IMG/VR virus record: IMGVR_UViG_3300001282_000006
From: a virus
Taxonomy: Duplodnaviria > Heunggongvirae > Uroviricota > Caudoviricetes
Length of the DNA stretch: 64,000 nt
Strand: one strand, 5' to 3'
The notes beneath the pieces are model-generated. The model worked only from the letters and a program-made list of their open reading frames with translations, was not told the DNA's origin and did no database searches. Both the position numbers and the translations under genes were made by a program. Positions 1 to 64,000 of this stretch are shown here, one piece after another (the stretch's first letter is position 1; the number at the start of each line of letters is the position of its first letter).

Positions 1-1
1 A

Positions 2-994
2 TTATCTGAGGGAACAGAACATTATTCATTTGTTCAAACTACATTAGGTATTTTAAGCTCATCGTCTGGTACAAGTGGTGTTTCTGGTTCAAGTGGATCA
101 ACAGGATCATCTGGTACATCCGGATCAAGTGGTTCTTCCGGTGTTAATGGTATATCATCAAATGGTCCTCAAAATTATATTCAAGTTTTAGGTAGTCAAA
201 TTGGTAGTATTTCTACTATTGGTTCTACTATTATTAGTGGAACTATATCTACTACTGGCGGGCCGGTTAAGATAATGGCTACTGGAGATGCAAACCCACA
301 ATCTGTGACGGGTTGGGTGAGACTTCAAATTTATAGAGATAATACTCCAATAGGAAATATAATTCAAGCAGAAACTTCGGGAAATAATGTTAATGTTCCA
401 TATTGTTTAGATTATATAGATAATCCATCTACAGGAACATATGTTTACAGTATGAGAACTGTTAGTGGTATATCAGGAACCTTCCAATTTGGAGAGGTTA
501 ATGGACCAACTTTAACAATTGTTGAATTAACTGGGTCGGGTACTTCCGGTACATCAGGTATAGCTCCTACAAGTTTATCTTTATCAGAAACACTTACTGT
601 TTCTGGCACATCTTCATTTAGTGGATTAACAGTTTTACAAGAAGTGACTGAAGTTATTAACTCAACACCGGGTGCTACGGCATCAACTGTTGTTTATGAT
701 TTTACAACGGGTTCTAATTGGTATCATTCATCTATTAATACTAATTATACTGCTAATTTCACAAATATTCCAACAACAAATAATAGAGCTATAACAGCTA
801 CAATTGTTATGAGTCAAAGTTCAACGGCTTATATGCCAACTGCTGTTCAAATAAATGGATCTGGTCAACAAATTAGATGGGCTGGTGGTACTGCTTCTGG
901 AACACCAAATCAAGTTGATATAGTTGGATTTACATTTATTAGAAGTGGTAATGTCTGGGCTCAAGTCTTAGGACAAATAAACACTTTTGATTAA
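2..994 (+). CDS. Collagen-like (G-S/T-S)n repeat structural protein, 5' partial. The frame is open from the window edge, and the annotated Met at 275 is internal.
   Basis: Frame 2 has no stop from nt 2 to 994. It contains GTSGVSGSSGSTGSSGTSGSSGSSG and later GSGTSGTSG runs. Confidence 0.65.
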   Translation, partial: LSEGTEHYSFVQTTLGILSSSSGTSGVSGSSGSTGSSGTSGSSGSSGVNGISSNGPQNYIQVLGSQIGSISTIGSTIISGTISTTGGPVKIMATGDANPQSVTGWVRLQIYRDNTPIGNIIQAETSGNNVNVPYCLDYIDNPSTGTYVYSMRTVSGISGTFQFGEVNGPTLTIVELTGSGTSGTSGIAPTSLSLSETLTVSGTSSFSGLTVLQEVTEVINSTPGATASTVVYDFTTGSNWYHSSINTNYTANFTNIPTTNNRAITATIVMSQSSTAYMPTAVQINGSGQQIRWAGGTASGTPNQVDIVGFTFIRSGNVWAQVLGQINTFD

Positions 995-3074
995 TATGCT
1001 AAGTAGATTATCATCATTCTCAGGGCCTTTATCACCATTATTTAGAATACCAGTTGGTGGATTTACAGCAGATGGTTTAATTTTAAGATATGAAATATCT
1101 GATAGAGATTCATATTCAGGCACATCTTCAGTTATTGACTTAGTATCTAATAGTAATTCTACATTATATAATGGACCAACATATTCTATAAATGGTTACA
1201 TAAATTTTGATGGTATTAATGACTATCTATCAACAAATACATCACTTAATTCTAAATTATCACCAGTTAATACATCAACTATTATTTCACATTTTACTTG
1301 GGCGTATCCAACAGATAATGGTGTTATTGTTTCTGAGATTGGTCAGACTACACCAAATATATTGTGGCATGACTCACAGATTGAAATAGTTAGTGGAAAT
1401 TTAAAATTTGGTTTATGGACTGGAATTGGTGGTGTATCAAGTTTAAATTCTTCAATTTCAACACCTTTTTATAATTGGTACTATGTTGGTCTTACTTATG
1501 ATGGTACTACAATGAGAGGTTATGTTAATGGTCAATTAGCAGGTACTAAAAATCTTATAAGAGATACTCCTTATAATCTAGGTAGCACCGGATTACACTA
1601 TGCTATAGGAGCGTCTGATTCAACAAGTTTAGGTGATGGTAGTCCAGCTAAAATGAAGTTAGGTGCTTTTCATGTTTATAATACAGCTCTTAGTCAACAA
1701 CAAATATTAAATAATTATGATTTTACTAAATCTGATTATATTTATACGGGTAGTATGTCTATTTGGATTGATGCTAATGATCCAGCAAGTTTCTCAGGTG
1801 GTTCAGTTAATGATTTAAGTGGTAATAATTATACACATACTTTAACAGCAGGTGCTACTTCATCTACTATATTTGGTTTTAAATCTTTTGATTGTTCGAC
1901 TGGTAATGAAAGAGTTGAAGTTAATGGTACAGGTCCTACATTACCAACAACTGGATATACATATGTTTCTTGGGCAAGACTTATCAGTGCTACCTCATCA
2001 TATAGAACTTTACTTTATACAAATATATCAGGTGATAAATATACACCAATTACTATTCCCAATGGAACAAATACATTAGGATGGTGGGATAGAAATCCTC
2101 CTGCTCAGTTCAGAACTTCTGGCTATGGTCTAACATCTTCTGTTGATGTTTGGGTTCAATATGCTGTTGTTGGAGATAATTCATCACATACATACTATAT
2201 AAATGATGCTCAAGTAGGAAACTCAGTTCCTTACGGTATTAGTGGAACAACTACACATTGGGGATTGGGTAATAATGCTCTAGCTGGTCAACCTTTTGGT
2301 TATGTTGGGAATATGATGTTCTATAATAAAAAATTAACACTAGCTGAAATTAAACAAAACTATGATGCTCTAAAACATGTATATGCTAATGGAAATTTTG
2401 TAATTGATAATATAAAAACATCTTTACTGCCTTATAATGCTAATAATAATACTACTTGGTCTACATCAACCGGTACTTTTAGTGCTACAATGACAGGTTC
2501 ACCATCATACAATTCTCTTGGATATACATTTAACGGTACTAGTCAATATGGTAGAATTCCTAGTTCTGCTGGTATTACAGATTTTACAAACGCTGATACT
2601 TATACAATAGAAGTTTGGTTCAATCCATCTTCAAGTCAGCCAACTCCAGTAACAACTGTTTTAGAAAAATGGAATCTGGGTAATATATCAAGATATCCTT
2701 ATACATTAAGATTTAATGAGGGTATAAGTAATGCTTATTTTGCTTGTTATGATGGAACTAATTTCCCTTCAGCTAGCTTAACAGGAATTTCAGTAGGTAA
2801 CTGGTGTCAAGTGGTTGGCGTTTTTAATTTTACAACAGATGTTTTAAGTGTTTATAAGAATGGTGTAATTAGTGGTAGCGCAAGTTTAGTTGGAGTCGGA
2901 CAAGTAAGTAACACAAGTCCTGTGGGAATTGCTCATAGAATTAGTGTTGATGGACTATCCGCTGAATTTATGTTCAAGGGTTCAATAGGTATAATAAGAA
3001 TGTATAGTTCTGCTTTAAGTGCTTCTGATGTTTCTAAAAACTTTGAAGCTAACAGAGGTATTTATGAAATTTAA
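987..3074 (+). CDS. Fibre or structural protein with about three concanavalin-A-like lectin / LamG-type domains.
   Basis: Repeated LamG-like signature blocks such as YNWYYVGLTYDGTTMRGYVNGQLAG, WVQYAVVGDNSSHTYYINDAQVG and NWCQVVGVFNFTTDVLSVYKNGV. Confidence 0.55.
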   Translation: MINMLSRLSSFSGPLSPLFRIPVGGFTADGLILRYEISDRDSYSGTSSVIDLVSNSNSTLYNGPTYSINGYINFDGINDYLSTNTSLNSKLSPVNTSTIISHFTWAYPTDNGVIVSEIGQTTPNILWHDSQIEIVSGNLKFGLWTGIGGVSSLNSSISTPFYNWYYVGLTYDGTTMRGYVNGQLAGTKNLIRDTPYNLGSTGLHYAIGASDSTSLGDGSPAKMKLGAFHVYNTALSQQQILNNYDFTKSDYIYTGSMSIWIDANDPASFSGGSVNDLSGNNYTHTLTAGATSSTIFGFKSFDCSTGNERVEVNGTGPTLPTTGYTYVSWARLISATSSYRTLLYTNISGDKYTPITIPNGTNTLGWWDRNPPAQFRTSGYGLTSSVDVWVQYAVVGDNSSHTYYINDAQVGNSVPYGISGTTTHWGLGNNALAGQPFGYVGNMMFYNKKLTLAEIKQNYDALKHVYANGNFVIDNIKTSLLPYNANNNTTWSTSTGTFSATMTGSPSYNSLGYTFNGTSQYGRIPSSAGITDFTNADTYTIEVWFNPSSSQPTPVTTVLEKWNLGNISRYPYTLRFNEGISNAYFACYDGTNFPSASLTGISVGNWCQVVGVFNFTTDVLSVYKNGVISGSASLVGVGQVSNTSPVGIAHRISVDGLSAEFMFKGSIGIIRMYSSALSASDVSKNFEANRGIYEI

Positions 3075-3092
3075 TAATTTAATATATAACAT

Positions 3093-4052
3093 ATGATTAA
3101 AAGATATTTAGAGTTTATAAAAGAAAGTCAAATTAATGGATTCAATTCACTAGGTGAGTGGGTTGAATCTTTAATATCTGATGATTATGTTAGAAACATA
3201 GTAGCTCGTTATACAAAAGATTCTGATGCTTCTATTGATTTATCAAATGCTATTAATATCTTAGATGATAATACTAAAGATGAAATTAAATATCAAATTG
3301 ATAATTATTTACAAAATGGTATTGAAGAAAAAGAACCTGAGTTCTTAGTTTCAACTGATTTAGAAGAATTAACTGAATCTGAGATTACAGTTGCTGGTAA
3401 AGGTATATTTATTTCTTTCTTAAAATCTTTAACCAGTTTAGGTCAAAAAGAAGTGGGTCCAAATTGGTCTAAATCTTCAGATGACTTTTTATTATACTAT
3501 TACTATCCTAATTTACAATCAGAACATGTAAAACAAGTATTTTCAAGATTCAAATCTTTAAGTAGATACTTAGACCATGTTGATTATCAAAAAAATGAAG
3601 TTGATTTATACTTTGGTATCAAATGTGATGGTAATTTTGAATATGGTTTACATTATGATGTACCAACACCAATTGGTCAATTTAAGTTGAATCAATCTGT
3701 TATTAAATGGATTTGTCAAATTGAATCTAAGTCTGCTCATTCATTAAAGAAAGAATTAGTTAATTTAACTTTAGCAGATGTAATTACATTAGGTAAAATT
3801 AAATTAGATATGAAAGAATTCAATCCGGGATATCACGAATCAAAAGATGTTGTGAAAATTCAAGATAAGATTATTTCATTTGGATATAAAGGTTTAGGTA
3901 AATGGGACAACGGTAAATTTGATGAAGGTGAGTTTATGAATATTAAAAATAACTTCACTACTTGGGTAATGACTAAGAGATGGGGTGGTAAAGTTTTAAT
4001 AAGTGTTAAACCAACATCATATTATGTTTACATACATATAAAATTAAAGTAA
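3093..4052 (+). CDS. Hypothetical protein with a T4-CTS-like N-terminal leader (MIKRYLEFIKE|S).
   Basis: 319-aa ORF. TTTAATATATAAC motif lies immediately upstream of the ATG. Confidence 0.7.
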   Translation: MIKRYLEFIKESQINGFNSLGEWVESLISDDYVRNIVARYTKDSDASIDLSNAINILDDNTKDEIKYQIDNYLQNGIEEKEPEFLVSTDLEELTESEITVAGKGIFISFLKSLTSLGQKEVGPNWSKSSDDFLLYYYYPNLQSEHVKQVFSRFKSLSRYLDHVDYQKNEVDLYFGIKCDGNFEYGLHYDVPTPIGQFKLNQSVIKWICQIESKSAHSLKKELVNLTLADVITLGKIKLDMKEFNPGYHESKDVVKIQDKIISFGYKGLGKWDNGKFDEGEFMNIKNNFTTWVMTKRWGGKVLISVKPTSYYVYIHIKLK

Positions 4053-4054
4053 TC

Positions 4055-4798
4055 ATGAAAATTAAAAACTATAAACTATTTTTAGAGTCAAATAATTTTG
4101 ACTTTGATTTTTTAGCAAACATTGGTAAAATGAAACAAGCTATTATTAAAATAGTTCAACTTCATGAGAAAAAGTGTTATGGTGATATTAAACTATCATC
4201 TTATGAAAGATTTAAAGCTTCATTAAATGATTTAATTGATAGTGCTGTTAAAGGTGAATATACAATTACTGAAGATTACTTATCTGTAATTAATTTATTT
4301 GAAAAAGAAGTTTATGGAAAAGATTTACTTTCTTCTTATGAAGAATCTATTTTTAGTCATTTAGATGATTTGATATCTTGTTTTAATAGTTTATTAGATA
4401 ATGAGGAAAAAGACGAAGAAGATATTATGAGATTAGGAAAAGATGCTGACCATATCTTAAATAAGATGGATGAGACTTGGATTTATACTTCTGATGAATC
4501 TAATGTTAGTATTTCTGATATTGATATAAGTGATATTGATGATGCTATTGCTGGTTTAGACGATAGATTGTCAAAAGAAACAGATGACATGTGGACTTCT
4601 GAAGAAGAATTTGAAAAGGATATTGAATCATATATTGGAAAGAAAATGGATGATTTTGATTACTCGGATAAACTACAAGCTTATCAATATATTGAGAACA
4701 AAGAATGGGTGAAAAATATACTTGAAGGTGGTTCAGAAAAAGATAAAGACTTTGTTACTAACTTTCTTTCTCAAATGAAAGATATGTTTGGCATATAA
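4055..4798 (+). CDS. Hypothetical acidic protein with a CTS-like leader (MKIKNYKLFLE|S).
   Basis: 247-aa ORF rich in D/E. Confidence 0.7.
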   Translation: MKIKNYKLFLESNNFDFDFLANIGKMKQAIIKIVQLHEKKCYGDIKLSSYERFKASLNDLIDSAVKGEYTITEDYLSVINLFEKEVYGKDLLSSYEESIFSHLDDLISCFNSLLDNEEKDEEDIMRLGKDADHILNKMDETWIYTSDESNVSISDIDISDIDDAIAGLDDRLSKETDDMWTSEEEFEKDIESYIGKKMDDFDYSDKLQAYQYIENKEWVKNILEGGSEKDKDFVTNFLSQMKDMFGI

Positions 4799-4813
4799 AT
4801 TAATATATACATT

Positions 4814-5125
4814 ATGAAATACTTAAAGAAATATAACGAAAATCAAGAACAACAAGATCCTGAGTTTGCTATTGCTAAAATTAAGGGAAGATATCCTGAG
4901 GATATGGTTCAAGATATGTTAAATGATGAGATTAATCAGTGGAAGCCAGATGAAGAAGATCCAGAATTCTATTCAAGAACTGGAAACGGAGAAGCAGAAG
5001 ATGTTATCATCAATCAAATGATTGGTTGGTTTGATAAAAAGTATTATGCTTTATCTGATGAAAACTTTGAGAAAGTTAAACAATTAATACTAAAAGAGTA
5101 TGAGTTCTTAAACTTTAACTACTAA
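4814..5125 (+). CDS. Hypothetical protein (MKYLKKYNE..., weak CTS-like start).
   Basis: 103-aa ORF. TATAAATTAATATATACATT sits directly upstream of the ATG. Confidence 0.6.
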   Translation: MKYLKKYNENQEQQDPEFAIAKIKGRYPEDMVQDMLNDEINQWKPDEEDPEFYSRTGNGEAEDVIINQMIGWFDKKYYALSDENFEKVKQLILKEYEFLNFNY

Positions 5126-5130
5126 ACAAA

Positions 5131-5170
5131 AAATGAAAACTTTTCTATAACAAGAAAAGTTTTTTGTTTT
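5131..5170 (+). terminator. Rho-independent terminator-like hairpin.
   Basis: gaaaacttttct-ataaca-agaaaagtttt followed by a T-run. Confidence 0.5.
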
Positions 5171-5503
5171 ATGAAAACACCAAATTTATTTCCCGTAGCT
5201 ATGAAAATTGCTGCTCAAACTATTGGACAAGATTTAGTCAGTGTTCAACCAATGGCTGGACCAGGTGGAATGACTAAAGAAGAAAGAGAAAGAATTGAAG
5301 CCGAGATTAAACAAAAGAATCGTGATGGTAAAATCGATTCATTAATTGAAGGATCAGAATATAAAGAAGAAAAATTAGAAGAACATCCTGATTATAAACC
5401 AGGTAGTGGTTGTCAATTATTTTATATGGATTATACTTACAATTCTCCAACTCACAAAAAAACAAGAAGAAGTAAAAAGAAAAAGAAAGATGGGAGTATT
5501 TAA
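5171..5503 (+). CDS. Hypothetical protein.
   Basis: 110-aa ORF with a Lys-rich C-terminus. Confidence 0.5.
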   Translation: MKTPNLFPVAMKIAAQTIGQDLVSVQPMAGPGGMTKEERERIEAEIKQKNRDGKIDSLIEGSEYKEEKLEEHPDYKPGSGCQLFYMDYTYNSPTHKKTRRSKKKKKDGSI

Positions 5504-5675
5504 GAGTCCAGGAGTTTTTGTTAAAGAAGTAGATATATCTATTGTTAGACCAACTTTTTCCAAAAGATATTCAAGAAGAATAAAAATAGGTAAAATATTT
5601 GATATAGATGTTCCTAATATTATTATAACTTCTACTCCAAAAGGAGGACCCTCAAACTTTCCACAAATCTGGTGA
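5490..5675 (+). CDS. Small hypothetical protein. It overlaps the end of the previous ORF.
   Basis: ATG at 5490 inside the ORF 5406..5675 on the six-frame track. Confidence 0.3.
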   Translation: MGVFKSPGVFVKEVDISIVRPTFSKRYSRRIKIGKIFDIDVPNIIITSTPKGGPSNFPQIW

Positions 5676-5705
5676 TGAAAACATGTTAGAGTAATATATA
5701 CTCTA

Positions 5706-6041
5706 ATGATAAATGTTTATTTGATATGTGCCGAATTTGAAGGAAGAAGATTGTATAAGATTGGTTATACAAGAAGAGATGTCTCTAAAAGAATTAAAGA
5801 GTTGAAGACTGGTAACGGTTCTGAAATGTATGTTATAGATTCTTTTAAGTCAAAATGGGGAACTAAAATTGAATCACAGTTACACAGAACATTTAAAAGT
5901 AAAAAGATAAATGGTGAGTGGTTTGATTTAACTGATGAAGAAGTAAAATCATTTATGGAAAAATGTAAATCTTCACATGATGTGATGGAACTAATTACCA
6001 CCAACAATACTTACTACTTAGAAACTGGTAAACTATATTAA
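5706..6041 (+). CDS. GIY-YIG-like T5orf172 / MUG113-domain protein.
   Basis: YKIGYTRRDVSKRIKELKTGNGSEMYV...INGEWFDL matches the T5orf172 pattern (KIGxT..R..EL...EWF). GTAATATATACTCTA lies just upstream of the ATG. Confidence 0.55.
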   Translation: MINVYLICAEFEGRRLYKIGYTRRDVSKRIKELKTGNGSEMYVIDSFKSKWGTKIESQLHRTFKSKKINGEWFDLTDEEVKSFMEKCKSSHDVMELITTNNTYYLETGKLY

Positions 6042-6050
6042 TAAATATAA

Positions 6051-6058
6051 TATAAATA
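6051..6058 (+). promoter_or_regulatory. TATAAATA box (T4-late-promoter-like) 19 nt upstream of the ATG at 6077.
   Basis: Exact TATAAATA. Confidence 0.35.
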
Positions 6059-6076
6059 AAAAATAAACTTTCGAAT

Positions 6077-6343
6077 ATGAGCTCAATGAAAGAAATAGCA
6101 ATTAGAGATTATGTCTCTAAGATTGATTTTAAAAATGATGATTGGAAACTACCAAAAATCAAAGAAGACATGCGTAAATTTTTAGGTGAAGAACCTGGAA
6201 TTGAAGTTGTTTACAAAAAAGATGTAATGGTAAATGAATTTACTGGTGAGTCTAAAGAATTTGTAGATGTTGATAAAATTCAAATCATTTTTACTGATAC
6301 AGATGATAGATTTAAAAAATTAGAATTCACTTTAGGTGTTTAA
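6077..6343 (+). CDS. Hypothetical protein.
   Basis: 88-aa ORF. Confidence 0.55.
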   Translation: MSSMKEIAIRDYVSKIDFKNDDWKLPKIKEDMRKFLGEEPGIEVVYKKDVMVNEFTGESKEFVDVDKIQIIFTDTDDRFKKLEFTLGV

Positions 6344-6345
6344 TA

Positions 6346-6705
6346 ATGGATAATGAAATTAAAATAACAGCAGATATAGTAGACTATCTTGGTAAATACG
6401 AAGATGGTGTGATAGTTCTGTTGTCTATTGGATATAAAGAAGAGTACACAGAAGGCACTCTTTATTATTCTGATAAAATGTTAGCTTTAACAGTTGACGA
6501 ATCTATAGAAAATGACTTAGGTAGTCCTATAGAACTTTGGTCTGGTTATAAAGACCTTCTTATTTCAATTCTTAAAAGAGTTGTTCCTTATACTGAGATT
6601 ATCAATAGATTAGATGATGTCAATTTTACACAATATTTTGGCGATGTTAAAATAGAATCAACAGAAGCTGAAGATATAGATGAAGATGATATAACAACTG
6701 AGTAA
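6346..6705 (+). CDS. Hypothetical acidic protein.
   Basis: 119-aa ORF. Confidence 0.55.
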   Translation: MDNEIKITADIVDYLGKYEDGVIVLLSIGYKEEYTEGTLYYSDKMLALTVDESIENDLGSPIELWSGYKDLLISILKRVVPYTEIINRLDDVNFTQYFGDVKIESTEAEDIDEDDITTE

Positions 6706-6725
6706 ACTAATTTTGATTATTTTGA

Positions 6726-6733
6726 TATAAATA
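6726..6733 (+). promoter_or_regulatory. TATAAATA box 21 nt upstream of the SbcC-like gene.
   Basis: Exact TATAAATA. Confidence 0.35.
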
Positions 6734-6753
6734 AAAAATAGTCAAAAGTATTA

Positions 6754-8502
6754 ATGCTTATTAGTGAATTAGGAATTAGAGGATTCAAAAGTTATGGTAA
6801 TAACGAACAAGTCTTAAAATTAAATACGGAAAAAGGAGAATTGATTCTTCTTGTTGGAAATAACGGAGCAGGTAAATCATCTTTGTTAGATTCCTTCGAT
6901 TACACACTTTATGGTAAAGTTAGAGGTCGTAAAAAGAAATGGGCCACTTTATCCACACTCCCAAACAGAATTAACGGTGAACTACTTAATAGAATTAAAT
7001 TTAATTCTTTAGGTACTGACGTTGAAATAAAACGAGGTATATCACCTGGTGTGTTAGAACTTACAGAAAACGGTGTTGTCAATGAAAGAGCCGGTAAAGG
7101 TAATGTTGATGAAAAGATTGAAAAGTATATCGGTATGGATATTGAAACTTTCAAATCATTTATCTCAATGTCTATTAATGATTTCAAAAACTTTATCTCT
7201 TTATCAAATGAAGAAAAACAACTTCTTTTAGATAAGTTGTTCAACTTAGAAGTTATCAATATCTTAAATGGTATCTTAAAAGATATCGCTAAGAATAATA
7301 AAGTCAGAGCCGCTTCTTTTGATGGTGAAATTAGAACTTTAGATGACTCAATTTCATCTATTCAAAAGTCTATTGATAAAGCTATTGAAAGGCAAAAAGA
7401 AGAAGCTAGACTAGCTTTAGAAAGAGAGAAAGAAGATATTCAAGCCGAGATTGATAGAATCACAGGTGAGATGAATTCTAGAAAAGATGATTATAAATCT
7501 TTGAAAGAAAAGATGGATAAAATCAAAGAAAAGGATTCAGAATTATCTGATGAGATGGACAAAGAAAAAAGACAACTTATCAATTGTCAAAATGATATTA
7601 AGAATGTTCAAAGAGAATTAGACTTATATGATTCTGGTAAATGTCCTACTTGTAAAACAGATTTTGATTCGGTTCACTTTGCTAATTTAAGAACGGCTTT
7701 AGAAGAAAAGAAATTAGGTTTTGAAAATATCAAATCTGAAATTGAAGCTAATGTTACTAAGATAAGAGAAAGACAAGTTAAGTTAAAAGGTTTATCTGAA
7801 ACAACTACAACAACTTTTAATGATTTAAGTTATCTATTGAAAAACTATAAATCAGAGATTGATAAATTAGTTCAAAAGAAAGCTTCTCAAACTGTTCCGG
7901 TTAATACTACTCCTTCTATTAATATTCAAGAGTTTCAAAATACAATTGAAGAACTTGAAGAAAAGAAAGTAGTTAGTTCTGATAACATCACAGTTTGTAA
8001 AGAGAAAGACCTTTATTATAAAGAGTTGAATCGTATCTTTGGTGAAGATGGTGTTAAGAAGTCTATAATCTCTGGCATTATTAAACCAATCAATCACTTT
8101 ATTGCTGAGAATATTAAAAAGATGAGTTTGCCATTTGAAGTAAGATTAGATGAAACTTTTACAGCTGAGATTAAACAATTAGGTTCTCAAATTGAACACG
8201 ATTCTTTATCAACTGGTGAAACTAAAAAAGTTAATATTAGTATCTTAATTGCTTACTTGAAGTTAATTAGAACTAAGCGTCATATCAATATACTCTTCTT
8301 GGATGAGGTCTTCTCTTCTATTGATATCGAAGGTATAGATTCTATTTTGGCTCTCTTAAAATCGTTCGCAAACGATTATAACATCAATATCTTTGTTGTC
8401 CATCATGCTATTTTGAACCAAGAGATGTTTGATAGAATACTGAAGATTAATAAAGAAGTGTTTTCTTCGATAGAAGAGGTTGATCTGAGTTATGGAAGTT
8501 GA
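6754..8502 (+). CDS. sbcC: SbcC / Rad50-like recombination ATPase (T4 gp46-like).
   Basis: Walker A motif LLVGNNGAGKSS. Long central coiled coil with a CPTCKTDF zinc hook. C-terminal LFLDEVFSSID. Confidence 0.8.
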   Translation: MLISELGIRGFKSYGNNEQVLKLNTEKGELILLVGNNGAGKSSLLDSFDYTLYGKVRGRKKKWATLSTLPNRINGELLNRIKFNSLGTDVEIKRGISPGVLELTENGVVNERAGKGNVDEKIEKYIGMDIETFKSFISMSINDFKNFISLSNEEKQLLLDKLFNLEVINILNGILKDIAKNNKVRAASFDGEIRTLDDSISSIQKSIDKAIERQKEEARLALEREKEDIQAEIDRITGEMNSRKDDYKSLKEKMDKIKEKDSELSDEMDKEKRQLINCQNDIKNVQRELDLYDSGKCPTCKTDFDSVHFANLRTALEEKKLGFENIKSEIEANVTKIRERQVKLKGLSETTTTTFNDLSYLLKNYKSEIDKLVQKKASQTVPVNTTPSINIQEFQNTIEELEEKKVVSSDNITVCKEKDLYYKELNRIFGEDGVKKSIISGIIKPINHFIAENIKKMSLPFEVRLDETFTAEIKQLGSQIEHDSLSTGETKKVNISILIAYLKLIRTKRHINILFLDEVFSSIDIEGIDSILALLKSFANDYNINIFVVHHAILNQEMFDRILKINKEVFSSIEEVDLSYGS

Positions 8503-8782
8503 TAATTTGTTAGAATTATATCTTAACGCTAAGAAAGATAAGAAAGAAGCTATTAGTCTTCAAAAATATGAGAAAGCGGCTATGGCTAGAGATACAGAAC
8601 GCAAACATTCAGTTGATTTGTATGAGTTATTGAGTGGTGATAAAGTTGAAGCTTTTGATTATAATAAATTTGATAAACTTATTGATGATTACTGTATGAG
8701 TAAGTATGAAGTAAGTATTTATGATACACACTCATTAAAACAAATTATTAGACAGAAAAGACTAAAAGATTTAGGAATATAA
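8492..8782 (+). CDS. Hypothetical protein.
   Basis: 96-aa ORF. Confidence 0.5.
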   Translation: MEVDNLLELYLNAKKDKKEAISLQKYEKAAMARDTERKHSVDLYELLSGDKVEAFDYNKFDKLIDDYCMSKYEVSIYDTHSLKQIIRQKRLKDLGI

Positions 8783-8816
8783 AAAAAGCCTCTGATTTCT
8801 CAGAGGCTTTTTTTTA
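8781..8816. terminator. Bidirectional rho-independent terminator between convergent genes.
   Basis: aaaaaaagcctctga-tttc-tcagaggctttttttt. Confidence 0.75.
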
Positions 8817-8825
8817 AATATATTT

Positions 8826-10370
8826 TTAACAATCGTAACAATCTACTTGTCCTCGACCATAACAATTACCACATTCTACTGTTTCATCTCCATCACATTC
8901 ACGACATGTTCTTTTACCATCTCCATCACAATCTGAACAATTCACTTTACCAGATCCATCACAATCTGAACATTCTTCCTCTTCGCCATCAGAGCCTTCA
9001 ACATTACCAGATCCATCACAATTTGAACAATCTTCTTTACCATCACCATCACAACTATTACACTCAATAGTTCCTTCACCATCACAATTACCACAAGAAA
9101 CTGTACCTTCACCGTCACAGTCATAACATTCAGTTCTACCAGAACCATTACAAGTATCACAAGGTCTAACATAGTCACCACCTGTATCTTCTAAGAAGTA
9201 ACAACCACCAGTATCCTCATTTGAAATAGTTTTTGTTCTTGAGTTAAAATATTTAAGTGTATCTAAATAAGGAAAATTATCCATACTAGCATCAGTTAAA
9301 TTAACAGTTAAATCTAAATTAACTCTACTTCCATCTGGAGCTATAGCTTGACCACTATCTGAACTATTATTATGTTCTTTATAGTACCAACCATTTTCTT
9401 TAGCATAATCTCTGAATAGTTCAACATCAGAAGGATTTACTGTATAGATTCTATCTAAATATTCTTTACCATCTTTTAATTTCCAAAGTAATGCTCTACC
9501 GATAATTTTTTCAGTATCATCCATTGATTTGTAAATAACTAAACCAACTTCTGGATTAGCAGTATAAACTTCTAACCAACTATCTGGAGCACCAGCCATA
9601 CAAGACGAACCTAAAGTACCATTTCTTTCAAAGTAGTTTTCATTATGATACCAATGAGCAATATCGGAACCTCTAGCAACTTCAATATAAGAGAATTTAT
9701 CATTCATCTTATCAATAGTAGCTTTATATAAATTCACAAATTGTTCAAAATCTTTATCAGTAAATTCAGCACCAGCCGCTTTTAAAAGCGCTCTCATTGC
9801 TCTACCTACTTTAATCTCTTGTCTACTTGATGACCAAACTTTTTTAAGTTTTTCATCAACAGATCTTAATTTCTCAACATTATAAACGCCTTGACCAGCA
9901 TCATTTCCAGATAAATCTTTAAATTTAACCCAAGCATAAGATTTACCACTTGTTTCAGATGTTACTTTAGCAACAACTTCACCTAAATCTCTTGAATTAG
10001 GTTTATAAGGTTCAGAACCTTCTTCAAATGTATAACCTAGTTTTTCAAATAAGCCATTATTAGACTCTTTGTGTTTTAACCAACCTCCACCAGAACCTGT
10101 AAATCTAACCACTTCTTTAGTATCACCTAAAATCTCTTGTGCTTTTCTATCAGGAGTAAAAGAAATTGTATCATTTTTAGAAAATTCTATATCAAGATAA
10201 TTAGCTTGAACAGTTAAGTCATTATTTTCAACACCTAAAATGGCTTTAGCCATTGGATGGTCAATTTTAGCCATTGCCTTTCTGAAGTTATCAGAGAAAA
10301 CGACATTTGATTCTAGTATAAACTCTAGATTTTCTTTTATAAAGTCTGAATATTTTTTAATCATTTTCAA
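8826..10370 (-). CDS. CTS-like-leader protein with about ten C-terminal DnaJ-type CxxCxGxG zinc-finger repeats.
   Basis: N-terminus MKMIKKYSDFIKENLEFILES. C-terminus CDTCNGSGRTECYDCDGEGTVSCGNCDGEGT...CSDCDGSGKVNCSDCDGDGKRTCRECDGDETVECGNCYGRG. Confidence 0.8.
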   Translation of the reverse strand: MKMIKKYSDFIKENLEFILESNVVFSDNFRKAMAKIDHPMAKAILGVENNDLTVQANYLDIEFSKNDTISFTPDRKAQEILGDTKEVVRFTGSGGGWLKHKESNNGLFEKLGYTFEEGSEPYKPNSRDLGEVVAKVTSETSGKSYAWVKFKDLSGNDAGQGVYNVEKLRSVDEKLKKVWSSSRQEIKVGRAMRALLKAAGAEFTDKDFEQFVNLYKATIDKMNDKFSYIEVARGSDIAHWYHNENYFERNGTLGSSCMAGAPDSWLEVYTANPEVGLVIYKSMDDTEKIIGRALLWKLKDGKEYLDRIYTVNPSDVELFRDYAKENGWYYKEHNNSSDSGQAIAPDGSRVNLDLTVNLTDASMDNFPYLDTLKYFNSRTKTISNEDTGGCYFLEDTGGDYVRPCDTCNGSGRTECYDCDGEGTVSCGNCDGEGTIECNSCDGDGKEDCSNCDGSGNVEGSDGEEEECSDCDGSGKVNCSDCDGDGKRTCRECDGDETVECGNCYGRGQVDCYDC

Positions 10371-10394
10371 CTATGTTATGTTTTATAGATATAA

Positions 10395-10406
10395 GTATAT
10401 ATTAAA
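10395..10406 (-). promoter_or_regulatory. TTTAATATATAC motif upstream of the minus-strand gene 8826..10370.
   Basis: Plus-strand gtatatattaaa. The same motif recurs upstream of many genes. Confidence 0.35.
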
Positions 10407-10437
10407 TATATAATGTACAAAAATTAATTTATTACAT

Positions 10438-10629
10438 ATGTTGATCGTAGAGGTTGAAGGAAAACTAACAATTGAAAAAGCTCTTAAAATTCTTAAAAGA
10501 AAATGGGACAAAACTAAAGCTATGAAAGAGCTTAGAGGAAGAAAAGAATTTACTAAAAAGTCTGTAAAAAGAAGAGCTGAAGTAACAAGAGCCGCTTATA
10601 TTCAGAAGAAATACAGAAGTAATGATTAA
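10438..10629 (+). CDS. rpsU: Ribosomal protein bS21 homologue.
   Basis: 63 aa. IEKALKILKRKWDKTKAMKELRGRKEFTKKSVKRRAEVTRAAYIQKKY follows the bS21 pattern, Flavobacteria-like. Confidence 0.75.
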   Translation: MLIVEVEGKLTIEKALKILKRKWDKTKAMKELRGRKEFTKKSVKRRAEVTRAAYIQKKYRSND

Positions 10630-10921
10630 GAAGTTACTTAGTTTATTTCCCAATCAAAATAATAAAACTTATGATTTAGGAAAATTACAAAAGTCTGGAT
10701 TTATATCATCTTTACCTGATATGTCTGGTTGTCCTAATTGTAAAAGTAAAAATATATCTTGGAAGTTCTTTATACCAACAGATGGTTCTAAACCAACTAT
10801 TCCATCACAAAGTGTTTGTAATGATTGTGGATATAAAGATGAAAAAGGTCAGTTTGAAATGACAAATAAATCGTTACTTAGAGAGAAAAAAATTAATCAA
10901 ATATTAGATGAGTTTCAATAA
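10622..10921 (+). CDS. Zinc-ribbon protein.
   Basis: CPNCKSKN...CNDCGYKDE motifs. Confidence 0.5.
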   Translation: MIKKLLSLFPNQNNKTYDLGKLQKSGFISSLPDMSGCPNCKSKNISWKFFIPTDGSKPTIPSQSVCNDCGYKDEKGQFEMTNKSLLREKKINQILDEFQ

Positions 10922-11123
10922 AAGATTTATCAGTAAAAATAGTTTATTATCAGCCGCTTCTAATGGCTTAGATTACTTAATAGGTTATGTAACAAAACCA
11001 GATGCTCTTATTATAGAGTCGGATGGTATATCTCACCAAGTTTGTGATATTGTTGGCTTAACAAAAGATAAACAAGAGATGAAACAAAAATTAAAAGAAA
11101 TAGGATTCTATGAATTTGAATAA
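10908..11123 (+). CDS. Hypothetical protein.
   Basis: 71-aa ORF. Confidence 0.45.
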   Translation: MSFNKRFISKNSLLSAASNGLDYLIGYVTKPDALIIESDGISHQVCDIVGLTKDKQEMKQKLKEIGFYEFE

Positions 11124-11817
11124 AAACTATTACTCAATTCTTGGAGTTGATAATAACTCTGATGAAAAGGTAATAAAAAAAACTTATTATAAATTATCAT
11201 TTACGCATCACCCTGATAAAGGCGGTAATCCTATTATCTTTGGTGAAATGACTGAGGCATATGATGTTCTTTGTAGTGAACAAAGAAAAGATTATGATGT
11301 TAAAAGTAAATTTGGTAATAATTATAATGAGTATTTTGAGCTATTTGATATTAATTTAGAATTTGATTATAATAAAGAAAAATCAAATTATGAAAAATTC
11401 AAAAAGAATGAAGTTTTAGATATCTATATGAATATAGATGAAACATTTAATGGTACGTTAGAATATGAAAGATGGGTTAAGTGTAAAACTTGTGATGGTA
11501 CAGGTAAAGACCTTTCAGCTAAAATTGTTATTAAAGACAATGATGGTAATATTTTAAGAACATTTGATGCTGATGATGGATGCGATTTCTGTGAAGGATC
11601 TGGTAAAGACTACAAAGGAGATGCTTGTAACTTTTGTAATGGTAAAGGTAAAGTAGGTTTAACACCTTGTAAAAAGTGTAATGGTGAAAAACGAATTTTA
11701 GGAAAACAAAAACTATCAGGTATTAAATTAACCGGTGATGAAACTAAAATTGAATCAATGGGTAATTGCTCTAAAGATGTTGCTGGAATGGTTGGTTATC
11801 TTTTATTAAAAAAATAA
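11110..11817 (+). CDS. dnaJ: DnaJ-like chaperone (J domain plus Cys-rich zinc finger).
   Basis: YYSILGVDNNSDEKVIKKTYYKLSFTHHPDKGG with an HPD tripeptide, then four CxxCxGxG repeats. Confidence 0.8.
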   Translation: MNLNKNYYSILGVDNNSDEKVIKKTYYKLSFTHHPDKGGNPIIFGEMTEAYDVLCSEQRKDYDVKSKFGNNYNEYFELFDINLEFDYNKEKSNYEKFKKNEVLDIYMNIDETFNGTLEYERWVKCKTCDGTGKDLSAKIVIKDNDGNILRTFDADDGCDFCEGSGKDYKGDACNFCNGKGKVGLTPCKKCNGEKRILGKQKLSGIKLTGDETKIESMGNCSKDVAGMVGYLLLKK

Positions 11818-11818
11818 A

Positions 11819-14800
11819 TTATCCTAAAGCAGTACCAACTTTACCAGCTGTTGCCATTTCAACAAATATAACACCACCCGAAGATTGACCAACACCAGCA
11901 CCAACACCACTAACAACTGTATTAGAGTTTTGAGTTTGAATACTATCTAAACCAACTGATATATTATCTATAAAGCTAAAGTTAGAATTAGTATAATCAA
12001 TAAAAGGTGATATTCCTTGATATGGAATTTGAATACCTTTATTAATATTATCTTCTGTAAAATATTGAAAGAATGGAATCATATCCACTTCATAAAAATG
12101 TAAATTATCAATTAAATATTCTACAGTTGTTAAAAATAAAGGACTATATCCATAAAAATGCATGGCTAGATTTCTTTTATTATAAAAATATTCTGATTTT
12201 TTAGTTTTTGATGTTAGTAAATGATTTACATTATCATATACAGGTAAATATGTTGCGGTTGTTAATATTGATGATTCAATTCCACCACTAATAGTAAGTT
12301 TTCTATTAACAAAATTTAAGTTATTAAAGTGTATAGGTGGAACCTGTACATTATTATTAGGTCCAAAATATTTATATGTATAAGGTGCGTGAGTAACTTT
12401 AGAACTTCCTTTCCAACTAAATTCGGTATAATCTGATATAATATTAGAAAATGTTACTAAATCAAACTCAACTTTTGTATATCTGAATCTTTGAATCTCC
12501 TCATATGTTTTGTTTAAAATATCGTTTTCACTAAATGACGTTACATCTAATATACCACCACTAGCAATTGCTTTTACTAACAATTCTTCTCCTGTTATTG
12601 AGTCAATACCTGTATATGTTGGTCTAGAAAATGTTAAAGATGAAACATCCCATCTAGAAAATGTCCAACCATCTTTTATAAATTCATTTTCTCCAGGTAT
12701 ATTGATATATACTTCAGCACTTGCTGCTTGTGATGCCGTAGATGAAAGAAAAGATCCGCCAAATTCTGTTTCAAATTTACCAGCATCTCCTATAAAATCA
12801 CTAAATATTTTATATTTTGTTCCTAGTTTATAACTTCTTATTGTTGTTGAAAAACTATCTCTAAAAGTTGAATCACTTTCTAATATATCATTTGTTGTAT
12901 AACCATATAAGTTATTTTCTGAATAAGTTTTTCTTGATAAGGAATTTAATAAAGCTTGAGGTTTTCCTATGTTACTAGCATATGAATTATCAAATAATAC
13001 ATCCATCCATGAGTTATAAACAAATACCGCATCAGATTCTAATGAGTTATTTGATGTTATTTTAGATATATTGTTTGACTTGAATTTAACTTTTTGTAAA
13101 ACACCTCTAGACATTTCAATTGTTACTGAACCACCTTCTAAAACAGAATCAGATCCCCAATCAATGTCGGTTTTTATTTGGTAATTATTTACAACTTCCG
13201 TAACATAATGTTCACCATCATATTGAGGATTTATTGTTTTATCTGTTTTATCTATTGTTATTAAATCACCAACAGTAAGACCGTGTGGTTGTGAGAAAGT
13301 TAATCCAACACTACCAGCCTGAAATATCGTATCAACAAAATTAGGTATAGTGTATTCAGATGAACTAAAATGACCACCATCAAAAACACCATCAATCCAG
13401 TTTGTATCATACATTTCAGTAATCAATGGATATCCTTTAAATAAACCATAATTCCAAATTCCCTTAAAATATCCATTTAAGAAACCACCAGATAACCAAA
13501 CATTTTTTGTTACATAAATTCTGTGATGATCTGAGTCTTTTTTAACTCTTCTTATTGGGAAGTTATTATCAAATTCAACAATTATACTATTATCAGTTTT
13601 ATTTATGATTGTATAATAACTTTTAAGTACTTTTCTATCCTCATTTATATCAATTGCGATGATATTTCCAATTGAAACATTATCACCAATATTAAAATTA
13701 GAAACTGATGAAGTTGGACCTGTAATCTGTACTCTCCATCTTTTATTTCTATTATATCCAAAGAACTGATTAACATTATGAAACTCATACATTCCTTCAT
13801 CAACTCTCCAACCACTATTCCAAACTCCATTTTCCCAAATACCTGCTTTGAATTTACCATTACCAATTTTTGAATAAATTTGACTAATTCCGGGATTTAT
13901 AAGAGATGCCGTTGCGTTTACACTATTACCATTTCCAACAAGGGCCGTATATGTTGCTCCTGTTAAACCAATAATAGGTGATGAGTATGTTAGACCAGTA
14001 CTCATTATATATTGTCTATTGTTACCAGAGTAGTAACCACCATCAACTGTTATATTTGATAAATATATAGATGAGTATGTTGTACCTGATGCTGATGCTC
14101 CAGCAAATCCACCAACAAAAATCAAATATTGATTTCCTCTAACTCCATAAAATTGTTGAGAAATAGAAGATGTCAGTGATGTTGATCCAGATGGAGAAAC
14201 ACTTTGAGTTAATGTTGCTAGTAATACAGATCCACTCGGTGGTGTATAACTATTAGACACTAAATTGGTCCAATCAGCAGGAGATTGAGATGGTGGAGAA
14301 TATGATGTATATATCTTTAATGGAAAATCACTTTGATTTTGATAAGAAAATGAAAAGTTAAAATATGAATAAGGTACAAATTTAACTAAAGCATTATTTA
14401 ATCTAAATCCAATATTTGATGTCTTACTGCCATTTGGACCACCAACTGGAAAATATCCAGTATTTAACTGTGTTGCGTTAGATGCGGAACCTGTTACTCT
14501 ATCATACCAATGATATTGATCAGAACTTTTATTATAATACCAACCAAGTGAATTTGATACAATTGGTTGATTCTCACTAGCTGTTAGTCTATAATAAGAA
14601 AATCCTTGAATTTTAAAATCTATCTCATTTACGACAAAATCAGTTATGCCCTCATTTGCCACACCTTGACTACTAAATGTACCATTTGCTTTATAAACAA
14701 CATGACTGGTTGATGTTATAGTTGATGTTGGTGTTGAGTAGTGAAAAAAACTTTGAGTAGCATTAAGTGTTGGTGCTACATTTGAAGCACTCATTCCACT

Positions 14801-15121
14801 ATAGTATTTTAACTCATCTGATTGATTTGTCGGCCAAGGTGGAGATACTGAAAAAGATCCGTGTACCGCATATAAATTAACAGTGTGTGTTATAAATTGA
14901 TAAGTTTTTTTAGATTCAAAAGTATATGGTGTTCCAACATGATTAAGTGTATAAATATTATTAACAGCAGAAGATCCAATACCCACCACATTAATTTGTA
15001 GTCTACCAGGTGATGGTGCCGCATTATATATCCAATGTACAGTTGTACTAGGAGCAGTTGCTAGTGATACTGCGAGTGACATACCACTTGTCATTGATGA
15101 ACCAAATTTACCTGATGGCAT
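11819..15121 (-). CDS. Large virion structural or fibre protein (1100 aa) with W-x2-G-x-F repeats.
   Basis: 1100-aa ORF. IWENGVWNSGW and WLSGGFLNGYFKGIWNYGLFKG repeats. C-terminal ...MATAGKVGTALG. Confidence 0.8.
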   Translation of the reverse strand: MPSGKFGSSMTSGMSLAVSLATAPSTTVHWIYNAAPSPGRLQINVVGIGSSAVNNIYTLNHVGTPYTFESKKTYQFITHTVNLYAVHGSFSVSPPWPTNQSDELKYYSGMSASNVAPTLNATQSFFHYSTPTSTITSTSHVVYKANGTFSSQGVANEGITDFVVNEIDFKIQGFSYYRLTASENQPIVSNSLGWYYNKSSDQYHWYDRVTGSASNATQLNTGYFPVGGPNGSKTSNIGFRLNNALVKFVPYSYFNFSFSYQNQSDFPLKIYTSYSPPSQSPADWTNLVSNSYTPPSGSVLLATLTQSVSPSGSTSLTSSISQQFYGVRGNQYLIFVGGFAGASASGTTYSSIYLSNITVDGGYYSGNNRQYIMSTGLTYSSPIIGLTGATYTALVGNGNSVNATASLINPGISQIYSKIGNGKFKAGIWENGVWNSGWRVDEGMYEFHNVNQFFGYNRNKRWRVQITGPTSSVSNFNIGDNVSIGNIIAIDINEDRKVLKSYYTIINKTDNSIIVEFDNNFPIRRVKKDSDHHRIYVTKNVWLSGGFLNGYFKGIWNYGLFKGYPLITEMYDTNWIDGVFDGGHFSSSEYTIPNFVDTIFQAGSVGLTFSQPHGLTVGDLITIDKTDKTINPQYDGEHYVTEVVNNYQIKTDIDWGSDSVLEGGSVTIEMSRGVLQKVKFKSNNISKITSNNSLESDAVFVYNSWMDVLFDNSYASNIGKPQALLNSLSRKTYSENNLYGYTTNDILESDSTFRDSFSTTIRSYKLGTKYKIFSDFIGDAGKFETEFGGSFLSSTASQAASAEVYINIPGENEFIKDGWTFSRWDVSSLTFSRPTYTGIDSITGEELLVKAIASGGILDVTSFSENDILNKTYEEIQRFRYTKVEFDLVTFSNIISDYTEFSWKGSSKVTHAPYTYKYFGPNNNVQVPPIHFNNLNFVNRKLTISGGIESSILTTATYLPVYDNVNHLLTSKTKKSEYFYNKRNLAMHFYGYSPLFLTTVEYLIDNLHFYEVDMIPFFQYFTEDNINKGIQIPYQGISPFIDYTNSNFSFIDNISVGLDSIQTQNSNTVVSGVGAGVGQSSGGVIFVEMATAGKVGTALG

Positions 15122-15170
15122 TTTTTATTTTATTTTATTTTTATATATTTATTTTAATCATTTATGTATA

Positions 15171-18100
15171 TTATGGTGTAAGAACAATCCCGACCTTGCC
15201 AGCAACAGCAAATGGATCAGTTACACTTGAATACCAACCGTTTGTTGATATTGTAGATGCTGTTGCTGACACAATAGTTCTTTCTTGGTCGGTATTTTGT
15301 AAAAATATATTCCATATGTGACAAGAAGATGTTCCGCTCCAAGACATACCTCTGTTTAATATTTGTAAAGTATAATCATCTGTCACATAACCATTAAATT
15401 CAAATGATGAACCATACCAGTTACCATTTCTCCAAAGACCATTTTCCCAGAAAACATTAAAAGCATTCATATATTGAGATGTTCCATTTTCCCATATCAT
15501 ACCAGTAGCTGTTCCTATAATAAAGTTTCCATTTTTCCAGTGTGAGATATAAAAATCACTTCCATCTAAATCACCATTTTCCCAATAACAAGTATTATCA
15601 TTAAAATTAAAAGATGCTGTTGCTGATCCATTTCTTTTTACATAAGGATTGAATGAACTATTTTTAAATTTACCTCTCTCAAATACTCCGTTTAACCAAA
15701 CAGAACTACTCATCTCGCCGCTAGAATGACTAAAAGTTCCGGATACCCAAAGACCATTTTTAAATTTAGCACTTCTAGGTGGTTTATTTACACCTTCTAA
15801 ACTCATAGCCATTACTTGTTTTGTGAAAAACTTTTGGTCTTTAACAAATTTATCTTTAATATTTGTAAAAATACCATCTCTCCATTTACCCCAATATGAT
15901 TGACTATAAGAATCAACAAATATATTAGCGTTTCCACTTGTTAATCCTGAAACTGGATTTCCACCACTTCCTTGAAACTCACCATATAAAAATACACCAT
16001 TATTCCATACTCTACCTTTAAATACACCACCATTAAATTCACCTGTGTACCAAGTTGAATTCGTTAAACCATTAGCATTTCCAAATTCACCACCATTAAA
16101 TGTTCCTTTTTCCCAACCATAATCTAATTGTGATGTACTTTCACTTTGTGTCCAGCCATAAGCTGATGTAAACTTACCACCATTAAATGTTCCGTTTTTC
16201 CATTTACCATTAGTTATGAATTGACCACCATTAAATATACCTTTTTGCCATGTTGCTGAGTGTGTAGCGTTTTGTAATATATCAGAGCCAAAAACACCAT
16301 TAACAAAAATACCATTTAACCAGTTTAAGTTTTGATTTAAATTTTGATAATAACTTGTATCAATAGAATATAATGTAGCATTTTCAACAATAGCATAACT
16401 CACAGTACCATTATATAAATGTGTATCTAAAGTAGAAACTTGATTACTACCGATAATACCTTTGTTAAAGACACCATCATACCATTTTGAGTAGTTAAAA
16501 TTACCATTAGAGAATGTACCAGACTCCCAATCACTCTTATAAAAATCACCATCAATGAAATTACCACTTTGCCAAGAGTTTCTATTATTTGGCAAAGTTC
16601 CTTTTCTATAATAGGAATTTATATTTTCAGAATAATAATAAGGACTCACAACACTTGATGTTCCATTAAATGTTCTTGAGTTATAAAACCAACCATTTAA
16701 GAAATCTCCTTCAATCCATCTTGAGTCTCTGACAACACCATTACTAAATGTACCACCATTCCATATTGAGTTTTGTATAATTCCTGAATTCCATACATCA
16801 TCACCTTGAACAAAGAATGAGTTAATATATGTAGCATTTGATAAAATATTTGAGTTGTTAGAAAATATAGCGTCGGAAATAACTAAATTTCTAGCTTTTG
16901 CTAAATTTGTAAGATCTTTATCTAAATAGTTATATTCTAAATTTTGAATTAATGAACCAGATAAATAAGTTCTTCTCATTAATCCTGATTTAATATTTGA
17001 TTTACTTATTTTAAGTTTTTTTAAATGACCATATCTATTCTCCGCCTTATTAGTGTAGTAATAACCATTTGATGCTGATAAACTAATTATTTGACTAGCA
17101 GTTCCAATTTCTCGTAGTTTATAAACACCATTTGTATTTGAAATAACTTTATAAGCATCAGGAATTCTAGAAACAGTTCCCCAGTTAAAATCCACAGAGT
17201 CTAAAAATACAACATCTCCAACATTTATTAATTTAGATTCGGGGTAATTAGAATCATAAGATGTAGTTGCTGTAATATAATTTGAAGAATCAATTGATAA
17301 GTTATAATTTTCACCTAATAATGTTTGTACAGTTATATTATTATCATTATTTGATTCAATATGAGAGCCACTATTCCAATCAGAGTTTTCAATTAAACCA
17401 CTATCAAAATCAGCATCTACTATATAAGCACTTGATACATCTATAATATTATTTAATGGAGTAAGACTTGAAGAGTTATAGTTAAAATCTAAATTTTCTG
17501 TTGTTAAAGATCCTGTTTTATCATATCTACTTGACCATATATCAATAGAATAATATTTACTATTAGGATTTGTACCAGCAATCTCGGTATAATATTTTGG
17601 TCCAGTGTATGGAGGAAATATAGCAGTAGATGTGTAATACTTATAAGAGTTATCAGCAGGTGTTGATAAGAAAGCAGAATATTCATATCCTTTTTTACCA
17701 ACTGTTGTTACTCCAAAGTTTTCTTCTGTGTATTCTGTCCAAGAACCTATCTTGAATTTTTTATCAAAAAAGTTTATAATATCTTTAGATAGATTATTAA
17801 TACCTAAACCTTTAATATAAAATTTATCACCTGTTCTTAATCTATCATATCCACTTTTATCAATATAAAACTTATAAACTTTCTGAACAACGTCATTAAT
17901 AGAACTGAATGTAACAGAAGTTATAGCAGAAAACTCAGATGCTGCTAATTCATCATAGGCATATATTTTAATAATATTATCACTATTATAAAATGAATCT
18001 TTCAATACTGAATTATTAAAATATGAGTTTATAGATTTACTTTTTTCAAACTTTGAATTATTTGCCTTTGTGTTTTTTAATTCAGAATTTTCTAAATATG

Positions 18101-19481
18101 AATTATTGAACTCACAATCATTAAAAAATGCTTGTTTAATTTCATTTGTATAAGGTGATTCAATTCCTAATATCTCATCTTCGACTATTGAATAAGTAGC
18201 ACTTGATTGAGTACCAAATGTAGTTGTATAAAATGAACCATTTGTTATAGTTGATGTTTCTATTATAGAGTTAGCAACAAAATTATAACCTCTACCTGCG
18301 TTATTAGGTGAGTTAATTTTTTGATAAGGCAATCCATAATTATCAAATGAAGAAAAATAACTTTCACTTGAAGTGTATAATGAATTCATTGTTCCTTTTT
18401 TCCAAATAGTATTAATTAAGGTTCCAACATTCCAAACTGACTTATCACCATGCCATTTAATTCTTTTATCATATTGACCATATAGACCACAGTTCCATTC
18501 ACCTCTGAAGTTACCATCTCTAAAGTTATTTTTAGTTAAATATGGTTTAAAGTAAGTAACATCAACTTCCCAAGAAGATTGTGTTGGACCAACTACCCAT
18601 TTATAAACATATCCTTCTTTGAATTCTCTTCCATTATAAGTGAAATCAGCATTCATTATTTTTACTCTATTTACATTTGAATATGTAGGAGAAAGAGCAT
18701 ATGAATAAGAACCACTATTAATAAAGTTTGTTGTTATATTAGTCCAACTAGCTGTAGAACTTCTTACATAAAATCCAGGCGCACCTGAAACACCATTATT
18801 CAATCCCCAGTTTTGAGTAGTTGAATAATTACTATCAATAAATGCTATATTATTTTGATACCATTCAAATTTATGATTTATTTTACCTTCTCTTGTAGTA
18901 ATCGCTCTATTGGCATGTAAAAATTCAGACGTATCTCTAATGTAATAAACTTTTATTAATTGGTCATCTGTAGCTGTTGAATATGGTGTAACTCCTGTAT
19001 AGTCTATATCTAAAACAACTTGGCATTTATCTATGTGTAGAATTTTATAACCGTCTCTACCTTTTTTATATTTATTTTTTTCAATTAATAAATCACTATC
19101 ATAAGCACCATTTATTATAAATACTCTATCTCCAGCTTTTAATTCAGAATTAACTTCAGTATAAAAAAGAGTTTTTATAGAACCTTTTATTTCATATGGC
19201 TCTACCCAATTTAATAACTTAGAACTAAATGTTTTATTTGAATTTGAAACAAGACCTATTAGTGGATCATATCCAACTAGTTTTATATCCTTTCCTAAGT
19301 TTTGTAACTCAGCTCTTGTTATAAGTTGAGGTTTTGTTGATATCGTATTAGCAACCGCCGAAATACTTGCGTTTGTTAAATTTGGCACACTACTAACCGG
19401 TTCTTTGTATTGAACCTCCATAATACTAGGAATCTTAAAGATTTTTTTTCTAATATTTATATCAACTGAAAATGTCGCCAT
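15171..19481 (-). CDS. Large virion structural or fibre protein (1436 aa) with many W-x2-G-x-F-x2-G repeats.
   Basis: WQSGNFIDGDFYKSDWESGTFSNGNFNYSKWYDGVFNKG, WEKGTFNGGEFG...WYTGEFNGGVFKGRVWNNGVFLYGEF and similar. C-terminal ...FAVAGKVGIVLTP. Confidence 0.8.
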   Translation of the reverse strand: MATFSVDINIRKKIFKIPSIMEVQYKEPVSSVPNLTNASISAVANTISTKPQLITRAELQNLGKDIKLVGYDPLIGLVSNSNKTFSSKLLNWVEPYEIKGSIKTLFYTEVNSELKAGDRVFIINGAYDSDLLIEKNKYKKGRDGYKILHIDKCQVVLDIDYTGVTPYSTATDDQLIKVYYIRDTSEFLHANRAITTREGKINHKFEWYQNNIAFIDSNYSTTQNWGLNNGVSGAPGFYVRSSTASWTNITTNFINSGSYSYALSPTYSNVNRVKIMNADFTYNGREFKEGYVYKWVVGPTQSSWEVDVTYFKPYLTKNNFRDGNFRGEWNCGLYGQYDKRIKWHGDKSVWNVGTLINTIWKKGTMNSLYTSSESYFSSFDNYGLPYQKINSPNNAGRGYNFVANSIIETSTITNGSFYTTTFGTQSSATYSIVEDEILGIESPYTNEIKQAFFNDCEFNNSYLENSELKNTKANNSKFEKSKSINSYFNNSVLKDSFYNSDNIIKIYAYDELAASEFSAITSVTFSSINDVVQKVYKFYIDKSGYDRLRTGDKFYIKGLGINNLSKDIINFFDKKFKIGSWTEYTEENFGVTTVGKKGYEYSAFLSTPADNSYKYYTSTAIFPPYTGPKYYTEIAGTNPNSKYYSIDIWSSRYDKTGSLTTENLDFNYNSSSLTPLNNIIDVSSAYIVDADFDSGLIENSDWNSGSHIESNNDNNITVQTLLGENYNLSIDSSNYITATTSYDSNYPESKLINVGDVVFLDSVDFNWGTVSRIPDAYKVISNTNGVYKLREIGTASQIISLSASNGYYYTNKAENRYGHLKKLKISKSNIKSGLMRRTYLSGSLIQNLEYNYLDKDLTNLAKARNLVISDAIFSNNSNILSNATYINSFFVQGDDVWNSGIIQNSIWNGGTFSNGVVRDSRWIEGDFLNGWFYNSRTFNGTSSVVSPYYYSENINSYYRKGTLPNNRNSWQSGNFIDGDFYKSDWESGTFSNGNFNYSKWYDGVFNKGIIGSNQVSTLDTHLYNGTVSYAIVENATLYSIDTSYYQNLNQNLNWLNGIFVNGVFGSDILQNATHSATWQKGIFNGGQFITNGKWKNGTFNGGKFTSAYGWTQSESTSQLDYGWEKGTFNGGEFGNANGLTNSTWYTGEFNGGVFKGRVWNNGVFLYGEFQGSGGNPVSGLTSGNANIFVDSYSQSYWGKWRDGIFTNIKDKFVKDQKFFTKQVMAMSLEGVNKPPRSAKFKNGLWVSGTFSHSSGEMSSSVWLNGVFERGKFKNSSFNPYVKRNGSATASFNFNDNTCYWENGDLDGSDFYISHWKNGNFIIGTATGMIWENGTSQYMNAFNVFWENGLWRNGNWYGSSFEFNGYVTDDYTLQILNRGMSWSGTSSCHIWNIFLQNTDQERTIVSATASTISTNGWYSSVTDPFAVAGKVGIVLTP

Positions 19482-19502
19482 CTATTACCAAAAGGATTTT
19501 AT

Positions 19503-19514
19503 GTATATATTATT
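19503..19514 (-). promoter_or_regulatory. TATATATTA-type motif upstream of the minus-strand gene 15171..19481.
   Basis: Plus-strand gtatatattatt, 22 nt beyond the start codon. Confidence 0.3.
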
Positions 19515-19567
19515 TATTAAGACTTTCTTTGTAATTAAACTTTATTTAATTAACTTTGTAAAATAGT

Positions 19568-20302
19568 ATGAATAAGAAAAAAGTATTGATTTTTACTGGA
19601 GCAGGAGTTTCAGCTGAAAGTGGCGTTGCTACTTTTAGAACTGGTGATGATGGGCTTTGGTATAATCATAAAGTAGAAGATGTTGCCACACCTAGTGGGT
19701 GGCGTAGAGATAGAGAAAAAGTTCTTAATTTCTACAATATGCGTCGTGCTCAAATGAAAGATGTTGAGCCAAATTTGGCGCATAAAATAATTGCTGAATT
19801 AGAAAATGATTATGATGTTACTGTTGTAACTCAAAATGTTGATGATTTACACGAAAGAGCAGGCTCAACTAATATTATTCATCTACATGGTGAGTTAACA
19901 AAAGCTAGAGGCTGTATGTATGATCATAAAACATCACCATTAGACACAGTTGTTGATGTGGGATATAATCCAATTAATATTGGAGATAAATGTCCAACAA
20001 CTGGCTCTCAATTAAGACCTCATATTGTTTGGTTTGGTGAAGATTTAGATCCTGATTTTGTTGATATGGCTACTAAAGCGGCTAAAGAATGTGATGTATG
20101 TATTGTTGTTGGAACTTCAATGAAAGTTTCACCTGCTAATACAATTCCATTTTTGACTAGAGAAACTACTAAGATTTACTATGTAGATTTATCAGACCTT
20201 GATTTCTATGTACCAGAATACAGAAATGACTTATTTACTCATTACCAAGAATTGGCATCAACTGGTATGGAAAAAGTTAAAAACGATTTAAAAAATATTT
20301 AA
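19568..20302 (+). CDS. cobB: Sir2-family NAD-dependent protein deacylase.
   Basis: GAGVSAESGVATFR, TQNVDDLHERAG and a CxxC Zn module (CMYD...CPTTG). HIVWFGE motif. Confidence 0.85.
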   Translation: MNKKKVLIFTGAGVSAESGVATFRTGDDGLWYNHKVEDVATPSGWRRDREKVLNFYNMRRAQMKDVEPNLAHKIIAELENDYDVTVVTQNVDDLHERAGSTNIIHLHGELTKARGCMYDHKTSPLDTVVDVGYNPINIGDKCPTTGSQLRPHIVWFGEDLDPDFVDMATKAAKECDVCIVVGTSMKVSPANTIPFLTRETTKIYYVDLSDLDFYVPEYRNDLFTHYQELASTGMEKVKNDLKNI

Positions 20303-20303
20303 T

Positions 20304-20534
20304 ATGAAAGAAGAATATTACAAAGACATATTTGGTGGTAAAAAATATGGCGACTATATGGTTTATGGTTTAGATAAATCTAAAGAATCTACATATAGTG
20401 ATTACACTGATTTACTTGACCAAATGAACGCAACATCCTTCACTGAAGAATCTGAAGAACAAAAAGCTATTCGTGAAGCAAAAGAAAAGGCTGAGAAAAG
20501 AAATAATAAGATTGACCAACTTTTAGGAGAATAA
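20304..20534 (+). CDS. Hypothetical protein.
   Basis: 76-aa ORF. Confidence 0.5.
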   Translation: MKEEYYKDIFGGKKYGDYMVYGLDKSKESTYSDYTDLLDQMNATSFTEESEEQKAIREAKEKAEKRNNKIDQLLGE

Positions 20535-20535
20535 T

Positions 20536-21099
20536 ATGTCACAAATATCAATTGTTGATTGGATTACGGCTTTATTAATAGTCGTGCCTTTATTTGCTTT
20601 ACTTATATCAATTCCAAGTTTTATCTCTATGTATAAACTTGGATTCAAAGCTTATGTAGAACAATTGATACTTTTGAAAACAATGTTGAAAAAGATATCA
20701 TCTGGATATAAAATTACTCAAAATCAAGTTTATAATTACAGCGGTGTTAGTTATAATGGACCAAAATCAGTAACACAAGTTGAAACTAATCATTTCTTTC
20801 CAATAGTTATTAATAAAGATAATCTCTTAGTTCTTAATAAGAAAGAAGGTCCATTTAATACTTTACATATTCAGTATTGTAAACATGAAAATGATAACTG
20901 GGATAATAATATGGTTGAGATAAAAACCAGCAATTGTTTATTTACTCAAATTCTAAATGACAGATTTCAAAAAAAAGTTGATAATCTTATGAAAGAGTCT
21001 GTTCAACTTGATGGAGTTGAAAATCTAAATGAACTATTAAATAGTGAAATAACTTCTATTAAAAGAGAAGATAAACTTAATGCTTTATTAAATGATTAA
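20536..21099 (+). CDS. Membrane protein (N-terminal transmembrane segment).
   Basis: Hydrophobic WITALLIVVPLFALLISIPSFI. Confidence 0.55.
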   Translation: MSQISIVDWITALLIVVPLFALLISIPSFISMYKLGFKAYVEQLILLKTMLKKISSGYKITQNQVYNYSGVSYNGPKSVTQVETNHFFPIVINKDNLLVLNKKEGPFNTLHIQYCKHENDNWDNNMVEIKTSNCLFTQILNDRFQKKVDNLMKESVQLDGVENLNELLNSEITSIKREDKLNALLND

Positions 21100-21248
21100 A
21101 AGAGACATTGTAATAGTTGACCATATCAGTATGATAAGTGCTACTACGGTAGACCCATCCATATTGGAAAAACTTAATATTCGTGTTAAGAATATTCGTA
21201 AGTATAGAGGTCGTATTGAAAAACGAAAAGAAAAAATAAAAAGAATTT

Positions 21249-21437
21249 ATGAATAAAGAAACTCTTGATATATTTGGTCAATATCTAAATGGTAATAAAC
21301 AAATTATGATGTTGAAGGCTAGGCAAACTGGTAAGTCAAGTGCCACCGCTTCTTTAATGGCTTGGAAACATCTTCATAGTAAATATGAAAGAGCAAGAAC
21401 GAGAAAAGAAACCATAAAACGGCTTTTTAATATATAA
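21249..21437 (+). CDS. Hypothetical small protein.
   Basis: 62-aa ORF. Confidence 0.4.
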   Translation: MNKETLDIFGQYLNGNKQIMMLKARQTGKSSATASLMAWKHLHSKYERARTRKETIKRLFNI

Positions 21438-21461
21438 CTCAACAAAAAGAAATAAAATTTT

Positions 21462-22019
21462 ATGAATTTACAAGAATTACTTAATAAATGGAATATCAAA
21501 TGTGATGTTAATACATTACTTTCAATGTGGAATGAATCTCATAGATCTTATCATACCTTAAATCACTTAAATGATGTGATTGACCAAATCAACGAAAGTA
21601 AGTCAAAATACTCTGATAAAGAATATGAGAAGTTGATGTTAACAGCTCTTTTTCACGATTGTGTTTATGACCCAATGAAAAGTGATAATGAAGAAAAGTC
21701 AGCTGACTTCTTTATGGAATGCTGTTCAGATAAATCTAATTCAGACGTTTTAGAAGTAAAACAAATGATTTTAGATACAAAGACTCACCAAGCTACAACA
21801 AACCTTTCAGAGTCTTTTAATTACTATGATATGAGTATTGTAGAAAGAGATTTCGATCAATTATTAGAATGGGAAAACGGAATTCACGAAGAGTTCAAAG
21901 CTTATGGTGAAGCTTACAAAGAAGGTAGATTGAAATTCTTAGAATCAATCTTAGATAAATATCCTCATAACACAGAAAACTTACTTAAACTAGTTGAGTG
22001 GGTTAAAACTAACTACTAA
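21462..22019 (+). CDS. HD-domain phosphohydrolase-like protein.
   Basis: H..NH...LTALFHDCVYD resembles the H...HD metal-binding motif. Confidence 0.45.
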   Translation: MNLQELLNKWNIKCDVNTLLSMWNESHRSYHTLNHLNDVIDQINESKSKYSDKEYEKLMLTALFHDCVYDPMKSDNEEKSADFFMECCSDKSNSDVLEVKQMILDTKTHQATTNLSESFNYYDMSIVERDFDQLLEWENGIHEEFKAYGEAYKEGRLKFLESILDKYPHNTENLLKLVEWVKTNY

Positions 22020-22020
22020 A

Positions 22021-22470
22021 ATGAATATAAAAGTAAAGGACTGGGGTAATTTTATAAAAGAATCTAAAATGGAGAAGAAAGTCATAATGAACATGTTTAT
22101 TTGTAGACATGAGTCTCCTATAGGCTCATCAAATACAAACCCAAATTGGTCAAAATGTGTTGAAGTTTTACATTCTATAAAATTTCCAACAACTGTTGAA
22201 ATATCAGGTGCTCATCATAGAGGGTTAGCAGTTCAGGTACTCTTAGATACAAATCTTGAAGAGTCAATTTCTTTTTGTAGAGGTTTATTAGATAAATTTC
22301 TACCTGAGGTTCCATTAATAGTAATATCAGAAGTCAATGTTGAGATTAGAAACACCCCAATAGGTCACTGGTTTGATGATGATTTAGTTCAACCAGGTAG
22401 ATATTTTGATAAGTTAGTAAGTGAGGGAAAAACTGGTTTAGTAATTCATGATGAAAACACACCTAAATAA
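22021..22470 (+). CDS. Hypothetical protein.
   Basis: ATG at 22021. The track ORF 21994 uses an alternative start. Confidence 0.55.
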   Translation: MNIKVKDWGNFIKESKMEKKVIMNMFICRHESPIGSSNTNPNWSKCVEVLHSIKFPTTVEISGAHHRGLAVQVLLDTNLEESISFCRGLLDKFLPEVPLIVISEVNVEIRNTPIGHWFDDDLVQPGRYFDKLVSEGKTGLVIHDENTPK

Positions 22471-22500
22471 TTAAAAAACAGACAGGAATTTATAAGATAT

Positions 22501-22530
22501 AAAAAAACCCACTCTAGAGTGGGTTTTTAA
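22501..22530. terminator. Bidirectional rho-independent terminator.
   Basis: aaaaaaacccactc-taga-gtgggttttt. Confidence 0.75.
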
Positions 22531-22534
22531 TTTA

Positions 22535-23203
22535 TTAAATATTTGGATTAGGTTTGTTAGGTCTTTGATTAGGATTTACTACAGCACCTTTATTTGTCTT
22601 AGGTTCAGCAAAATATAAAGCAAAATTTGTTTCTTTATCTTCAGTACTTAATAACATATTAGGATATTTTGATTTGATAGTATCAATTAATTTATTTCCT
22701 AACTTATTTACAAATTTTACTACTTCTGGGTTTTTCTGCATATCGTATAAGTTAGCAATTTTACCAGATTCTCCAAAAATAGCATCTTTTATATGTGACC
22801 AATTTTTAGAAATATCCTGTTGATAAGTTCCAGGGTATTTTTCATAATCACCAGGTTTCTTTTCATCCATCATCTTTTTAATTATCTCTTTATTTTCAGG
22901 TGCTGTTATAAATTGATAAGCAACAGCATAAACAGGCAGAAACAAGCCAATTTGTTCAACATCTGAAAATTGATGAATTTCTACAGTACCACCTTTACCA
23001 TTCAAATATTTTGAATCTTTTGTACCAACTAAAGAATCACCACCTCTATATTTTGATTTTTCGCTATTTTCTTTTATTTCAACTTCATACCCTTCACTTT
23101 TTACAAGAGAGTATAATTGTTTAGCTATAGATTTTAATTCCAGAAAATCTTCATTAATAGATTCTGAGTCTGAGAAGTTTTCAAATAATTTAAGATGTTT
23201 CAT
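22535..23203 (-). CDS. Hypothetical protein with a CTS-like leader (MKHLKLFE|NF).
   Basis: 222-aa ORF. TTTAATATATAC motif 21 nt upstream. Confidence 0.7.
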   Translation of the reverse strand: MKHLKLFENFSDSESINEDFLELKSIAKQLYSLVKSEGYEVEIKENSEKSKYRGGDSLVGTKDSKYLNGKGGTVEIHQFSDVEQIGLFLPVYAVAYQFITAPENKEIIKKMMDEKKPGDYEKYPGTYQQDISKNWSHIKDAIFGESGKIANLYDMQKNPEVVKFVNKLGNKLIDTIKSKYPNMLLSTEDKETNFALYFAEPKTNKGAVVNPNQRPNKPNPNI

Positions 23204-23252
23204 AATTATGATTTTTTATTAATGTATATATTAAATTTAATATTCGATTTTT

Positions 23253-23915
23253 TCATTTTATATACATTGAGTTACAGAAGTCATTCCAATCCAATCTATA
23301 TCCTAACTGTGATGTGAGTTCTTTACAAACATCTAAACCAATATGTTCATGCTCAATAAATAAATGAGTAGGTAAGACATCACAGTCTTTCATACTTTCT
23401 AATATCAATGCTTCAACACCTTCAACATCTAATATAAACAAATCAACATGTTTAATATCATATTCTTCTATAAGTTGTTTAAATGTAATTACTTCAACTA
23501 TAAATTCTTGTAGTTGAACTCCCATCTTATGGAGTTGATAAAGGTGTTTTTCTACATGTTGAAATGAACCATTACTCCATCCTGGCGCTTTTGCTATATC
23601 TTCAACATTGTCGTCTCTGAATACAAATGAACCGGTTTTATTAAGTAAACCTTTATTTAGGTTAAGGAATGAATTAGGTCTGTTTTCTACTAATTTCTTA
23701 AATTTAACCGGACTCGCTTCTATATTAACGCCTTACCAACCCATAGTTTCTTCAAAAAATTTACAACATGATAAGTTAAGACCATCAGCTGCTCCGCACT
23801 CGATAAAAAAACCATCTCTTTTGTCTTTAAAGTAATTGTCGTGTAAGAACTTATCTACCGGTACTCCTCTATAGAGATAACCAGCATTTGGAACCTGTCC
23901 GTAATATTTATTCAT
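23253..23915 (-). pseudogene. FkbM-family methyltransferase interrupted by a single in-frame TAA. The stop lies at plus-strand 23733-23735, complement.
   Basis: The N-terminal fragment ...GFFIECGAADGLNLSCCKFFEETMGW* continues in frame as GVNIEASPVKFKKLVENRPNS...VDLFILDVEGVEALILE...FIEHEH. Together this matches the FkbM pattern (G.F.E.GA.DG / GW.G..IEP.P / IDLLKIDVEGAE). Confidence 0.6.
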
Positions 23916-23925
23916 GTATTATATA

Positions 23926-24648
23926 TTAATAATTCATAATTATCAACTCTGTACCCATTATAGTTATCTTAGAATCAAATTTACAAGTAGGATAAAGTTC
24001 TTCTATACCGTCGAAATAGTAGTAACTTAATAAGAACTTTCCTTTAATATTATTAAGAGTTTCCGCCAGCTCTTTATGAGTATCTTTATTAAAATCGTGA
24101 TTGATATAGTACTCTTCTTTACCCATATAAGGCGGATCTACATAAAAGAATGTTGATTCTGAATCATACATTTCAATTACTTTTTTATAATCGTAGTTGT
24201 GTATATTATTTATTTTACTTAAATGATGTTCATAAGCACGGTGCTTCATTTTAAGTATATTGAATTCACTATTATCTCTCCAAGAATCTTTACCAATTTC
24301 ATAAGGAGATGAGCAAGTTAAAACAACTAACCAATAAAGAGAAAGTAACATCTCATCTTTTTCAGTTATTATTTTTTTCAAACAACTTCGATAGTAATCT
24401 TCATCTATCTCTGTGTTCTTAAATAATTCAACAAAATTAGAATTTCGTAAATTTTTGAATAATAAATAATTTAGATTATTCTTATCATTATAGATAAAAT
24501 TAACATCCTTAAACTTAGTGAAGTCTAAGGCAAAAAAAATACCAAACATTCCGGCAAATGGTTCTACATAAGTAGAAATATTATTGGGAATATTTGGTAC
24601 TATAAAGTTCGCAAATTTAGATTTCTCGCCTAAATAAGGTATCAGCAT
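23926..24648 (-). CDS. dam: Dam-like N6-adenine DNA methyltransferase (D12 class).
   Basis: YVEPFAGMFGIFFAL (FxGxG-like) and YVDPPY catalytic motif. Confidence 0.8.
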   Translation of the reverse strand: MLIPYLGEKSKFANFIVPNIPNNISTYVEPFAGMFGIFFALDFTKFKDVNFIYNDKNNLNYLLFKNLRNSNFVELFKNTEIDEDYYRSCLKKIITEKDEMLLSLYWLVVLTCSSPYEIGKDSWRDNSEFNILKMKHRAYEHHLSKINNIHNYDYKKVIEMYDSESTFFYVDPPYMGKEEYYINHDFNKDTHKELAETLNNIKGKFLLSYYYFDGIEELYPTCKFDSKITIMGTELIIMNY

Positions 24649-24656
24649 CCAAAAAA

Positions 24657-24914
24657 TTAATTTTTTGACTTCGCAGATTTCTTAATCTCTTTGTGAAGTT
24701 GTTTGAAGATAGATTTAACTTCTCCAAATTTCATTTCGCCGCTAATTGCCGCCATATAGGCAGTTTCTAATTTGCTCATTTTTTCACTAACTGGAGAAAC
24801 AGTTGTAATAGCAGTAGCTACTGTATCAGTAGTTGCTGTAACTTTTGTTTTCCTAGTCGCACCTGTAGAAGCCTTAGATTTCATAGTAGGTGCTTTTGTT
24901 GCTTTTGTTTTCAT
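24657..24914 (-). CDS. Small Lys/Thr-rich basic protein.
   Basis: 85-aa ORF. MKTKATKAPTMKSKASTGATRKTK... Confidence 0.45.
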   Translation of the reverse strand: MKTKATKAPTMKSKASTGATRKTKVTATTDTVATAITTVSPVSEKMSKLETAYMAAISGEMKFGEVKSIFKQLHKEIKKSAKSKN

Positions 24915-24966
24915 ATTTTTGTGTTATGTTTCTTAAATATTATAGTATAATAATTTAAAAAGTTTA

Positions 24967-24986
24967 AGTCCAGATTATCTGGACTT
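24967..24986. terminator. Hairpin overlapping the stop of 24975..26090, probably a terminator.
   Basis: gtccagattatctggac flanked by T/A runs. Confidence 0.4.
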
Positions 24987-26090
24987 TTTAAATTCTTTTT
25001 TATCATTAGAAATATAGAATTTATCAAAATTATAGTATTTCTTATACACTTCTTTGATTTTCTTCATATTAACTTTATCTAAAATATCATAAACTGACCA
25101 ACCCTCTGGATTGATATATTGATTAACATTCTTATATCTAAGAATCTCATCTTTAGCCATTCTTACTTTGTAGTAATCTTTAACTAAGTCAAATCTTTCT
25201 TTTGTTAAATATTTATCAGGGTTTGTAATCACCTCTTTAACAGCGTCAACTACACCATTGTAATTTTTATTAGATGTTTGAGTTGAGATAGTATTAATAC
25301 CTTGATTGTTAACTCTTGACTGATAACAATGTACATAATAAACTAATCCTTTTTTCTCTCTAATTTCTTGATAAAGTGGAGATTTTAATCCTAATGACAA
25401 CATAGCATTGATAAAGTGAACATAAGCAAAATCTTCCTCAATTATTGGAGAAAGAATAGCAATAGATGTTTTGTCTTTGAACTCATTACTTAATTCTAAA
25501 TCAACATCATTTTCACCAAACTCAATAGTTTTTGTAATATCTCTCTTAGCAAAATCAATAGTATTGTTTTTGTAAGGTTTGTTTTTAGATACGTTAATAA
25601 TCTTAGTAGGCTTAGCATATTGAAGTTCAAAGAAATTCAAACAATCCATATACTTTAGTTTTTCTAAATCTTCTTTTAATCCAATTGGATCATAATCACC
25701 AAATAATTTACGAGAAAGATTTAACATATGTGTTTGAGTTTGGTCATTGAAACAATCCATGTATTCTTCAAGTACAATGTTTCTTTCATTTTCAAATTGT
25801 TCTTTAGTAACATTGAATTCACCAAGTAAGTCCATAAACTCACCTTTCCACTTATTTACTTTTTCATCTAAGCCAGTTAGATAAAAAACAATTTCATTTG
25901 AACTTGTGTAAGCATTCCAATCAATGCCGTCTTTGTCAAAATCTTCTTGAAGATGATCAAAGTTTTTACACATTAAATGTTCCATTAAGTGAGAGATACC
26001 AAACCAACCTTTTTTCTCAAGATTAGTTGAACCTTCATATACAACGTAGAAACCAGATAATTCAGTTTCAGATTTAAGATTTATTATCAT
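24975..26090 (-). CDS. M16 (pitrilysin / insulinase) family metallopeptidase-like protein.
   Basis: Inverted zinc motif HxxEH (GISHLMEHLMCK) near the N-terminus. Confidence 0.55.
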   Translation of the reverse strand: MIINLKSETELSGFYVVYEGSTNLEKKGWFGISHLMEHLMCKNFDHLQEDFDKDGIDWNAYTSSNEIVFYLTGLDEKVNKWKGEFMDLLGEFNVTKEQFENERNIVLEEYMDCFNDQTQTHMLNLSRKLFGDYDPIGLKEDLEKLKYMDCLNFFELQYAKPTKIINVSKNKPYKNNTIDFAKRDITKTIEFGENDVDLELSNEFKDKTSIAILSPIIEEDFAYVHFINAMLSLGLKSPLYQEIREKKGLVYYVHCYQSRVNNQGINTISTQTSNKNYNGVVDAVKEVITNPDKYLTKERFDLVKDYYKVRMAKDEILRYKNVNQYINPEGWSVYDILDKVNMKKIKEVYKKYYNFDKFYISNDKKEFKKSR

Positions 26091-26108
26091 TTAAATTAAT
26101 TTAATTTG

Positions 26109-26116
26109 TATTTATA
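26109..26116 (-). promoter_or_regulatory. TATAAATA box on the minus strand, 19 nt upstream of the M16 peptidase start.
   Basis: Plus-strand tatttata. Confidence 0.35.
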
Positions 26117-26136
26117 CAGTTTATTGAAAGATAAGT

Positions 26137-27102
26137 TTATAAGTCAACTTTGAATTTGCCCCAAATGACAACATCACCATCAATAACTTCAATATCAGTT
26201 CCAGCCCATTCTAAATATTTAACTATACCAGATGATACATCTTCTGATGTTGTTGTATCTGGAAAAGCTTTATTAATAGTATCAGCCATTTCATTTGTGT
26301 ATATAATCATTCTATCATCTTCAACTAAAGTAAAATCTTCAATTTGAATTGATGATCTTAAAAAAGAAGTTAAATTTTTTATCAGATTATCACCTAAATC
26401 GGATCTTCTAACTGGAACTTTATTAATTACACCATTACGCATAACACTTGATGATATCATCTCACTCCAGTTATCTTTAATATCTTGTTGTAAATAAACT
26501 AAAGCTTCTTCTCTAAATTGTTCAACTGTATAACCTATTTGATCTAACATTAATTGACCATATTTAGTTTGATGATAACCATATTTATATCTGATGTACA
26601 TCTCATCACCTTCAGCATAAGAGGCCCATCCATCTCCACCTAATGAAATAATATCATTAGCATTTAATCCTAATTTTTTAGCAGTAAAATAAAGATAAAC
26701 ATCACAGTGACCATTTTGACTTCCTATTTGTCCATAACTATTAAACCAACCATCAAAATCTTTATCAACTAATTTATTAGCTTCTTCGCTGAATAAGTTT
26801 TTAATTGATTCAAAGTCCCAACCTTTTTTATTAAGCAAATTTTGCATTTCTTGATAATCAGCTTCAGGGTTAGCATCTTTCCTTTTACACATATCAGAAA
26901 ACCAACCAGGATAAAAATCAGACATAGCAATTACTGACTCTTCAAAATCATCTCTTAACTCTTGTATAGTTTCTTTACCAGTACCTGGTACTTTTAAAAT
27001 AACTCTACTTATAATAGTGTCTAATTCTTGCTTAGTTAATTTTGGCTTAGCAACTAGAGACTCATTAATAAAATCATTATACTTTTTTAAGTTCTTCTTC
27101 AT
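26137..27102 (-). CDS. Hypothetical protein with a CTS-like leader (MKKNLKKYNDFINE|S).
   Basis: 321-aa ORF. Confidence 0.7.
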   Translation of the reverse strand: MKKNLKKYNDFINESLVAKPKLTKQELDTIISRVILKVPGTGKETIQELRDDFEESVIAMSDFYPGWFSDMCKRKDANPEADYQEMQNLLNKKGWDFESIKNLFSEEANKLVDKDFDGWFNSYGQIGSQNGHCDVYLYFTAKKLGLNANDIISLGGDGWASYAEGDEMYIRYKYGYHQTKYGQLMLDQIGYTVEQFREEALVYLQQDIKDNWSEMISSSVMRNGVINKVPVRRSDLGDNLIKNLTSFLRSSIQIEDFTLVEDDRMIIYTNEMADTINKAFPDTTTSEDVSSGIVKYLEWAGTDIEVIDGDVVIWGKFKVDL

Positions 27103-27250
27103 CTTCTTCTTCTTCTTGTTCTTCTATTTCAACTTCATTAATTAACTCATCTGCGCACCATTCGTGGTCATATCCAACATCACTGTCGTTGTAAAAATGT
27201 AATTTAGTAGTCATAAAATATTAGAATTTTTTTTGTAAAGTATATATTAA

Positions 27251-28213
27251 TTAATACTTTCTATTTTTCATATGTCTGAGAAAATTAAAAACATCATCTT
27301 TATGTTCTTCAATCATATCAAGAGTTACATCAATTTCCATAAGATTGTCTAAATTTTGATTTTTTTGAAAATAATGTTCAGCAGGATCTTTAGCTATTTT
27401 ACTAATAACTATTCGTGTTGGAATATAATTCATTGTAAAGAATTCTTTCAAAATAGCAGATGTTCTTAAACCAACAGAATCATTATCAGCAAATACCACA
27501 ATTGAACTTGGTTCTTTTTCTAGAACTTGATAAAGCTGTAAACCAGACCACATACCAGATGAACAACTAACAGACTTTTTACCTAAATTAAAAAGAGCTA
27601 TTGTATCAAATATACCTTCAGCAATCCAAATTTCTTTACCTTTTTCAAACTTATCTAATCCCCAAACTGGAATATCAGGACAAGCCAATGAATATTTTAA
27701 TGATTTAGAAGAATTTATCTTTCTAATAGCACAATTAACTAAAATACCATCTTTAAAAAGTGGAATTAGTATACCACCATTTTCAATACCATCACTCATT
27801 ATTTTTTTAAGAACTGGGTGACAAGTTGAACCTAATATCTCATGGTGTTTTAAACTTGTAATATTAGATAATCCTAATATATCCCAGTCTAAGATTGTTT
27901 TCTCTCCAAATCCTCTTTTCTCTAAATATTCAAATTCATTAGTATTCAATAATCCTATATTTTCTGTAATTAAATCAGTAAGTGATGCCAATTCATCAGG
28001 TGTTACAATAATGTCATTAGCTTCAATATCTAATTCATCAATGTTGATTTCAACCATTCTGTTGTCATTATTAAACATTTCTTTACACTTATTGAATTGA
28101 TTTTCAATTTTCATAAGTTTCATAGGGTTTAATTTTGGTAAGAAATTAGAAACAACGCCTTTTACTGAGCGATTGTTGTAAAGGATAAAACCAAGTTCTT
28201 CGTTAGTGTACAT
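27251..28213 (-). CDS. Toprim-domain protein (primase-like C-terminal module).
   Basis: WIAEGIFDTIAL...VVFADNDSVG (E..D / DxD Toprim signatures). No N-terminal Zn ribbon seen. Confidence 0.55.
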   Translation of the reverse strand: MYTNEELGFILYNNRSVKGVVSNFLPKLNPMKLMKIENQFNKCKEMFNNDNRMVEINIDELDIEANDIIVTPDELASLTDLITENIGLLNTNEFEYLEKRGFGEKTILDWDILGLSNITSLKHHEILGSTCHPVLKKIMSDGIENGGILIPLFKDGILVNCAIRKINSSKSLKYSLACPDIPVWGLDKFEKGKEIWIAEGIFDTIALFNLGKKSVSCSSGMWSGLQLYQVLEKEPSSIVVFADNDSVGLRTSAILKEFFTMNYIPTRIVISKIAKDPAEHYFQKNQNLDNLMEIDVTLDMIEEHKDDVFNFLRHMKNRKY

Positions 28214-28279
28214 AAGATTACTTTTATATAATTTTGAAATAAAGTTGTTTTTTCTAAGAATGTTTTATATATTTGTAGT

Positions 28280-28287
28280 TATAAATA
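28280..28287 (+). promoter_or_regulatory. TATAAATA box 12 nt upstream of the ATG at 28299.
   Basis: Exact TATAAATA. Confidence 0.35.
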
Positions 28288-28298
28288 TATTTAATACA

Positions 28299-28907
28299 AT
28301 GATAAAAGTTGGACTTTCGGGTAATAGATATTCAGGTAAAAATGAAGTCTGTAATATTTTCAGAAAACTCACCATACCTGTTTTTGAAGCAGATACTGTT
28401 TTGAAATTTATTATAAATCATGACGCTTCTGTTAATAGCCAAATAATGGCAAAGTTAAAACCCTTACACGGTAAATCTGTTTATGTAGATCCACAATTTG
28501 TAAAAACTAAAACAGAATTTGATATAGTTGTAGATTGTGCTCAGCATGAACTAATGAGAGCTTATGAAGCTTTCTCTGAAAAACACAAATCTTCTATTTA
28601 CACAATATTTCATTCTTCAATTTTATTTGAAAGAAACTGGCATAAACTAATGAACCACAATATTGCTATTTTTTGTCCAAAAATTACACGAATGGAAAGA
28701 TGTAAAGAATTGACAAATATGAAAGTTTCTGATGTTGCTATGTCAATGAGAAATGAAATAGACGACTTAGATAAAAATAAAATGGCTAACTTTGTAGTTC
28801 ATAATTATAATGGTAGAAAAGTTTTAGACCAAGTTCATCAAATCGACCAGTTTGTTATTGACTCTTATTTAAGATTAGAACAAACTATCGTATCAAAACA
28901 CTATTAA
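28299..28907 (+). CDS. P-loop kinase-like protein (dephospho-CoA-kinase-like fold with a degenerate Walker A).
   Basis: MIKVGLSGNRYSGKNEV..FEAD resembles CoaE MxxIGLTGGIGSGKS...DAD. Start moved to the ATG at 28299. Confidence 0.35.
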   Translation: MIKVGLSGNRYSGKNEVCNIFRKLTIPVFEADTVLKFIINHDASVNSQIMAKLKPLHGKSVYVDPQFVKTKTEFDIVVDCAQHELMRAYEAFSEKHKSSIYTIFHSSILFERNWHKLMNHNIAIFCPKITRMERCKELTNMKVSDVAMSMRNEIDDLDKNKMANFVVHNYNGRKVLDQVHQIDQFVIDSYLRLEQTIVSKHY

Positions 28908-29371
28908 TGAAAACTATTAAAATAAAATTAATCGAACCAACAACTCAAAAATTGGCTTTTGTTAAGCTAATAAAAGAGTGTAGTGGACTTGGTCTAAAAG
29001 AAGCTAAAGATTTGTGTGATAATATACATAGTTATTCAGAAAGAGTTCATGAAATGCCTATTCGTGACTGGGAAACTTATGATTATAACACAGGAGTAAC
29101 TACACCAGCCACAACAGACTACCGTAGAAAATTTACTACTGAAATTAAAAATATTGAGGGTAAATTTGTTGTTAACGGTGGGGTTCAATGGGATAGAAAT
29201 GTAAAAATGTTACAACTTGGAATAGCTGATAAATCTGACTATACCGAATTTATGAAAGATTATATCTTAAATAAATTTGACAATTCAGAAGATTTACTTA
29301 CCTTTGTACTCAATAAGTTTTCTAAAGAAGATTTACAAGAAGCATTCAATAAAATTAATATAGAATTATAA
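28907..29371 (+). CDS. Protein whose N-terminal ~50 aa resemble the C-terminal domain of ribosomal protein bL12 (L7/L12), fused to an unknown domain.
   Basis: [25 protein letters not shown] compared with bL12 CTD [25 protein letters not shown]. Confidence 0.5.
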   Translation: [154 protein letters not shown]

Positions 29372-29767
29372 ATGGCTAACGCTTATATTCATTCAAAGTC
29401 CTCTGCTCGAAAATTTGGAGGTGAACCAGAAGATTATCTTCATATCCATATGAAAATGGATTGTTCTAAAGCATATGTATCTGATAATAGACACAGGGTA
29501 CTCACTCACACAAGTTTTTGGATTCATGAAGTAATGATACCTATTTTTGGTTACACTATGAAAAATTCGGCTGGTAAAGAATTCTCTGTTAAAGATGTTT
29601 GTGAGCAACACATCTTAGAAGACTTTGGAATGAGATTTATACCAACTCCTCAAGATTATCTTGAAAATATGGAGTTCATGGACTGGATGCAAAATGGCAT
29701 CAAAGGTCACCCATCATCTTTTGAAAAACTTTCACAAAAAGGAAATATTAAAGTAAATTTAGATTAA
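29372..29767 (+). CDS. Hypothetical protein.
   Basis: 131-aa ORF. Confidence 0.55.
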   Translation: MANAYIHSKSSARKFGGEPEDYLHIHMKMDCSKAYVSDNRHRVLTHTSFWIHEVMIPIFGYTMKNSAGKEFSVKDVCEQHILEDFGMRFIPTPQDYLENMEFMDWMQNGIKGHPSSFEKLSQKGNIKVNLD

Positions 29768-29769
29768 AT

Positions 29770-30495
29770 ATGATAGTAATTTGTAAAAGACCAACTAAGA
29801 GATTAGTTAAAGGTGTTAGATATGAAACTGGCAGTCTTTATAACAGTGGTAATAACCAACGTTGGCAAGAAGGTACTGTAGAAATTCTTGGTATTGGAAG
29901 ATTTGTTGTTGATAATTTTACTACAACAGATGGCAATCCACTACCTAAGACGGATATTATTGTACAACCAACTCCTTTAGAACAACCTACTTTTGAACAA
30001 CTTTCAAAAGGTGATATTCTTATTTGTACATCAGATAGTTACAAAACCCTTGGTAAGGGTTGTATGTATCAAATTGAAGAACTAAAATCAGTTTCTTCTC
30101 AAAAAGTAGGTTGGAATAAACAAACTTATACACACGTTGAAAAAAGTATTAAGTTTGTTGGTATTCCTCGAACATTAAAATTCTCTCCTTGGAGATTTAG
30201 AAAATTAACAGCTCAAGAAGCTCGTGAGATTTCTTTAAACTCTGTATTACATGGTGAAGAACCAGTAATTGTAAAATCAAAAGACATAAGAAAGATTGAA
30301 TTAGTGGCTAATAAAGAATTAGAACTAATGTCTATGTTATCTAAATCAATTATTGATACAAACAGACATCATCTTTCTATTATTGATTGGGCTTGTCAAA
30401 AGTCTGGAACTAATTTAGGAATAACATCAGATGATTACGCAACTATTTTGAATATGTCTTTGAAAGATATCCTTGAGAAAATTGAAACAAAATAA
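29770..30495 (+). CDS. Hypothetical protein.
   Basis: 241-aa ORF. Confidence 0.6.
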   Translation: MIVICKRPTKRLVKGVRYETGSLYNSGNNQRWQEGTVEILGIGRFVVDNFTTTDGNPLPKTDIIVQPTPLEQPTFEQLSKGDILICTSDSYKTLGKGCMYQIEELKSVSSQKVGWNKQTYTHVEKSIKFVGIPRTLKFSPWRFRKLTAQEAREISLNSVLHGEEPVIVKSKDIRKIELVANKELELMSMLSKSIIDTNRHHLSIIDWACQKSGTNLGITSDDYATILNMSLKDILEKIETK

Positions 30496-30517
30496 AAAAT
30501 CTTAGTAAAACACAAAT

Positions 30518-31006
30518 ATGAATAACGACAAGTTCGCAATTCTTCGCGAAAAACAAGAAGAAATTAAAAAATTGAAAGAAGAAATGTTAGAAGCTTCTAA
30601 CAAAATCTTTACAGATTTGACAAAAACAATTTTTGAAGACCATCCTAAGTTAGAGTCTTTTGGTTGGAGTCAGTACACACCTTACTTCAATGATGGTGAG
30701 ACTTGTACTTTTTCAGCTAATACCGATTACATCTACATCAACGGTCATCCAGCTGATGAAGCAGATTGGATTAACGAGACTAAGATTACAAATTATGGTA
30801 CTTGGAATCGTGAGAAAAGACAGTATGAAGGTCGTACTGAAGTAGCAAATTTAGATTATGATCCAGAATTAGCAAAAATAACTGATGAAGTTAAAGATTT
30901 TTTAAGTAACTTTGACGAGGATTTCTTCCTATCTCAATTTGGAGACCATGCTGAAATCACAATAACAGCTGAAGGTGTGAGTGTTGACGAATGCGAACAC
31001 GATTAA
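30518..31006 (+). CDS. Hypothetical protein.
   Basis: 162-aa ORF. Confidence 0.55.
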   Translation: MNNDKFAILREKQEEIKKLKEEMLEASNKIFTDLTKTIFEDHPKLESFGWSQYTPYFNDGETCTFSANTDYIYINGHPADEADWINETKITNYGTWNREKRQYEGRTEVANLDYDPELAKITDEVKDFLSNFDEDFFLSQFGDHAEITITAEGVSVDECEHD

Positions 31007-31049
31007 TAAGTAATTAAACAATTAATATAAACAAAAACAAAAAAAACAA

Positions 31050-32978
31050 ATGAGTAACATTTTAAATTTTATGTCAAACTATTGGTGGATTGGAGCAATT
31101 GTACTTTGCTTAGTAATGTACAAGTTCATCCTTCGAGTATTTTTCGGACTAGTTATTGTTCCTGAGGACAAGATTGGTTTAGTAACAAAAAAGTTCGTTC
31201 TTTTTGGAGAACACAAAGAACTTACAGGTGACCGTATTATTGCGGTAAATGGTGAAGCAGGTTATCAAGCAGAAATGCTTTCTCCGGGTCTTCATTGGTG
31301 GATGTGGCCTTGGCAGTATAACATCGATATGCATGGATTCGTTGTTATCCCAGAAGGTCATATTGGGTTAGTATCCTCTAAAGACGGTACTGTTCCACAA
31401 ACAGGTCGTATCTTAGGACGTAGAGTAGAATGTGAGAACTTCCAAGATGCTGTTACATTCTTATCGAATGGTGGTCAGAAAGGTCGTCAGTCTGCTTTTA
31501 TTCCAAATGGTGTTTATAAAATCAATACTTACTTATTTGAAGTATCTATTGTTAAACAAGCTACTATTCAAGAGAATATGGTGGGTGTTGTAACTACATT
31601 AGATGGTGAGCCATTAGAGAATGGTCAGATTGCGGGTAAAAATGTTGAAGGACATAATAACTTCCAAGATTTTGATAAATTTCTTGAGTTAGGTGGTAAT
31701 CGTGGTTTACAACAACAAACTATCTTAGCTGGTACTTACAACTTAAACCCTTGGGCTGTTCAAGTAGAAGAAGTACAAATGACTGAGATTCCAATTGGAC
31801 ACGTTGGTGTTGTTATCTCTTTCGTTGGAGAAGATGGTGTTGACGTAACTGGTGTTAACTTCAAACACGGTAACTTAGTTGGTAAAGGACAAAAAGGTGT
31901 TTGGGCTGAGCCATTCGGACCTGGTAAATATCCTATCAATAAGTACACTAATAAGATTGAGTTAGTGCCTACAACAAACTTAGTTCTTAACTGGGCCAAC
32001 GCTCGTACTGAGTCTCACAACTTAGATAAAGGACTTAACACAATTACTGTTCGTTCTAAAGATGGTTTCCCATTCAACTTAGATGTATCACAGATTATCC
32101 ACATTCCAATGACAGAAGCACCTAAAGTGATTGCTCGATTTGGTAACATGAATAACTTGGTATCTCAAGTTTTAGAGCCAACAATTGGTAACTACTTCCG
32201 TAACTCGGCTCAAGATTCTGATGTGATTGCTTTCTTAACTACTCGTAAAGAACGTCAAGATTCTGCGAAACAACACATTTCTAAAGTATTAGATGAATAT
32301 AATGTTCACGCTGTTGATACTTTGATTGGTGATATCGTTCCACCACAAGAGTTGATGAAAACGTTAACTGACCGTAAGATTGCTCAAGAGCAAGAAGTAA
32401 CTTTTGAAACTCAAAAGAAAGCCGCTATCTCTCGTCAAACTTATGAAAAAGAAACTGCGATTGCGGACATGCAAGGTGAAGTAGTAAAAGCCGACCAAGG
32501 TGTACAAATTGCTGAACGTCACGCTGATGCTTCTGTTAAGAAAGCTAAAGGTGATGCTGAATCTGTTAAAATTGCGGCTGAGGCAAGTGCTGAATCAACA
32601 AAGTTGAAAGCAGAAGCAGATGCTACAAGAACATCATTGATTGGTAATGCTGAGGCTGAGGCTATCCTTTCTAAGGGTAAATCTACAGCAGAAGCATACA
32701 AGCTAGCCGTTGAGGCGATGGGTAAAGAAAACTTTACAACATTTAAGGTTACCGAAGAGATTGGTAAAAACGGTGTGAAAATCATGCCAGACTTGTTAAT
32801 CAACGGAGGTGGACAAAGCGGGAACGGAGCAATAGACGGATTATTGGGAGTTCAAATCTTAAACATGATGGGTAACCAAATTGGTAAGAGTATGAACGAC
32901 ACGACAGTGAAATCAGAAGTACCTACTACTGATGTGCCTGTTGAAGATCTTTCTGTCCAAAGGAAAGGTAAGAAGTAA
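31050..32978 (+). CDS. Flotillin-like SPFH/band-7 domain protein (YqiK-like).
   Basis: N-terminal TM (WWIGAIVLCLVMY) and an SPFH core. C-terminal Ala/Glu/Lys-rich coiled coil AEASAESTKLKAEADATRTSLIGNAEAEAIL typical of bacterial flotillins. Confidence 0.75.
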   Translation: MSNILNFMSNYWWIGAIVLCLVMYKFILRVFFGLVIVPEDKIGLVTKKFVLFGEHKELTGDRIIAVNGEAGYQAEMLSPGLHWWMWPWQYNIDMHGFVVIPEGHIGLVSSKDGTVPQTGRILGRRVECENFQDAVTFLSNGGQKGRQSAFIPNGVYKINTYLFEVSIVKQATIQENMVGVVTTLDGEPLENGQIAGKNVEGHNNFQDFDKFLELGGNRGLQQQTILAGTYNLNPWAVQVEEVQMTEIPIGHVGVVISFVGEDGVDVTGVNFKHGNLVGKGQKGVWAEPFGPGKYPINKYTNKIELVPTTNLVLNWANARTESHNLDKGLNTITVRSKDGFPFNLDVSQIIHIPMTEAPKVIARFGNMNNLVSQVLEPTIGNYFRNSAQDSDVIAFLTTRKERQDSAKQHISKVLDEYNVHAVDTLIGDIVPPQELMKTLTDRKIAQEQEVTFETQKKAAISRQTYEKETAIADMQGEVVKADQGVQIAERHADASVKKAKGDAESVKIAAEASAESTKLKAEADATRTSLIGNAEAEAILSKGKSTAEAYKLAVEAMGKENFTTFKVTEEIGKNGVKIMPDLLINGGGQSGNGAIDGLLGVQILNMMGNQIGKSMNDTTVKSEVPTTDVPVEDLSVQRKGKK

Positions 32979-32991
32979 TCACTTCTATAAT

Positions 32992-33028
32992 AAAAAAACC
33001 CTTTGATTAATTTCAAAGGGTTTTTTTA
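32992..33028 (+). terminator. Rho-independent terminator.
   Basis: aaaaaaaccctttga-ttaatt-tcaaagggttttttt. Confidence 0.75.
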
Positions 33029-33041
33029 TTTTAAAATATTT

Positions 33042-33296
33042 ATGTATATTTGTATTATGTTGAGATACAAAAAGGGAGATATTGTAATTTGTGTAACTAA
33101 TAAGATGTATGGTATGAAATACCTATTAGAAGTTGGTGAACAATATCAAATTGATGATTGTATTGAAATGTCTGAAAAGAATTTAGTAAGTGTAAGTAAA
33201 GCTACAACTGGAGAACACGTTAGTATATTTGATGATAAACACTTCATGCCATTAGATGTTTGGCGTGAATTTCAACTAAGAAAGATATTAGAATAA
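33042..33296 (+). CDS. Hypothetical small protein.
   Basis: ATG at 33042 or 33057. The track ORF starts at a TTG inside the terminator. Confidence 0.4.
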   Translation: MYICIMLRYKKGDIVICVTNKMYGMKYLLEVGEQYQIDDCIEMSEKNLVSVSKATTGEHVSIFDDKHFMPLDVWREFQLRKILE

Positions 33297-33832
33297 TGTT
33301 AAAAGGCAAAGACATATTTACATTTGTAAGATTTGGTGGTTTAAATTTGAAAAATCAAAAAGGATTTTCAAAGACACCAGAGACTTATCATCAACCACCA
33401 GCTAGTCGTGGTTTTTATGCTATGCCTAAAATTGCTCAAGAACTTTTCTTAATTGGTTCTTTAGACTCTTATCAACCAAGTTCAGTTCCTAAAAAAAACT
33501 ATGAAAAACGTAAAGATTGGACAGAAGAACAATGGAACGCTTTTAATAAAAAATATGATAAAGCCGTTTCATTAATGCGTAAAGAGTTTAGAAAAGATAC
33601 TGGAGAAATCTGGCATCACTTAGATGAATATACTGACCATAAAGACGTTTTACAAAGAAATGGATCTTGGATTAAAACCGATATTAAAGTTTGGTCTAAA
33701 GCTTTTTCTAAAATGTCTACTATTATGAAATGGGGTAGAAGTAAAGATTTAGGTGGTGAAATTTACCCAAGAGGAATTACTGGTATTTATTCTAAAGACC
33801 ACTGTGAAGTATTTTTTGATGAAAAAGTTTAA
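33296..33832 (+). CDS. Hypothetical protein.
   Basis: 178-aa ORF. Confidence 0.55.
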   Translation: MLKGKDIFTFVRFGGLNLKNQKGFSKTPETYHQPPASRGFYAMPKIAQELFLIGSLDSYQPSSVPKKNYEKRKDWTEEQWNAFNKKYDKAVSLMRKEFRKDTGEIWHHLDEYTDHKDVLQRNGSWIKTDIKVWSKAFSKMSTIMKWGRSKDLGGEIYPRGITGIYSKDHCEVFFDEKV

Positions 33833-33834
33833 TT

Positions 33835-34578
33835 ATGTTGTATAATAAGATATATGATTTTTGTAAAGTAAGAAACTTTGGTAGTGTTTACTCAAATGGA
33901 GATAAACCTACACCAAGGGTACAATTTCTTATTGATCTTTTAAAATCTGAGAATATTGACTATGAGTTAGATACTTATCAGTCAAGAGGAACTACTTGTT
34001 ATAATCTTATCTTAAAAGGCGACTCTGATAGAATGGTGGTTGCTCACCACGATGTTAGTAATCCTAACATTGATAATGCTAACGACAACTCAGCATCTGT
34101 TATTAATGCTATATCAATTAAGAAGTTAATGCCTCATATAAACGTTGTTCTTTTAGATGGTGAAGAATGTGGTGGTTTAGGCTCTCAAAGAGCGTCAGAA
34201 CAGATTAATGAAGGTTATTTTGGCACTATTGACTGGGTTCTTAACTTAGAATTAACTGGTAAAGGTGGTAAGTATTTCTTTATTGGTAATTACCCTGGTA
34301 AACTATCTAACCATATTAAATCAATCTTTGATTGTCCTATTACAAATACCCCTTATAATGATTCTGTTACTTTTAGAAAGAATGGAATTGACTCTTGTGT
34401 TATTAATCCTATTCCACCTTTGAATGAAGGTAAATCTCAAGTTAAATGGGATGATAATACTTATTTAGACTTCTCGATGTTATACAACTGTCACTCTTCT
34501 AAAGACACTATTGATACAATTAGTGTTGATGATATGAGAGAGTTTACAGAAGATGTTGTTCTAAAAATACTGGCTTAA
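33835..34578 (+). CDS. M28-family zinc peptidase-like protein.
   Basis: VVAHHDV...DNSASV...LLDGEECGGLG resemble the M28 metal-ligand blocks (H.D / D / EE). Confidence 0.45.
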   Translation: MLYNKIYDFCKVRNFGSVYSNGDKPTPRVQFLIDLLKSENIDYELDTYQSRGTTCYNLILKGDSDRMVVAHHDVSNPNIDNANDNSASVINAISIKKLMPHINVVLLDGEECGGLGSQRASEQINEGYFGTIDWVLNLELTGKGGKYFFIGNYPGKLSNHIKSIFDCPITNTPYNDSVTFRKNGIDSCVINPIPPLNEGKSQVKWDDNTYLDFSMLYNCHSSKDTIDTISVDDMREFTEDVVLKILA

Positions 34579-34584
34579 AAAATT

Positions 34585-34598
34585 AATATATATACCAA
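34585..34598 (+). promoter_or_regulatory. TTAATATATATAC motif upstream of 34619.
   Basis: ttaatatatatacc. Confidence 0.3.
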
Positions 34599-34618
34599 TA
34601 CAAAAATTGGATATATTA

Positions 34619-35089
34619 ATGAAAAATCTAAAAACATTTGAAGCTTTTAACAATCCTTATATTGATAGAAGAGTTGTTGCTAGTAGACCTCCTAAAGAGA
34701 TTGCTTACTTAAAAGAACCTGTTGAAATCAGAATTGATGTTGAGAAAGTGAATCACGCTGGTGATAGACAATTTAGACATGGTGCTTTAGAAAATCAAAT
34801 TAAAGACGAAGATATTATTGATACAATTGAATTAGCAATTGAAGAATTGACTATTGCTCTCATGCAAGATAAATTTAATATCTATCAATTAGAAGATAAT
34901 TATCCAACTAAAGGTGTCAAAGAAGGTGAGCCTAATAGATTTGTAATTAAGAATAAAACAAATAACTTAAATGTTGTTTGTCAATTAGTACCAGGTGATA
35001 ATGAATTTAGATTAACTGTTATTACGGTGATGGTTAAACCAGATTTTAGAGCTTACTCTGGTCAATATGTAATTGAAGTAAAATCATAA
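34619..35089 (+). CDS. Hypothetical protein with a CTS-like leader (MKNLKTFEAF).
   Basis: ATG at 34619. The track start 34607 is a TTG. Confidence 0.6.
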   Translation: MKNLKTFEAFNNPYIDRRVVASRPPKEIAYLKEPVEIRIDVEKVNHAGDRQFRHGALENQIKDEDIIDTIELAIEELTIALMQDKFNIYQLEDNYPTKGVKEGEPNRFVIKNKTNNLNVVCQLVPGDNEFRLTVITVMVKPDFRAYSGQYVIEVKS

Positions 35090-35100
35090 ATTTATATAAA

Positions 35101-35140
35101 CAAAAAAAGCCTCAGATAAATCTGAGGCTTTTCTTTTTCT
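35101..35140. terminator. Bidirectional rho-independent terminator.
   Basis: aaaaaaagcctcaga-taaa-tctgaggcttttctttt. Confidence 0.75.
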
Positions 35141-35153
35141 GGTAGAATCAATC

Positions 35154-36251
35154 TTAACCTAAGGTCAAGAAGATTTTACGAGACATTCTATCCACTGAAA
35201 GAACTTTCACTTTGATATCTTGTCCTTGTGAGAACTTTTTACCAAGTTTCTCCATTTCTGAAGTGTGGATAAGACCCACTGTCTCATCATCAAGGTTTAC
35301 TAAAGTACCAAATGCTTTGGTGTCTTTAACAGTTCCTTCGATAACTTGACCGTTTTTAATGTTGTCCCAAAGAGTTTCACGAAGAATTTGAGTTAAGATA
35401 ATTTTATCTTTAATCACTTCTTTGATGTAAAAATCAATTTGAAATCCTGGTGTGATAGAAGTTAACTTCTCTGCCCATTCAGGATTAACGTTTGCTTTGT
35501 GGATCATTCCAGTTAAGCATTCGTTGAACTCCACGAACACACCAAATGGTGTAGTTCCTGTAACGTGACCGCTATAGATTTTGTTGTATTCCAATTCTTT
35601 AACAGCCTCAGGTATAAGAGTTTGAAGATACTTACGTCTTGAAACGATATAAGTTCCTTCGTTTTGAGCATAAGACTCAATCATAACGCTGAATGTTTTT
35701 CCAACGATTGCGTTAGGATCGTGTAATTTGTTGATTCCGGCTAAAGTGTTTGGCATAAATCCTGGAAGTGTAACACCACCGTGATTTAATTCAACATCAT
35801 AACCAGCTGGGTTAAGACTCTTAACTGTAACCATTACTGATTCGCCTTCAACAAGGGCTTTAAGCTTAGCGTGAGCTCTAGATTCATAAAGAGAAGCAAC
35901 ACTTCCTTTAATCATAAAAGCATCTTGATTTACTTCAGTGATTAATACGTCAATCATATCATTCAAGTTTAGGTTCTTGAAGTATTTAGACTCACCAACT
36001 TTATCATCAACTCTCACATCGTCTTTATAGCCAACCACACTAAACACAAATTGACCTGCTGACATGCCAACGTATTTAGCTGAAACAACTTGACCTTCTT
36101 CTGGGATAGCAATCTGGTCAAGATTGTAAAGTTTAAGCATTTCTTGGTATTCTTTCGTATTTTTGTTACGAGTACCTTTTGAGTTAAATTGAGTGTTTTC
36201 AAACACATCCATTAAATCCTCATTTCCGATTGTTTTGTTATTCATATTCAT
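35154..36251 (-). CDS. S1 RNA-binding-domain protein (ribosomal protein bS1-like, multiple S1 repeats).
   Basis: Several S1-like blocks, for example GQVVSAKYVGMSAGQFVFSV... and GQVIEGTVKDTKAFGTLVNLDDETVGLIHTSEM...GQDIKVKVLSVDRMSRKIFLTLG. Confidence 0.65.
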   Translation of the reverse strand: MNMNNKTIGNEDLMDVFENTQFNSKGTRNKNTKEYQEMLKLYNLDQIAIPEEGQVVSAKYVGMSAGQFVFSVVGYKDDVRVDDKVGESKYFKNLNLNDMIDVLITEVNQDAFMIKGSVASLYESRAHAKLKALVEGESVMVTVKSLNPAGYDVELNHGGVTLPGFMPNTLAGINKLHDPNAIVGKTFSVMIESYAQNEGTYIVSRRKYLQTLIPEAVKELEYNKIYSGHVTGTTPFGVFVEFNECLTGMIHKANVNPEWAEKLTSITPGFQIDFYIKEVIKDKIILTQILRETLWDNIKNGQVIEGTVKDTKAFGTLVNLDDETVGLIHTSEMEKLGKKFSQGQDIKVKVLSVDRMSRKIFLTLG

Positions 36252-36308
36252 ATTTTTTATAGAGTTACAATTTATTATATTCAGTTCGCTATCTTTAGTT
36301 TAGAAAAA

Positions 36309-36719
36309 TTAAAAAATTCTTTCAATGTTATTTCTCATCATATAGTCACGAACTCTTGCTGCTTCTTCATACTTTTCTTTTTTGATTAAGTCATCAAGTT
36401 TTTTATTTAAATCTTTAGTGATTTCTTCTATGCTCTTTTCTTTAGAAAGTTGTTTGATATCATCAATAAAAGAGTTGTAAAAGTTTTCCATTTGTGAAAT
36501 GTCCACAAAATACACAGGTACTGGAACAGGTAAAAGTTTTTGCTCAGAAGATTTTTCATCTTCATTCATTTCTTTTAGTTTATCACTGTTTTTTATTTTT
36601 TTAATAAAATCTTCAGTTAAAGCAGAATTCTCAACCAAATATTTGGCTAAGTGATAAGGTCTGTTTTTAAACATTTTTAGCATTATTACTAAACTGCGAT
36701 ATAGTTCCTCATTTTCCAT
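36309..36719 (-). CDS. Hypothetical protein.
   Basis: 136-aa ORF. Confidence 0.55.
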   Translation of the reverse strand: MENEELYRSLVIMLKMFKNRPYHLAKYLVENSALTEDFIKKIKNSDKLKEMNEDEKSSEQKLLPVPVPVYFVDISQMENFYNSFIDDIKQLSKEKSIEEITKDLNKKLDDLIKKEKYEEAARVRDYMMRNNIERIF

Positions 36720-36752
36720 AGTAGTAATTTTATGAAATAAAGAGTAACTTGT

Positions 36753-37442
36753 TTAGATTTTTTCAAATAAAATATTGAAACTATAGTCAAAATTATACTG
36801 AGAAGATGGTTTTTCCTGTGTAAATAAAACTTTTAATGTTGATTCATCAAATGCGACATCCATTTGTTTCTTTTTAAGTAAATTAGAATCTAAAGATATA
36901 GTAGATTTCCAAGTGTTTTTATATCTTAAAACATTTTGACTTCTTAAATCTGTATAAGAAACATAAAGATCCAATCTACTAAGTTTATATCTATTTGTGA
37001 CATTATTAGATATATATTCTCTAATAGCAGTATTAACGTCATTAGTTCTAGTTAATGGGTTACTTATACCTTCAAATGTTCTATATCTTTTCATAACGGC
37101 AAATAAATAATCTGATAGGATATTTCCTAAATCTATATTTAAAATCCATTTAGTATTACTTTCTTTTTGATAATCTAATTGAGCATCATCTAAAGTTAGT
37201 TTTTGATGTGATTTCATATTATCAGAAGCAGAATAAACTTGTGTGAGTAGTGATGATTCAATTGCTAAATCTATTTGCTCACCAGTTGATTTTTGATAGT
37301 AAATTATATTTTGATTAGAAACGTAAATACTATCTTCAACTTCTAACATTTTAGCAGCAAAGAAATTACTTTCTTCGACCATATTGAAAGTTCCATATAT
37401 TTGTGTATTACTATATTCAGGTGACATATAACTTCTTCTCAT
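36753..37442 (-). CDS. Hypothetical (possibly virion) protein.
   Basis: 229-aa ORF in the structural gene block. Confidence 0.55.
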   Translation of the reverse strand: MRRSYMSPEYSNTQIYGTFNMVEESNFFAAKMLEVEDSIYVSNQNIIYYQKSTGEQIDLAIESSLLTQVYSASDNMKSHQKLTLDDAQLDYQKESNTKWILNIDLGNILSDYLFAVMKRYRTFEGISNPLTRTNDVNTAIREYISNNVTNRYKLSRLDLYVSYTDLRSQNVLRYKNTWKSTISLDSNLLKKKQMDVAFDESTLKVLFTQEKPSSQYNFDYSFNILFEKI

Positions 37443-37443
37443 C

Positions 37444-40400
37444 TTATAAGTTTATATTTTTAATTGAGGTTTGAATACCTATCAATCCAGTGTTTTTAAT
37501 CATTGTTGCCTTTGCTTTTGTATTTGATATAATAATTGGATTATTTGATGTGATATAATGATAATTACTATCCCAAGAAGATTTAAATATAAATGTATCA
37601 ACAGTTGTATATCCAAATTCATCAATCATTGGATAAATAGATTTTTGGTCTTTTATATTGTTTAGTTTAAGAACAGATCCTTTATTATTTATCTTTCTAA
37701 TTTTTCTTTCTTTAACTAAACCAAAGTCTGATAGTGTTGTATCAAACTTATAGTTACCTGTAGATGCCGTAAATAAGTTTTTATCGAATAATTGTATATC
37801 ATAAAATAATGGCATATAAAATCCACTAAATCTATAAATAACTTCCTCGGTTATACTTTTACCACCGTGAAAATTAGATGTTGGTTTAGGTGTATTTCTA
37901 TTAGGGTTTATTTCAGCCGCAACAGCAACACCATTATAGTAATTTAAATTCGCCAAGTTAGGAGCAATTGATTTAAGAACCATAGTTGGTTTAAGTTGTT
38001 TAGGCAATTCTATTGCTTTATGTAACAATGAGTCATGTTTCATTACAACTTCATCTGGTGTTTCACAAGTTATATAGTATGGTAATCCTTCTATACTATT
38101 ATAGTTATATCTTTTAATACTACCATCTTCTTCTATTATTATGTAATTTACATAATCTGTAAATCCATATTTATTTGATAAATCATTAAGACATTGAATA
38201 AAGTTATATGCTGTTAATTTTGTATTTAAATCATTATATAATGTATCTCTATCCGCCTCAGATAAATTAGGTATTGTATTATCAGCAATATCAATATTAA
38301 TTAATATATTTTTCCATTTTTTATTAATATAAATATTAATACCATTTTGTAATGTTAAATTAGAAGAATTACTATTAATCATATAATAAGAATTATTCAT
38401 TTCAATTATAGGATTTGTAGTTGAGTTATAAACTAATGTAGTATCTGGTACTAAACTATATTCTCTAGTCCAGTCATTTGATATACCTGGTTCATTTCCT
38501 GTTTGAGAATAACCGGTTGAATAAACAATATCATTATGTACAACATATGTAGTTGTATTATATGGTGTGCTTGGATTCCAAACACCTACTGTTTTCCATT
38601 TAGGATCAGAAGATTGAGTTGCTGTCCAATAATATCTTCCAACATTTTCAAAAACGCTTACTCCATCTAATAAACTTCTATATGAATTATATTTTTTAGA
38701 AATGGCATAAGGTGCTACATAATCAGGTCTATAATGATTTGAAGATGTCATTGACATATAATATTGACCTTTGAATAAAACAACATCACTTTGTGTATAA
38801 CCTGTTGTATCAGATTTTGTTGAATCCCAAAAGTCCTCAGTAGCAGTTGGATTATAACAATAATAATAGTCAGTATGATTATACACTATATTATAACTAT
38901 TACCGGCACCATTTCCTGGGTATGTTCCAGTTGGTCTCCAGAATATAGATTTTGCTGAAGGTACTGTGTATAAAGACCAACCCAATTGATTATAAGGAGC
39001 AGACATAGCTTTTTTAGCCATCGCATACTCTCTTACAGGACTTGTTGTAACATTATCACCTAAGGTTGATATGTATAAAATGTCATCTTTTAAAACTATA
39101 TCACCTAAATTATATGTTTTATCCATTTTCCAATCATCAAAAATAGTCCAATTCATTAAATTTTGAGATTGTGTCAATGTACCAACATTATTACCAGTTG
39201 GTGAATCGATAACAGCCCAATCATTGTCTGATAATAAAATTGAAAATTTATAATCATCAAAAGTATTTGACGTTTTTAAATTTAATATGTCAATTCTACC
39301 AGTTTCATCTTTTTTAATATCTTCGACATCATAGATTAAAAATTTTAATCCTTTGAATAAAGTTATATTAGGAATAGATTTATTACCGGTATTAAATAAG
39401 GAATACTTTTTAACATTTTTACTTATCTTATAATTATCAAATTTAGCAACTCTTTCAAAAAAGTAAGAGAAATAATCAAAATTATAAATAGTTGAAGATG
39501 TTGAAGTTGAATAAGTGCCTAAGTTTAGATATTTATTCAATTCAAATCTAAATGAGCTATCTATTCCTAAAGAGCTTTGTTTTTCAACATGTAAAGTATG
39601 ATGTATATAAGAGGCAGTAGATGAATTTATTGTATAAAAATAATCTAAATTTCTTTCAATTCTTTTTGGGTTTGGATCAAAAGGATTTGTACTTCTATTA
39701 TAATCTTCAAATAATAAAGAGTTATTTAATAAATAAGGAACATCATTAGCTGATAAAGAATTTTGAAATGCCCATCTTGTATAAACAGCATTTTTTCTCC
39801 ATATTTCAGAAAGATCATTCCTATCTACTTTAAATGTCTCATAATTAGCTGTATATTCTGAAGAAACCGGAATATTTATTACTTCTTCATTGTAATTAAA
39901 GTCATCATAGCTTTTAGGAATCGTTGTACTTGATAAATTAATAAAATACATTTTAGTCTCATCTGTATCAGTTAATGTAAATTTATTCTCATACTCATAT
40001 TTAGAATATTCTGTATCAATAATTTTATCATCAAAATCTTTAATATCCGTAAATTTAAGTTTGTAAATTGTAAACTTTTTAGGTGGATTATCCTTATCAA
40101 CAACAAAACTTACTTTTTTAGTGTAAGTTGGGTCACTTTTATTAATCAAGTATGTATAATCATTTTCACCTATTGAAAATGAGTAATCACTGTTAATTCT
40201 AATTCTTGTAGTTTTAGTTTTAAGACCATTTACAGCTTCTGGACCAGTTTCTCTAACTAAATTATGAAACATACCATCAATTTCTATTAACCAAATATCA
40301 GCTGAGTCCCAATCACTTATTGAGTAGTTAGTATTATCGTAGTTTAATAATCTATTTGGATATGTAGTATCATCTCCAATAAGACCTGTATTTTTATTTA

Positions 40401-41544
40401 ATAAAGATTGCTTACCTGATAAATCAATATCTGAAATAATTCTATACTTATTAACTAATTTTGTAATATATTGTTGAGTTACTACATTTCCTGTTTGAAC
40501 TGACTGTAAAGTATTTGGTTGTGATTCAACATATTTTTCAACTTTATAGTATTCATCATTGTATTCTACATAATAAACTTTATGATCCATAAATCCTTCA
40601 ACAAATGGATCACCACTTGGTGAATATAATAAATTACCTGTTTGTATAACAGCATCTGATTTAATAAATGGTGTTATATAAGGTGATATAGTTTTTACTT
40701 TTACCATATCATCTAAATAAAATCCAAAATATCTATTAATAGACCATTTTCTTATTGAATCAGCATTTGCTGGTGTATCATCAAATAAAAATGACATATT
40801 AAGAATATTAGGAAATACTACTTTATTATTTTTATAACCATCAAAAACAAATTTTTCAAACTCAAATATTTCTTTTTCTTCTTCATAAACTGATTCTAAA
40901 AATTGAGACTTACTTGTATAGCCACCACTTTCAAAATCGATTCCATTCCATTTTGTAAATTCCAAGTTTTGAAAACTCATTTCAAATGGTGTTAATGGAA
41001 AGAATGAATTATTATTAAAGTTAATATCCAACCACTCACCTAATGGTGTAGTTTTAGTTAGGTCAAATAATTTTACTACTTTAAATTTACTAAGAATATT
41101 AGATTTAAAGTTTTCTTTATTAACAGATTCTATACCTGGACCATCTACTCTAAAAATAATAAACTTTTTAGGTAAATTATTAGATGAAATATAAAGAGGA
41201 GCAAAGTATTCAAACTCTTCAGTGTAATCTTTATTGTTTATTATATTTCTAGCACCATATTGATATAACTCATCATATTGAACAGAGTAATCTTTACTCA
41301 TTGTATCAACATCATTTTCATATTTAATATAAAATGCTGTGTCAAGTGGTAAACCATCATAAAAATAACTAACTAACTCATCATAATAGTTCTTTTTTAT
41401 AAAAGAAACTTTTTTGAATTTGCTATTAGCTAATTCTTCTTTTGATTCAATACTACTAAGTGATAGATTATAGTTACTATCCACCATTATTTTGATGTTA
41501 GTTGTTAATCCGACATTAGTTCTTAATATAGCAAAGCTCTTCAC
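37444..41544 (-). CDS. Large virion structural protein (1366 aa).
   Basis: Long ORF rich in N/S/T/Y. Confidence 0.8.
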   Translation of the reverse strand: MKSFAILRTNVGLTTNIKIMVDSNYNLSLSSIESKEELANSKFKKVSFIKKNYYDELVSYFYDGLPLDTAFYIKYENDVDTMSKDYSVQYDELYQYGARNIINNKDYTEEFEYFAPLYISSNNLPKKFIIFRVDGPGIESVNKENFKSNILSKFKVVKLFDLTKTTPLGEWLDINFNNNSFFPLTPFEMSFQNLEFTKWNGIDFESGGYTSKSQFLESVYEEEKEIFEFEKFVFDGYKNNKVVFPNILNMSFLFDDTPANADSIRKWSINRYFGFYLDDMVKVKTISPYITPFIKSDAVIQTGNLLYSPSGDPFVEGFMDHKVYYVEYNDEYYKVEKYVESQPNTLQSVQTGNVVTQQYITKLVNKYRIISDIDLSGKQSLLNKNTGLIGDDTTYPNRLLNYDNTNYSISDWDSADIWLIEIDGMFHNLVRETGPEAVNGLKTKTTRIRINSDYSFSIGENDYTYLINKSDPTYTKKVSFVVDKDNPPKKFTIYKLKFTDIKDFDDKIIDTEYSKYEYENKFTLTDTDETKMYFINLSSTTIPKSYDDFNYNEEVINIPVSSEYTANYETFKVDRNDLSEIWRKNAVYTRWAFQNSLSANDVPYLLNNSLLFEDYNRSTNPFDPNPKRIERNLDYFYTINSSTASYIHHTLHVEKQSSLGIDSSFRFELNKYLNLGTYSTSTSSTIYNFDYFSYFFERVAKFDNYKISKNVKKYSLFNTGNKSIPNITLFKGLKFLIYDVEDIKKDETGRIDILNLKTSNTFDDYKFSILLSDNDWAVIDSPTGNNVGTLTQSQNLMNWTIFDDWKMDKTYNLGDIVLKDDILYISTLGDNVTTSPVREYAMAKKAMSAPYNQLGWSLYTVPSAKSIFWRPTGTYPGNGAGNSYNIVYNHTDYYYCYNPTATEDFWDSTKSDTTGYTQSDVVLFKGQYYMSMTSSNHYRPDYVAPYAISKKYNSYRSLLDGVSVFENVGRYYWTATQSSDPKWKTVGVWNPSTPYNTTTYVVHNDIVYSTGYSQTGNEPGISNDWTREYSLVPDTTLVYNSTTNPIIEMNNSYYMINSNSSNLTLQNGINIYINKKWKNILINIDIADNTIPNLSEADRDTLYNDLNTKLTAYNFIQCLNDLSNKYGFTDYVNYIIIEEDGSIKRYNYNSIEGLPYYITCETPDEVVMKHDSLLHKAIELPKQLKPTMVLKSIAPNLANLNYYNGVAVAAEINPNRNTPKPTSNFHGGKSITEEVIYRFSGFYMPLFYDIQLFDKNLFTASTGNYKFDTTLSDFGLVKERKIRKINNKGSVLKLNNIKDQKSIYPMIDEFGYTTVDTFIFKSSWDSNYHYITSNNPIIISNTKAKATMIKNTGLIGIQTSIKNINL

Positions 41545-41558
41545 TCTTAAAAATTATT

Positions 41559-44500
41559 TTATCTGATAGAAGTGTTAATTGCTTGAGTTGCCTTCTTAAC
41601 AATTACTTTGCTTCTATTTATGTTAAATTTAATACTAAATGTAAATGGTCTATTTTCAGATTCATTTTCTAAGAAGAATTTAATTTTCTTAATATGTTTA
41701 ACTGTTTGTCTAGATGTATTTAGATTTATGTATTTATAGTTTAATCCTGGTTGATTATTATCTAATGAGTTCATTTTAAAGTAGATATTTAATGGAATAA
41801 CTGTTGAATTAACATCTCCTGTATCTATAGTTTTAACTTTTTCTGAATTGGTCTCCACAATTGTTTCTAAATTATTTACAACTGGATGAATAGTTGTTAG
41901 TAATTTAGCTGTTGATGAAACTGAAACATTAGTGTCTAACCATTTAGATGGATCTAATAATGACTTATTATTACCAACAAATGAGAGTATAGATGTTTCA
42001 TTATACCCTATATTATACTCATTTGATGATAAAACATTAGTAATAGAGTTTGATGCGTTTGTAGTAAATATATTACCAATATTTTCAGTTAATTTAGTAA
42101 CTGATGTTTCTAATACTGAATCATAATTAACTGTCCAGATATATTGATTGTCTAATTGTGTTCTTGTTTGACCTGATGAATCTGATGTAATCAATTCATC
42201 TTGATCATTAACCCAGAATGTTTGAGGAGCTCCGGTATTATAGAAATTAGGATTTTGTAAATAAGTTCTTCCAGAAAGTAAACCTAATGGTGAACTTGTT
42301 GATTTATTTCTAATTTTAACAACAAAGTCTTTAACAACATAAACGTTATTAGCATAAACTCTACCAGATGGAATACCTGCTCCTGTATAAGAGTCAAGAT
42401 AATCTTCACATTCAATATTAAATGTAGTTTCACTTCCATTAGCAACGACAAACTCTTGGTTGTTTCTAAGAATAACAACTTCAAGTTCACCTTTAACTCT
42501 TTTAATTTTCTCTTCTAAACTTAAAATTCTTTCTTGTAAAGATTTTAAGTAGGTATATAAGTCCAAAGCAACACCATTCTCATCTTTGAATCCTGATAAA
42601 ATTTTATTACTATCGTGATGGAATGTAAGATTATTAACAACTATAGTATCTGATAAGTGATCATCTAAACCTTTAGACGATAACTCTTGATTCATTTTGA
42701 TTTTTAAATCTTCTGAAGTTGCCGATTTTAATATAAAATCACTTTCATTCAATACATTATTTAAATCATCTGGAAACTCAACAGTTAAAATTTCAGACCA
42801 ATCTGATTCTGTTGGAGATTCGGGCCAACCTACTTCTGAAATAGATTTAATTCTCATTTCAATTTTTTCATTAGCTTGAATATCTACATCAATTTGATTA
42901 ATATTTGGCGTGTCCGCACTTTCAACATCTTCAATTTCCCAAGTGTATTCACTAGTTCCTGGATTATATGTTCTTTTTCGAGCATCAGTCTTAAACTCTT
43001 TCCAGTTTGAGAAAGCCGCTTTAGATTGAGTATTATCAACATTAAATGTTTCAATAGGAGATTCAGTACCATCTTTAGAAACATATCTATATTGAACTCT
43101 AAATTGAACAATTTCTTGTGGTCTTGTACCTCTTGTTACAACAGCTGATGGTACTGTCCAGAATCCTCTAACTCTAAATTTAGGTTGAACTTTAGTTTTA
43201 GGATTATTTGATAATTGAATAATTTCTTGAGTTGTTGTAGAAAGTAATTTAGATTTACTATCTTTTTTTCTAGTCAAATCTTCTATCTCAAGCATAACTT
43301 GTTTTTTATCAGATTCTGATTTAAACTTAACAAATTTAGATTTAGCGTTTTTATCAACTATAGCATCTTGAATTTGTTGAACTTCAGATTTTAATGTTAA
43401 ATGATAATTATGTTTTTGCTTAATTAAATTAGAATCTGGTGTATCTGTTAAGTGTTTATTAATTTGAACAACTTTGAAGTTACCAGCATTTAATGTAGGA
43501 GCCAATGGTGTACCAGCTAAAGCATTAGGTGTCTTTTTAGCAACTAAGTCTTTCAATACAGTTCCATAATCATATACATAATCTGTATAGAATTGTTCCA
43601 TAGTAAGACCATTCTCAGGCGCGTTTGAATCCAAAGTTAAATCATTTGTCCAGTATCCTGTACCTAAACTCCAATTTCTTGCCAATAAGTGATTATCAGC
43701 ATTTAGAGGTTTAATAAAAATAACATTTCTTTCATTATAACCAACACTTATTTTAACTATTTTACTATAAACAACTGGTGAATATATTTTAATTGTGCTA
43801 ATTCCAACAGCAATTGGTTCAACACCTTCAACTCTTTCAAATCTAACTCTTGGACTTGACTCTGATGTTGAAACTTCGGTTACTTTATATCTTGTTGATG
43901 TTTGTTCTGAATTTATAATAATTTCACTACCAATAGATAATTGAGCTGTTTCATTAGTACTTCTAACTAAATAAGTTAATGTATCTAAAACATACCAAAG
44001 TTTTCTGTTAATTCTATCTTCTTGTATTTTAAGAACTGAAAATTGACCATCATATAATAAATCGTGTGGATCTAAATCAAATACTTGTTCATCAAATTGA
44101 GGATTAGTAGGATAAAGAACACCAGATGTTGTATTGTGCCAGTTTTCAAAATCAGAAATATTAATTGATGCGTTACCTCTAAATAAAGTATTAAAACTAT
44201 TAAGAGCTGATTGACCAAGTGTTGTTAAAGTACCTGTAGCATCTTTTGCGAAATCAACGATATATCTTCTAGATTGAACTTTTCTTACATTATTTTCTAC
44301 TTTACCGGTTAAATCTAATTCAATAGAAATAATAGGACTCATAAGTCCATCAAAAAACCAGTTATTCAAAGCTTTAAATTTAGTAAGTGACCCAAGTGTT
44401 CCGACAGCATTTGGTTCTCTATTTAAATCTACTGTAATTATTTTTTTGTATTTATTTTGATTAGATGTTGAAATCATCGCACCACCAGCATCAATACTAT

Positions 44501-44726
44501 AAAGAGAGTTGATATTATTATTTAATCTATCAATTTCACCTTTTAGTGAAGCAAATGATGGAACGGCATAAGTTCTTAGAACTCCATTTTCATCATAAAT
44601 TTTAATATTTACAGATTGGTCTGTTGTGGTAGCTAAACTATTAATTTGACCTAGTATTTCTATAATATTCTTATTAGAAGAGATAACCTGGTCAGCTACG
44701 GTCGGAAATGAGCTTTGAATTGGCAT
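41559..44726 (-). CDS. Large virion structural protein (1055 aa) with a central coiled coil.
   Basis: Long ORF. LKSLQERILSLEEKIKRVKGELEVV coiled-coil segment. Confidence 0.8.
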   Translation of the reverse strand: MPIQSSFPTVADQVISSNKNIIEILGQINSLATTTDQSVNIKIYDENGVLRTYAVPSFASLKGEIDRLNNNINSLYSIDAGGAMISTSNQNKYKKIITVDLNREPNAVGTLGSLTKFKALNNWFFDGLMSPIISIELDLTGKVENNVRKVQSRRYIVDFAKDATGTLTTLGQSALNSFNTLFRGNASINISDFENWHNTTSGVLYPTNPQFDEQVFDLDPHDLLYDGQFSVLKIQEDRINRKLWYVLDTLTYLVRSTNETAQLSIGSEIIINSEQTSTRYKVTEVSTSESSPRVRFERVEGVEPIAVGISTIKIYSPVVYSKIVKISVGYNERNVIFIKPLNADNHLLARNWSLGTGYWTNDLTLDSNAPENGLTMEQFYTDYVYDYGTVLKDLVAKKTPNALAGTPLAPTLNAGNFKVVQINKHLTDTPDSNLIKQKHNYHLTLKSEVQQIQDAIVDKNAKSKFVKFKSESDKKQVMLEIEDLTRKKDSKSKLLSTTTQEIIQLSNNPKTKVQPKFRVRGFWTVPSAVVTRGTRPQEIVQFRVQYRYVSKDGTESPIETFNVDNTQSKAAFSNWKEFKTDARKRTYNPGTSEYTWEIEDVESADTPNINQIDVDIQANEKIEMRIKSISEVGWPESPTESDWSEILTVEFPDDLNNVLNESDFILKSATSEDLKIKMNQELSSKGLDDHLSDTIVVNNLTFHHDSNKILSGFKDENGVALDLYTYLKSLQERILSLEEKIKRVKGELEVVILRNNQEFVVANGSETTFNIECEDYLDSYTGAGIPSGRVYANNVYVVKDFVVKIRNKSTSSPLGLLSGRTYLQNPNFYNTGAPQTFWVNDQDELITSDSSGQTRTQLDNQYIWTVNYDSVLETSVTKLTENIGNIFTTNASNSITNVLSSNEYNIGYNETSILSFVGNNKSLLDPSKWLDTNVSVSSTAKLLTTIHPVVNNLETIVETNSEKVKTIDTGDVNSTVIPLNIYFKMNSLDNNQPGLNYKYINLNTSRQTVKHIKKIKFFLENESENRPFTFSIKFNINRSKVIVKKATQAINTSIR

Positions 44727-44746
44727 TTTTAATCTATTGATTTTTC

Positions 44747-44758
44747 TTATATATTAAA
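44747..44758 (-). promoter_or_regulatory. TATATATTAAA-type motif upstream of 41559..44726.
   Basis: Plus-strand ttatatattaaa, 21 nt beyond the start. Confidence 0.3.
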
Positions 44759-44807
44759 TTTTACTCATTTCTTTAATATTTGTTTTTAATAAATTATTTC
44801 CTTACAT

Positions 44808-45053
44808 TTGCTTATGATGAAGATTTACACAGTTACATTCAATGATGGTGGTTGGCATAGCGGACCTCTGCCAAATTTCATTGTAGTAGCCGAATCAAAA
44901 GATGAAGCTATTGAAAAAGTTTTAGAAAAAAATCCTAGATACAAAAGTGGATATGACAAATGGGCCTCAGAATTCACGATTGAAGGCTACATAATTGAGG
45001 TTTATGATGAAAAAACATATAACCGTGATAAAATTATTGATAAAATTCTTTAA
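44808..45053 (+). CDS. Hypothetical protein.
   Basis: 81-aa ORF. Confidence 0.5.
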   Translation: MLMMKIYTVTFNDGGWHSGPLPNFIVVAESKDEAIEKVLEKNPRYKSGYDKWASEFTIEGYIIEVYDEKTYNRDKIIDKIL

Positions 45054-45081
45054 TTAATAAAAAATTAACTATCTTTGTAAA

Positions 45082-46911
45082 ATGATTGAACAACTAAAAG
45101 AACAAATTATTAAGGCAAATGATGCCTATAGATTGGGACAACCAATTATATCTGATGCTAAGTATGACCAACTAGTTGAAGAATTATCTTTATTATCTCC
45201 AGATGATGAATTACTTACTAAAGTAGGTATTGAAATCGCTGATGAAACTCGTAAATCACGCCTTCCAATTGAAATGGCTTCGATGAATAAAATCAAGTCG
45301 ATGAATGATGTTGATGATTGGTCTCGTCTGAAAGGCATTTCAAAATCTGAATATGTTATTATCACACCAAAGTTTGATGGCTTATCATTATGTGTTAATG
45401 AGGCTACATCTGAAGCTTGGACTCGTGGTGATGGTGAATTCGGTCAAAAATCGAGCGAACATTACGCTTTAATTCAAAATCACTTAAACTTAGAAGAAGA
45501 TCCATTTAGTTTTACTTATGGTGAAGTAATGATACCTAAACAAGTATTCATTGAAAAATTCTCTGCTGATTTCGCCAACCCTCGTAACTTAGTTGCTGGT
45601 TTGTTAAACTCTAAAACTGTAAGTGATTCTCTAAAAGACTGTCAGTATATTAAATATGGTGCTGTTTGTAAAAGAAACTTCACAACTAAACAAGAAGTTA
45701 TTAACGAACTTAATAAAGGACAAGCATCAAAAGTACAATACTATATTTGTCAACTATCTGATTTATCAGAAGACCTGCTTATTGATTTATTTCATAAGTT
45801 CTCTACTGAATATGAAATCGATGGTTTGATTATCGAATTAAATGACTTAAAACTACAAGATAGATTAGGTCGTGAAACTTCTTCAAACAATCCAGTTTGG
45901 GCTCGTGCCTTCAAACATCCAAGTTTTGAGCAATCTGCTGAAACTGATGTTATTGGAATCTCTTGGAATATCTCTAAACAAGGTTTATTAAAACCAATCC
46001 TACACATTACTCCTGTTAAATTAGATGGTGTTACAGTGTCTAACGTGACTGGTAACAACGCCAGATTCGTAAAAGACTTAGGACTTGGTGTAGGTGCTAA
46101 AGTAGTCGTAAAACGCTCTGGAATGGTTATTCCAATCATTGCTGATGTTATCACTCCAGTTGAATTTGTTCAACCTACAATCGAAGGTGTTGAAGTAGAT
46201 TGGAATGAAGCAGGTATCGAGTTAATTACTTTGACCGAAACTGACGACCAAAAGTTAAAAAAGATTGTTGCTTTCTTTGAAATCTTAGAAGCAGACAATG
46301 TGTCAGAAGGAGTTATCACTCAATTATGGGATGCTGGTTATAAAACAATCAAAGATGTTCTTACTCTTACAACTTCTGACTTAGAGAAGATTGACCGTTT
46401 TGGTAAGAGAAAAGCTGACATCGTTTATAAGTCTATTCAAAAATCTGTTAGTAATGTTCAGTTGTCTAAACTACAACATGCTACAGGTATCTTCAAAGGA
46501 TTAGGTTCTAAGAAATTAGTTCTTTTAGAAGATTTCAAAACTAAACCAACTGTTGACCAAGTAATGTCAATTGAAGGATTTGCTGAAGTATCAGCTAAAT
46601 CATATATCGACTCATATGACATTTTCTTTGACTTTATTAAAGATCTACCTGTCACTATTACTGAAAAAGTTGAGGCTGTTAAAGTTGGCACAGACCTTGA
46701 GGGTAAATCATTTGTCTTTACCGGAGTTCGTAGACCAGATTTAGAATCTGATATTGAATCCCGTGGTGGAAAGATTGGTTCTGGTGTATCAAAAACAACA
46801 ACTCACCTTGTTATGAAAGCTATCGGTAGTGGCTCTTCTAAAGAAAAGAAGGCTATTGACTTGGGTGTTGAAGTGATTACCGTTGAACAATTAGAAAAAT
46901 TATTAAACTAA
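45082..46911 (+). CDS. ligA: NAD-dependent DNA ligase LigA.
   Basis: KFDGLS adenylation (KxDG) motif and a C-terminal BRCT domain (GKSFVFTGVRRPDLESDIESRGGKIGSGVSKTTTHLV). Confidence 0.9.
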   Translation: MIEQLKEQIIKANDAYRLGQPIISDAKYDQLVEELSLLSPDDELLTKVGIEIADETRKSRLPIEMASMNKIKSMNDVDDWSRLKGISKSEYVIITPKFDGLSLCVNEATSEAWTRGDGEFGQKSSEHYALIQNHLNLEEDPFSFTYGEVMIPKQVFIEKFSADFANPRNLVAGLLNSKTVSDSLKDCQYIKYGAVCKRNFTTKQEVINELNKGQASKVQYYICQLSDLSEDLLIDLFHKFSTEYEIDGLIIELNDLKLQDRLGRETSSNNPVWARAFKHPSFEQSAETDVIGISWNISKQGLLKPILHITPVKLDGVTVSNVTGNNARFVKDLGLGVGAKVVVKRSGMVIPIIADVITPVEFVQPTIEGVEVDWNEAGIELITLTETDDQKLKKIVAFFEILEADNVSEGVITQLWDAGYKTIKDVLTLTTSDLEKIDRFGKRKADIVYKSIQKSVSNVQLSKLQHATGIFKGLGSKKLVLLEDFKTKPTVDQVMSIEGFAEVSAKSYIDSYDIFFDFIKDLPVTITEKVEAVKVGTDLEGKSFVFTGVRRPDLESDIESRGGKIGSGVSKTTTHLVMKAIGSGSSKEKKAIDLGVEVITVEQLEKLLN

Positions 46912-46915
46912 AAAT

Positions 46916-47245
46916 ATGAAAAAATCCGATCCAATTTTATTTCTTATTGCCTTAACGGTAGGTGTATTTGCTATCTTTGCTTCTTGTGACGGTAAATCCA
47001 AACCCGACCCAGATATCCACTACATTAATATAGATTGTATAATAGTTGAAAAGATATCATCTGTTGGATCTGGTAGACTTACATCAAAAGCATTTTTAAT
47101 CAGAGGTACAAAAGACACAACATTGTATAGTGAGTATGTTGATTTATATCGATATGATATGTCAGACTCTTTATATTACAGTAGTAAAGTTGGTGACACA
47201 TTACACTTTGATTATATTAGAAAAAATAGATTTTTCAAAAAATAA
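46916..47245 (+). CDS. Putative lipoprotein.
   Basis: Signal peptide with a lipobox, LFLIALTVGVFAIFASC. Confidence 0.55.
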   Translation: MKKSDPILFLIALTVGVFAIFASCDGKSKPDPDIHYINIDCIIVEKISSVGSGRLTSKAFLIRGTKDTTLYSEYVDLYRYDMSDSLYYSSKVGDTLHFDYIRKNRFFKK

Positions 47246-47249
47246 CATT

Positions 47250-47633
47250 ATGATTTTAATAGGCATACTTATAGGATTTATTTTAGGTCTTCCAATTGGT
47301 TTTATTAAGTGGAAGAAAAAAACAGTACCACTTGTTGAAAAGTATTCAAGGCGCGGGTTACTTCATAAGAATTTTTCTGTTACTGGTGAACTTACAACTA
47401 GAACAAAAAGTGTTGATGTTCAATATGAGATTGGTGAATTAGAATCAACCGATAAATTATCAAAGATTGAAGTCATTGTACTTAAAGCAGACCAGTCTGA
47501 ATATAATAGTGAATATAATAAAAAGAGATTATTAGAAATGGTTGATAAGACTTGGATTAGTTCTGATGATATTACTTGGATTACAACTGCTGCTGATAAG
47601 AGAAATAAAAAAATTGACGAGATATTGAATTAA
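47250..47633 (+). CDS. Small membrane protein.
   Basis: ATG at 47250, MILIGILIGFILGLPIGFI. Confidence 0.5.
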   Translation: MILIGILIGFILGLPIGFIKWKKKTVPLVEKYSRRGLLHKNFSVTGELTTRTKSVDVQYEIGELESTDKLSKIEVIVLKADQSEYNSEYNKKRLLEMVDKTWISSDDITWITTAADKRNKKIDEILN

Positions 47634-47634
47634 T

Positions 47635-47943
47635 ATGAACTTTGATAAACTAAAATTTCCACACATAAAGTATATCTCTGAAATACAATCAAAAAGTAAA
47701 GAAGAAAGAACACTTTATTATTTAGGCGGTGAGCCTGAAGAAAATGACAGTAGACTAACTATTTATAAAGAATATGAGTTAAGAACTGCTTCTTATTCGC
47801 CATCAAGTGATGTTTATAGAGTAAGTGTTTGGATATGCTCTGATGATGAAGATAAAGGTAAAGTTTGTCAAATAAATCCAAATAATTTTGGTACCTTTGC
47901 TGACTTGCGTGATAAAAAAATTAATCAAATAATAAACCTGTAA
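47635..47943 (+). CDS. Hypothetical protein.
   Basis: 102-aa ORF. Confidence 0.5.
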   Translation: MNFDKLKFPHIKYISEIQSKSKEERTLYYLGGEPEENDSRLTIYKEYELRTASYSPSSDVYRVSVWICSDDEDKGKVCQINPNNFGTFADLRDKKINQIINL

Positions 47944-47952
47944 ATAAAACAT

Positions 47953-48729
47953 ATGAATGATCTAAAAAATGAACAACAATCTACTGAAGAAATTATTGAA
48001 ACAGACACAACTTTTGCTGATATATATGATATAAATTATTCGGGTGAGCAATCACCATTAACGGCAAAAGAAGGCAATATTGAGGATGAATTAATGACTC
48101 CTCAACAAAAAAAGAAACGGCAAAATATGGAACCTAAAAAGGCAATTCTATTCAGTGAACAAGAAAAAGTATTTAGAGAAAGAACGGGTAAAGATTTCTC
48201 ATCATTGTACACAAAGTATTACCCAAAACTAGTATATTTTACAGCTAAAATTACTAATGACCCTCAAAAAGCAGAAGATATCTCAACAGATTCATTCATG
48301 GCGGCTTTTGAGAAGATTGAGAAGTATGAAAAAGAAAAATCTCAATTCTCTACCTGGCTATTTACAATAGCAAAAAATCTAGCATTACAAGACCTTAAAA
48401 ACGAAAAGAAAACAATGTCGTTAGATATTGAGTTCGATGATGAAGGAACAACAATGAAAGACTTCATTCAAGAAGACGAAGGTGACAATTTCATGCATGA
48501 GATTCATGCTAAGAAAGCTGACATTATGAAGAAGCACATTGAGAACTTGAAGAATCCTTATCGTGATGTAATCGAAATGCGTGAGTTAAAAAGAATGTCT
48601 TATAAAGATATCTCCGATAAACTTAACCTAAACCTATCAACAGTTAAATCACAAATTCGTAACGGAAGAGCTATCTTAGTTCGTGAGACTAAGAAAGAGT
48701 TTGACGCTATCGATGAAATGTTAATGTAA
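47953..48729 (+). CDS. Sigma-70-family RNA polymerase sigma factor (regions 2 and 4).
   Basis: Region-2-like FMAAFEKIEKYEKEKSQFSTWLFTIAKNLALQ. Region-4 HTH YRDVIEMRELKRMSYKDISDKLNLNLSTVKSQIRNGR. Confidence 0.75.
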   Translation: MNDLKNEQQSTEEIIETDTTFADIYDINYSGEQSPLTAKEGNIEDELMTPQQKKKRQNMEPKKAILFSEQEKVFRERTGKDFSSLYTKYYPKLVYFTAKITNDPQKAEDISTDSFMAAFEKIEKYEKEKSQFSTWLFTIAKNLALQDLKNEKKTMSLDIEFDDEGTTMKDFIQEDEGDNFMHEIHAKKADIMKKHIENLKNPYRDVIEMRELKRMSYKDISDKLNLNLSTVKSQIRNGRAILVRETKKEFDAIDEMLM

Positions 48730-48735
48730 TTATTT

Positions 48736-50046
48736 ATGAATATAGAATCTCTAGGAAGACAGGCTATAGATAGAATCAAGTCTGAATGGGGCTTGCCCCT
48801 ACATGGATTTGTAGCTGGAGGTGCCATCGCAAACATTGTTTGGGAATTGGTATCAGGTAACAAAGCCGTGGTCAATGATATTGACATCTTTGTTTTTGAT
48901 GGTATTGAAAAGGAATTAGACAATGATAAAAAGTCCCTTTTTAATTATCAAGAAAAAGAAACAAAGTATTATGAAGACTACAATGGTATGAATTTTAATA
49001 ATTATACCAAGGATTTCTATTCTATAGTCGAGTCTGAGAGAGACGATATGTTTAATACGATTAAGTATAAATCAAACACATCAGACCCTTCTTTAATTAT
49101 TAAGTCATTTGATATCAATGCCACTCGAATTGGCTACGATATTGATAATGATAAATTATACTGGACTTCAGAATTTGAAGACTTCTTAAAAACTGGTGAG
49201 TTAAAGATTTCAAATATAATGACACCTTCACATACAGCTGTTAGAATTGCCAAAAAGAGTAAAGAGTTAAATGCTAAGTTGTATGATTTTGAATTTAAGT
49301 TACTTCAATATGCTCTTTCTTATAGATTCATTGATAGAATAAAACTAAGATTTAGAGAAAGGTATTTAGAAATGTGTAAAGATAATAAAGACTTATTATC
49401 ACCATATTTTCAAATGTCAAGAGATTTAGAAGCAGAAGAATATGTATTCACAAAAGTTGGTGAAAAAGTAGAACTTTATTACTTGGTTGCTAGAGATATT
49501 AAAAAAGAAGTAACAGAAGTTCCATTGACTGATAATTTTGAAAAAATAGTTTATAGCAATCTTCCTCAAATATTTGAAGATGATAACATTAATAAGATAT
49601 TTAAATCAACTGACTTCTTATTCTATATGAGAAATATCTATGGCAAGGATCAAAACTTGAAAGATATGTGGTCTAAATTATATTACTTCTTTAATGATGT
49701 TCATTATATTGATAGAGAAGTGAGCCAAGAAGACTTAGACTTATTACAAAGATTTGGTAAATATGCTCCTGGTTCTATTGAGAACTTAAAAGGATTAAAG
49801 ATGTCTGAGCAAATTGAAGTTATTAAAAAGTTCTTAGATAAGTTCAAAGAAGATCCTATTATAGCAATTTCTATTTTAGAAAGTGTTAAGGTAGATAAAG
49901 ATATTATTTTGGATGAACAAACAATGTTATTATTAGAACTTTCTGTTAGAAAAAAGATTGTTAATGATACAAGAGGAAAGGTTAATAAAATACTAAATAT
50001 AGAAGAAGTTATTGACAAGAATAATAATGACATCTGGATGTTTTAA
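48736..50046 (+). CDS. Nucleotidyltransferase-fold protein, possibly a tRNA CCA-adding enzyme.
   Basis: N-terminal GFVAGGAIANIVWELVSGNKAVVNDIDIFVF resembles the CCA-enzyme GGxVRD..LG....DxDxxT motif. Confidence 0.35.
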   Translation: MNIESLGRQAIDRIKSEWGLPLHGFVAGGAIANIVWELVSGNKAVVNDIDIFVFDGIEKELDNDKKSLFNYQEKETKYYEDYNGMNFNNYTKDFYSIVESERDDMFNTIKYKSNTSDPSLIIKSFDINATRIGYDIDNDKLYWTSEFEDFLKTGELKISNIMTPSHTAVRIAKKSKELNAKLYDFEFKLLQYALSYRFIDRIKLRFRERYLEMCKDNKDLLSPYFQMSRDLEAEEYVFTKVGEKVELYYLVARDIKKEVTEVPLTDNFEKIVYSNLPQIFEDDNINKIFKSTDFLFYMRNIYGKDQNLKDMWSKLYYFFNDVHYIDREVSQEDLDLLQRFGKYAPGSIENLKGLKMSEQIEVIKKFLDKFKEDPIIAISILESVKVDKDIILDEQTMLLLELSVRKKIVNDTRGKVNKILNIEEVIDKNNNDIWMF

Positions 50047-50090
50047 ACTTTCTCAATATATTCAATATAAAATAAAAATAAATTATTACG

Positions 50091-50459
50091 ATGATAGCAT
50101 ATATAACAGAATTAAACGGTGAGAACTATGATGATTTCGTTAAAGAAGGTATAGTACTTGTTGATATTTGGGCACCTTGGTGTGGTCCTTGTAAAATGAT
50201 TTCTCCAATTATAGACCAAATTTCTTCAGACTACTTTGAAAAAATCACAGTTGGTAAATGTGATGCTGACGCAAATAGAGATAAAGTTATGGAACTTGGT
50301 GTTAGAAATATTCCAACAATCTTCTTTTATAAAGATGGTCAAATTGTTGAATCTACACACGGGGCGGTAACTAAGAAAAAATTAACTGAAATTATTGATG
50401 GTTTATTAGCACCTGCCGAATCAGTTGATTCTATTGACAACACTGACACTGACTTTTAA
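50091..50459 (+). CDS. trxA: Thioredoxin.
   Basis: WAPWCGPCKMISP active site. Confidence 0.9.
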   Translation: MIAYITELNGENYDDFVKEGIVLVDIWAPWCGPCKMISPIIDQISSDYFEKITVGKCDADANRDKVMELGVRNIPTIFFYKDGQIVESTHGAVTKKKLTEIIDGLLAPAESVDSIDNTDTDF

Positions 50460-50470
50460 AATAAAGTCAA

Positions 50471-51064
50471 ATGAAAAACATTGAATATTTTTTTGAATTA
50501 ATACAAAAATCTGATATATCTCTTTTGGGGTATAGATTCAAGCAGGAAAGACTCAAAGACGAGATTATTTCTAAACTACCTCACTTGGTGGTTCCTGAAA
50601 TAGACTCGTCTTTTTCTTTTAAATCTTTTTTAAGAGATTTGAAACTTCAATCAATTTTAGAAACTGGTAATACTGTAAACAATCCAGAGTATCTTGTTTT
50701 AGATTTAAATGAGATTATATTTAAGTCAGATGATTTAGGAGGTAGACAAAATCAAATAGGAAATATTATTAATAAAATCAGAGAAGATTTATACTCAAAT
50801 TATTCTGATGTTTACCCTCAAACACCACCTTATAAACTTTTAATGTTAACATCACTATATAGTAGTGTAAAGAATGTTGATGATGCTAGTATTACAAATT
50901 TCAAAGGTGGTAGTAAACCAATTTATGTAAGTGATGTGGCTATTGTGATGGAAGAGGAGTCAATGAAAGTAATAAAGAATAGATTTGATGATAACAACAT
51001 TGATATTTCTTACAACAAATTAAAAGATTATAACTATATTTGTAACTATGAAAATAACAACTAA
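50471..51064 (+). CDS. Hypothetical protein.
   Basis: 197-aa ORF. Confidence 0.55.
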   Translation: MKNIEYFFELIQKSDISLLGYRFKQERLKDEIISKLPHLVVPEIDSSFSFKSFLRDLKLQSILETGNTVNNPEYLVLDLNEIIFKSDDLGGRQNQIGNIINKIREDLYSNYSDVYPQTPPYKLLMLTSLYSSVKNVDDASITNFKGGSKPIYVSDVAIVMEEESMKVIKNRFDDNNIDISYNKLKDYNYICNYENNN

Positions 51065-51482
51065 TAGAAAAGCTTATTATGAATACTTTGTGTTGGAAGA
51101 CTTCGACGCAGGTGTAATGCTATTGGGAGCTGAAGTTAAATCAGTTAGAGAAGGCAATGTTTCTATAGTTGATTGTTTTGCTTATATCACTAATGGTGAA
51201 GTTTGGTTAAAGAATATGAAAGTAGCCAGATATAAACAAACACATGTGGCTGAAAAACATGATGAAAGTCGAGATAAGAAATTACTTCTTAATCGAAAAG
51301 AGATTAATAGAATTGAAAAGTTACTTCAAGATAAAGGAACAACTATGGTTCCACTTGAAATATTTACAGCACATAACCGTGTAAAGGTTAAGATTGGTGT
51401 TGTTAAAGGAAAAAAGTTGTACGATAAAAGAGAAACAATCAAAAAAAGAGATATGGATCGAGAGATCCGTCGAACGGTATAA
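51048..51482 (+). CDS. smpB: SsrA-binding protein SmpB.
   Basis: NRKAYYEYFVLEDFDAGVMLLGAEVKSVREG...KKLLLNRKEI...KVKIGVVKGKKLYDKRETIKKRDMDRE aligns along its whole length with bacterial SmpB. Confidence 0.85.
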   Translation: MKITTNRKAYYEYFVLEDFDAGVMLLGAEVKSVREGNVSIVDCFAYITNGEVWLKNMKVARYKQTHVAEKHDESRDKKLLLNRKEINRIEKLLQDKGTTMVPLEIFTAHNRVKVKIGVVKGKKLYDKRETIKKRDMDREIRRTV

Positions 51483-51483
51483 A

Positions 51484-51846
51484 ATGGCTCGTAAATTAAA
51501 AGATATTAAACCTATATTAGAAGATTTAAATAAATCTTTGACAGAAGAAGAAATACTCAAACATCTTATTCTGTTAGTTAAAGGTTTTGATCCAAATCAA
51601 TATAGAGAAGTTATATACAGTAATCCATATTACAAGGCTTTAATACCAGATATTCAAAAAGATATAATTGAAGAGTTGGAAAAAATTAGTAAATCTATAC
51701 AAAATGAGATAGATACAATTGAATCTGATTTAAAAAAAGCCACTATAACATCAGCTAAAGAATTAAAAAAATTGAAAAGTGATTGTTTATCTTTGATATA
51801 TGAAATTGATGAGCGTAAAAAAGAAATTGATTCCTTATCTAAGTAA
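51484..51846 (+). CDS. Hypothetical protein.
   Basis: ATG at 51484 (MARKLKD...). Confidence 0.5.
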   Translation: MARKLKDIKPILEDLNKSLTEEEILKHLILLVKGFDPNQYREVIYSNPYYKALIPDIQKDIIEELEKISKSIQNEIDTIESDLKKATITSAKELKKLKSDCLSLIYEIDERKKEIDSLSK

Positions 51847-53532
51847 AGAATCAATATATCTTTCAATTTGTTTAGCCTTTTTAATATCTTCTAAAACTTC
51901 ATTTCTTCTTCTATCATTATCACATTCATTAATATAATATCTGACATCATTGGTATAATGAAATTCGTTTAGAATATTTCTAGTATAACCAAATGAAAAT
52001 CCTCTTTCACTAGCTAAATTTCTAATAGACCTTAATTTAACCATAATCATTCCCAAATCTTCAATAGTTTGAATGTTTTGTGAAAGTAAATAATTTTTAA
52101 TTTTCTTACCAATTTCTATAAATATTTTAAATATTTCTTTAAGTGGTTCTATATCACTATTATTAACTTCTTTAAGAGACTCATTATATTGTTTTGTATA
52201 ATCTTCAGAATATGAATTCAAACTTTTAAAAGAACTAATTATACTTGAGAGATAGTAATCTCTATCATTTCCATCAGTAGACTTCATCATATCATAAATA
52301 TAACCAGACATACTATCTAAACTATCAAATCCTGGTCTGCCTTTATAAATAGAAATAAAAGCTAAATCACCACAAACAGATTTTATTACCAACTTTTGAA
52401 GATTTTTAAGTTCTTTGATATCTTTATCAATACCCATTTTACCAACAATCGCAGTTAAATATCTTTCAATGTTTGCTCTTTTAATCTGAGAATCGGTCAT
52501 TAATTTAGTAGCACCTTCTCTTGATTCTTCTCTATTTGTTTTAATTTGATTAACTGGAACTTTAACTGATTTAAGTATATCATCAAGCATTAAAACAATT
52601 GAAAAGTCGGATTTTTCAACTAATGTATAATCATCTATTGACCAAGATGTATCACCCCATTCTCTTAAACCATAACTACTATTTAATGGTAAATTGAAGT
52701 CAAGAGGGCTTTCTTTTTCTTCTTCTTTTACTTCTTCTCTTTTAACACCTTCTATATGTAAAGGTTCTTCTGATGGTGTATAAATGTGTAATTTATTATG
52801 GTCAGAACCTGGAGAACTAACTGAACCCATATGCCAAGATCTTGAAAATGGTAAATAACCATCTTCATTTTCTTCACCATCTTCATCTCTCCAATTTCTC
52901 CAACTTTCACCATCTATTTGACCATCTGGTTCACCGCCTCCAGCAACACTTTGAATTCCATGAAGATCACCATATCCATCTCTCCAAATTTTAGCTAAAC
53001 CCATTCTTGACATATCATCTTCATCATCAGAGAATATACCAATTACTAACTGTTTGTGTGTCAAGTCTTCATAATTTTTAAGTGGTGTGAGTTTACCGGT
53101 TTTAATATTTAATCGATTTTTTATATAATCTAATTCATTATTGCTAAAATGTGAATTTCTATTACGACTTCTATTTCTGTTATTATTATATTTGATATAT
53201 GATTTAAAATCCATACTAGTATTACCAGTGCCGGTAAATCCTAAATATCCTTCATCCATTGAAAACCAAAACTTTAAACAATAAATTTCTTTATAATTTT
53301 CAACTCTGTCTACATTTCTAAGTTTAAGAGCTTGATTTCTATTAAGATATTTAACATCTTTATCACTTATCTTATCAATAGGAATATCAAATTGGGTAAT
53401 CAATCTTTTTAATTTATCCTTAAATCTTTCTTTAGAATTAGTATCTACTTTTTTAGCTAAGAACTTCATCATTTTTGATAAAGCATTAGATTCAAAAGCT
53501 TCAAATAACATTAAGTGTTTCATGTTTGACAT
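51835..53532 (-). CDS. Hypothetical protein with a CTS-like leader (MSNMKHLMLFE|AFE|S).
   Basis: 565-aa ORF. AATATATACATT sits directly upstream of the ATG. Confidence 0.7.
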   Translation of the reverse strand: MSNMKHLMLFEAFESNALSKMMKFLAKKVDTNSKERFKDKLKRLITQFDIPIDKISDKDVKYLNRNQALKLRNVDRVENYKEIYCLKFWFSMDEGYLGFTGTGNTSMDFKSYIKYNNNRNRSRNRNSHFSNNELDYIKNRLNIKTGKLTPLKNYEDLTHKQLVIGIFSDDEDDMSRMGLAKIWRDGYGDLHGIQSVAGGGEPDGQIDGESWRNWRDEDGEENEDGYLPFSRSWHMGSVSSPGSDHNKLHIYTPSEEPLHIEGVKREEVKEEEKESPLDFNLPLNSSYGLREWGDTSWSIDDYTLVEKSDFSIVLMLDDILKSVKVPVNQIKTNREESREGATKLMTDSQIKRANIERYLTAIVGKMGIDKDIKELKNLQKLVIKSVCGDLAFISIYKGRPGFDSLDSMSGYIYDMMKSTDGNDRDYYLSSIISSFKSLNSYSEDYTKQYNESLKEVNNSDIEPLKEIFKIFIEIGKKIKNYLLSQNIQTIEDLGMIMVKLRSIRNLASERGFSFGYTRNILNEFHYTNDVRYYINECDNDRRRNEVLEDIKKAKQIERYIDSLLR

Positions 53533-53539
53533 AATGTAT

Positions 53540-54018
53540 ATATTAAAATTTATTTGGTAAATTGAAACTTTCTTTCTACATTTGTATAAGAATTAACCAA
53601 GAGTCGTTAAGACAAGAGCTAAGAAATTAGCGTGTCGAAAGATTTCACATTAATATATGATAAAACCGTGTGAGTCTTAACGAAATTATGGTAGTAAGTA
53701 GCTGTTAAATAAGTTAACACCCTTGTTAAAGCCAGTGAACTACCTTGTAAATATAACTATATAATAATAGTAAGGGTGTAGATATCGAAGTCGTGTTGGT
53801 GATAGATGTCTCAAATAACTAATGATTAAACCCAACTCAAAGAAGATTTTAAACGAGCAGAATGGTAACACTGCTCAACCGAGGCGAAAGCATATTAAAA
53901 GGTAATCCTAAGTGATGAGGTCACTAAAAGTCAAGGTAAGGTTCTCGGATTTCGACCATACTTGACAGACGTTCCACCAATCTTCTTTTTTAATTGTAAA
54001 TAAGTAAATAAAAATAAA
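53540..54018. other. 480-bp ORF-free region that is GC-richer than its surroundings. It is a candidate structured non-coding RNA or regulatory region (tmRNA partner of SmpB, or an origin).
   Basis: No ORF longer than 28 aa in a genome otherwise packed end to end. Local GC is clearly above background. Confidence 0.25.
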
Positions 54019-54423
54019 ATGACACTGAAAGAAAAAATCAACGCAGACTTTATGACAGCATTTAAGTCTAAGAACATGGTAGCAAAAAGCATACTATCTG
54101 TTGTTAAAGGAGAAATTCAAACTGTAGAAAAGAATATTGGTTCTGATAATCTTTCAGATGTTGAGGTAACTAAAATTCTTACAAAAACTGTAAAGTCTCT
54201 TAAAGAAACTATTACATTAAGCAATGACGAAAAATCTAAAGTAGAATTGTCAGTAATTGAAGTTTATCTTCCAACACAAATGTCTAAAGAAGAAGTTACA
54301 GCTAAAGTAACAGAACTTGTTAATTCTGGAATCACACAAATCGGTGCTATTATGAAAGAATTCGCAACTCTTCCAGCTGATAAGAAAATGGTTTCTGAAT
54401 CAATCAAAGAAGTTATTAAGTAG
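54019..54423 (+). CDS. GatB/YqeY-domain protein.
   Basis: MTLKEKINADFMTAFKSKNMVAKSILSVVKGEIQ fits the YqeY family pattern. Confidence 0.7.
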   Translation: MTLKEKINADFMTAFKSKNMVAKSILSVVKGEIQTVEKNIGSDNLSDVEVTKILTKTVKSLKETITLSNDEKSKVELSVIEVYLPTQMSKEEVTAKVTELVNSGITQIGAIMKEFATLPADKKMVSESIKEVIK

Positions 54424-54922
54424 TAATAGTAACTGTTGATGCTGATGAACCAGCAACATTAACTGCGGTTAATGTAACTGTATAAGTTAATCCACTAGAA
54501 GCATAGTTATATTTATAACTTCCACCATTTATTACTTCTTTTGTAATTTGAGTAGCGTTATTATTATAGTAAATTTGCCCACCACCATCAGAATATATTT
54601 TACCAGATTCTGATACAACTACTTGATATCTATTGGCACCTGATAATTGATTCCAAGATATGTTTAAAACAGGACTAGAAAAACTACAAGTAAGACCTAA
54701 TGAACCTGCCGGTGTTGAGAATGTGTTAACTCTGTCATTCCATTTTGCGTATGGTTTTGCTGGATCACCATTTGACCAAGTAACTGTTTCAACATTTGCG
54801 GCTGTTGTAACTTTTCTAATAGACCAATTGAAATCTGTAGAAGCAGCATTTGGATCAATTGAATATCCATAATATATGGATGGAGTGGCATAGTCTTTTC
54901 TTAAATAATTTGTTAAATCCAT
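54416..54922 (-). CDS. Fibronectin-type-III-like domain protein (probably virion-associated).
   Basis: NISWNQLSGANRYQVVVSE...YTVTLTAVNVAGSS. Confidence 0.45.
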   Translation of the reverse strand: MDLTNYLRKDYATPSIYYGYSIDPNAASTDFNWSIRKVTTAANVETVTWSNGDPAKPYAKWNDRVNTFSTPAGSLGLTCSFSSPVLNISWNQLSGANRYQVVVSESGKIYSDGGGQIYYNNNATQITKEVINGGSYKYNYASSGLTYTVTLTAVNVAGSSASTVTITT

Positions 54923-55016
54923 TTTGTAGTTTTATAGTTTAACTTATATATTAAAAACAATTTCTCACATTTTGATGTACGATTAAATTTTTACTATATA
55001 AAAGAAAAAATTAATT

Positions 55017-55229
55017 ATGAGTTATTTAAGAGATAATGGAATTATTACCGAAAAACAATATGTTGGTAAAACTTTAGATGAAGCAACAAAATATGCCGAA
55101 AATGGTGGATTTGTAGTTAGAGTAGTAGAAGTAGATGGTCATTCTAAAATGCTTACTATGGAAGTTAAATCTAATAGAATTAACTTTAGAGTTAAGGGTG
55201 GTTATATAACTGCTGCTTATGGTGGGTAA
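55017..55229 (+). CDS. Small protein resembling peptidase inhibitor I78.
   Basis: VGKTLDEATKYAENGGFVVRVVEVDG..MLTMEV.SNRINFRVKGGYI follows the I78 pattern. Confidence 0.3.
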   Translation: MSYLRDNGIITEKQYVGKTLDEATKYAENGGFVVRVVEVDGHSKMLTMEVKSNRINFRVKGGYITAAYGG

Positions 55230-55278
55230 ATTTTAATAATAGTTTGGTAAATTATTATTTTTTCCATATCTTTGTGTT

Positions 55279-55527
55279 ATGGAAAACAAATTTAGAAACG
55301 CACTAATTATTATAGCTATTGCTTTTTCAGCATTTGCTTTTTATAACTTATACTCTTCAAGAGATTATAAACTTACAGTTTGTAATGGGTCAGGTTTTAC
55401 ATATATGGAAACATTTATTTACTGTGACTCATTTGAAATGGTTTCTATTAACGAAGTTAAGTTCTGGGTAGATGGTAAAGAACAAACAGTTTTGGCAACA
55501 GATTGTATCAGAGTTGAAACAAATTAA
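55279..55527 (+). CDS. Small membrane protein.
   Basis: N-terminal TM segment ALIIIAIAFSAFAFYNLY. Confidence 0.45.
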   Translation: MENKFRNALIIIAIAFSAFAFYNLYSSRDYKLTVCNGSGFTYMETFIYCDSFEMVSINEVKFWVDGKEQTVLATDCIRVETN

Positions 55528-55767
55528 TAAAAAAATAAAAAATATTAGGTGGAATTAAAACTTTTATCTATATTTGTATAAAATAAGAACAAAATAACCA
55601 AAAGGAAGAAATCCTTTTTAATATATAAAGAAATGACAACAAATCGCACACATAAACATTTTAGTAAATCGAGCAAGTGGTTTAGCACCCAGTTCGGTAC
55701 TGAAAGAGTATTGCGTGATTTGAAGGATGTCATTTAAGATTATCTAGAAAATTAAAATCAATATATC

Positions 55768-55799
55768 AGTCCGAACTTCAAAAGAGTTCGGATTTTTTG
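55768..55799 (+). terminator. Rho-independent terminator immediately preceding the tRNA cluster.
   Basis: gtccgaact-tcaaaag-agttcggattttttg. Confidence 0.7.
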
Positions 55800-55808
55800 T
55801 TTTTATAT

Positions 55809-55894
55809 GGTGTCGTTATTGTTAATGGAGAATCGAAAGATGAGCATTTAACTCTGTGAAAGTTAAGGTACGGGTTCGAATCCCGTACGACACC
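55809..55894 (+). ncRNA. tRNA-like element with canonical acceptor and T arms. The D and anticodon region is atypical or carries an insertion.
   Basis: GGTGTCG...GTACGGGTTCGAATCCCGTAC-GACACC. The internal region does not fold as a standard D or anticodon arm. Confidence 0.3.
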
Positions 55895-55900
55895 CAAATT

Positions 55901-55973
55901 GGAACCTAAGCTAATCAGGTGAAAGCACTGGACTGAAAATCCAGGGAGCCCGGATCGTTACCGGGAGGTTCCA
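55901..55973 (+). tRNA. tRNA with a GAA anticodon (Phe-like) and an atypical T-loop ATCGTTA.
   Basis: GGAACCT..CTGGA-CTGAAAA-TCCAG..CCCGG-ATCGTTA-CCGGG-AGGTTCC-A. Confidence 0.45.
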
Positions 55974-56050
55974 CGGAGTCCTGAGATAAACAGGAGACCC
56001 CCACTCCCATATGGCAGTCAGTCCGGTAATCTGATGAAGTGGGGTATTAT

Positions 56051-56124
56051 GGTGAATGTAGCTCAATCGGTAGAGCGCTGGTTTGTGGTACCAGAGGTAG
56101 CGGGATCGTAACCCGTCATTTACC
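56051..56124 (+). tRNA. tRNA-His(GUG) with the extra G-1:C73 pair.
   Basis: G-GTGAATG-TA-GCTCAATCGGTAGAGC..CTGGT-TTGTGGT-ACCAG..GCGGG-ATCGTAA-CCCGT-CATTTAC-C. Confidence 0.65.
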
Positions 56125-56129
56125 CAAAA

Positions 56130-56201
56130 GGAGACTTAGCTAAGTAGGTTTAGCGTCCGGTTGAAGCCCGGAAGAGATCGGTTCGATTCCGGTAGTCTCC
56201 A
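56130..56201 (+). tRNA. tRNA-Phe(GAA).
   Basis: GGAGACT-TA-GCTAAGTAGGTTTAGC-G-TCCGG-TTGAAGC-CCGGA..ATCGG-TTCGATT-CCGGT-AGTCTCC-A. Confidence 0.65.
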
Positions 56202-56207
56202 CAACAT

Positions 56208-56278
56208 ACGTCATACAGACAAGGTGTCGGTCAGGTCTCCAAAACCTCGACGGTGGGGTTCGATTCCTCAATGGCGTG
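56208..56278 (+). tRNA. tRNA-Trp(CCA).
   Basis: ACGTCAT..AGGT-CTCCAAA-ACCT..TGGGG-TTCGATT-CCTCA-ATGGCGT-G. The acceptor stem pairs along its full length. Confidence 0.55.
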
Positions 56279-56337
56279 CTAATATTATAAAAGAAAAATT
56301 AAAAGAAATGAAAACAAAATTGAAATATAAACGCTAG

Positions 56338-56363
56338 GCAACGATTCATACGGATCGTTGCCC
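56338..56363 (+). other. Perfect 9-bp hairpin inside the tRNA cluster (processing or terminator element).
   Basis: GGCAACGAT-tcatacgg-ATCGTTGCC. Confidence 0.4.
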
Positions 56364-56376
56364 TCAATAAGACAAT

Positions 56377-56449
56377 GATTCCGTAGCTCAATCGGTGGAG
56401 CTTCCGACTTTTAATCGGAAGGTTGTGGGTTCGAACCCCACCGGGATCA
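56377..56449 (+). tRNA. tRNA-Lys(UUU).
   Basis: GATTCCG-TA-GCTCAATCGGTGGAGC-T-TCCGA-CTTTTAA-TCGGA-AGGTT-GTGGG-TTCGAAC-CCCAC-CGGGATC-A. Confidence 0.75.
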
Positions 56450-56463
56450 CTAAAAACACAAAT

Positions 56464-56546
56464 GATCCTGTCGCTTAGCGGCTATAGCAACTGGCTTTTA
56501 ACCAGTAGATTAATTTCAACCGTGGGTTCGAGTCCCACCAGGATCA
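56464..56546 (+). tRNA. tRNA-Lys-like paralogue (UUU anticodon as read) with a 15-nt variable region.
   Basis: GATCCTG..ACTGG-CTTTTAA-CCAGT-AGATTAATTTCAACC-GTGGG-TTCGAGT-CCCAC-CAGGATC-A. Confidence 0.45.
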
Positions 56547-56555
56547 CTAAGTAAT

Positions 56556-56638
56556 GCGTCTGTCGCTTAGTGGCTATAGCAACTGGCTTTTAACCAGTAG
56601 ATTAATTTCAACCGTGGGTTCGAGTCCCACCAGACGCA
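56556..56638 (+). tRNA. Tandem near-identical copy of the previous tRNA with a different acceptor stem (GCGTCTG/CAGACGC).
   Basis: The body is identical to 56464..56546 except for one D-loop base. All seven acceptor-stem base pairs are replaced. Confidence 0.45.
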
Positions 56639-56645
56639 CAAAATT

Positions 56646-56729
56646 GATTCCGTCGCATAGCGGCGATTGCGCCAGACTCTTAATCTGATGATGAAAAGTC
56701 CACCGTGGGTTCGAGTCCCACCGGAATCA
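56646..56729 (+). tRNA. tRNA-Lys-like paralogue (CUU anticodon as read) with an expanded variable region.
   Basis: GATTCCG..CAGA-CTCTTAA-TCTG..GATGATGAAAAGTCCACC-GTGGG-TTCGAGT-CCCAC-CGGAATC-A. Confidence 0.4.
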
Positions 56730-56738
56730 CAAAAAATG

Positions 56739-56879
56739 GAGAGAGTAGCTCAGTTGGTAGAGCACGTTATTATACTCTGATAAGTATTCTCTGATTACGG
56801 TTAACGTAATTAGTAGTGATGTTAAGAGTTACTTCGGCTGTTAACCGCGTGGTCGTAGGTTCGAGTCCTGCCTCTCTCC
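56739..56879 (+). tRNA. tRNA gene interrupted by a ~65-nt insertion (putative small intron). A possible anticodon arm CGG-CTGTTAA-CCG gives GUU/Asn.
   Basis: Canonical GAGAGAG-TA-GCTCAGTTGGTAGAGC 5' part and GTAGG-TTCGAGT-CCTGC-CTCTCTC-C 3' part, separated by extra sequence containing AGAGTTACTTCG. Confidence 0.4.
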
Positions 56880-56945
56880 CTAGTTATGAGACTGTTTAGA
56901 ATTTTATCGACTTGGCACTTTTCAAGTAACGTAATAAATTCATTT

Positions 56946-57073
56946 GGGGATGTAGCTCAGTGGTAGAGAAAACTATCTCTTTTGAAATTTTACCTCGTAA
57001 GAGTGTTGATTGAGAGAGTTACTTCGTATATTTTGAAATTATAAGGTCGTTGGTTCGAATCCAACCATCCCCA
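56946..57073 (+). tRNA. tRNA gene interrupted by a ~55-nt insertion related to the one in 56739..56879.
   Basis: GGGGATG-TA-GCTCAGTGGTAGAG...GTTGG-TTCGAAT-CCAAC-CATCCCC-A. The insert contains GAGAGTTACTTCG and a duplicated TTTTGAAATT. Confidence 0.4.
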
Positions 57074-57116
57074 CAAAAAAAGAAGAATAAAAAATTAATA
57101 TATAACAAATAAGATT

Positions 57117-57194
57117 ATGAAAACAATTATTAACACATCGTCAAAATCGTCAAGTCGCTCGTCAAAAATGAGTGAGGTTCGATCGTGTTCATAA
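57117..57194 (+). CDS. Possible 25-aa Ser-rich micro-ORF inside the tRNA cluster.
   Basis: ATG preceded by TTAATATATAAC and followed by a terminator. MKTIINTSSKSSSRSSKMSEVRSCS. Confidence 0.15.
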   Translation: MKTIINTSSKSSSRSSKMSEVRSCS

Positions 57195-57214
57195 TATTCA
57201 AATAAGATATTAAA

Positions 57215-57251
57215 GAAACCCTTCGAACATCAGTTTGAAGGGTTTTTTGTT
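57215..57251 (+). terminator. Rho-independent terminator between tRNA sub-clusters.
   Basis: aaacccttc-gaacatcagttt-gaagggttttttg. Confidence 0.7.
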
Positions 57252-57258
57252 TTTATAT

Positions 57259-57333
57259 GGTTCTATAGTTTAACTGGATAAAACACTCGGCTACGAACCG
57301 AGAGACGTGAAGGTTCGAATCCTTCTAGAATCA
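57259..57333 (+). tRNA. tRNA-Arg(ACG).
   Basis: GGTTCTA-TA-GTTTAACTGGATAAAAC-A-CTCGG-CTACGAA-CCGAG..GAAGG-TTCGAAT-CCTTC-TAGAATC-A. Confidence 0.7.
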
Positions 57334-57338
57334 CAAAT

Positions 57339-57422
57339 GGAGAGGTAATTTAGCTGGCGCTAAAGCTAGTCTTGAAAACTAGTCGTACCTACGGGTATGG
57401 GGATCGATACCTCACCTCTCCG
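57339..57422 (+). tRNA. tRNA-Ser(UGA), class II.
   Basis: GGAGAGG..CTAGT-CTTGAAA-ACTAG, long variable arm CGTACCTACGG, TGGGG-ATCGATA-CCTCA-CCTCTCC-G. Confidence 0.65.
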
Positions 57423-57427
57423 CAACC

Positions 57428-57513
57428 GGAAGGAGTCCGAATGGACGAGGACACCGCCTTGAAAGCGGCTGGGTCGAAAGGCTTTGGGGGTTCGATTCCC
57501 TCTTCTTCCGCCA
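57428..57513 (+). tRNA. Second class-II tRNA with a UGA anticodon (Ser) and an encoded 3' CCA.
   Basis: GGAAGGA..CCGC-CTTGAAA-GCGG, long variable arm, GGGGG-TTCGATT-CCCTC-TTCTTCC-G-CCA. Confidence 0.55.
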
Positions 57514-57515
57514 AT

Positions 57516-57601
57516 GGAGAGTAAACTAGTCAGGGTACTAGCACCGCCTGCTAAGCGAGTGGCACAATAAAATGTGTGAGTTTCGAATACTCTGCTCTCC
57601 G
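57516..57601 (+). tRNA. Class-II tRNA, probably Ser(GCU). The anticodon stem is weak.
   Basis: GGAGAGT..CTGCTAA loop, variable hairpin CACAATAAAATGTG, TTCGAAT T-loop, GCTCTCC-G. Confidence 0.45.
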
Positions 57602-57613
57602 CAAAAGATAACT

Positions 57614-57700
57614 GGAGAGTTGTCCGAGTGGTTTATGGAGCACGCTTGGAAAGCGTGTGTACTTGAAAGAGTACCGAGGGTTCGAATCCCTCACTCTCCG
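57614..57700 (+). tRNA. tRNA-Ser(GGA), class II.
   Basis: GGAGAGT-T-GTCCGAGTGGTTTATGGAGCA-CACGC-TTGGAAA-GCGTG-TGTACTTGAAAGAGTACC-GAGGG-TTCGAAT-CCCTC-ACTCTCC-G. Confidence 0.7.
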
Positions 57701-57717
57701 CATAAAAATTAAGAATT

Positions 57718-58026
57718 ATGGAAGCAATTTATTCATATTACACAAGAAGAGAAACATCAATTGAAACAACTTTGATGTTACTACAAGATTTATTGATGGA
57801 AAGATTAACACCGGAATGGAGAAAAATTTGGGTAAACGCTTCTAACTCAGGTAGAACAAGATTTTGTTTTACCATATTTAATCATCATAATTATACTATG
57901 AGATTTTTAGATGCTGGTTCATTTAGACAATTCAGAACTGATGGAAACTTAGAAGAAGAAATGGAATTAATAGAAAGATTTATTGATTCTTTATCAGAAG
58001 GTATTCTAAATGATGTAATTATTTAA
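57718..58026 (+). CDS. Hypothetical protein.
   Basis: 102-aa ORF. Confidence 0.55.
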   Translation: MEAIYSYYTRRETSIETTLMLLQDLLMERLTPEWRKIWVNASNSGRTRFCFTIFNHHNYTMRFLDAGSFRQFRTDGNLEEEMELIERFIDSLSEGILNDVII

Positions 58027-58127
58027 AAGAGAAAAGGCTTTATTATATATAGACTTATGAAATTTTTGTCTATTATAATAAAGCCTTTAAAAATGTATGT
58101 TAATTGGAGAATTAATTCTCGATTAAA

Positions 58128-59852
58128 TTAACTAATTTTAGATATTATAAACCAAGGGCCGTTATTAGGTGTTGTACCACTTTTTACAATAGTAATTGAT
58201 CCATAATTTGTAGATATTACATAAGAAAAAATACCATCTATTTTATCACCACCAATCGCATTTATTTGAATTTGATTAGCGGTAGCATTACCACCTTCAT
58301 CTTTTATGTGAATAACTTTACCATCTGCTATACCAGCGCTAGCAGGTAAACTTAAACTAATTCCTGATTCGGAAGCTAGTGAATCCACTGGTATATATTC
58401 AATATCAGTAGATGGTGAAGGCGATATTGTTATAGAACCACTCATAGTCATTGAGGGTGTAGACATTAAAAGTGAACCACTTAATCCTGATGTACCACTC
58501 GATCCACTTGTTCCTGATGTTCCACTTGTTCCTGAAGTTCCACTTGTTCCTGATGTTCCACTTGTTCCTGATGTTCCACTTGTTCCACTTGTTCCTGATG
58601 TTCCACTTGTTCCTGATGTTCCACTTGTTCCTGATGTTCCACTTGTTCCTGATGTTCCACTTGTTCCTGATGTTCCACTTGTTCCTGATGTTCCACTTGT
58701 TCCTGATGATCCTGAAGTTCCAGATGATCCTGAAGTTCCAGATGATCCTGAAGTTCCAGATGATCCATTTGCTCCTGGACTGCCAATACTTTGTAAAATA
58801 AAACTTATAGAATAATCTCTATATTCTAATAAAGTTCCATTTGATGCTATAACTCCAGTAAGAGAAATGGTAAATGTATAATGTGTTCCATTATCAGTTG
58901 ATGTGTTTATTGAATAAATACCAAATATAGTAGCATCATCAGATTTAGTTATCTGTAAATAAACACTATCAGCGCTTGCGGTTACCATTGTGTCAATTGT
59001 ACCCAACCAACTAGTAACATCACCATTTAAACTTGTTTTATTTATACTAATTAAATTAATTAATGATGTATCAGTCTCGGAATTAGTGTCAAACTTTTCA
59101 AATGTAGTCGCAGTTGATGTGTTATCTAATGTCCATTTTAAAGTATTGGCAGCATCAGCACCCGAATTTCCGGATGTTCCAGCAGTTCCAGATAATCCAC
59201 TTGTTCCAGATGATCCTCTTGTTCCAGATGATCCTGAACTACCTGATGATCCACTATTACCACCCATTATAACCCAACTAATTGAATATTCTAAGCTGTT
59301 AGTAGGAGTACCATTTGATGAAACCTTAGTAACTTCATATCTCCAGTGTGTTGTTTGGTCAGAACCAGCAGTAACTTGGTAAATACCATATATGTTAGGA
59401 TCAACTAACTCTGATATTTTCATATAAACAGCGCCTGAAAATAAAGTAGCATAATCTCCCAAAGCTGTTAACCAAGATGATACGTCACCAATTTGACTAG
59501 AGTAATTAATTAAAACATAATTATTTGTTTGTGTAAAATCAGCAGTGGTTAATTCAAACTCACCGGTTGTATCTTTATCACCATATATCCATTTTAATGA
59601 GTTACCACCATCTGCTCCACTTGGTCCAGTTGCTCCAATATTTCCGCTTGTACCCGAAGATCCAGATGTACCAGCAGATCCAGATGTACCAGCAGAACCT
59701 GTACCAGCACCTGATCCAATTTCTGTTATAACTCCTGTAGAATCTTTTTGTTTAAATTTTCCATCTAGTGTATCTAAACCCATTATAATACCTGATGAAG
59801 GAGTTGCTGCTCCTGACATATCTGTGTAAGTGGAAAGTGAAATTATACTCAT
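58128..59852 (-). CDS. Collagen-like triple-helix-repeat protein with three (G-T/S-S)n blocks separated by non-collagenous domains.
   Basis: GSAGTSGSAGTSGSSGTSG..., GSSGSSGSSGTRGSSGTSGLSGTAGTSG..., and a long (GTS)n run of ~35 triplets. Confidence 0.8.
   Translation of the reverse strand: MSIISLSTYTDMSGAATPSSGIIMGLDTLDGKFKQKDSTGVITEIGSGAGTGSAGTSGSAGTSGSSGTSGNIGATGPSGADGGNSLKWIYGDKDTTGEFELTTADFTQTNNYVLINYSSQIGDVSSWLTALGDYATLFSGAVYMKISELVDPNIYGIYQVTAGSDQTTHWRYEVTKVSSNGTPTNSLEYSISWVIMGGNSGSSGSSGSSGTRGSSGTSGLSGTAGTSGNSGADAANTLKWTLDNTSTATTFEKFDTNSETDTSLINLISINKTSLNGDVTSWLGTIDTMVTASADSVYLQITKSDDATIFGIYSINTSTDNGTHYTFTISLTGVIASNGTLLEYRDYSISFILQSIGSPGANGSSGTSGSSGTSGSSGTSGSSGTSGTSGTSGTSGTSGTSGTSGTSGTSGTSGTSGTSGTSGTSGTSGTSGTSGTSGTSGTSGTSGTSGSSGTSGLSGSLLMSTPSMTMSGSITISPSPSTDIEYIPVDSLASESGISLSLPASAGIADGKVIHIKDEGGNATANQIQINAIGGDKIDGIFSYVISTNYGSITIVKSGTTPNNGPWFIISKIS
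58500..58770. repeat. Perfect tandem nucleotide repeat (18-nt unit ccacttgttcctgatgtt for ~11 copies, then ccagatgatcctgaagtt for 3 copies) encoding the (GTS)n run.
   Basis: Seen directly in the sequence. It generates spurious repeat ORFs on other frames. Confidence 0.85.
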
Positions 59853-59926
59853 TTGTAGTAATTTTTTTTATTACTCTATATATTATTTTGTCAAATGGCT
59901 TTTATTATTTATCTTTGTTCCGAATT

Positions 59927-60322
59927 ATGGGACACTGTATAAGCGTATATTTAATGAATAAGTCGGAGTTAAGAAATGAAAAGATTAACTCTGTGTTAGA
60001 AAATAAAGAATCTAAAGAAATAAAGTGGATCGAATTACCTCATGATATTTTAGCCACTACTTATATTCACAATGTAAGAGAATTTGGGAAAGATAAAACT
60101 ATTGCTAAAATATCAACAAACTATTTTGGAGGTACCGGTCACCAAGAAGCCAAACTTTTTGTGAATAATAAAAAAGAATATGATAAATCAAGTGAGTTTG
60201 ATTGGACTGAAAGACCTATTAATACAGTTTTAAAAATGATGGATGTTTCTAAAAAAGATCAAAAAGATGAATTTGATACAATTAATTTAAGTAACTATAG
60301 AAGTAACGAAGATTTCAAATGA
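59927..60322 (+). CDS. Hypothetical protein.
   Basis: ATG at 59927. The upstream part of the track ORF overlaps the collagen gene on the opposite strand. Confidence 0.45.
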   Translation: MGHCISVYLMNKSELRNEKINSVLENKESKEIKWIELPHDILATTYIHNVREFGKDKTIAKISTNYFGGTGHQEAKLFVNNKKEYDKSSEFDWTERPINTVLKMMDVSKKDQKDEFDTINLSNYRSNEDFK

Positions 60323-60495
60323 GTCCAATTAAAATGAAATTGATTTTAACAATACCGATGTTTGCTTTAGCCGGTATGATATTTAATCTAGTTATAAACA
60401 ATGACTGTAATATTGAGTATAAAATAATATACACAATACTTGGTTTATTTTTTATTTATGAACCAATTAGAATTTTAAGAATTAAAACAAAGTAA
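60319..60495 (+). CDS. Possible 58-aa membrane protein.
   Basis: MSPIKMKLILTIPMFALAGMIFNLVINND...ILGLFFIYEPIRILRIKTK. Below the ORF-track size cut-off. Confidence 0.3.
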   Translation: MSPIKMKLILTIPMFALAGMIFNLVINNDCNIEYKIIYTILGLFFIYEPIRILRIKTK

Positions 60496-60500
60496 ATTAT

Positions 60501-61571
60501 ATGAAGATAAACGAAAAATTCCTTGAAAGCTATTTGAATAGCAACTCACCGACCGGATTCGAATACGAATTAGGTGGTCAGAAACTTTGGATGGAAAACA
60601 TTGCTAAGTTTGCTGATAAAGTAGAAATTGATAACTATGGTACCGCTTACGGTATTATGGGTAATATGGACTCTGAGTTCAAAGTAGTAATTGAGGCACA
60701 CGCTGACGAAATCAGTTGGTTTGTGAATTATATCGATTCAAAAGGTTACATAAAAGTAATCAAAAATGGTGGCTCTGATGCTACTATTGCGCCTTCAATG
60801 AGGGTTACTCTTTGGGGTGAAAATGGACCAGTAGATGGTATCTTTGGTCACCCAGCAATTCACATTCACTATCGTAAAAAAGAATCTGATTTAGATTCAA
60901 TCTTTATTGATATTGGTGCTTCTTCAAAAGAAGATGTTGAGAATATGGGTATTAAAGTTGGTACAGTTGTTACTTTCAAAGACCAATTCATGAAGTTAGG
61001 AAAAGATTACTACACAGGTCGTGCTTTAGATAATCGCATTGGTGGATTTATGATTGCTGAGGTAGCAAGACGATTAAAAGAAAAAGGTAAAGAGTTACCA
61101 TACAAATTGTATGTTGTCAATTCTGTACAAGAAGAAATTGGTTTAAGAGGTGCTCAAATGATTACTCAAAGTATCAAACCAAATGTAGCAATCATCACTG
61201 ATGTTTGTCACGAAACTTCTTCTCCTTGTTACACTGCTTCTAAAGAAGGTGAACACGTTGCTGGTCAAGGTGGTGTTATCACAAGAGCACCTGCTGTTCA
61301 TAACAAATTGAGAAAGTTAGTAATTGATACTGCTAATAAAAAGAAAATTCCTTTTCAATTGGCGGCTTCATCAACTTCAACTGGAACTGATACAGATGCT
61401 TTTGCTTATTCAAATGGTGGTGTTCCTTCTGTTTTGATTTCACTTCCATTGAAATACATGCACACTACAGTGGAAACCGCACATCGTTCAGATATTGAGA
61501 ATATTATTAAATTGATTTACAATACTCTTCTAAACATTGAAGAAAATCACAATTTTAAATACAATATTTAG
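60501..61571 (+). CDS. M42-family aminopeptidase (FrvX / glutamyl-aminopeptidase-like).
   Basis: SPTGFEYELGGQKLWMENIAKFADKVEIDNYGTAYGIMG...VIEAHADEISWFVNYIDSKGYIKV matches M42 along its length. Confidence 0.75.
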   Translation: MKINEKFLESYLNSNSPTGFEYELGGQKLWMENIAKFADKVEIDNYGTAYGIMGNMDSEFKVVIEAHADEISWFVNYIDSKGYIKVIKNGGSDATIAPSMRVTLWGENGPVDGIFGHPAIHIHYRKKESDLDSIFIDIGASSKEDVENMGIKVGTVVTFKDQFMKLGKDYYTGRALDNRIGGFMIAEVARRLKEKGKELPYKLYVVNSVQEEIGLRGAQMITQSIKPNVAIITDVCHETSSPCYTASKEGEHVAGQGGVITRAPAVHNKLRKLVIDTANKKKIPFQLAASSTSTGTDTDAFAYSNGGVPSVLISLPLKYMHTTVETAHRSDIENIIKLIYNTLLNIEENHNFKYNI

Positions 61572-61669
61572 AAAAAAATTCAGATATTTTTTCTAGTGTG
61601 TTATCATAATAGGATATTCTTAATTTCATTAAGAAACTTATTCCAATCTTCATTAGTCCAAGCAGTACT

Positions 61670-61700
61670 AAAAAAACCTCATCTTAATTGATGAGGTTTT
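61670..61700. terminator. Bidirectional rho-independent terminator.
   Basis: aaaaaaacctcatc-ttaattg-atgaggtttt. Confidence 0.7.
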
Positions 61701-61705
61701 ATAGA

Positions 61706-62215
61706 TTATATTTCTACTTTAGTTATTTCAAAGTAACCACGATGGTCTTTCATACCTACTTCAAATCCTTTCTCAAATTTACAATAGTATCCACCAATCC
61801 AAACTAATCCTACATCTTTATAATCTTCAGTAGCGTATCTTCTATCAGTGCTGGTTATTTCATTATCATCTAATTTTAATTCAGTACCAAATATTCTTGA
61901 AGTATGAACATATATCTCTGAATTTTTAGGATCGTATGATAACCAATGGTCATCTTGTTTACCAGTAAATGATTTACCATTAAATTCGTTTCTAGTTACT
62001 TCAAATGGAGTTGTAGCAACTTTAACAAGATTAAATCTATTATCATTTCTTTTTAAAGTAAATTCACTACCCATAGCCAAAAATGATGGTTTTCCTTCAG
62101 AATTTTTTATATCTTTTAATCTTCTCTCAAATTCAGCTGTTGGTTTTACCGTTATAGAAAACGGATGCTTATTATCTTTATCTGTAAAGTTTTCAAATAG
62201 TTTTAAGTATTTCAT
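61706..62215 (-). CDS. CTS-like-leader protein (MKYLKLFE|NF), paralogue of 62243..62707.
   Basis: ATG at 62215. Shared C-terminal YCKFEKGFEVGMKDHRGYFEITKV compared with CKFDEGVTPGTRDHRGYFEIVSV. Confidence 0.7.
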   Translation of the reverse strand: MKYLKLFENFTDKDNKHPFSITVKPTAEFERRLKDIKNSEGKPSFLAMGSEFTLKRNDNRFNLVKVATTPFEVTRNEFNGKSFTGKQDDHWLSYDPKNSEIYVHTSRIFGTELKLDDNEITSTDRRYATEDYKDVGLVWIGGYYCKFEKGFEVGMKDHRGYFEITKVEI

Positions 62216-62242
62216 AGTCAAGTTTTTTTTTATTATTATTAT

Positions 62243-62707
62243 TTATCTAACTGATACAATTTCAAAATATCCTCTGTGATCTCTTGTACCTGGAGTCACA
62301 CCTTCGTCAAATTTACAATACCAGTTATTAGTTATATTTTTCAAAGAATTAAAACTATTTGGTATATCAATACCTTGGTCCGAGTGTTCGCTAGACTGAA
62401 TTATATTTATTTCATCACCACTATATACAATATAATACCATATGGTATTTTTTCTGTCTTCTTTAGAAAACACTTTAAATAATGGGTAATAATAACCTTT
62501 TCTCATTTCAAGTCCGCCATCACCATAATTATGGTGACCTTCTCCTTCAAGATTTTTTAAGTTAGAAGCGAATCCATGTGCTTGATAAACTTTATCACCT
62601 TCAGTTCCTTTCCAATATTGGTTAATAAAACCATCACCATTAAATTTAACAGTTATTATTTCAGGTTTTTCTTGAGTGAAGTTTTCAAATAGTTTTAAGT
62701 ATTTCAT
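62243..62707 (-). CDS. CTS-like-leader protein (MKYLKLFE|NF), paralogue of 61706..62215.
   Basis: ATG at 62707. The 36 nt spanning the 5' UTR and the first codons are identical to the paralogue. Confidence 0.65.
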   Translation of the reverse strand: MKYLKLFENFTQEKPEIITVKFNGDGFINQYWKGTEGDKVYQAHGFASNLKNLEGEGHHNYGDGGLEMRKGYYYPLFKVFSKEDRKNTIWYYIVYSGDEINIIQSSEHSDQGIDIPNSFNSLKNITNNWYCKFDEGVTPGTRDHRGYFEIVSVR

Positions 62708-62837
62708 AGTCAAGCTTTTTTTATTATTGTATATATTATTTTTTTTAACCAATTTTTCACACAATTTAAGAATTATATCACCATGTATCAATCTTGATTT
62801 TTGTATAAATTCTTCTTGTGTTAATTTTTTAGGCATT

Positions 62838-63200
62838 TTAATATTTAGGTAGTTTCATATCTGTTGTGATTTCAATCTTGAAACCAAATCCAGTATCATC
62901 ATCTGAACTATATTTAACTTCTGAGTCATAACCTCTATTACCATCAAATGTTGTTGGTTTAGGACCATTCATTCTGGCTCTTCTTCTCATTTCTTCTTCT
63001 TTTCTTTTAGATTCTTCTTGGGCAACCATTTGTTCAAATGTTAAACCATTATCAACTTGTTTTGGTTCTTCTCTAGTTGAGAATTGTTGAGGTTGATGTC
63101 CATATTTACGAAGTAACTGTTCTGCCTCCCAACTATCAATATTAGCTGGTTGAGTTTGTTCTTCTTGATTTTGTATAATTCTTACTTCTGGTCTATTCAT
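62838..63200 (-). CDS. Hypothetical protein.
   Basis: 120-aa ORF. Confidence 0.55.
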   Translation of the reverse strand: MNRPEVRIIQNQEEQTQPANIDSWEAEQLLRKYGHQPQQFSTREEPKQVDNGLTFEQMVAQEESKRKEEEMRRRARMNGPKPTTFDGNRGYDSEVKYSSDDDTGFGFKIEITTDMKLPKY

Positions 63201-63204
63201 AATA

Positions 63205-63636
63205 TTAAATTATTTTATCTAAGTATATTTCGTTACCATATCTATCTAATTCCCAACCCTCTATTGGATTATTCTGTAAATATCTATAGTAAACTTTTGT
63301 TCTTTGAGTGATAGCGTCACTTTCATTTCCTTTACCTAAACCTTTTATAGTGATTTCAGAACACCAATCATTTTTACTAATAAAGTCTGATATAATTCCG
63401 TTAAATATAGTTTTCAAAAGACTGAATATGTTTGTTGGAACTAATTCAAATGTCCAGTTATCACCAGTTTTAACTCTATAAACAACTTCAGCTTCACCTT
63501 GTGGTTTTCTATCTATTTCAACTCTAAAATCATTTTGACCATCTGAGAAATAATAATAGTAGGTAGCACCATCTAAACCACCATCTTCAAACGGATAAAA
63601 TTCAATAGATTCAAGTATAGATTTAAGATGTTTCAT
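63205..63636 (-). CDS. Hypothetical protein with a CTS-like leader (MKHLKSILE|SIE|F).
   Basis: 143-aa ORF. TTAATATATACCTTA sits directly upstream of the ATG. Confidence 0.7.
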   Translation of the reverse strand: MKHLKSILESIEFYPFEDGGLDGATYYYYFSDGQNDFRVEIDRKPQGEAEVVYRVKTGDNWTFELVPTNIFSLLKTIFNGIISDFISKNDWCSEITIKGLGKGNESDAITQRTKVYYRYLQNNPIEGWELDRYGNEIYLDKII

Positions 63637-63697
63637 TAAGGTATATATTAAAACTTTTGATATTATTAAAGTATAAATTAATAAAATAATCTATTAT

Positions 63698-64000
63698 ATG
63701 AATATATCTGTTCTTGTAGTAAACTTAAACAATTTACAATTTACAAAAGATTGTGTAAGTGATTTAATGGCACAAGATTGTAATTTTAATTTAACTATTA
63801 TAGACCAAAATAGTTCTGAAGAAGGAACTAAAGAGTATTTTTCAACACTACCTAATGATATAGAGTTTATACAAAATAATATAAACAAACCACTTAATCA
63901 GCTTTGGAATTGGTTCGTATTAAAATCAAATACACCCTACATATGTTTATTAAATAATGATGTTAGAATAGCTTCTAATTTTTTATCATCTGCTATTCAA
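63698..64000 (+). CDS. Family-2 glycosyltransferase, 3' partial. It runs off the window edge.
   Basis: MNISVLVVNLNNLQFTKDCVSDL...LTIIDQNSSEGTKEY...YICLLNNDV is a typical GT2 N-terminus. There is no stop before nt 64000. The ORF track omits it. Confidence 0.6.
   Translation, partial: MNISVLVVNLNNLQFTKDCVSDLMAQDCNFNLTIIDQNSSEEGTKEYFSTLPNDIEFIQNNINKPLNQLWNWFVLKSNTPYICLLNNDVRIASNFLSSAIQ

Follow-up and report, generated by a model that had tools for sequence, protein, structure and literature searches.

A phage protein family pairing a predicted bL12 C-terminal-domain fold with a lineage-specific four-helix module

In the 64,000-nucleotide stretch of phage DNA analyzed here (the window, from IMG/VR record IMGVR_UViG_3300001282_000006), one small gene encodes a protein that pairs the predicted fold of a complete C-terminal domain (CTD) of the ribosomal stalk protein bL12 with a four-helix module of its own. 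Within the bL12-like part, the residues kept most strictly by the family correspond to those through which bL12 contacts translational GTPases. We are highly confident in this structural description. As to function, we tentatively favor, at somewhat short of even chances, an off-stalk factor-binding protein that would couple host translational GTPases to a second partner. Below, we discuss the architecture of the protein, its family and gene neighborhood, the conserved surfaces together with the explanations that compete for them, and finally its relation to known systems.

Protein architecture and similarity to bL12

An initial annotation had quoted a bL12-like stretch in this gene, and both the stretch and the gene stand: residues 15-39 read as quoted, and the open reading frame is real (Table 1), without a second copy in the window. 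The profile search proposed at the time, with Pfam PF00542 (Ribosomal_L12), passes the gathering cutoff (29.7 bits vs 25.9, E=8.1e-7) and aligns residues 6-40 with profile positions 3-37 of 67. A family profile searched against all PDB sequences retrieves bL12 chains alone at E<0.01 (1dd3 at E=7.8e-6), and hhalign matches the family N-domain with four bL12 CTDs at 97.2% probability (E=3e-11). All three sequence-level matches are confined to residues ~7-40, i.e., CTD positions 5-38 (E. coli I57-A90), where residues 15-38 correspond to E. coli bL12 K65-E88. This similarity to bL12 is well above chance. TIGR00855, the NCBIfam equivalog for full-length bL12, reaches 27.7 bits vs a cutoff of 84.4, over profile positions 60-95 of 125.

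Table 1. Features of the bL12-like gene and its direct neighbors in the window
Feature	Position	Strand	Basis and remarks
CoaE-like gene (dephospho-CoA kinase family)	28299..28907	+	Pfam CoaE E=4.7e-15; overlaps bL12-like gene by 1 nt
bL12-like gene	28907..29371	+	154 aa, ATG start; stop codon inside coordinates; two modules
bL12 CTD-like domain, residues 1-90	28907..29176	+	AlphaFold secondary structure, Foldseek, BFVD
Helix-loop-helix, residues 15-38 (conservation hot spot 1)	28949..29020	+	Pfam and hhalign alignment
Beta-hairpin insertion, residues 55-72, beta2-alphaC loop	29069..29122	+	AlphaFold model, column occupancy
Four-helix C-terminal module, residues 93-154	29183..29368	+	AlphaFold model
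Conservation hot spot 2, residues 97-112, helix-turn-helix	29195..29242	+	111-member alignment
DUF6915 gene	29372..29767	+	Pfam DUF6915 E=1.5e-34; starts directly after bL12-like stop codon

Could the gene nonetheless be a chance open reading frame with a spurious motif in AT-rich DNA? The shortness of the sequence-level match (~35 residues) is all that speaks for it. Full-length conservation in >125 clusters refutes the idea, and fixed synteny, the Pfam gathering threshold being passed, and a confident fold prediction further counter it, leaving a practically negligible probability.

The bL12-like part extends well beyond the stretch recognized by sequence. In an AlphaFold2 model built from a 26-sequence alignment (mean pLDDT 84.8), the N-module consists of beta1 (residues 3-10), two helices (15-26 and 30-42), beta2 (47-51), alphaC (72-82), and beta3 (86-90), which is the topology of a complete bL12 CTD, broken by a hairpin that follows beta2 and precedes alphaC. 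In a Foldseek search of the PDB, bL12 CTDs come out as the best matches (3j9y_7, 2zjq_5, 1rqu_A, 1dd3_A, and 1ctf; probability 0.94-0.99), with a target-normalized TM of 0.6-0.66 for isolated CTD chains; next comes ClpS, which shares this fold. Viral bL12-CTD proteins likewise rank first in a BFVD search. Given this topology and ranking, we are dealing with an entire bL12-like domain of ~90 aa instead of a 35-aa piece.

The structure check suggested with the initial annotation thus came out as a bL12 CTD fold, and the reach of the earlier claims shifts accordingly: the match to a bL12 helix-loop was correctly spotted, but its extent (residues ~10-45) was underestimated. Similarly, of the remaining ~100 aa then called unrelated, this description suits residues 93-154 only, since residues 41-90 complete the CTD fold in the model as beta2, the inserted hairpin, alphaC, and beta3. 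The hairpin insert itself comprises 18 residues with strands at 56-59 and 64-67; its columns are occupied at 0.06-0.46 across the family, so it is present in a minority and specific to a sublineage.

In the C-module, the predicted helices span residues 93-104, 109-121, 127-136, and 140-149, and the module modeled alone reaches a pLDDT of 89.1. Between the modules lies N90-G91-G92 alone (residue 90 closes beta3 and residue 93 opens the next helix), and neither the AlphaFold model nor the alignment shows a flexible Ala/Gly/Pro-rich hinge there. A search of 16 family members with Ribosomal_L12_N gave no match at E<=10, and hhalign for the bL12 N-terminal domain gave 1.3% probability; the C-module is not a bL12 N-terminal domain. 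We found no detectable relatives of it outside its own family. Its hallmark is the motif R-x2-K-x-L-x-L-G-x-G-x3-D-Y (residues 97-112).

Several origins of the C-module were considered and rejected. An internal duplication, which would derive 'LGIGDKxDY' from 'GLGLKEAKD', finds an HMM cross-match of -0.4 bits (i-Evalue 47) and an hhalign probability of 2.1% between the N- and C-modules. Weak matches to peptidyl-tRNA hydrolase (Pth) occur in 5 of 16 members (best E=7.5e-4, at ~17 bits vs a cutoff of 27). The resemblance, a short 'R-I-G-I-G...V-x-x-F-V-L', falls in a strand-loop-helix region of Pth, whereas the C-module is all-helical, and the relation is rejected on that ground. Matches to DnaA_N and Mre11_C are sub-threshold.

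Family, phage lineage, and gene neighborhood

The family is abundant in metagenomes. A word-indexed protein search returned 69 clusters of homologs, all of them metagenomic, with full-length alignments and identities down to 34%, and an exhaustive HMMER search with the C-module alone yielded 125 representative clusters at 50% identity. Nearly all of the latter matches measure 128-170 aa in total and have the module as their C-terminal part, and nearly all that are full-length carry the KLxFVKxIK...GLGLKExKD N-domain (exceptions are P0085 and P0165). As the C-module is found almost exclusively joined to a bL12-like N-domain, the two form an obligate pair. Shorter C-module matches resemble truncated gene calls. 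The exact window protein is recorded in 242 blocks of a metagenome assembly collection, and 11 IMG/VR contigs hold full-length relatives, eight of these contigs being 86-476 kb long.

Among deposited phage genomes, on the other hand, tblastn located the family only in LR756502.1 (642,428 bp) and LR745206.1 (634,780 bp). In the work of Al-Shayeb et al., genomes >634 kb fall into the 'Mahaphage' clade, for which Bacteroidetes are the predicted hosts (PMC7162821). From these family matches, together with 78% nucleotide identity over part of the region, we infer that the window probably belongs to the Mahaphage lineage; its gene content is typical of a huge phage. Membership of the family in crAss-like phages, raised by BFVD matches, was rejected, as tblastn queries with the window protein and with two of the family's distant members again led to the two huge-phage records only. 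With regard to the source phylum, all hits of a scan restricted to exact 8-mer patterns were bL12 genes from Clostridia that have 'CSGLGLKE' in common. A similar stretch, starting with KL, occurs in Bacteroidota bL12.

The gene is embedded in a well-conserved block. Its 1-nt overlap with the CoaE-like gene, already reported in the initial annotation, is borne out by the letters (TAA at 28905-28907, ATG at 28907-28909), and a CoaE-like gene lies directly or almost directly upstream in 13 of 13 related loci. The Walker A motif of the CoaE-like product is degenerate. Downstream, DUF6915 follows in 11 of the 13 loci (71-100% identity) and then a 241-aa protein, beyond which Band_7/SPFH is usually found where the contig extends. 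An S1-domain gene on the opposite strand occurs in 11 of 13 loci, as does an upstream M16 peptidase, usually accompanied by a Toprim gene. At none of the loci examined was an rplJ-rplL (uL10-bL12) operon setting seen. Based on this conserved synteny across 13 loci, we consider the bL12-like gene a core gene that is vertically inherited. Scans for sigma-70-type promoters and terminators around the operon gave no more hits than shuffled controls.

Even so, it is among the fastest-evolving genes of the block: in divergent loci, the bL12-like proteins are 27-44% identical, while DUF6915, Band_7, M16, and S1 are 59-83% identical, and the bL12-like contact face is still retained. In locus L020, for example, identity to the window protein is 38% for the bL12-like and 42% for the CoaE-like product, compared with 82% (DUF6915), 77% (Band_7), 80% (M16), and 69% (S1). 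The corresponding values in locus L024 are 28% and 35%, vs 71%, 69%, 66%, and 61%.

The window also encodes other translation-related functions, namely a full-length SmpB (E=4e-53), a YqeY-like protein, an S1-domain protein, and 9-11 tRNA genes. A translational GTPase, uL10, or uL11 was not found within it. A tblastn search for EF-Tu-like G domains, using E. coli EF-Tu as the query, matched 54 phage records, LR756502.1 and LR745206.1 not among them. A phage-encoded GTPase partner was rejected on this basis, and since the closest complete phage genomes lack an EF-Tu-like G domain in this search, the GTPase partner would be a host factor.

Conserved surfaces and possible modes of action

Conservation was computed over 111 family members filtered to <70% identity, and it is concentrated in two patches, one on the bL12-like face and one on the first two helices of the C-module. 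The first patch comprises, with conservation and the E. coli bL12 equivalent from hhalign in parentheses, K15 (.75, K65), L16 (.93, V66), F18 (.63, V68), V19 (.85, I69), K20 (.95, K70), K23 (.92, R73), G27 (.66, G77), L28 (.68, L78), G29 (.86, G79), L30 (.99, L80), K31 (.69, K81), E32 (.56, E82), K34 (.98, K84), D35 (.64, D85), and D38 (.89, E88). In bL12, V66-V68, K70, L80, and E82 contact the G' subdomain of EF-G (PMC5887453). The equivalents of V66, V68, K70, and L80 are kept in 63-99% of the 111 members, and that of E82 in 56%. The same region of bL12 is said, after Helgstrand et al. 2007, to bind IF2, EF-Tu, and RF3. When the gene was first annotated, the matching region was described as the translational-GTPase site of bL12; the family data agree, for the conserved residues are those contacting translational GTPases.

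The opposite holds for the side of bL12 that docks onto uL11, formed by K95 on beta2 and a cleft of L58, L94, L106, and L110 (PMC3505967). Positions equivalent to L94, K95, L106, and L110 (on beta2 and alphaC) are variable in the family and adjoin the hairpin insertion, a mapping that is taken from the predicted structure and is moderately secure. On this mapping, selection has preserved the GTPase-contact face and not the uL11 (ribosome-side) face.

The second patch falls on the C-module motif, where R97 (1.00), K100 (.84), L102 (.96), L104 (.79), G105 (.95), G107 (.86), D111 (.76), Y112 (.87), and F115 (.73) stand out among the 111 non-redundant members. At position 107, the window protein itself has Ala. 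Judging from the alignment, this patch indicates a second functional surface. Conservation in alpha4-alpha5 could, however, partly reflect fold stability instead of a binding surface.

What might such a protein do? It cannot be a conventional stalk protein, since it has no N-terminal domain and no hinge, fails TIGR00855, has no rplJ neighbor, and carries a C-module unrelated to the bL12 N-terminal domain. We propose that a phage captured the C-terminal domain of a cellular rplL, which would have lost the N-terminal dimerization/uL10-binding domain and the flexible hinge and become fused to the lineage-specific four-helix module. During infection, the protein would bind host translational GTPases (EF-G, EF-Tu, IF2, or RF3) via the alpha4-loop-alpha5 face, and it would do so off the ribosomal stalk. 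The C-module (R97, K100, G105, G107, and Y112) would then link the captured factor to a second partner, either by associating with itself or through another phage or host component, such that factors may be titrated or rerouted as part of the phage's takeover of translation.

This off-stalk reading follows from the preserved GTPase-contact face, the unpreserved uL11 face, and the missing features of a stalk protein. We are less confident about the off-ribosome step than about the structural description. A decoy or adaptor function, as suggested initially, fits the predicted pattern of a constrained GTPase face and a free uL11 face without hinge or N-terminal domain. Isolated bL12 CTDs bind factors only weakly, and a simple stoichiometric decoy would therefore need high expression.

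Alternatively, the protein could act on the ribosome as a stalk substitute, with its C-module sitting on uL10 or at a site near the GTPase-associated center and its CTD serving as an additional or modified arm for recruiting factors, to the benefit of phage translation. Incorporation of a viral bL12 into the ribosome is the model put forward by Mizuno et al., whose mass spectrometry of 70S ribosomes prepared at high salt detected the bL12-domain protein of a Salmonella phage (PMC6375957). This is a different protein, but its co-purification with 70S counts against the off-stalk model in that it favors an on-ribosome role for some phage bL12-domain proteins. The conserved factor-binding face is also in line with a substitute, as is the C-module being a small helical bundle, just like the bL12 N-terminal domain. 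Weighing this evidence, we judge a ribosome-incorporated role to be unlikely. A partner outside translation (RNA polymerase or, in the manner of ClpS, a protease or an adaptor) for a repurposed bL12/ClpS-type fold, with the motif as an ancestral residue, is to be considered as well. Free mitochondrial bL12, for one, binds POLRMT. ClpS has the same fold and is the next match after bL12 in the fold searches, and the adjoining genes (CoaE-like, DUF6915, Band_7, and peptidases) are not translation genes. Yet the conserved residues are the bL12 signature, including its surface lysines, and not the ClpS pocket; no ClpS Pfam match exists at E<=1; and near-invariance in 111 members of <70% identity argues for active selection on the face. 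Such repurposing thus strikes us as very unlikely.

A further idea is that a free bL12 CTD serves as bait for defense effectors that dock on the stalk, e.g., the type III CRISPR CARF-RelE nuclease Cami1, and lures them away from ribosomes. Cami1 binds the ribosome via L12 (PMC12179292), the PDB entry of Cami1 on 70S (8phj) is among our fold matches through its bL12 chain, and rapid change everywhere but on one invariant face would suit a protein engaged in an arms race. Critically speaking, this case is purely circumstantial: PADLOC and anti-defense searches gave no matches for the gene or its neighbors, and the gene resides in a conserved core block rather than in a variable accessory island. 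We regard an anti-defense mimic as highly improbable. A more encompassing proposal would see a soluble, hinge-less 'stalk-head' adaptor, in which the bL12 face is used off the ribosome and the four-helix module delivers the captured partner to a phage-specific target. That partner would be either a host translational GTPase or a stalk-dependent defense nuclease such as Cami1. We regard this proposal as speculative and rather improbable; if true, it would represent a new mechanism of translation takeover or anti-defense by mimicry of the ribosomal stalk.

Coming back to the off-stalk coupling of host GTPases to a second partner, the family provides a clean test case, the protein being small (154 aa), abundant, and, in the largest known phages, encoded by a core gene in conserved synteny. 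For phage bL12-domain genes in general, the sole experiment so far is a single mass-spectrometry peptide in ribosome fractions. The two conserved surfaces of the family are separable, and one corresponds residue by residue to the GTPase face of bL12, which makes point-mutant pull-downs and GTPase-stimulation assays straightforward; free L7/L12 is reported to stimulate the GTPase activity of EF-G independently of ribosomes. Action off the ribosome would make the protein an example of stalk mimicry; otherwise, it would add a defined case to the catalog of viral ribosomal proteins.

Comparison with known systems

With cellular bL12 (rplL), the phage protein has in common the CTD fold and the alpha4-loop-alpha5 signature K-[VL]-x-[VF]-[IV]-K-x-[VI]-[RK] ... 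G-L-G-L-K-E-A-K-D. It differs in placing the CTD at the N-terminus, in lacking the N-terminal dimerization/uL10-binding domain, the hinge, and the rplJ-rplL operon, and in having a second CTD half that is unrecognizable by sequence. The alpha/beta fold is also that of ClpS, which serves ClpAP as N-degron adaptor and ranks second in both the PDB and the viral fold searches; like ClpS, the phage protein would be a small soluble adaptor. Membership in the ClpS family was nonetheless rejected, as the fold alone is common (8-11% identity) and the conserved residues are of the bL12 type.

The closest comparison is with other phage proteins. Mizuno et al. (2019) described Ribosomal_L12 domains in phages, some fused to other sequence and in varied gene contexts, which keep the residues that contact uL11, EF-G, and EF-Tu (PMC6375957); examples come from Ralstonia phage RSB3 (98 aa), roseophage DSS3P2 (107 aa), and Salmonella phage FSL SP-076 (418 aa). 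Al-Shayeb et al. (2020) listed rpL7/L12 as one of the genes for translation that huge phages carry (PMC7162821), and BFVD holds many viral 'bL12 C-terminal domain-containing' proteins, crAss-like phages included. Like the Mizuno proteins, the present family is viral, has only the CTD of bL12 and no N-terminal domain, keeps the elongation-factor contacts, and is joined to non-ribosomal sequence, among genes that are not ribosomal either. Unlike them, it has an obligate two-module architecture of ~130-170 aa with its own conserved four-helix module and motif, bears a lineage-specific hairpin insert in the bL12-like domain, occurs among deposited phages only in two genomes of 635-642 kb, and, as mapped on the model, does not retain the uL11-contact residues.

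In short, phage bL12-domain proteins were already known (2019, 2020), and the present family is a well-delimited addition rather than a new category. Apparently new are the obligate four-helix module and the motif it carries, a uL11 side selectively freed from constraint, and the standing of a bL12-like gene as a rapidly evolving core gene in the largest phages.

Conserved neighbours and the CoaE-like gene

The genes surrounding the bL12-like gene (see the table) are conserved to very different degrees across the related loci. Directly downstream, the DUF6915 protein shows very strong conservation: its identity is 71-100%, as against 28-86% for the bL12-like protein in the same loci. The Band_7/SPFH gene is likewise among the most conserved of the block (69-98%). 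The S1-domain gene on the opposite strand is syntenic in 11 of the 13 loci, with identities of 59-94% (59-72% for complete genes), and its product is a candidate for another translation or RNA factor of the phage lineage.

The CoaE-like gene, on the other hand, matches the bL12-like gene, to which it is coupled, in its rate of evolution. Because its Walker A motif is degenerate (GNRYSGK followed by N/D/T, versus GK-S/T) and the lysine itself is substituted in close relatives (SGTD in loci L015 and L016, SGYN in L025), we consider, from the sequence, that the CoaE-like protein may not be an active kinase.

Coordinates of the features discussed, in nucleotides of the window
Feature	Coordinates	Strand	Remarks
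SbcC/Rad50-like ATPase	6754-8502	+	Huge-phage accessory gene
DnaJ	11110-11817	+	Huge-phage accessory gene
SIR2	19568-20302	+	Huge-phage accessory gene
Divergent intergenic region	28214-28298		AT-rich, 85 bp, upstream of CoaE-like gene
CoaE-like gene	28299-28907	+	Coupled upstream of bL12-like gene
DUF6915 gene	29372-29767	+	Directly downstream of bL12-like gene
Band_7/SPFH-domain protein	31050-32978	+	642 aa, N-terminal hydrophobic segment
S1-domain protein	35154-36251	-	365 aa, S1 RNA-binding domain at C-terminus
NAD-dependent DNA ligase	45082-46911	+	Huge-phage accessory gene
Sigma-70-like factor	47953-48729	+	Regions 2 and 4; huge-phage accessory gene
Thioredoxin	50091-50459	+	Huge-phage accessory gene
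SmpB	51048-51482	+	Full-length
YqeY-like protein	54019-54423	+	Huge-phage accessory gene
tRNA array	55901-57701	+	ARAGORN, Rfam

Expression signals and host

The divergent intergenic region contains TATATTTG (28268-28275), which fits TAnnTTTG, the Bacteroidota -7 promoter consensus. No obvious Shine-Dalgarno sequence precedes any start codon of the operon. Both features agree with a Bacteroidota host.

Ribosome rescue and tRNAs

Among the phage's genes is one for SmpB (Pfam E=4e-53), which works together with tmRNA, as its protein partner, to rescue ribosomes. Searches of the window with ARAGORN and with Rfam both gave no tmRNA. ARAGORN calls nine tRNAs in the array (Phe x2, His, Lys x4, Arg, and Ser), including three tRNA-Lys of 84-85 nt. 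Rfam alone reports two additional tRNA-like matches of unusual length, one spanning 141 nt (56739-56879) and the other 128 nt (56946-57073). ARAGORN makes no call at either position; the two may be tRNAs carrying insertions or introns.

Other architectures of the two modules

Matching the bL12-like stretch of the protein only (residues about 12-45, or 15-97), 23 further viral contigs in IMG/VR (L026-L048), some of them 385-508 kb long, would be other viral bL12-CTD architectures. Conversely, the C-terminal four-helix module is found, rarely, behind an N-terminus without the bL12-like motif, namely in P0085 (134 aa) and P0165 (196 aa), two proteins that could reveal its role on its own.

Follow-up and report, generated by a model that had tools for sequence, protein, structure and literature searches.

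The 365-aa protein described here, encoded in a 64,000-nucleotide stretch of DNA from a huge phage (the window), is a four-domain bS1-like protein that is colinear with domains D1-D4 of bS1. bS1 is the ribosomal protein that brings mRNAs to the ribosome, and in bacteria it consists of three to six tandem S1/OB-fold domains. We propose that the gene encodes a phage bS1 that has been cut down to its functional core and acts at the 30S subunit of the host, a reading to which we assign a probability of about 55%. The positions of the gene, its domains and the other features discussed are listed in Table 1.

Table 1. Location of the S1-like gene, its domains and other features of the window.
Feature	Position	Strand	Evidence
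bS21 gene, 63 aa	10438..10629	+	PF01165, translation
154-aa protein, partial bL12 C-terminal-domain match	28907..29371	+	PF00542, profile positions 3-37 of 67 only
Bidirectional intrinsic terminator hairpin	35102..35135	.	terminator scan, sequence read directly
S1-like gene, 365 aa	35154..36251	-	ORF list; bS1 colinearity; Foldseek; dN/dS
Stop codon of S1-like gene	35154-35156	-	
D4, residues 300-365, canonical S1 RNA-binding domain	35157..35354	-	PF00575 46 bits, AF2, bS1 D4 alignment
D3, residues 224-290, canonical S1 RNA-binding domain	35382..35582	-	PF00575 31.6 bits, AF2, bS1 D3 alignment
D2, residues 136-205, degenerate OB fold	35637..35846	-	AF2
D1, residues 52-117, degenerate OB fold with G74-Y-K76-D77 loop	35901..36098	-	AF2
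N-terminal region, residues 1-51, candidate 30S (uS2/uS8) anchor	36099..36251	-	AF2, HMM alignment
136-aa protein with C-terminal UvrB/UvrC (UVR) motif	36309..36719	-	PF02151 23.4 bits
p229, 229-aa protein, first gene of p229-UVR-S1 cassette	36753..37442	-	synteny

Domain architecture and relation to bS1

The gene was first noticed as an S1-domain protein in a first-pass annotation of the window. The ORF list contains it at exactly the coordinates in Table 1, with an ATG start, and the two peptides quoted in that annotation correspond to residues 306-333 and 343-365. AlphaFold2 (AF2) modelled four OB barrels at the residues given in Table 1, with pLDDT mostly between 70 and 90 and with values of 80-92 in D4. 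A scan with the Pfam S1 model (PF00575) placed two domains, D3 and D4, above the cut-off, and gave no match in D1 or D2 even at E<=10. The protein had been described as carrying several S1 repeats. This holds for the fold, since AF2 and profile alignment both give four OB/S1 domains, but PF00575 itself passes its cut-off in D3 and D4 only. The division into a degenerate D1-D2 and a canonical D3-D4 is the same as that found in cellular bS1, where one half of the protein binds the ribosome and the other binds RNA (PMC10123108). D2 carries the most conserved motif of the family, FMPNTLAGINKL...YIVSRRKYL. It aligns with D2 of E. coli bS1 (AFLPGSL...VVVSRRA), with Y151 opposite F120 and F165 opposite F130, so that the signature FMPNTL...VSRRKY of the phage protein stands against AFLPGS...VSRRA in E. 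coli.

Profile and fold comparisons matched the length of the chain to bS1. Using hhalign, the S1-like family was aligned to 104 Bacteroidota bS1 sequences with a probability of 99.9% (E 2.6e-37) over 318 colinear columns, with query residues 37-364 lying on template positions 34-371. A home-built Bacteroidota bS1 HMM aligned residues 8-363 with profile positions 7-371, and a HMMER alignment with mycobacterial bS1 placed residues 48-363 on 31-361. The top NCBIfam matches were also bS1 models, with residues 18-364 on positions 15-373 of 580. The best Foldseek match was bS1 on the 30S subunit (9gut_B, E 9e-23, 365 columns aligned), and further top matches were D1-D2 fragments of bS1. Both E. coli RpsA (557 aa) and F. 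johnsoniae bS1 (591 aa, PDB 9zcd) are colinear with the phage protein through D1-D4. Compared with cellular bS1, the phage protein has four domains only: it stops at D4, with D5-D6 (AF2, hhalign) and the C-terminal tail absent.

Other S1 proteins gave a different picture. PNPase, RNase R and NusA produced single-domain matches with much weaker scores. The S1 domains of GSP13/CvfD (65-70 bits) and PNPase (~55 bits) each matched the generic S1 fold of D3/D4 with one domain only, as did single-S1-domain regulators and the S1 domains of Tex and Rrp5. No catalytic, KH or other accessory domain was found in the phage protein. The bS1-like assignment of the first-pass annotation is therefore upheld over an RNase-, NusA- or PNPase-like one: the best PDB matches in both sequence and fold are bS1 chains, full-length colinear matches were obtained to bS1 only, and the protein is a multi-domain one with four barrels rather than a single degenerate OB fold. 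The phage protein shares only about 20% identity with any cellular bS1. The curated bS1 equivalog models (TIGR00717, NF0049xx and NF005208) were matched well under their cut-offs, with scores of 111 against 624, 106 against 524, 98.6 against 577, 92.6 against 368 and 59 against 720. The last of these is for the Bacteroidota-specific model, NF004953, which was not the top NCBIfam match.

Candidate 30S anchor and the off-ribosome alternative

Two elements that anchor cellular bS1 to the 30S subunit have been described. Residues 1-42 of F. johnsoniae bS1 form a helix-loop-helix that is seated on uS2/uS8 (PMC13000457), and Lys43 of E. coli bS1 inserts into the Zn pocket of uS2 (PMC10123108). In the phage protein, AF2 predicted a helix-loop-helix within the N-terminal ~50 residues at low pLDDT (below 50 for residues 1-29), with one helix at residues 11-17 and, after a loop, a second at 33-41. 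D1 then starts near residue 50, as it does in Bacteroidota bS1. In the alignment to the Bacteroidota bS1 HMM, F17 falls on the Phe of the F[DN]W motif and F22 on a Tyr (posteriors 0.5-0.9). Across the family L13 is near-invariant and F17 is invariant. The Trp of the F[DN]W helix is missing in the query; F[DNS]W was found within the first 80 residues of 17 of the 112 family representatives and in none of the later 80-residue control windows. When the N-terminus only was compared with Bacteroidota bS1 by hhalign, a weak alignment (E 0.0014) was obtained for the second helix and the beginning of D1, and the first helix received no statistical support. In D1, K76 aligns with Lys43 of E. coli bS1 (HMMER; G74-Y-K76-D-D against G41-L-K43-S-E), so the loop lysine of cellular bS1 is retained, and G74, K76 and D77 are invariant among 23 family members. 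These alignments give only moderate support for placing the N-terminal helix-loop-helix and the D1 lysine opposite the elements that attach bS1 to the 30S subunit.

A credible alternative, to which we give appreciably less weight, is that the protein is of bS1 descent and works off the ribosome. It would then be a free RNA chaperone or mRNA binder with no 30S docking, coating or melting A/U-rich phage transcripts to counter decay or structure. D3-D4, as canonical RNA-binding S1 domains, would suit this function, and isolated bS1 melts RNA alone (PMC3858243). The strong divergence of the N-terminus and D1 points the same way, as a PDB search with this region alone gave no significant match to solved structures, bS1 included, and so do the scores far under the bS1 equivalog cut-offs. 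Al-Shayeb et al. also left open whether the huge-phage protein acts "on or off the ribosome" (PMC7162821). In contrast, the most conserved parts of the family are D2 and the GYKDD loop of D1, which in bS1 contact the ribosome rather than bind RNA, and a conserved N-terminal helix-loop-helix would be without use in a pure RNA binder. Should the protein not bind the 30S subunit, it would be an example of a ribosomal protein turned into a free RNA-binding factor.

Translation signals and a proposed role at the host ribosome

Bacteroidota ribosomes do not use Shine-Dalgarno (SD) pairing. Their selection of start sites is still under study, with bS1 and bS21 as the leading candidates, and on these ribosomes the two proteins contact and stabilise each other at the 30S platform. 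The host of this phage is probably a member of the Bacteroidota. In the window, no SD signal was detected above background, the SD core being present in 4 of 59 genes, at the 5.7% background. The leaders of the window genes are about 50% A, and most genes have long A-rich intergenic leaders. The motif TAATATATAC lies 3-4 nt upstream of several start codons; a sigma-70 promoter scan returned matches at the shuffle background and was hence uninformative.

The first-pass annotation had linked the S1-like gene to a companion bS21 and a bL12-like protein. The bS21 was confirmed by a PF01165 match of 38 bits against a cut-off of 27. It has the Bacteroidota signature Tyr54, located twelve residues past the K-K-S42 motif (the S42/Tyr54 signature of Bacteroidota bS21 is described in PMC7797042). 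bS21 and S1 are found together in the window and in all five relatives of >634 kb; in the Lak phages and LR756500, the S1-like gene is present with no detectable bS21. For the bL12-like protein, the PF00542 score does exceed its cut-off (29.7 against 25.9 bits), but the match covers only half of the L12 C-terminal domain. Ribosome remodelling by the phage, as had been suggested, is a plausible proposal.

We propose that the N-terminal helix-loop-helix and the degenerate D1-D2 would dock the phage S1 on the platform of the host 30S subunit. The docking site would be the one formed by uS2 and uS8 beside bS21, which is normally occupied by weakly bound, exchangeable host bS1. D3-D4 could catch single-stranded A/U-rich leaders and pass them into the mRNA channel, and the extra or replacement bS1 would raise initiation or bias it towards phage mRNAs. 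Since the probable Bacteroidota host ignores SD sequences and the phage leaders are A-rich and SD-less, added bS1 would be expected to favour initiation on phage mRNAs. Given the functional coupling of bS21 to bS1 on Bacteroidota ribosomes, phage bS21 may stabilise phage S1 on the 30S subunit; SD-less initiation in F. johnsoniae is stimulated by bS1 only if bS21 is intact (PMC13000457). We infer 30S binding, an effect on mRNA selection and cooperation with phage bS21 from these features. In the literature we found no phage bS1 with demonstrated ribosome binding. If the present protein were shown to bind the 30S subunit, a viral bS1 would for the first time have functional support, and the protein would become a tool to probe or reprogram initiation in Bacteroidota.

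The absence of D5-D6 matches a viable truncation of E. coli bS1. The E. coli protein can do without D5-D6, since 30S binding and the docking and unfolding of mRNA reside in D1-D3/D4 (PMC3858243). Like the phage S1, the rpsA delta-56 variant consists of D1-D4; it binds 30S, can dock and unfold mRNAs, and allows growth (Duval et al. 2013, PMC3858243). That variant was engineered by truncating a host protein, whereas the phage S1 is a naturally evolved and highly diverged lineage. The missing domains also fit a reading that we consider unlikely, in which the phage protein is a competitive blocker that holds the bS1 site on the host 30S and, without D5-D6, serves host mRNAs poorly. Host translation would be shut off, and phage messages, possibly short-leader or leaderless, would escape; TAATATATAC, if it were a promoter -10 element, would mean very short leaders. 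There is a parallel in a heterologous viral bS21 that entered E. coli ribosomes and brought activity down to about 5% (PMC6375957). However, E. coli with a bS1 lacking D5-D6 grows normally, so that truncation alone is not disabling (PMC3858243), and the long A-rich leaders of most window genes would need bS1-type capture. A reduced bS1 that acts at the host 30S subunit is the reading that we prefer. A more tentative extension of it, which we regard as rather doubtful, is that phage bS21, with its ASD-sequestering Tyr54, and the D1-D4 bS1 form a matched pair that replaces the host pair, giving phage-specialised ribosomes whose mRNA-capture arm, without D5-D6, would prefer phage leaders, possibly including those with TAATATATAC.

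Phage family and gene neighbourhood

The S1-like family was found on at least 169 viral contigs in IMG/VR, many of them 340-676 kb long and the largest 676 kb. With E<=1e-30, it comprises 127 clusters at 50% identity, with nearly all members 345-420 aa in length. The dN/dS of the gene is 0.096, indicating purifying selection. A pseudogene or chance ORF was ruled out by this ratio (0.10) and by 2445 homologues, and bacterial contamination by the recurrence of the exact protein and its neighbours on phage contigs. JGI samples that contain the identical gene are 3300042890, 3300042875, 3300042352 and 3300042303. Identity of the protein is 67% to its homologues in LR756502 and LR745206, 44% to those in LR756501/3 and 35-39% (partial) to Lak phage proteins. 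A minimal bS1, made up of a putative anchor and two RNA-binding domains, is kept under purifying selection in hundreds of genomes, often with bS21, and can be viewed as a natural experiment that asks which bS1 parts count in SD-less initiation.

Al-Shayeb et al. (2020, Nature; PMC7162821) had already reported a "possible rpS1" from the same phage clade, and the idea of a phage S1 is therefore not new. The present protein shares the family, the clade and the link to SD-less genomes with that report, and has the profile of the huge-phage rpS1 of Mahaphage and relatives (345-420 aa, four domains, SD-poor genomes). By its 67% identity to published genomes, it is a further member of this family. 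Tracing the family to Bacteroidota bS1 was attempted and rejected, as scores were about equal against Bacteroidia, Flavobacteriia, E. coli and two other cellular bS1. Judged by sequence comparison, the family is old, restricted to phages and equidistant from all cellular bS1. The body of the protein is no closer to Bacteroidota bS1 than to the bS1 of E. coli or other cells, and so gives no sign of host-matched co-evolution. The Microcystis jumbo phage PhiMa05 also encodes a bS1 homologue, for which replacement of the host protein was proposed (ISME J 2026, PMC13157829). Unlike the present old and phage-restricted family, the PhiMa05 bS1 clusters with that of Vampirovibrio and seems to have been captured fairly recently, along with five other ribosomal protein genes.

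The first-pass annotation placed the S1-like gene in a structural module, and this was not borne out: no neighbour matches any structural family in Pfam, PHROGs, tblastn or BFVD searches. The flanking genes are uncharacterised or non-structural and include those for the UVR-motif protein, an M28 peptidase, an SPFH protein, a CoaE-like protein and a DNA ligase. Pfam and PHROGs returned nothing informative for the two giant proteins of the neighbourhood. The only PHROG match of the 1055-aa giant protein was phrog_29329, of unknown function, the S1-like gene and its neighbours being otherwise uninformative in this respect, and tblastn with it retrieved only "hypothetical protein" annotations in jumbo phages. 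The linkage of S1 to the giant proteins disappears in more distant relatives.

The genes immediately upstream of S1 form a conserved cassette with it. The UVR-motif gene adjoins S1 in 46 of 80 viral loci, and in the same 46/80 the whole p229-UVR136-S1 cassette keeps its order and spacing. In LR756504, the UVR homologue beside S1 matches PF02151 at 33 bits, and the UVR-S1 pair is kept down to 39% S1 identity. p229 has no Pfam or PHROG match, its AF2 model is unreliable (pLDDT 45), and a BFVD search with it found uncharacterised proteins only. BLASTP detected no similarity between p229 and the positionally equivalent 239-aa protein of LR756501.

Host S1 is known to serve Qbeta replicase, T4 RegB and lambda Beta as a cofactor. 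The phage S1 might likewise be the cofactor of another phage machine and not of the ribosome, with p229 and the UVR-motif protein as possible partners. The fixed order and spacing of the cassette and the survival of the UVR-S1 pair would fit such a partnership, as would the use of bS1 D1-D2 as protein docking modules in Qbeta replicase (Foldseek matches 4q7j and 4r71; review text). On the other hand, none of the neighbours shows a recognisable domain of an enzymatic or RNA-related kind, and the distant members in LR756501, LR756500 and Lak keep S1 without p229/UVR neighbours. We consider this reading improbable, and favour the reduced bS1 acting at the host 30S subunit. In an Rfam scan, the only matches in the window were tRNAs, and none of the known leader or regulatory RNAs was matched near S1. 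Directly after the S1 stop codon, the terminator hairpin, with a 15-pair stem and a T-run on both strands, closes the string of minus-strand genes.

Identity and domain content of the S1 protein

The first-pass annotation had described a minus-strand protein of 365 aa, and the ORF list contains this gene with an ATG start and exactly that length; the peptides quoted from it lie at residues 306-333 and 343-365. The best NCBIfam matches were without exception bS1 equivalog models and spanned the full protein (e.g. residues 18-364 on 15-373 of 580), and none reached the curated bS1 cut-offs (106 vs 524, 98.6 vs 577 and 59 vs 720). Identity to cellular bS1 is ~20%. bS1 chains ranked first among PDB sequences whether the query was the protein by itself or the family profile, with mycobacterial bS1 (31-361) aligned to phage residues 48-363. 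The top Foldseek match in the PDB was 9gut_B, bS1 on the 30S subunit (E 9e-23, 365 columns), and further matches were bS1 D1-D2 fragments from ribosomes and Qbeta replicase. Profile-profile comparison of 88 family members with 104 Bacteroidota bS1 sequences gave 318 colinear columns (probability 99.9%, E 2.6e-37; query 37-364 on template 34-371), pairing D1 with D1 through to D4 with D4. PNPase, RNase R, NusA, Tex, GSP13 and Rrp5 matched over one domain only. Because the multi-domain, full-length matches are to bS1 and the others are confined to single domains, the protein is neither a lone OB fold nor an RNase- or NusA-type S1 protein, and its annotation as bS1-like stands.

Pfam S1 (PF00575) scored 74 bits overall, with only two stretches passing. 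Each predicted domain was then scanned on its own, and AlphaFold2, given a 23-sequence family alignment, predicted four five-stranded OB barrels at the same residues (barrel pLDDT mostly 70-90). The scans and the model therefore describe two degenerate and two canonical domains, the same pattern as in cellular bS1. Four predicted barrels, two of them with Pfam S1 matches, exclude a single degenerate OB fold, and the lack of a match for D1 and D2 at E<=10 excludes four canonical S1 domains. Thus the several S1 repeats first noted are present as four OB domains, but only D3 and D4 are canonical.

Features of the window and domains of the S1 protein
Feature	Position	Strand	Detail
S1 gene	35154..36251	-	365 aa
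D1	residues 52-117		Pfam S1: no match, even at E<=10
D2	residues 136-205		Pfam S1: no match, even at E<=10
D3	residues 224-290		Pfam S1: 31.6 bits
D4	residues 300-365		Pfam S1: 46 bits
Terminator	35102-35135		strong, bidirectional; directly after S1
UVR136 with p229	36309-37442	-	UVR136: UVR motif, 136 aa; upstream of S1
1055-aa protein	41559-44726	-	phrog_29329
SPFH/Band-7 gene	31050-32978		
bS21	10438..10629	+	63 aa; PF01165 38 bits
bL12-like protein	28907-29371	+	154 aa; PF00542
TAATATATAC copies	4801-4810, 5692-5701		
TAATATATAC copies	10395-10404, 19503-19512, 23224-23233, 27240-27249, 53536-53545, 62729-62738, 63641-63650	-	
tRNA array	55901-57701	+	Aragorn: 9 genes
tRNA-like match	56739-56879		Rfam; 141 nt
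tRNA-like match	56946-57073		Rfam; 128 nt

The phage protein ends where D4 ends. E. coli bS1 tolerates removal of D5-D6, additional loss of D4 causes very slow growth and loss of D3 is lethal, while D1-D3 still bind the 30S subunit and dock and melt mRNA (PMC3858243). Since the D5-D6 deletion is tolerated, the domain content of the phage protein corresponds to the minimal fully functional core of E. coli bS1.

A candidate 30S anchor

E. coli bS1 is anchored by an N-terminal helix, with Phe5 and Phe9 on uS2, and by Lys43 of the D1 loop, which enters a uS2 pocket; Phe79 contributes further, and bS21 serves as a second anchor (PMC10123108). In F. johnsoniae, a helix-loop-helix made of bS1 residues 1-42, including the aromatic helix FLANFNWHNF, sits on uS2 and uS8. 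This element is destabilised when the bS21 C-terminus is lost, and SD-less initiation is stimulated by bS1 only if the bS21 of the ribosome is intact (PMC13000457). D1 of the phage protein starts at residue ~52, as in Bacteroidota bS1 (~50) and unlike in E. coli (~21). HMMER placed phage G74-Y-K76-D-D opposite E. coli G41-L-K43-S-E; of these phage residues, G74, K76 and D77 do not vary across the family alignment. A home-built Bacteroidota bS1 HMM aligned the query from residue 8 on, with F17 as the F of F[DN]W, F22 as the following Y/F and EYQEMLKLY as the second helix (posteriors 0.5-0.9); L13 is near-invariant and F17 invariant in the family. A literal F[DNS]W occurs within the first 80 residues of 17 of the 112 full-length cluster representatives and in none of the later control windows, and the Lak-B1 homologue reads GSFDWSPYDDG.

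Comparison of profiles of the N-terminus alone gave no support for the first helix, and a PDB search with the N-terminus plus D1 returned no match. AlphaFold2 placed helices at residues 11-17 and 33-41, ahead of the barrels, with poor confidence. Taken together, the alignments and the model are suggestive of a 30S anchor in the N-terminal region. Of the rival readings of the protein, an RNA chaperone acting off the ribosome is, in our estimate, rather unlikely, and a protein that competitively blocks the host bS1 site is improbable.

Relatives and the three-gene cassette

The window is AT-rich (GC ~30%). By tblastn, S1 shares 67% identity with each of the published huge-phage genomes LR756502 (642 kb) and LR745206 (635 kb), 44% with LR756501/3 (735 kb), 39% with LR756504 and 32% with LR756500, and partial matches (35-39%) were found in Prevotella Lak megaphages. 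LR756502 also shows block synteny with the window over >18 kb. Judged from these similarities, the window is kin of the largest published phage genomes. Phage-encoded bS1 has been suggested from viromes, a 'possible rpS1' was reported in 2020 in exactly this clade (Al-Shayeb et al., PMC7162821) and a phage bS1 was reported in 2026 for PhiMa05 (PMC13157829); the present S1 is, by its 67% identity to published genomes, a further member. The present analysis contributes the assignment of the domains to D1-D4, candidate residues for the anchor, a conserved cassette of three genes and the bS21 with Tyr54.

The best 120 of 2445 homologues (E<=1e-5) have 67-98% identity at lengths of 352-373 aa, and several of them carry the JGI name 'ribosomal protein S1'. 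Among 3299 matching clusters at 50% identity, 127 had E<=1e-30, nearly all of 345-420 aa, and long cellular-type proteins (563-811 aa) entered only around E 1e-27 to 1e-30. The gene occurs on 169 IMG/VR viral contigs, many of 340-676 kb, and the identical protein on 10 contigs. Four 'genome' matches are MAG contigs, one with the same neighbour genes, and look like mis-binned phage. Against a relative at 93% amino-acid identity, dN/dS was 0.096. The core is equidistant from the bS1 of Bacteroidia, Flavobacteriia, E. coli and others. GC3 is ~0.28-0.30 in the S1 (0.30) and SPFH/Band-7 genes vs ~0.13 in giant neighbour genes, a difference that may come from codon bias in highly expressed genes or from a separate history.

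S1 closes a string of minus-strand genes that spans 44726 to 35154. Upstream of it are UVR136, the 229-aa protein p229 and then two large proteins (1366 and 1055 aa). No protein of this group matched a structural family in Pfam or PHROGs, and no function could be assigned to p229; the 'structural module' label is therefore without support. Of 80 viral loci, 46 show the p229-UVR136-S1 order with identical spacing, namely all loci in which S1 identity reaches ~53% and a few more distant ones. The UVR-S1 pair is retained at 39% S1 identity, and the genes downstream of S1 vary. This fixed order suggests a functional cassette. That S1 serves some other phage machine as a cofactor, possibly one involving p229 and UVR136, is the least probable of the readings considered.

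In the more distant relatives LR756501, LR756504 and L003, a 207-239-aa protein (start MRISSQNNQF.F.LP) without detectable similarity to p229 occupies its place. Homologues of the 1055-aa protein, annotated as 'hypothetical', are conserved in huge and jumbo phages of Bacteroidota, namely of Chryseobacterium (MA9V), Tenacibaculum (PTm1/PTm5/pT24), Flavobacterium (MaF61) and Prevotella (Lak), and gp264 of Sphingomonas phage PAU is another; the gene seems to belong to the core set of this phage group. In LR756501, ~220 kb separates the homologue from S1.

Translation signals and a proposed role

SD cores were found for 4 of the 59 genes in the window, equal to the random expectation (5.7%), and leaders are ~50% A and 3-15% G. 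Bacteroidetes were the predicted hosts of all >634-kb genomes in the study by Al-Shayeb et al., who also found SD sequences to be rare in phages with possible rpS1 genes (PMC7162821). The companion bS21 was also confirmed. It carries K-K-S42 and Y54 in the positions of the F. johnsoniae bS21 KPS/T motif and Tyr54; the Bacteroidetes-specific Tyr54 stacks on A1534, sequestering the anti-SD (PMC7797042). Phage bS21 has no N-terminal extension. Unlike Flavobacteriales rpsU, its gene has no upstream SD. Both bS21 and S1 occur in the five largest relatives, and bS21 was not detected in LR756500 or Lak phages.

We favour, with a probability of roughly 0.55, a phage bS1 surrogate that acts at the exchangeable bS1 site. 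The N-terminal helix-loop-helix and D1-D2 would dock there, D3-D4 would capture A-rich SD-less leaders, and phage bS21 might cooperate.

The motif TAATATATAC has 32 matches at <=1 mismatch vs 19 +/- 4.6 in shuffled sequence, and 0 of 100 shuffles reached 32. Exact copies lie mostly on the coding strand upstream of start codons, with gaps of 3-4 nt or 20-24 nt, and none lies upstream of S1. The motif may act as a -10-like phage promoter, in which case leaders would be very short, or as an element for initiation in place of the missing SD. The reported bL12-like module does have a PF00542 match, but this covers only the first half of the C-terminal domain (L7/L12 profile positions 3-37 of 67, 29.7 bits); the gene lies between CoaE-like kinase and DUF6915 genes, an arrangement kept in LR756502 and a 254-kb JGI contig. 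In the tRNA array, Rfam added two long tRNA-like matches, and three tRNA-Lys calls are 84-85 nt, an unusual length for Lys; the long calls may reflect introns, insertions or misassignment.

Follow-up and report, generated by a model that had tools for sequence, protein, structure and literature searches.

Within one clade of huge phages, smpB, a pseudoknotted RNA of about 400 nt, and yqeY form a conserved three-part module, identified here in the window, by which we mean the whole 64-kb stretch of viral DNA analyzed (Table 1). While phage-encoded SmpB is known already, the structured RNA within a smpB-RNA-yqeY module is new. The SmpB itself is genuine and full-length, yet no canonical tmRNA was detected to accompany it, and we consider it about an even call that a functional phage SmpB works with the tmRNA of its host.

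Table 1. Coordinates of the features discussed, numbered from the first base of the window
Feature	Position	Strand	Description
197-aa ORF	50471..51064	+	No Pfam match; overlaps smpB start by 17 nt
smpB	51048..51482	+	144 aa, full-length SmpB; basic C-terminal tail (GKK...DKR...IK..D..R)
120-aa ORF	51484..51846	+	Begins one base past the smpB stop codon; function not assigned
565-aa ORF	51835..53532	-	Antisense; stands between smpB and RNA in the window's lineage
Promoter-like motif	53553..53584	+	Bacteroidota-type (TTTG, 20 nt, TAcaTTTG), 5′ of the RNA; kept in the alignment of relatives
Structured RNA	53595..53992	+	~400 nt; ends inferred; no Rfam family
5′ hairpin	53604..53683	+	UCGUUAAGAC (53604-13) pairs with GUCUUAACGA (53674-83); inner hairpins; MFE fold
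Pseudoknot A	53690..53778	+	GGUAGU/ACUACC (53690-95/53739-44), CUG/CAG; loop CACCCUU (53718-24) with AAGGGUG (53772-78)
Pseudoknot B	53780..53836	+	AGAUAUC/GAUGUCU (53780-86/53805-11); loop GUGUUGG (53793-99) with CCAAC (53832-36)
RNA 3′ domain	53839..53988	+	Closing helix 53839-48/53979-88 around H1, H2, H4, H5
H1	53855-60/53871-76	+	Invariant loop AAUGGUAACA
H4 and variable H2	H4 53911-16/53920-25	+	
H5	53930-35/53961-66	+	Inner GGUU-CUCGGAUUUC-GACC at 53940-57
Junction strand ..GUUCC	53967-78	+	Invariant
yqeY	54019..54423	+	GatB/YqeY-type domain, 134 aa; Pfam YqeY-like PF09424
tRNA gene array	55811..57701	+	Translation-related surroundings

The SmpB protein and the search for a tmRNA

Identification of the protein as SmpB was consistent across all of the resources used. 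The Pfam SmpB profile (PF01668) matched with an E-value of 4e-53 (179.6 bits, cutoff 27), aligning residues 3-143 to profile positions 1-140 of 143, and both NCBIfam SmpB equivalogs (TIGR00086 / PRK05422) scored well above their curated cutoffs (181.1 versus 130 and 174.4 versus 119.1). Solved SmpB structures were also matched (7ljp at 6e-36, 1p6v at 1e-35), with the C-terminal tail KGKKLYDKRETIKKRDMDREIRR included. Thus, the end-to-end SmpB alignment that the first-pass annotation had proposed, tail and all, is confirmed with an E-value far inside significance.

Across 14 phage SmpBs with 45-100% identity, the invariant residues include N6, K8, G22, E29, K31, S32, L80, L81 and K113 in the body of the protein and G121-K122-K123, K127, I131, K132, D135 and R138 in the tail, with D126 conserved in at least 90%. 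We take these conserved columns to correspond to the Escherichia coli tmRNA-binding residues L91 and K124 and to the tail motifs GKK and DKR (D137-K138-R139). This pattern points to selection for canonical trans-translation, and the identical protein is present on 110 contigs. SmpB requires its C-terminal tail solely to act productively on the ribosome, whereas it can bind tmRNA without it, so a protein that merely sequestered tmRNA could dispense with the tail. Strict conservation of the tail motifs therefore disfavors the suggestion that the phage protein poisons host tmRNA; a decoy of this kind, shutting down host trans-translation, seems very improbable, although no partner RNA is recognizable and there are known phages that rely on trans-translation or disturb it (cited in PMC7162821).

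Virus-encoded SmpB had been described in the first-pass annotation as very rare, which proved wrong: the GenBank phage collection has 68 records of it, IMG/VR has 190 SmpB-encoding stretches, and at least eight huge-phage genomes of Al-Shayeb et al. 2020 have an "SsrA-binding protein" annotation. That study (PMC7162821) places SmpB among the many translation genes of huge phages and reports tmRNAs in some of them. The SmpBs of these phages belong to the same family as the one studied here, with identities of 70% (LR756502.1), 62% (LR745206.1), and approximately 44% (Lak phages), and their genomes share its neighborhood, including tRNA arrays downstream, with SmpB already annotated in the two closest genomes. 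By comparison, SmpB and tmRNAs are presented there as a translation repertoire, and the smpB-RNA-yqeY module does not appear in the portions of its text and supplements covered by our search. Nothing describing this RNA was found in the literature on yqeY- or SmpB-associated phage RNAs.

For the 64-kb window, neither ARAGORN (default and 90% thresholds) nor Rfam, with standard and permuted tmRNA models at gathering scores and at E ≤ 10, identified a tmRNA, which upholds the absence of a canonical gene previously judged by eye. When the 451-nt ORF-free region was searched alone, none of the Rfam models for tmRNA, tRNA, RNase P or T-box matched, and the tRNA array likewise had no tmRNA by either method. 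An element at 55811-55890, considered as a detached acceptor piece, is like a tRNA-His gene (G-1:C73, loop CUGUGAA) whose D region is enlarged, and not an Ala-type tRNA-like domain. As positive controls, ARAGORN recovered Bacteroides tmRNAs and, in 12 other SmpB-bearing viral contigs, a canonical tmRNA close to the smpB gene.

Since the 64-kb window is only part of a genome whose size is likely in the range of 480-640 kb (contigs of relatives measure 476, 630 and 642 kb), SmpB and tmRNA could form an ordinary pair with the tmRNA gene elsewhere in the roughly 0.5-Mb genome, as the tmRNAs reported in some huge phages (Al-Shayeb et al.) would allow. Two viral contigs, L329 (IMGVR_UViG_3300035703_000016; 158 kb) and L331 (3300026549_000034; 193 kb), illustrate such a pair: both are large and AT-rich (about 28-29% G+C), with SmpBs 47-49% identical to the one studied here, but in each a standard tmRNA (tags AKVELSTWTVEDALAFVDGEYAVAA and DDTTTYRMAA) is encoded 1-5 kb from smpB, and both yqeY and the RNA are missing. 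However, the closest complete relative, LR756502.1 (642 kb; syntenic), encodes 46 tRNAs, yet ARAGORN recovers no tmRNA from it, whether thresholds are left at default or relaxed. An HMM of Bacteroidetes tmRNAs likewise gave no hits in that genome, a result to which we attach little weight. Nor was a tmRNA found within 10-20 kb on either side of SmpB in 15 relatives, and ARAGORN found none near SmpB at any of the 25 IMG/VR loci with at least 54% identity. A partner outside the window, one of the options raised earlier, is therefore disfavored, and we regard an ordinary pair as quite unlikely.

Structure and synteny of the RNA

The RNA is real in its existence, its structure and its synteny. We identified 113 true copies, one per genome and all in huge-phage contigs, and the DNA of the RNA is 75.8% identical to that of LR745206 while the SmpB proteins of the two share only 62%. 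Carriers come from freshwater, marine and sludge samples and represent one widespread phage clade. Folding energy is low (MFE z-score -2.4), and a search of the region against Rfam 15 at E ≤ 10 (RNase P, T-box, GOLLD, ROOL, 6S, SRP, group I and others) returned only a 15.5-bit chance match to mir-263. A reading of the region as RNase P-like (AAAGUC...ACAGA) was rejected given the wrong order of elements and the negative Rfam result.

Covariation supports both pseudoknots. The 5′ hairpin has compensatory changes in the alignments, as judged by eye. Helices 1-3 of pseudoknot A, which includes an AGUA/GAA internal loop, are 93-100% paired, with both-side changes in 4 of 7 pseudoknot pairs; in pseudoknot B, all seven pairs of helices 4-5 show compensatory changes, and helix 6 is 91% paired and mostly invariant. 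A third pseudoknot was seen in compact lineages, again by eye. For the 3′ domain, 22 pairs were 96.8% paired and 12 of them had compensatory changes, a level reached by none of 500 shuffles; its closing helix is 6-12 bp long in 45 of 45 representatives despite differing sequences, and a covariance model of the domain (R1) scores 166 bits at the window locus. The H1 loop AAUGGUAACA and GUUCC are also invariant in the SmpB-anchored sample. An additional hairpin, H3 (AGG-UAAU-CCU), was discarded as the variants GAUAAG and GUUAAG break its pairing.

The motif preceding the RNA belongs to a class with 12 occurrences in the window, where 5.6 ± 2.4 would be expected, and it probably acts as a promoter. 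A scan for sigma-70 promoters and terminators stayed at background level, a type of scan not applicable to this promoter class. Together with the closest relatives, the promoter motifs point to a host among the Bacteroidota.

With respect to gene order, 43 RNA loci have sufficient flanking sequence, and at 38 of them smpB lies upstream on the same strand, as near as 281 nt (directly adjacent) and as far as 3.9 kb; this linkage persists through at least five intervening arrangements, direct adjacency included. Compact lineages have smpB, RNA and yqeY with nothing intervening, and the 565-aa antisense ORF is missing there. Upstream, the plus-strand block runs sigma factor, Gad2-like gene, thioredoxin, 197-aa ORF and smpB, with the 197-aa ORF kept as the neighbor of smpB in all 10 contigs displayed. 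On the other side, yqeY begins 38-80 nt downstream of the RNA in 92 of 101 loci. The RNA is tied more tightly to yqeY than to smpB. Assignment of yqeY is supported by a PF09424 match (E = 2e-15, 57.6 bits, cutoff 27) that aligns residues 4-131 to profile positions 1-141 of 143, and the YqeY-like or GatB tail domain binds tRNA, as known from GatB and Deinococcus GlnRS. In the window, yqeY starts 30 nt past the closing helix of the RNA with no promoter motif between them, and RNA and yqeY are probably co-transcribed.

These observations would fit a 5′ leader that acts in cis on yqeY, perhaps by mimicking tRNA so that YqeY can regulate its own synthesis, and that is unrelated to SmpB. Partial RNAs, with only the 5′ module (L276-L281) or only the 3′ module (L014), still stand directly upstream of yqeY, and near SmpB yqeY was seen only in the RNA-bearing clade. 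However, the RNA occurs without yqeY at nine loci, and at seven of these smpB is its immediate upstream neighbor; L277-type copies have a hairpin and U-run terminator ahead of yqeY; and known protein-binding leaders are far simpler than a 400-nt element containing several pseudoknots and invariant loops. We therefore entertain the leader role only tentatively.

Candidate partners of the phage SmpB

The ORF-free region at 53.5-54.0 kb had been suggested as the site of a divergent or permuted tmRNA linked to SmpB. A conserved, covarying RNA that is preceded by a promoter motif and syntenic with smpB does exist there, but no tmRNA, standard or permuted, is recognizable in it. Among the features expected of a tmRNA, the RNA shows only the linkage to smpB and the pseudoknots, namely several of H-type with a long helix leading to a compact domain. 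It had no match to covariance models RF00023 or the permuted RF01849-51, nor by ARAGORN, and it has neither a 7-bp acceptor stem with G3:U70, nor a T-arm with a GUUCRANYC loop, nor a conserved 3′ (A)CCA. No complement of the ..GUUCC strand occurs in the RNA except the H1 loop with one base bulged, and no 5-bp stem carries a 7-nt T-loop. The bases 3′ of GUUCC vary (ACC, AAC, CAA, CUC, UCU and others), with ACCA in some lineages only, and the strand leads straight into the closing helix, whose 3′ strand runs on into a U-tract and yqeY with no evident free acceptor end. Frames read by eye in the alignments yielded no tag with a resume codon and stop: two structural motifs containing UAA are separated by just 3-4 codons, which encode unrelated peptides (VAVK, VVA, VMS, VAG, VVD and others), and other candidate frames are interrupted by indels whose lengths are not divisible by three. 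With nhmmer, an HMM built from 80 bacterial tmRNAs had no match among 82 phage RNAs, and in the other direction HMMs for the two RNA domains reached a best E-value of 6 among 88 tmRNAs of bacteria and viruses. The tRNA model (RF00005) did not match the 3′ domain, where likeness to a D-loop is limited to the H1 loop.

Several more specific candidates were also rejected. A permuted or two-piece tmRNA, with the closing helix as P2, the H5 loop as D-loop analogue and H1 as T-arm or microhelix, has no T-arm and no G:U. The AACCA following H1 is not conserved (AAAGA, AACUA and AAAUA variants), and neither the frame nor the peptide is conserved for the tag ORF UAA GUA GCU GUU AAA UAA and a frame through GUGUUGGUGAUAGAUGUCUC. 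Short string matches to Bacteroides tmRNA, when checked on real sequences, were non-significant by nhmmer in both directions.

The RNA might still be the real partner of SmpB as a radically remodeled tmRNA analogue, maybe processed or permuted and maybe not aminoacylated, in a particle with SmpB and YqeY, an idea we consider unlikely. Its position in compact lineages is that of ssrA in many bacteria and in the viral contigs L312, L320, L321, L330 and L339, and its string of H-type pseudoknots followed by a long helix closing a compact domain resembles tmRNA architecture. The H1 loop AAUGGUAACA is the same as the consensus AaUGGUAa that Rfam prints for the D-loop of tRNA, the H5 loop-plus-stem CUCGGAUUUCGAC resembles the conserved tmRNA 5′ motif cuGGaUUCGAC, which is the binding region of SmpB, and the invariant GUUCC(A) resembles a T-loop; moreover, the SmpB and YqeY families both bind tRNA-like RNA, and the complete relative LR756502.1 has no canonical tmRNA. 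Against this stand the missing tmRNA hallmarks and negative searches described above, and the motif likenesses are short, with a rough chance of approximately 0.5% per 400 nt for GGNUU(N)CGAC before post-hoc choice. The two RNA modules also occur separately in phages with intact SmpB (the 5′-only and 3′-only copies), and Lak and 735-kb phages have no copy within 20 kb of SmpB. As all carriers belong to one clade, synteny between smpB and the RNA may be inherited rather than selected. It is equally doubtful that smpB-RNA-yqeY encodes an unrecognized ribonucleoprotein in which an RNA with a tRNA-elbow-like 3′ domain replaces tmRNA and YqeY is the third component. The RNA of such a particle would be either a tmRNA, permuted or diverged in the extreme, whose acceptor end is exposed by processing, or an SmpB-dependent ribosome-targeting RNA without tagging.

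Use of the host tmRNA is the option best supported by a conserved SmpB without a detected tmRNA: because no canonical tmRNA was found, host-encoded tmRNA is most likely what the phage SmpB loads, and by topping up or replacing host SmpB the phage protein could keep stalled-ribosome rescue going during infection, beside the phage's large tRNA set. Persistence of SmpB where the RNA is partial or was not found also counts for this model. Besides the partial copies, neither RNA nor tmRNA was found within 20 kb of SmpB in Lak-A1, Lak-B1 and LR756501, and L274, L280 and L284 retain SmpB with neither RNA nor yqeY; stretches beside SmpB in the former three that had seemed free of ORFs proved to contain coding sequence, through TAG read-through under code 15 and small ORFs. 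Against the model, it does not account for the smpB-RNA linkage at 38 of 43 loci, which mirrors bacterial smpB-ssrA adjacency, and the distant, huge-phage-like L329 and L331 encode their own canonical tmRNA, so self-sufficiency occurs among large SmpB-bearing viral contigs. With host tmRNA as the favored partner, the RNA most likely has a role of its own related to translation or tRNA, or serves as a leader or partner of yqeY, rather than being the obligate partner of SmpB.

Comparison with known systems

In this huge-phage clade, a fully conserved SmpB without a detected tmRNA is followed by an unclassified structured RNA at the usual place of ssrA and then by a protein of tRNA-binding type. 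If SmpB borrows host tmRNA, this would be ordinary, one more case of huge phages supporting host translation. If the RNA is the partner, it would be the first non-tmRNA ligand of SmpB, which to our knowledge has only been shown to work with tmRNA, and would offer viruses a new way to address stalled ribosomes. Either way, the family, with 113 copies, two pseudoknots and the invariant loops AAUGGUAACA and GUUCC, is a target for Rfam curation, binding tests and structure work.

Compared with bacterial SmpB-tmRNA (ssrA), the phage system shares a full-length SmpB with core and tail and a pseudoknot-rich RNA downstream on the same strand, as ssrA is in many bacteria, but tmRNA is undetectable and the RNA has no acceptor stem, T-arm, conserved CCA, tag frame or tmRNA similarity. 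The order of pseudoknots, helix and compact domain corresponds to one possible permutation of the two-piece tmRNAs of alpha- and beta-proteobacteria and cyanobacteria (RF01849-RF01851); those, however, keep the T-arm, acceptor stem with G:U, CCA and tag ORF, and are detectable by ARAGORN and Rfam, none of which applies here. From general knowledge of the GOLLD and ROOL families, the RNA resembles them as a highly structured phage RNA of several hundred nucleotides with no assigned function in tRNA-rich surroundings, yet it has no Rfam match, is smaller, and is specifically linked to smpB and yqeY.

SmpB of the window and of related huge phages

The 144-aa smpB ORF aligned end to end with the Pfam SmpB model (E = 4e-53), matched both of two NCBIfam SmpB equivalogs with scores far over the cutoffs (one with 181 bits against a cutoff of 130), and aligned with solved SmpB structures, among them those of Aquifex, Thermus and E. 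coli, at E-values down to 6e-36, basic tail included, bearing out the full-length SmpB of the first-pass annotation. Across phage SmpBs at 45-100% identity, L80, L81, K113, GKK, K127, I131, K132, D135 and R138 were constant; by comparison with E. coli SmpB, these positions correspond to residues that bind tmRNA and to the tail that acts on the ribosome. As far as sequence can tell, this conserved core and tail argue for canonical trans-translation, and the invariance of the tail motifs from GKK to R138 argues against the alternative that SmpB is a mere decoy.

The window has a G+C content of about 30% and a high coding density, and includes a tRNA array spanning 55.8-57.7 kb. The Bacteroidota-type promoter motif (TTTG, 17-23 nt, TAnnTTTG) occurred 12 times against 5.6 ± 2.4 expected, an excess that gives modest support to a Bacteroidota host; the same phylum has been proposed to host this phage clade. 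Nearest to the SmpB region were two huge phages of Lac Pavin type described by Al-Shayeb et al. 2020 (PMC7162821), LR756502.1 (642 kb; 70% SmpB identity) and LR745206.1 (635 kb; 62%), followed by Lak megaphages and a 735-kb phage with SmpBs about 44% identical. An SmpB protein identical to that of the window was carried by 110 contigs, and relatives at 83-92% identity lay on contigs of 254-630 kb. The first-pass statement that virus-encoded SmpB is very rare is contradicted by 190 SmpB-encoding stretches in IMG/VR, by the inclusion of tmRNAs and SmpB among the huge-phage translation genes listed by Al-Shayeb et al. (PMC7162821), and by the supplementary GenBank files of that study, where at least eight genomes, both closest relatives included, have a gene annotated as 'SsrA-binding protein'. 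The window gene is a further case of a known type, annotated before in sister genomes. Two genes upstream of it, a 436-aa ORF with a precomputed match to PF26128 (Gad2), presumably an anti-Gabija nucleotidyltransferase, and a weak match to NTP_transf_6 may be an anti-defence gene within the translation-gene block.

Coordinates of features in the window and in related loci
Feature	Sequence	Coordinates	Strand	Remarks
Block upstream of smpB	window	45082-50459	+	NAD-dependent DNA ligase; sigma-70-family factor (47953-48729); thioredoxin (50091-50459)
436-aa ORF	window	48736-50046
smpB	window	51048-51482	+
ORF-free stretch	window	53533-54018
Bacteroidota-type promoter motif	window	53553-53584		conserved; start of ORF-free stretch; from sequence and relatives
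Structured RNA	window	53595-53992	+	about 400 nt; ends inferred
yqeY	window	54019-54423	+
5'-only RNA	L276; L277; L281	8480-8706; 8554-8784; 8452-8706		adjoining yqeY, upstream
3'-only RNA	L014 (LR756502)	24230-24455		directly upstream of yqeY
Weak 3'-domain match	L014 (LR756502)	14336-14537
tmRNAs with long tags	L285, L286, L288; L329	~1430-1823; 182-656
Small ORF, hairpin, tRNA	window	55634-55800; 57118-57250
tRNA-His-like	window	55811-55890		anticodon loop CUGUGAA
tRNA-Ser-like	window	56207-56278; 57336-57420; 57427-57510; 57512-57600
tRNA-Lys	window	56464-56547; 56556-56639; 56646-56730
tRNAs with insertions	window	56739-56879; 56946-57073		first: anticodon loop CUGUUAA (Asn)
Sub-threshold Rfam clusters	window	8742-8848; 22469-22555; 32945-33035; 35076-35205	both

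Canonical tmRNA searches and the tRNA array

As first noted by eye, the 64-kb window holds no canonical tmRNA: ARAGORN predicted nine tRNAs and zero tmRNA, unchanged with lowered thresholds, and Rfam gave tRNAs alone at gathering scores, with no match to the tmRNA clan at E ≤ 10. Both methods recovered Bacteroides tmRNAs as a positive control. No tmRNA was detected within ±10 kb of SmpB in any of thirteen relatives from metagenomes or IMG/VR, nor within ±20 kb in either LR756502 or LR745206 (ARAGORN run on eight of these flanks, Rfam on three). For the complete LR756502.1 (642,428 bp, joined from 14 pieces before scanning), ARAGORN found 46 tRNAs and no tmRNA, also at relaxed thresholds; a Bacteroidetes-tmRNA HMM returned no match there either, a result given little weight. 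Across IMG/VR, a canonical tmRNA adjoined SmpB in 12 of 80 SmpB loci by ARAGORN, among them AT-rich viral contigs of 158 and 193 kb that have their own tmRNA 1-5 kb from smpB. Ordinary SmpB-tmRNA pairs exist in large viral contigs, with none in this clade as far as visible, and a canonical tmRNA elsewhere in this particular phage genome is quite improbable. Four SmpB loci with canonical tmRNA (L285, L286, L288 and L329) had unusually long and acidic tags, ANVELSTWTFEDAMAFAEGELEMAA and AKVELSTWTVEDALAFVDGEYAVAA, which ARAGORN did not recognise.

Several tRNA genes of the array were missed by ARAGORN. Two of them (Rfam 42-45 bits) contain insertions of about 55-70 nt between D-arm and anticodon stem, off the usual intron site, that have the 3' string GAGAGUUACUUCG in common. 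The tRNA-His-like gene, with G-1:C73, a perfect T-arm and a D region about 13 nt larger, scored just 27 bits against the tRNA model of Rfam; in LR745206, ARAGORN placed a tRNA-His just upstream of the tRNA-Phe corresponding to that of the window. Four others resemble, by eye, tRNA-Ser genes in that their variable arms are long; two of the four had sub-threshold tRNA-Sec model matches (38.7 and 27.3 bits). The three tRNA-Lys genes have variable regions enlarged by 10-13 nt (e.g., GAUUAAUUUCAAC), unusual in class I tRNAs and present in all relatives scanned. At two places a small ORF precedes a hairpin, a T-run and the sequence TTTTTGTTTTTATATGG, a tRNA following directly, and 55519-55974 is 79% identical to LR745206, unusually high for this genome pair. 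The Rfam clusters lie at gene ends and include matches to Phe/Thr leader, STnc370 and MicC, among others; they have the look of terminator hairpins separating convergent or tandem genes, not of members of those RNA families.

A structured RNA between smpB and yqeY

The ORF-free stretch was 84-100% identical among close relatives and 75.8% identical to LR745206, whereas the SmpB proteins of that pair share just 62%. The invariant 18-mer GCAGAATGGTAACACTGC used as a probe matched 11 IMG/VR loci (L024 by chance) and a gapped motif 97 loci in metagenomes of lakes, sea water, sludge and digesters; after dropping 12 chance matches, the RNA loci numbered 113, with 84 distinct 3' domains. The single-sequence fold (z = -2.4) consists of a 5' hairpin, two H-type pseudoknots (A and B), and a helix-closed 3' domain with H1, H2, H4 and H5. 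In the 3' domain, compared across 45 representatives, 22 pairs were 96.8% paired and 12 changed on both sides, values reached in none of 500 shuffles, with slid controls at most 42% paired; the closing helix formed 6-12 bp in 45/45 despite very different sequences. In the 5' part, compared across 26 representatives, 28 pairs, both pseudoknots included, were 95% paired, 16 with compensatory changes (0/500 shuffles). The H1 loop AAUGGUAACA and junction strand GUUCC were constant also in a sample gathered by way of SmpB instead of the motif, the one exception being a U-to-A change shared by two loci. A 3'-domain covariance model matched a single copy per sequence in LR745206, LR756502 and the window, and none in the SmpB neighbourhoods of the more distant phages Lak-A1, Lak-B1 and LR756501. 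A second, weak match in LR756502 (22 bits, E ~0.08), 5.5 kb upstream of smpB, may be chance.

Same-strand SmpB lay upstream of the RNA in 38 of the 43 loci whose upstream flank spans at least 4.3 kb; among the other five, L223 is a chance motif match and four look like the 'GUCGAU' variant of H5, the placing of L246 being tentative. The yqeY start fell 38-80 nt past the RNA in 92 of the 101 loci whose downstream flank spans at least 500 nt. Distances from SmpB stop to RNA core formed classes of about 0.3, 0.63, 1.9-2.1, 2.3-2.6 and 3.2-3.9 kb, the shortest having the order smpB-RNA-yqeY with no gene intervening. With SmpB as the starting point, 17 of 25 IMG/VR loci at ≥54% identity had the full RNA, five (L276-L279, L281) had a ~200-nt RNA of 5' hairpin, pseudoknot A and terminator alone with yqeY directly downstream, and three (L274, L280, L284) had neither RNA nor yqeY. 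LR756502 shows the converse form, the last pseudoknot and 3' domain alone, and no yqeY was found near SmpB outside this clade. Because of these separate forms and the synteny counts, the RNA is modular, most tightly tied to yqeY, and an ancestral neighbour of smpB. It matched no Rfam 15 family (window at E ≤ 10; ORF-free region alone), and literature searches returned no description of it or of a smpB-RNA-yqeY module; against these sources, both the module and the RNA family are new.

Possible SmpB partners and comparison with tmRNA and tRNA

Canonical trans-translation requires an aminoacylated tRNA-like domain. Since no phage tmRNA is detectable and SmpB persists without the full RNA, being kept in relatives missing one or other RNA module as well as in Lak and 735-kb phages, for which no RNA copy was found near SmpB, the most economical reading, to which we give about an even chance, is that phage SmpB works with, and would load, the host tmRNA. 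A host tmRNA leaves the smpB-RNA linkage unexplained, so the RNA, together with YqeY, might instead be a non-canonical SmpB partner; the same persistence of SmpB counts against this, and we consider it unlikely. A role of the RNA as yqeY leader or partner is at least as likely as one with SmpB.

Compared with Bacteroides tmRNA sequences and their Rfam structure, the RNA shows short likenesses: its H5 loop and stem CUCGGAUUUCGAC to the conserved tmRNA 5' motif cuGGaUUCGAC, its strings UUGACAG and AUGGUAGUAAGUAG to AUGGUGAGUAAGCAUG, an AGUA/GAA-type internal loop in both, and a pseudoknot string that a long helix connects with a compact domain. However, it has no acceptor stem, G3:U70, T-arm or conserved reading frame, and the bases past GUUCC are variable and lead directly into the closing helix. 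The divergent or permuted tmRNA once suggested for 53.5-54.0 kb thus stands as a conserved structured RNA and is not classed as a tmRNA, standard or permuted, because all defining features fail, covariance models and ARAGORN gave no match, and nhmmer showed no similarity in searches run both ways. There are resemblances to tRNA: the H1 loop is identical to the tRNA D-loop consensus given in Rfam, and GUUCC(A) resembles a T-loop string. Although both elements are invariant, so that covariation has no bearing on it, a tRNA-elbow-like fold of the 3' domain is a reasonable inference.
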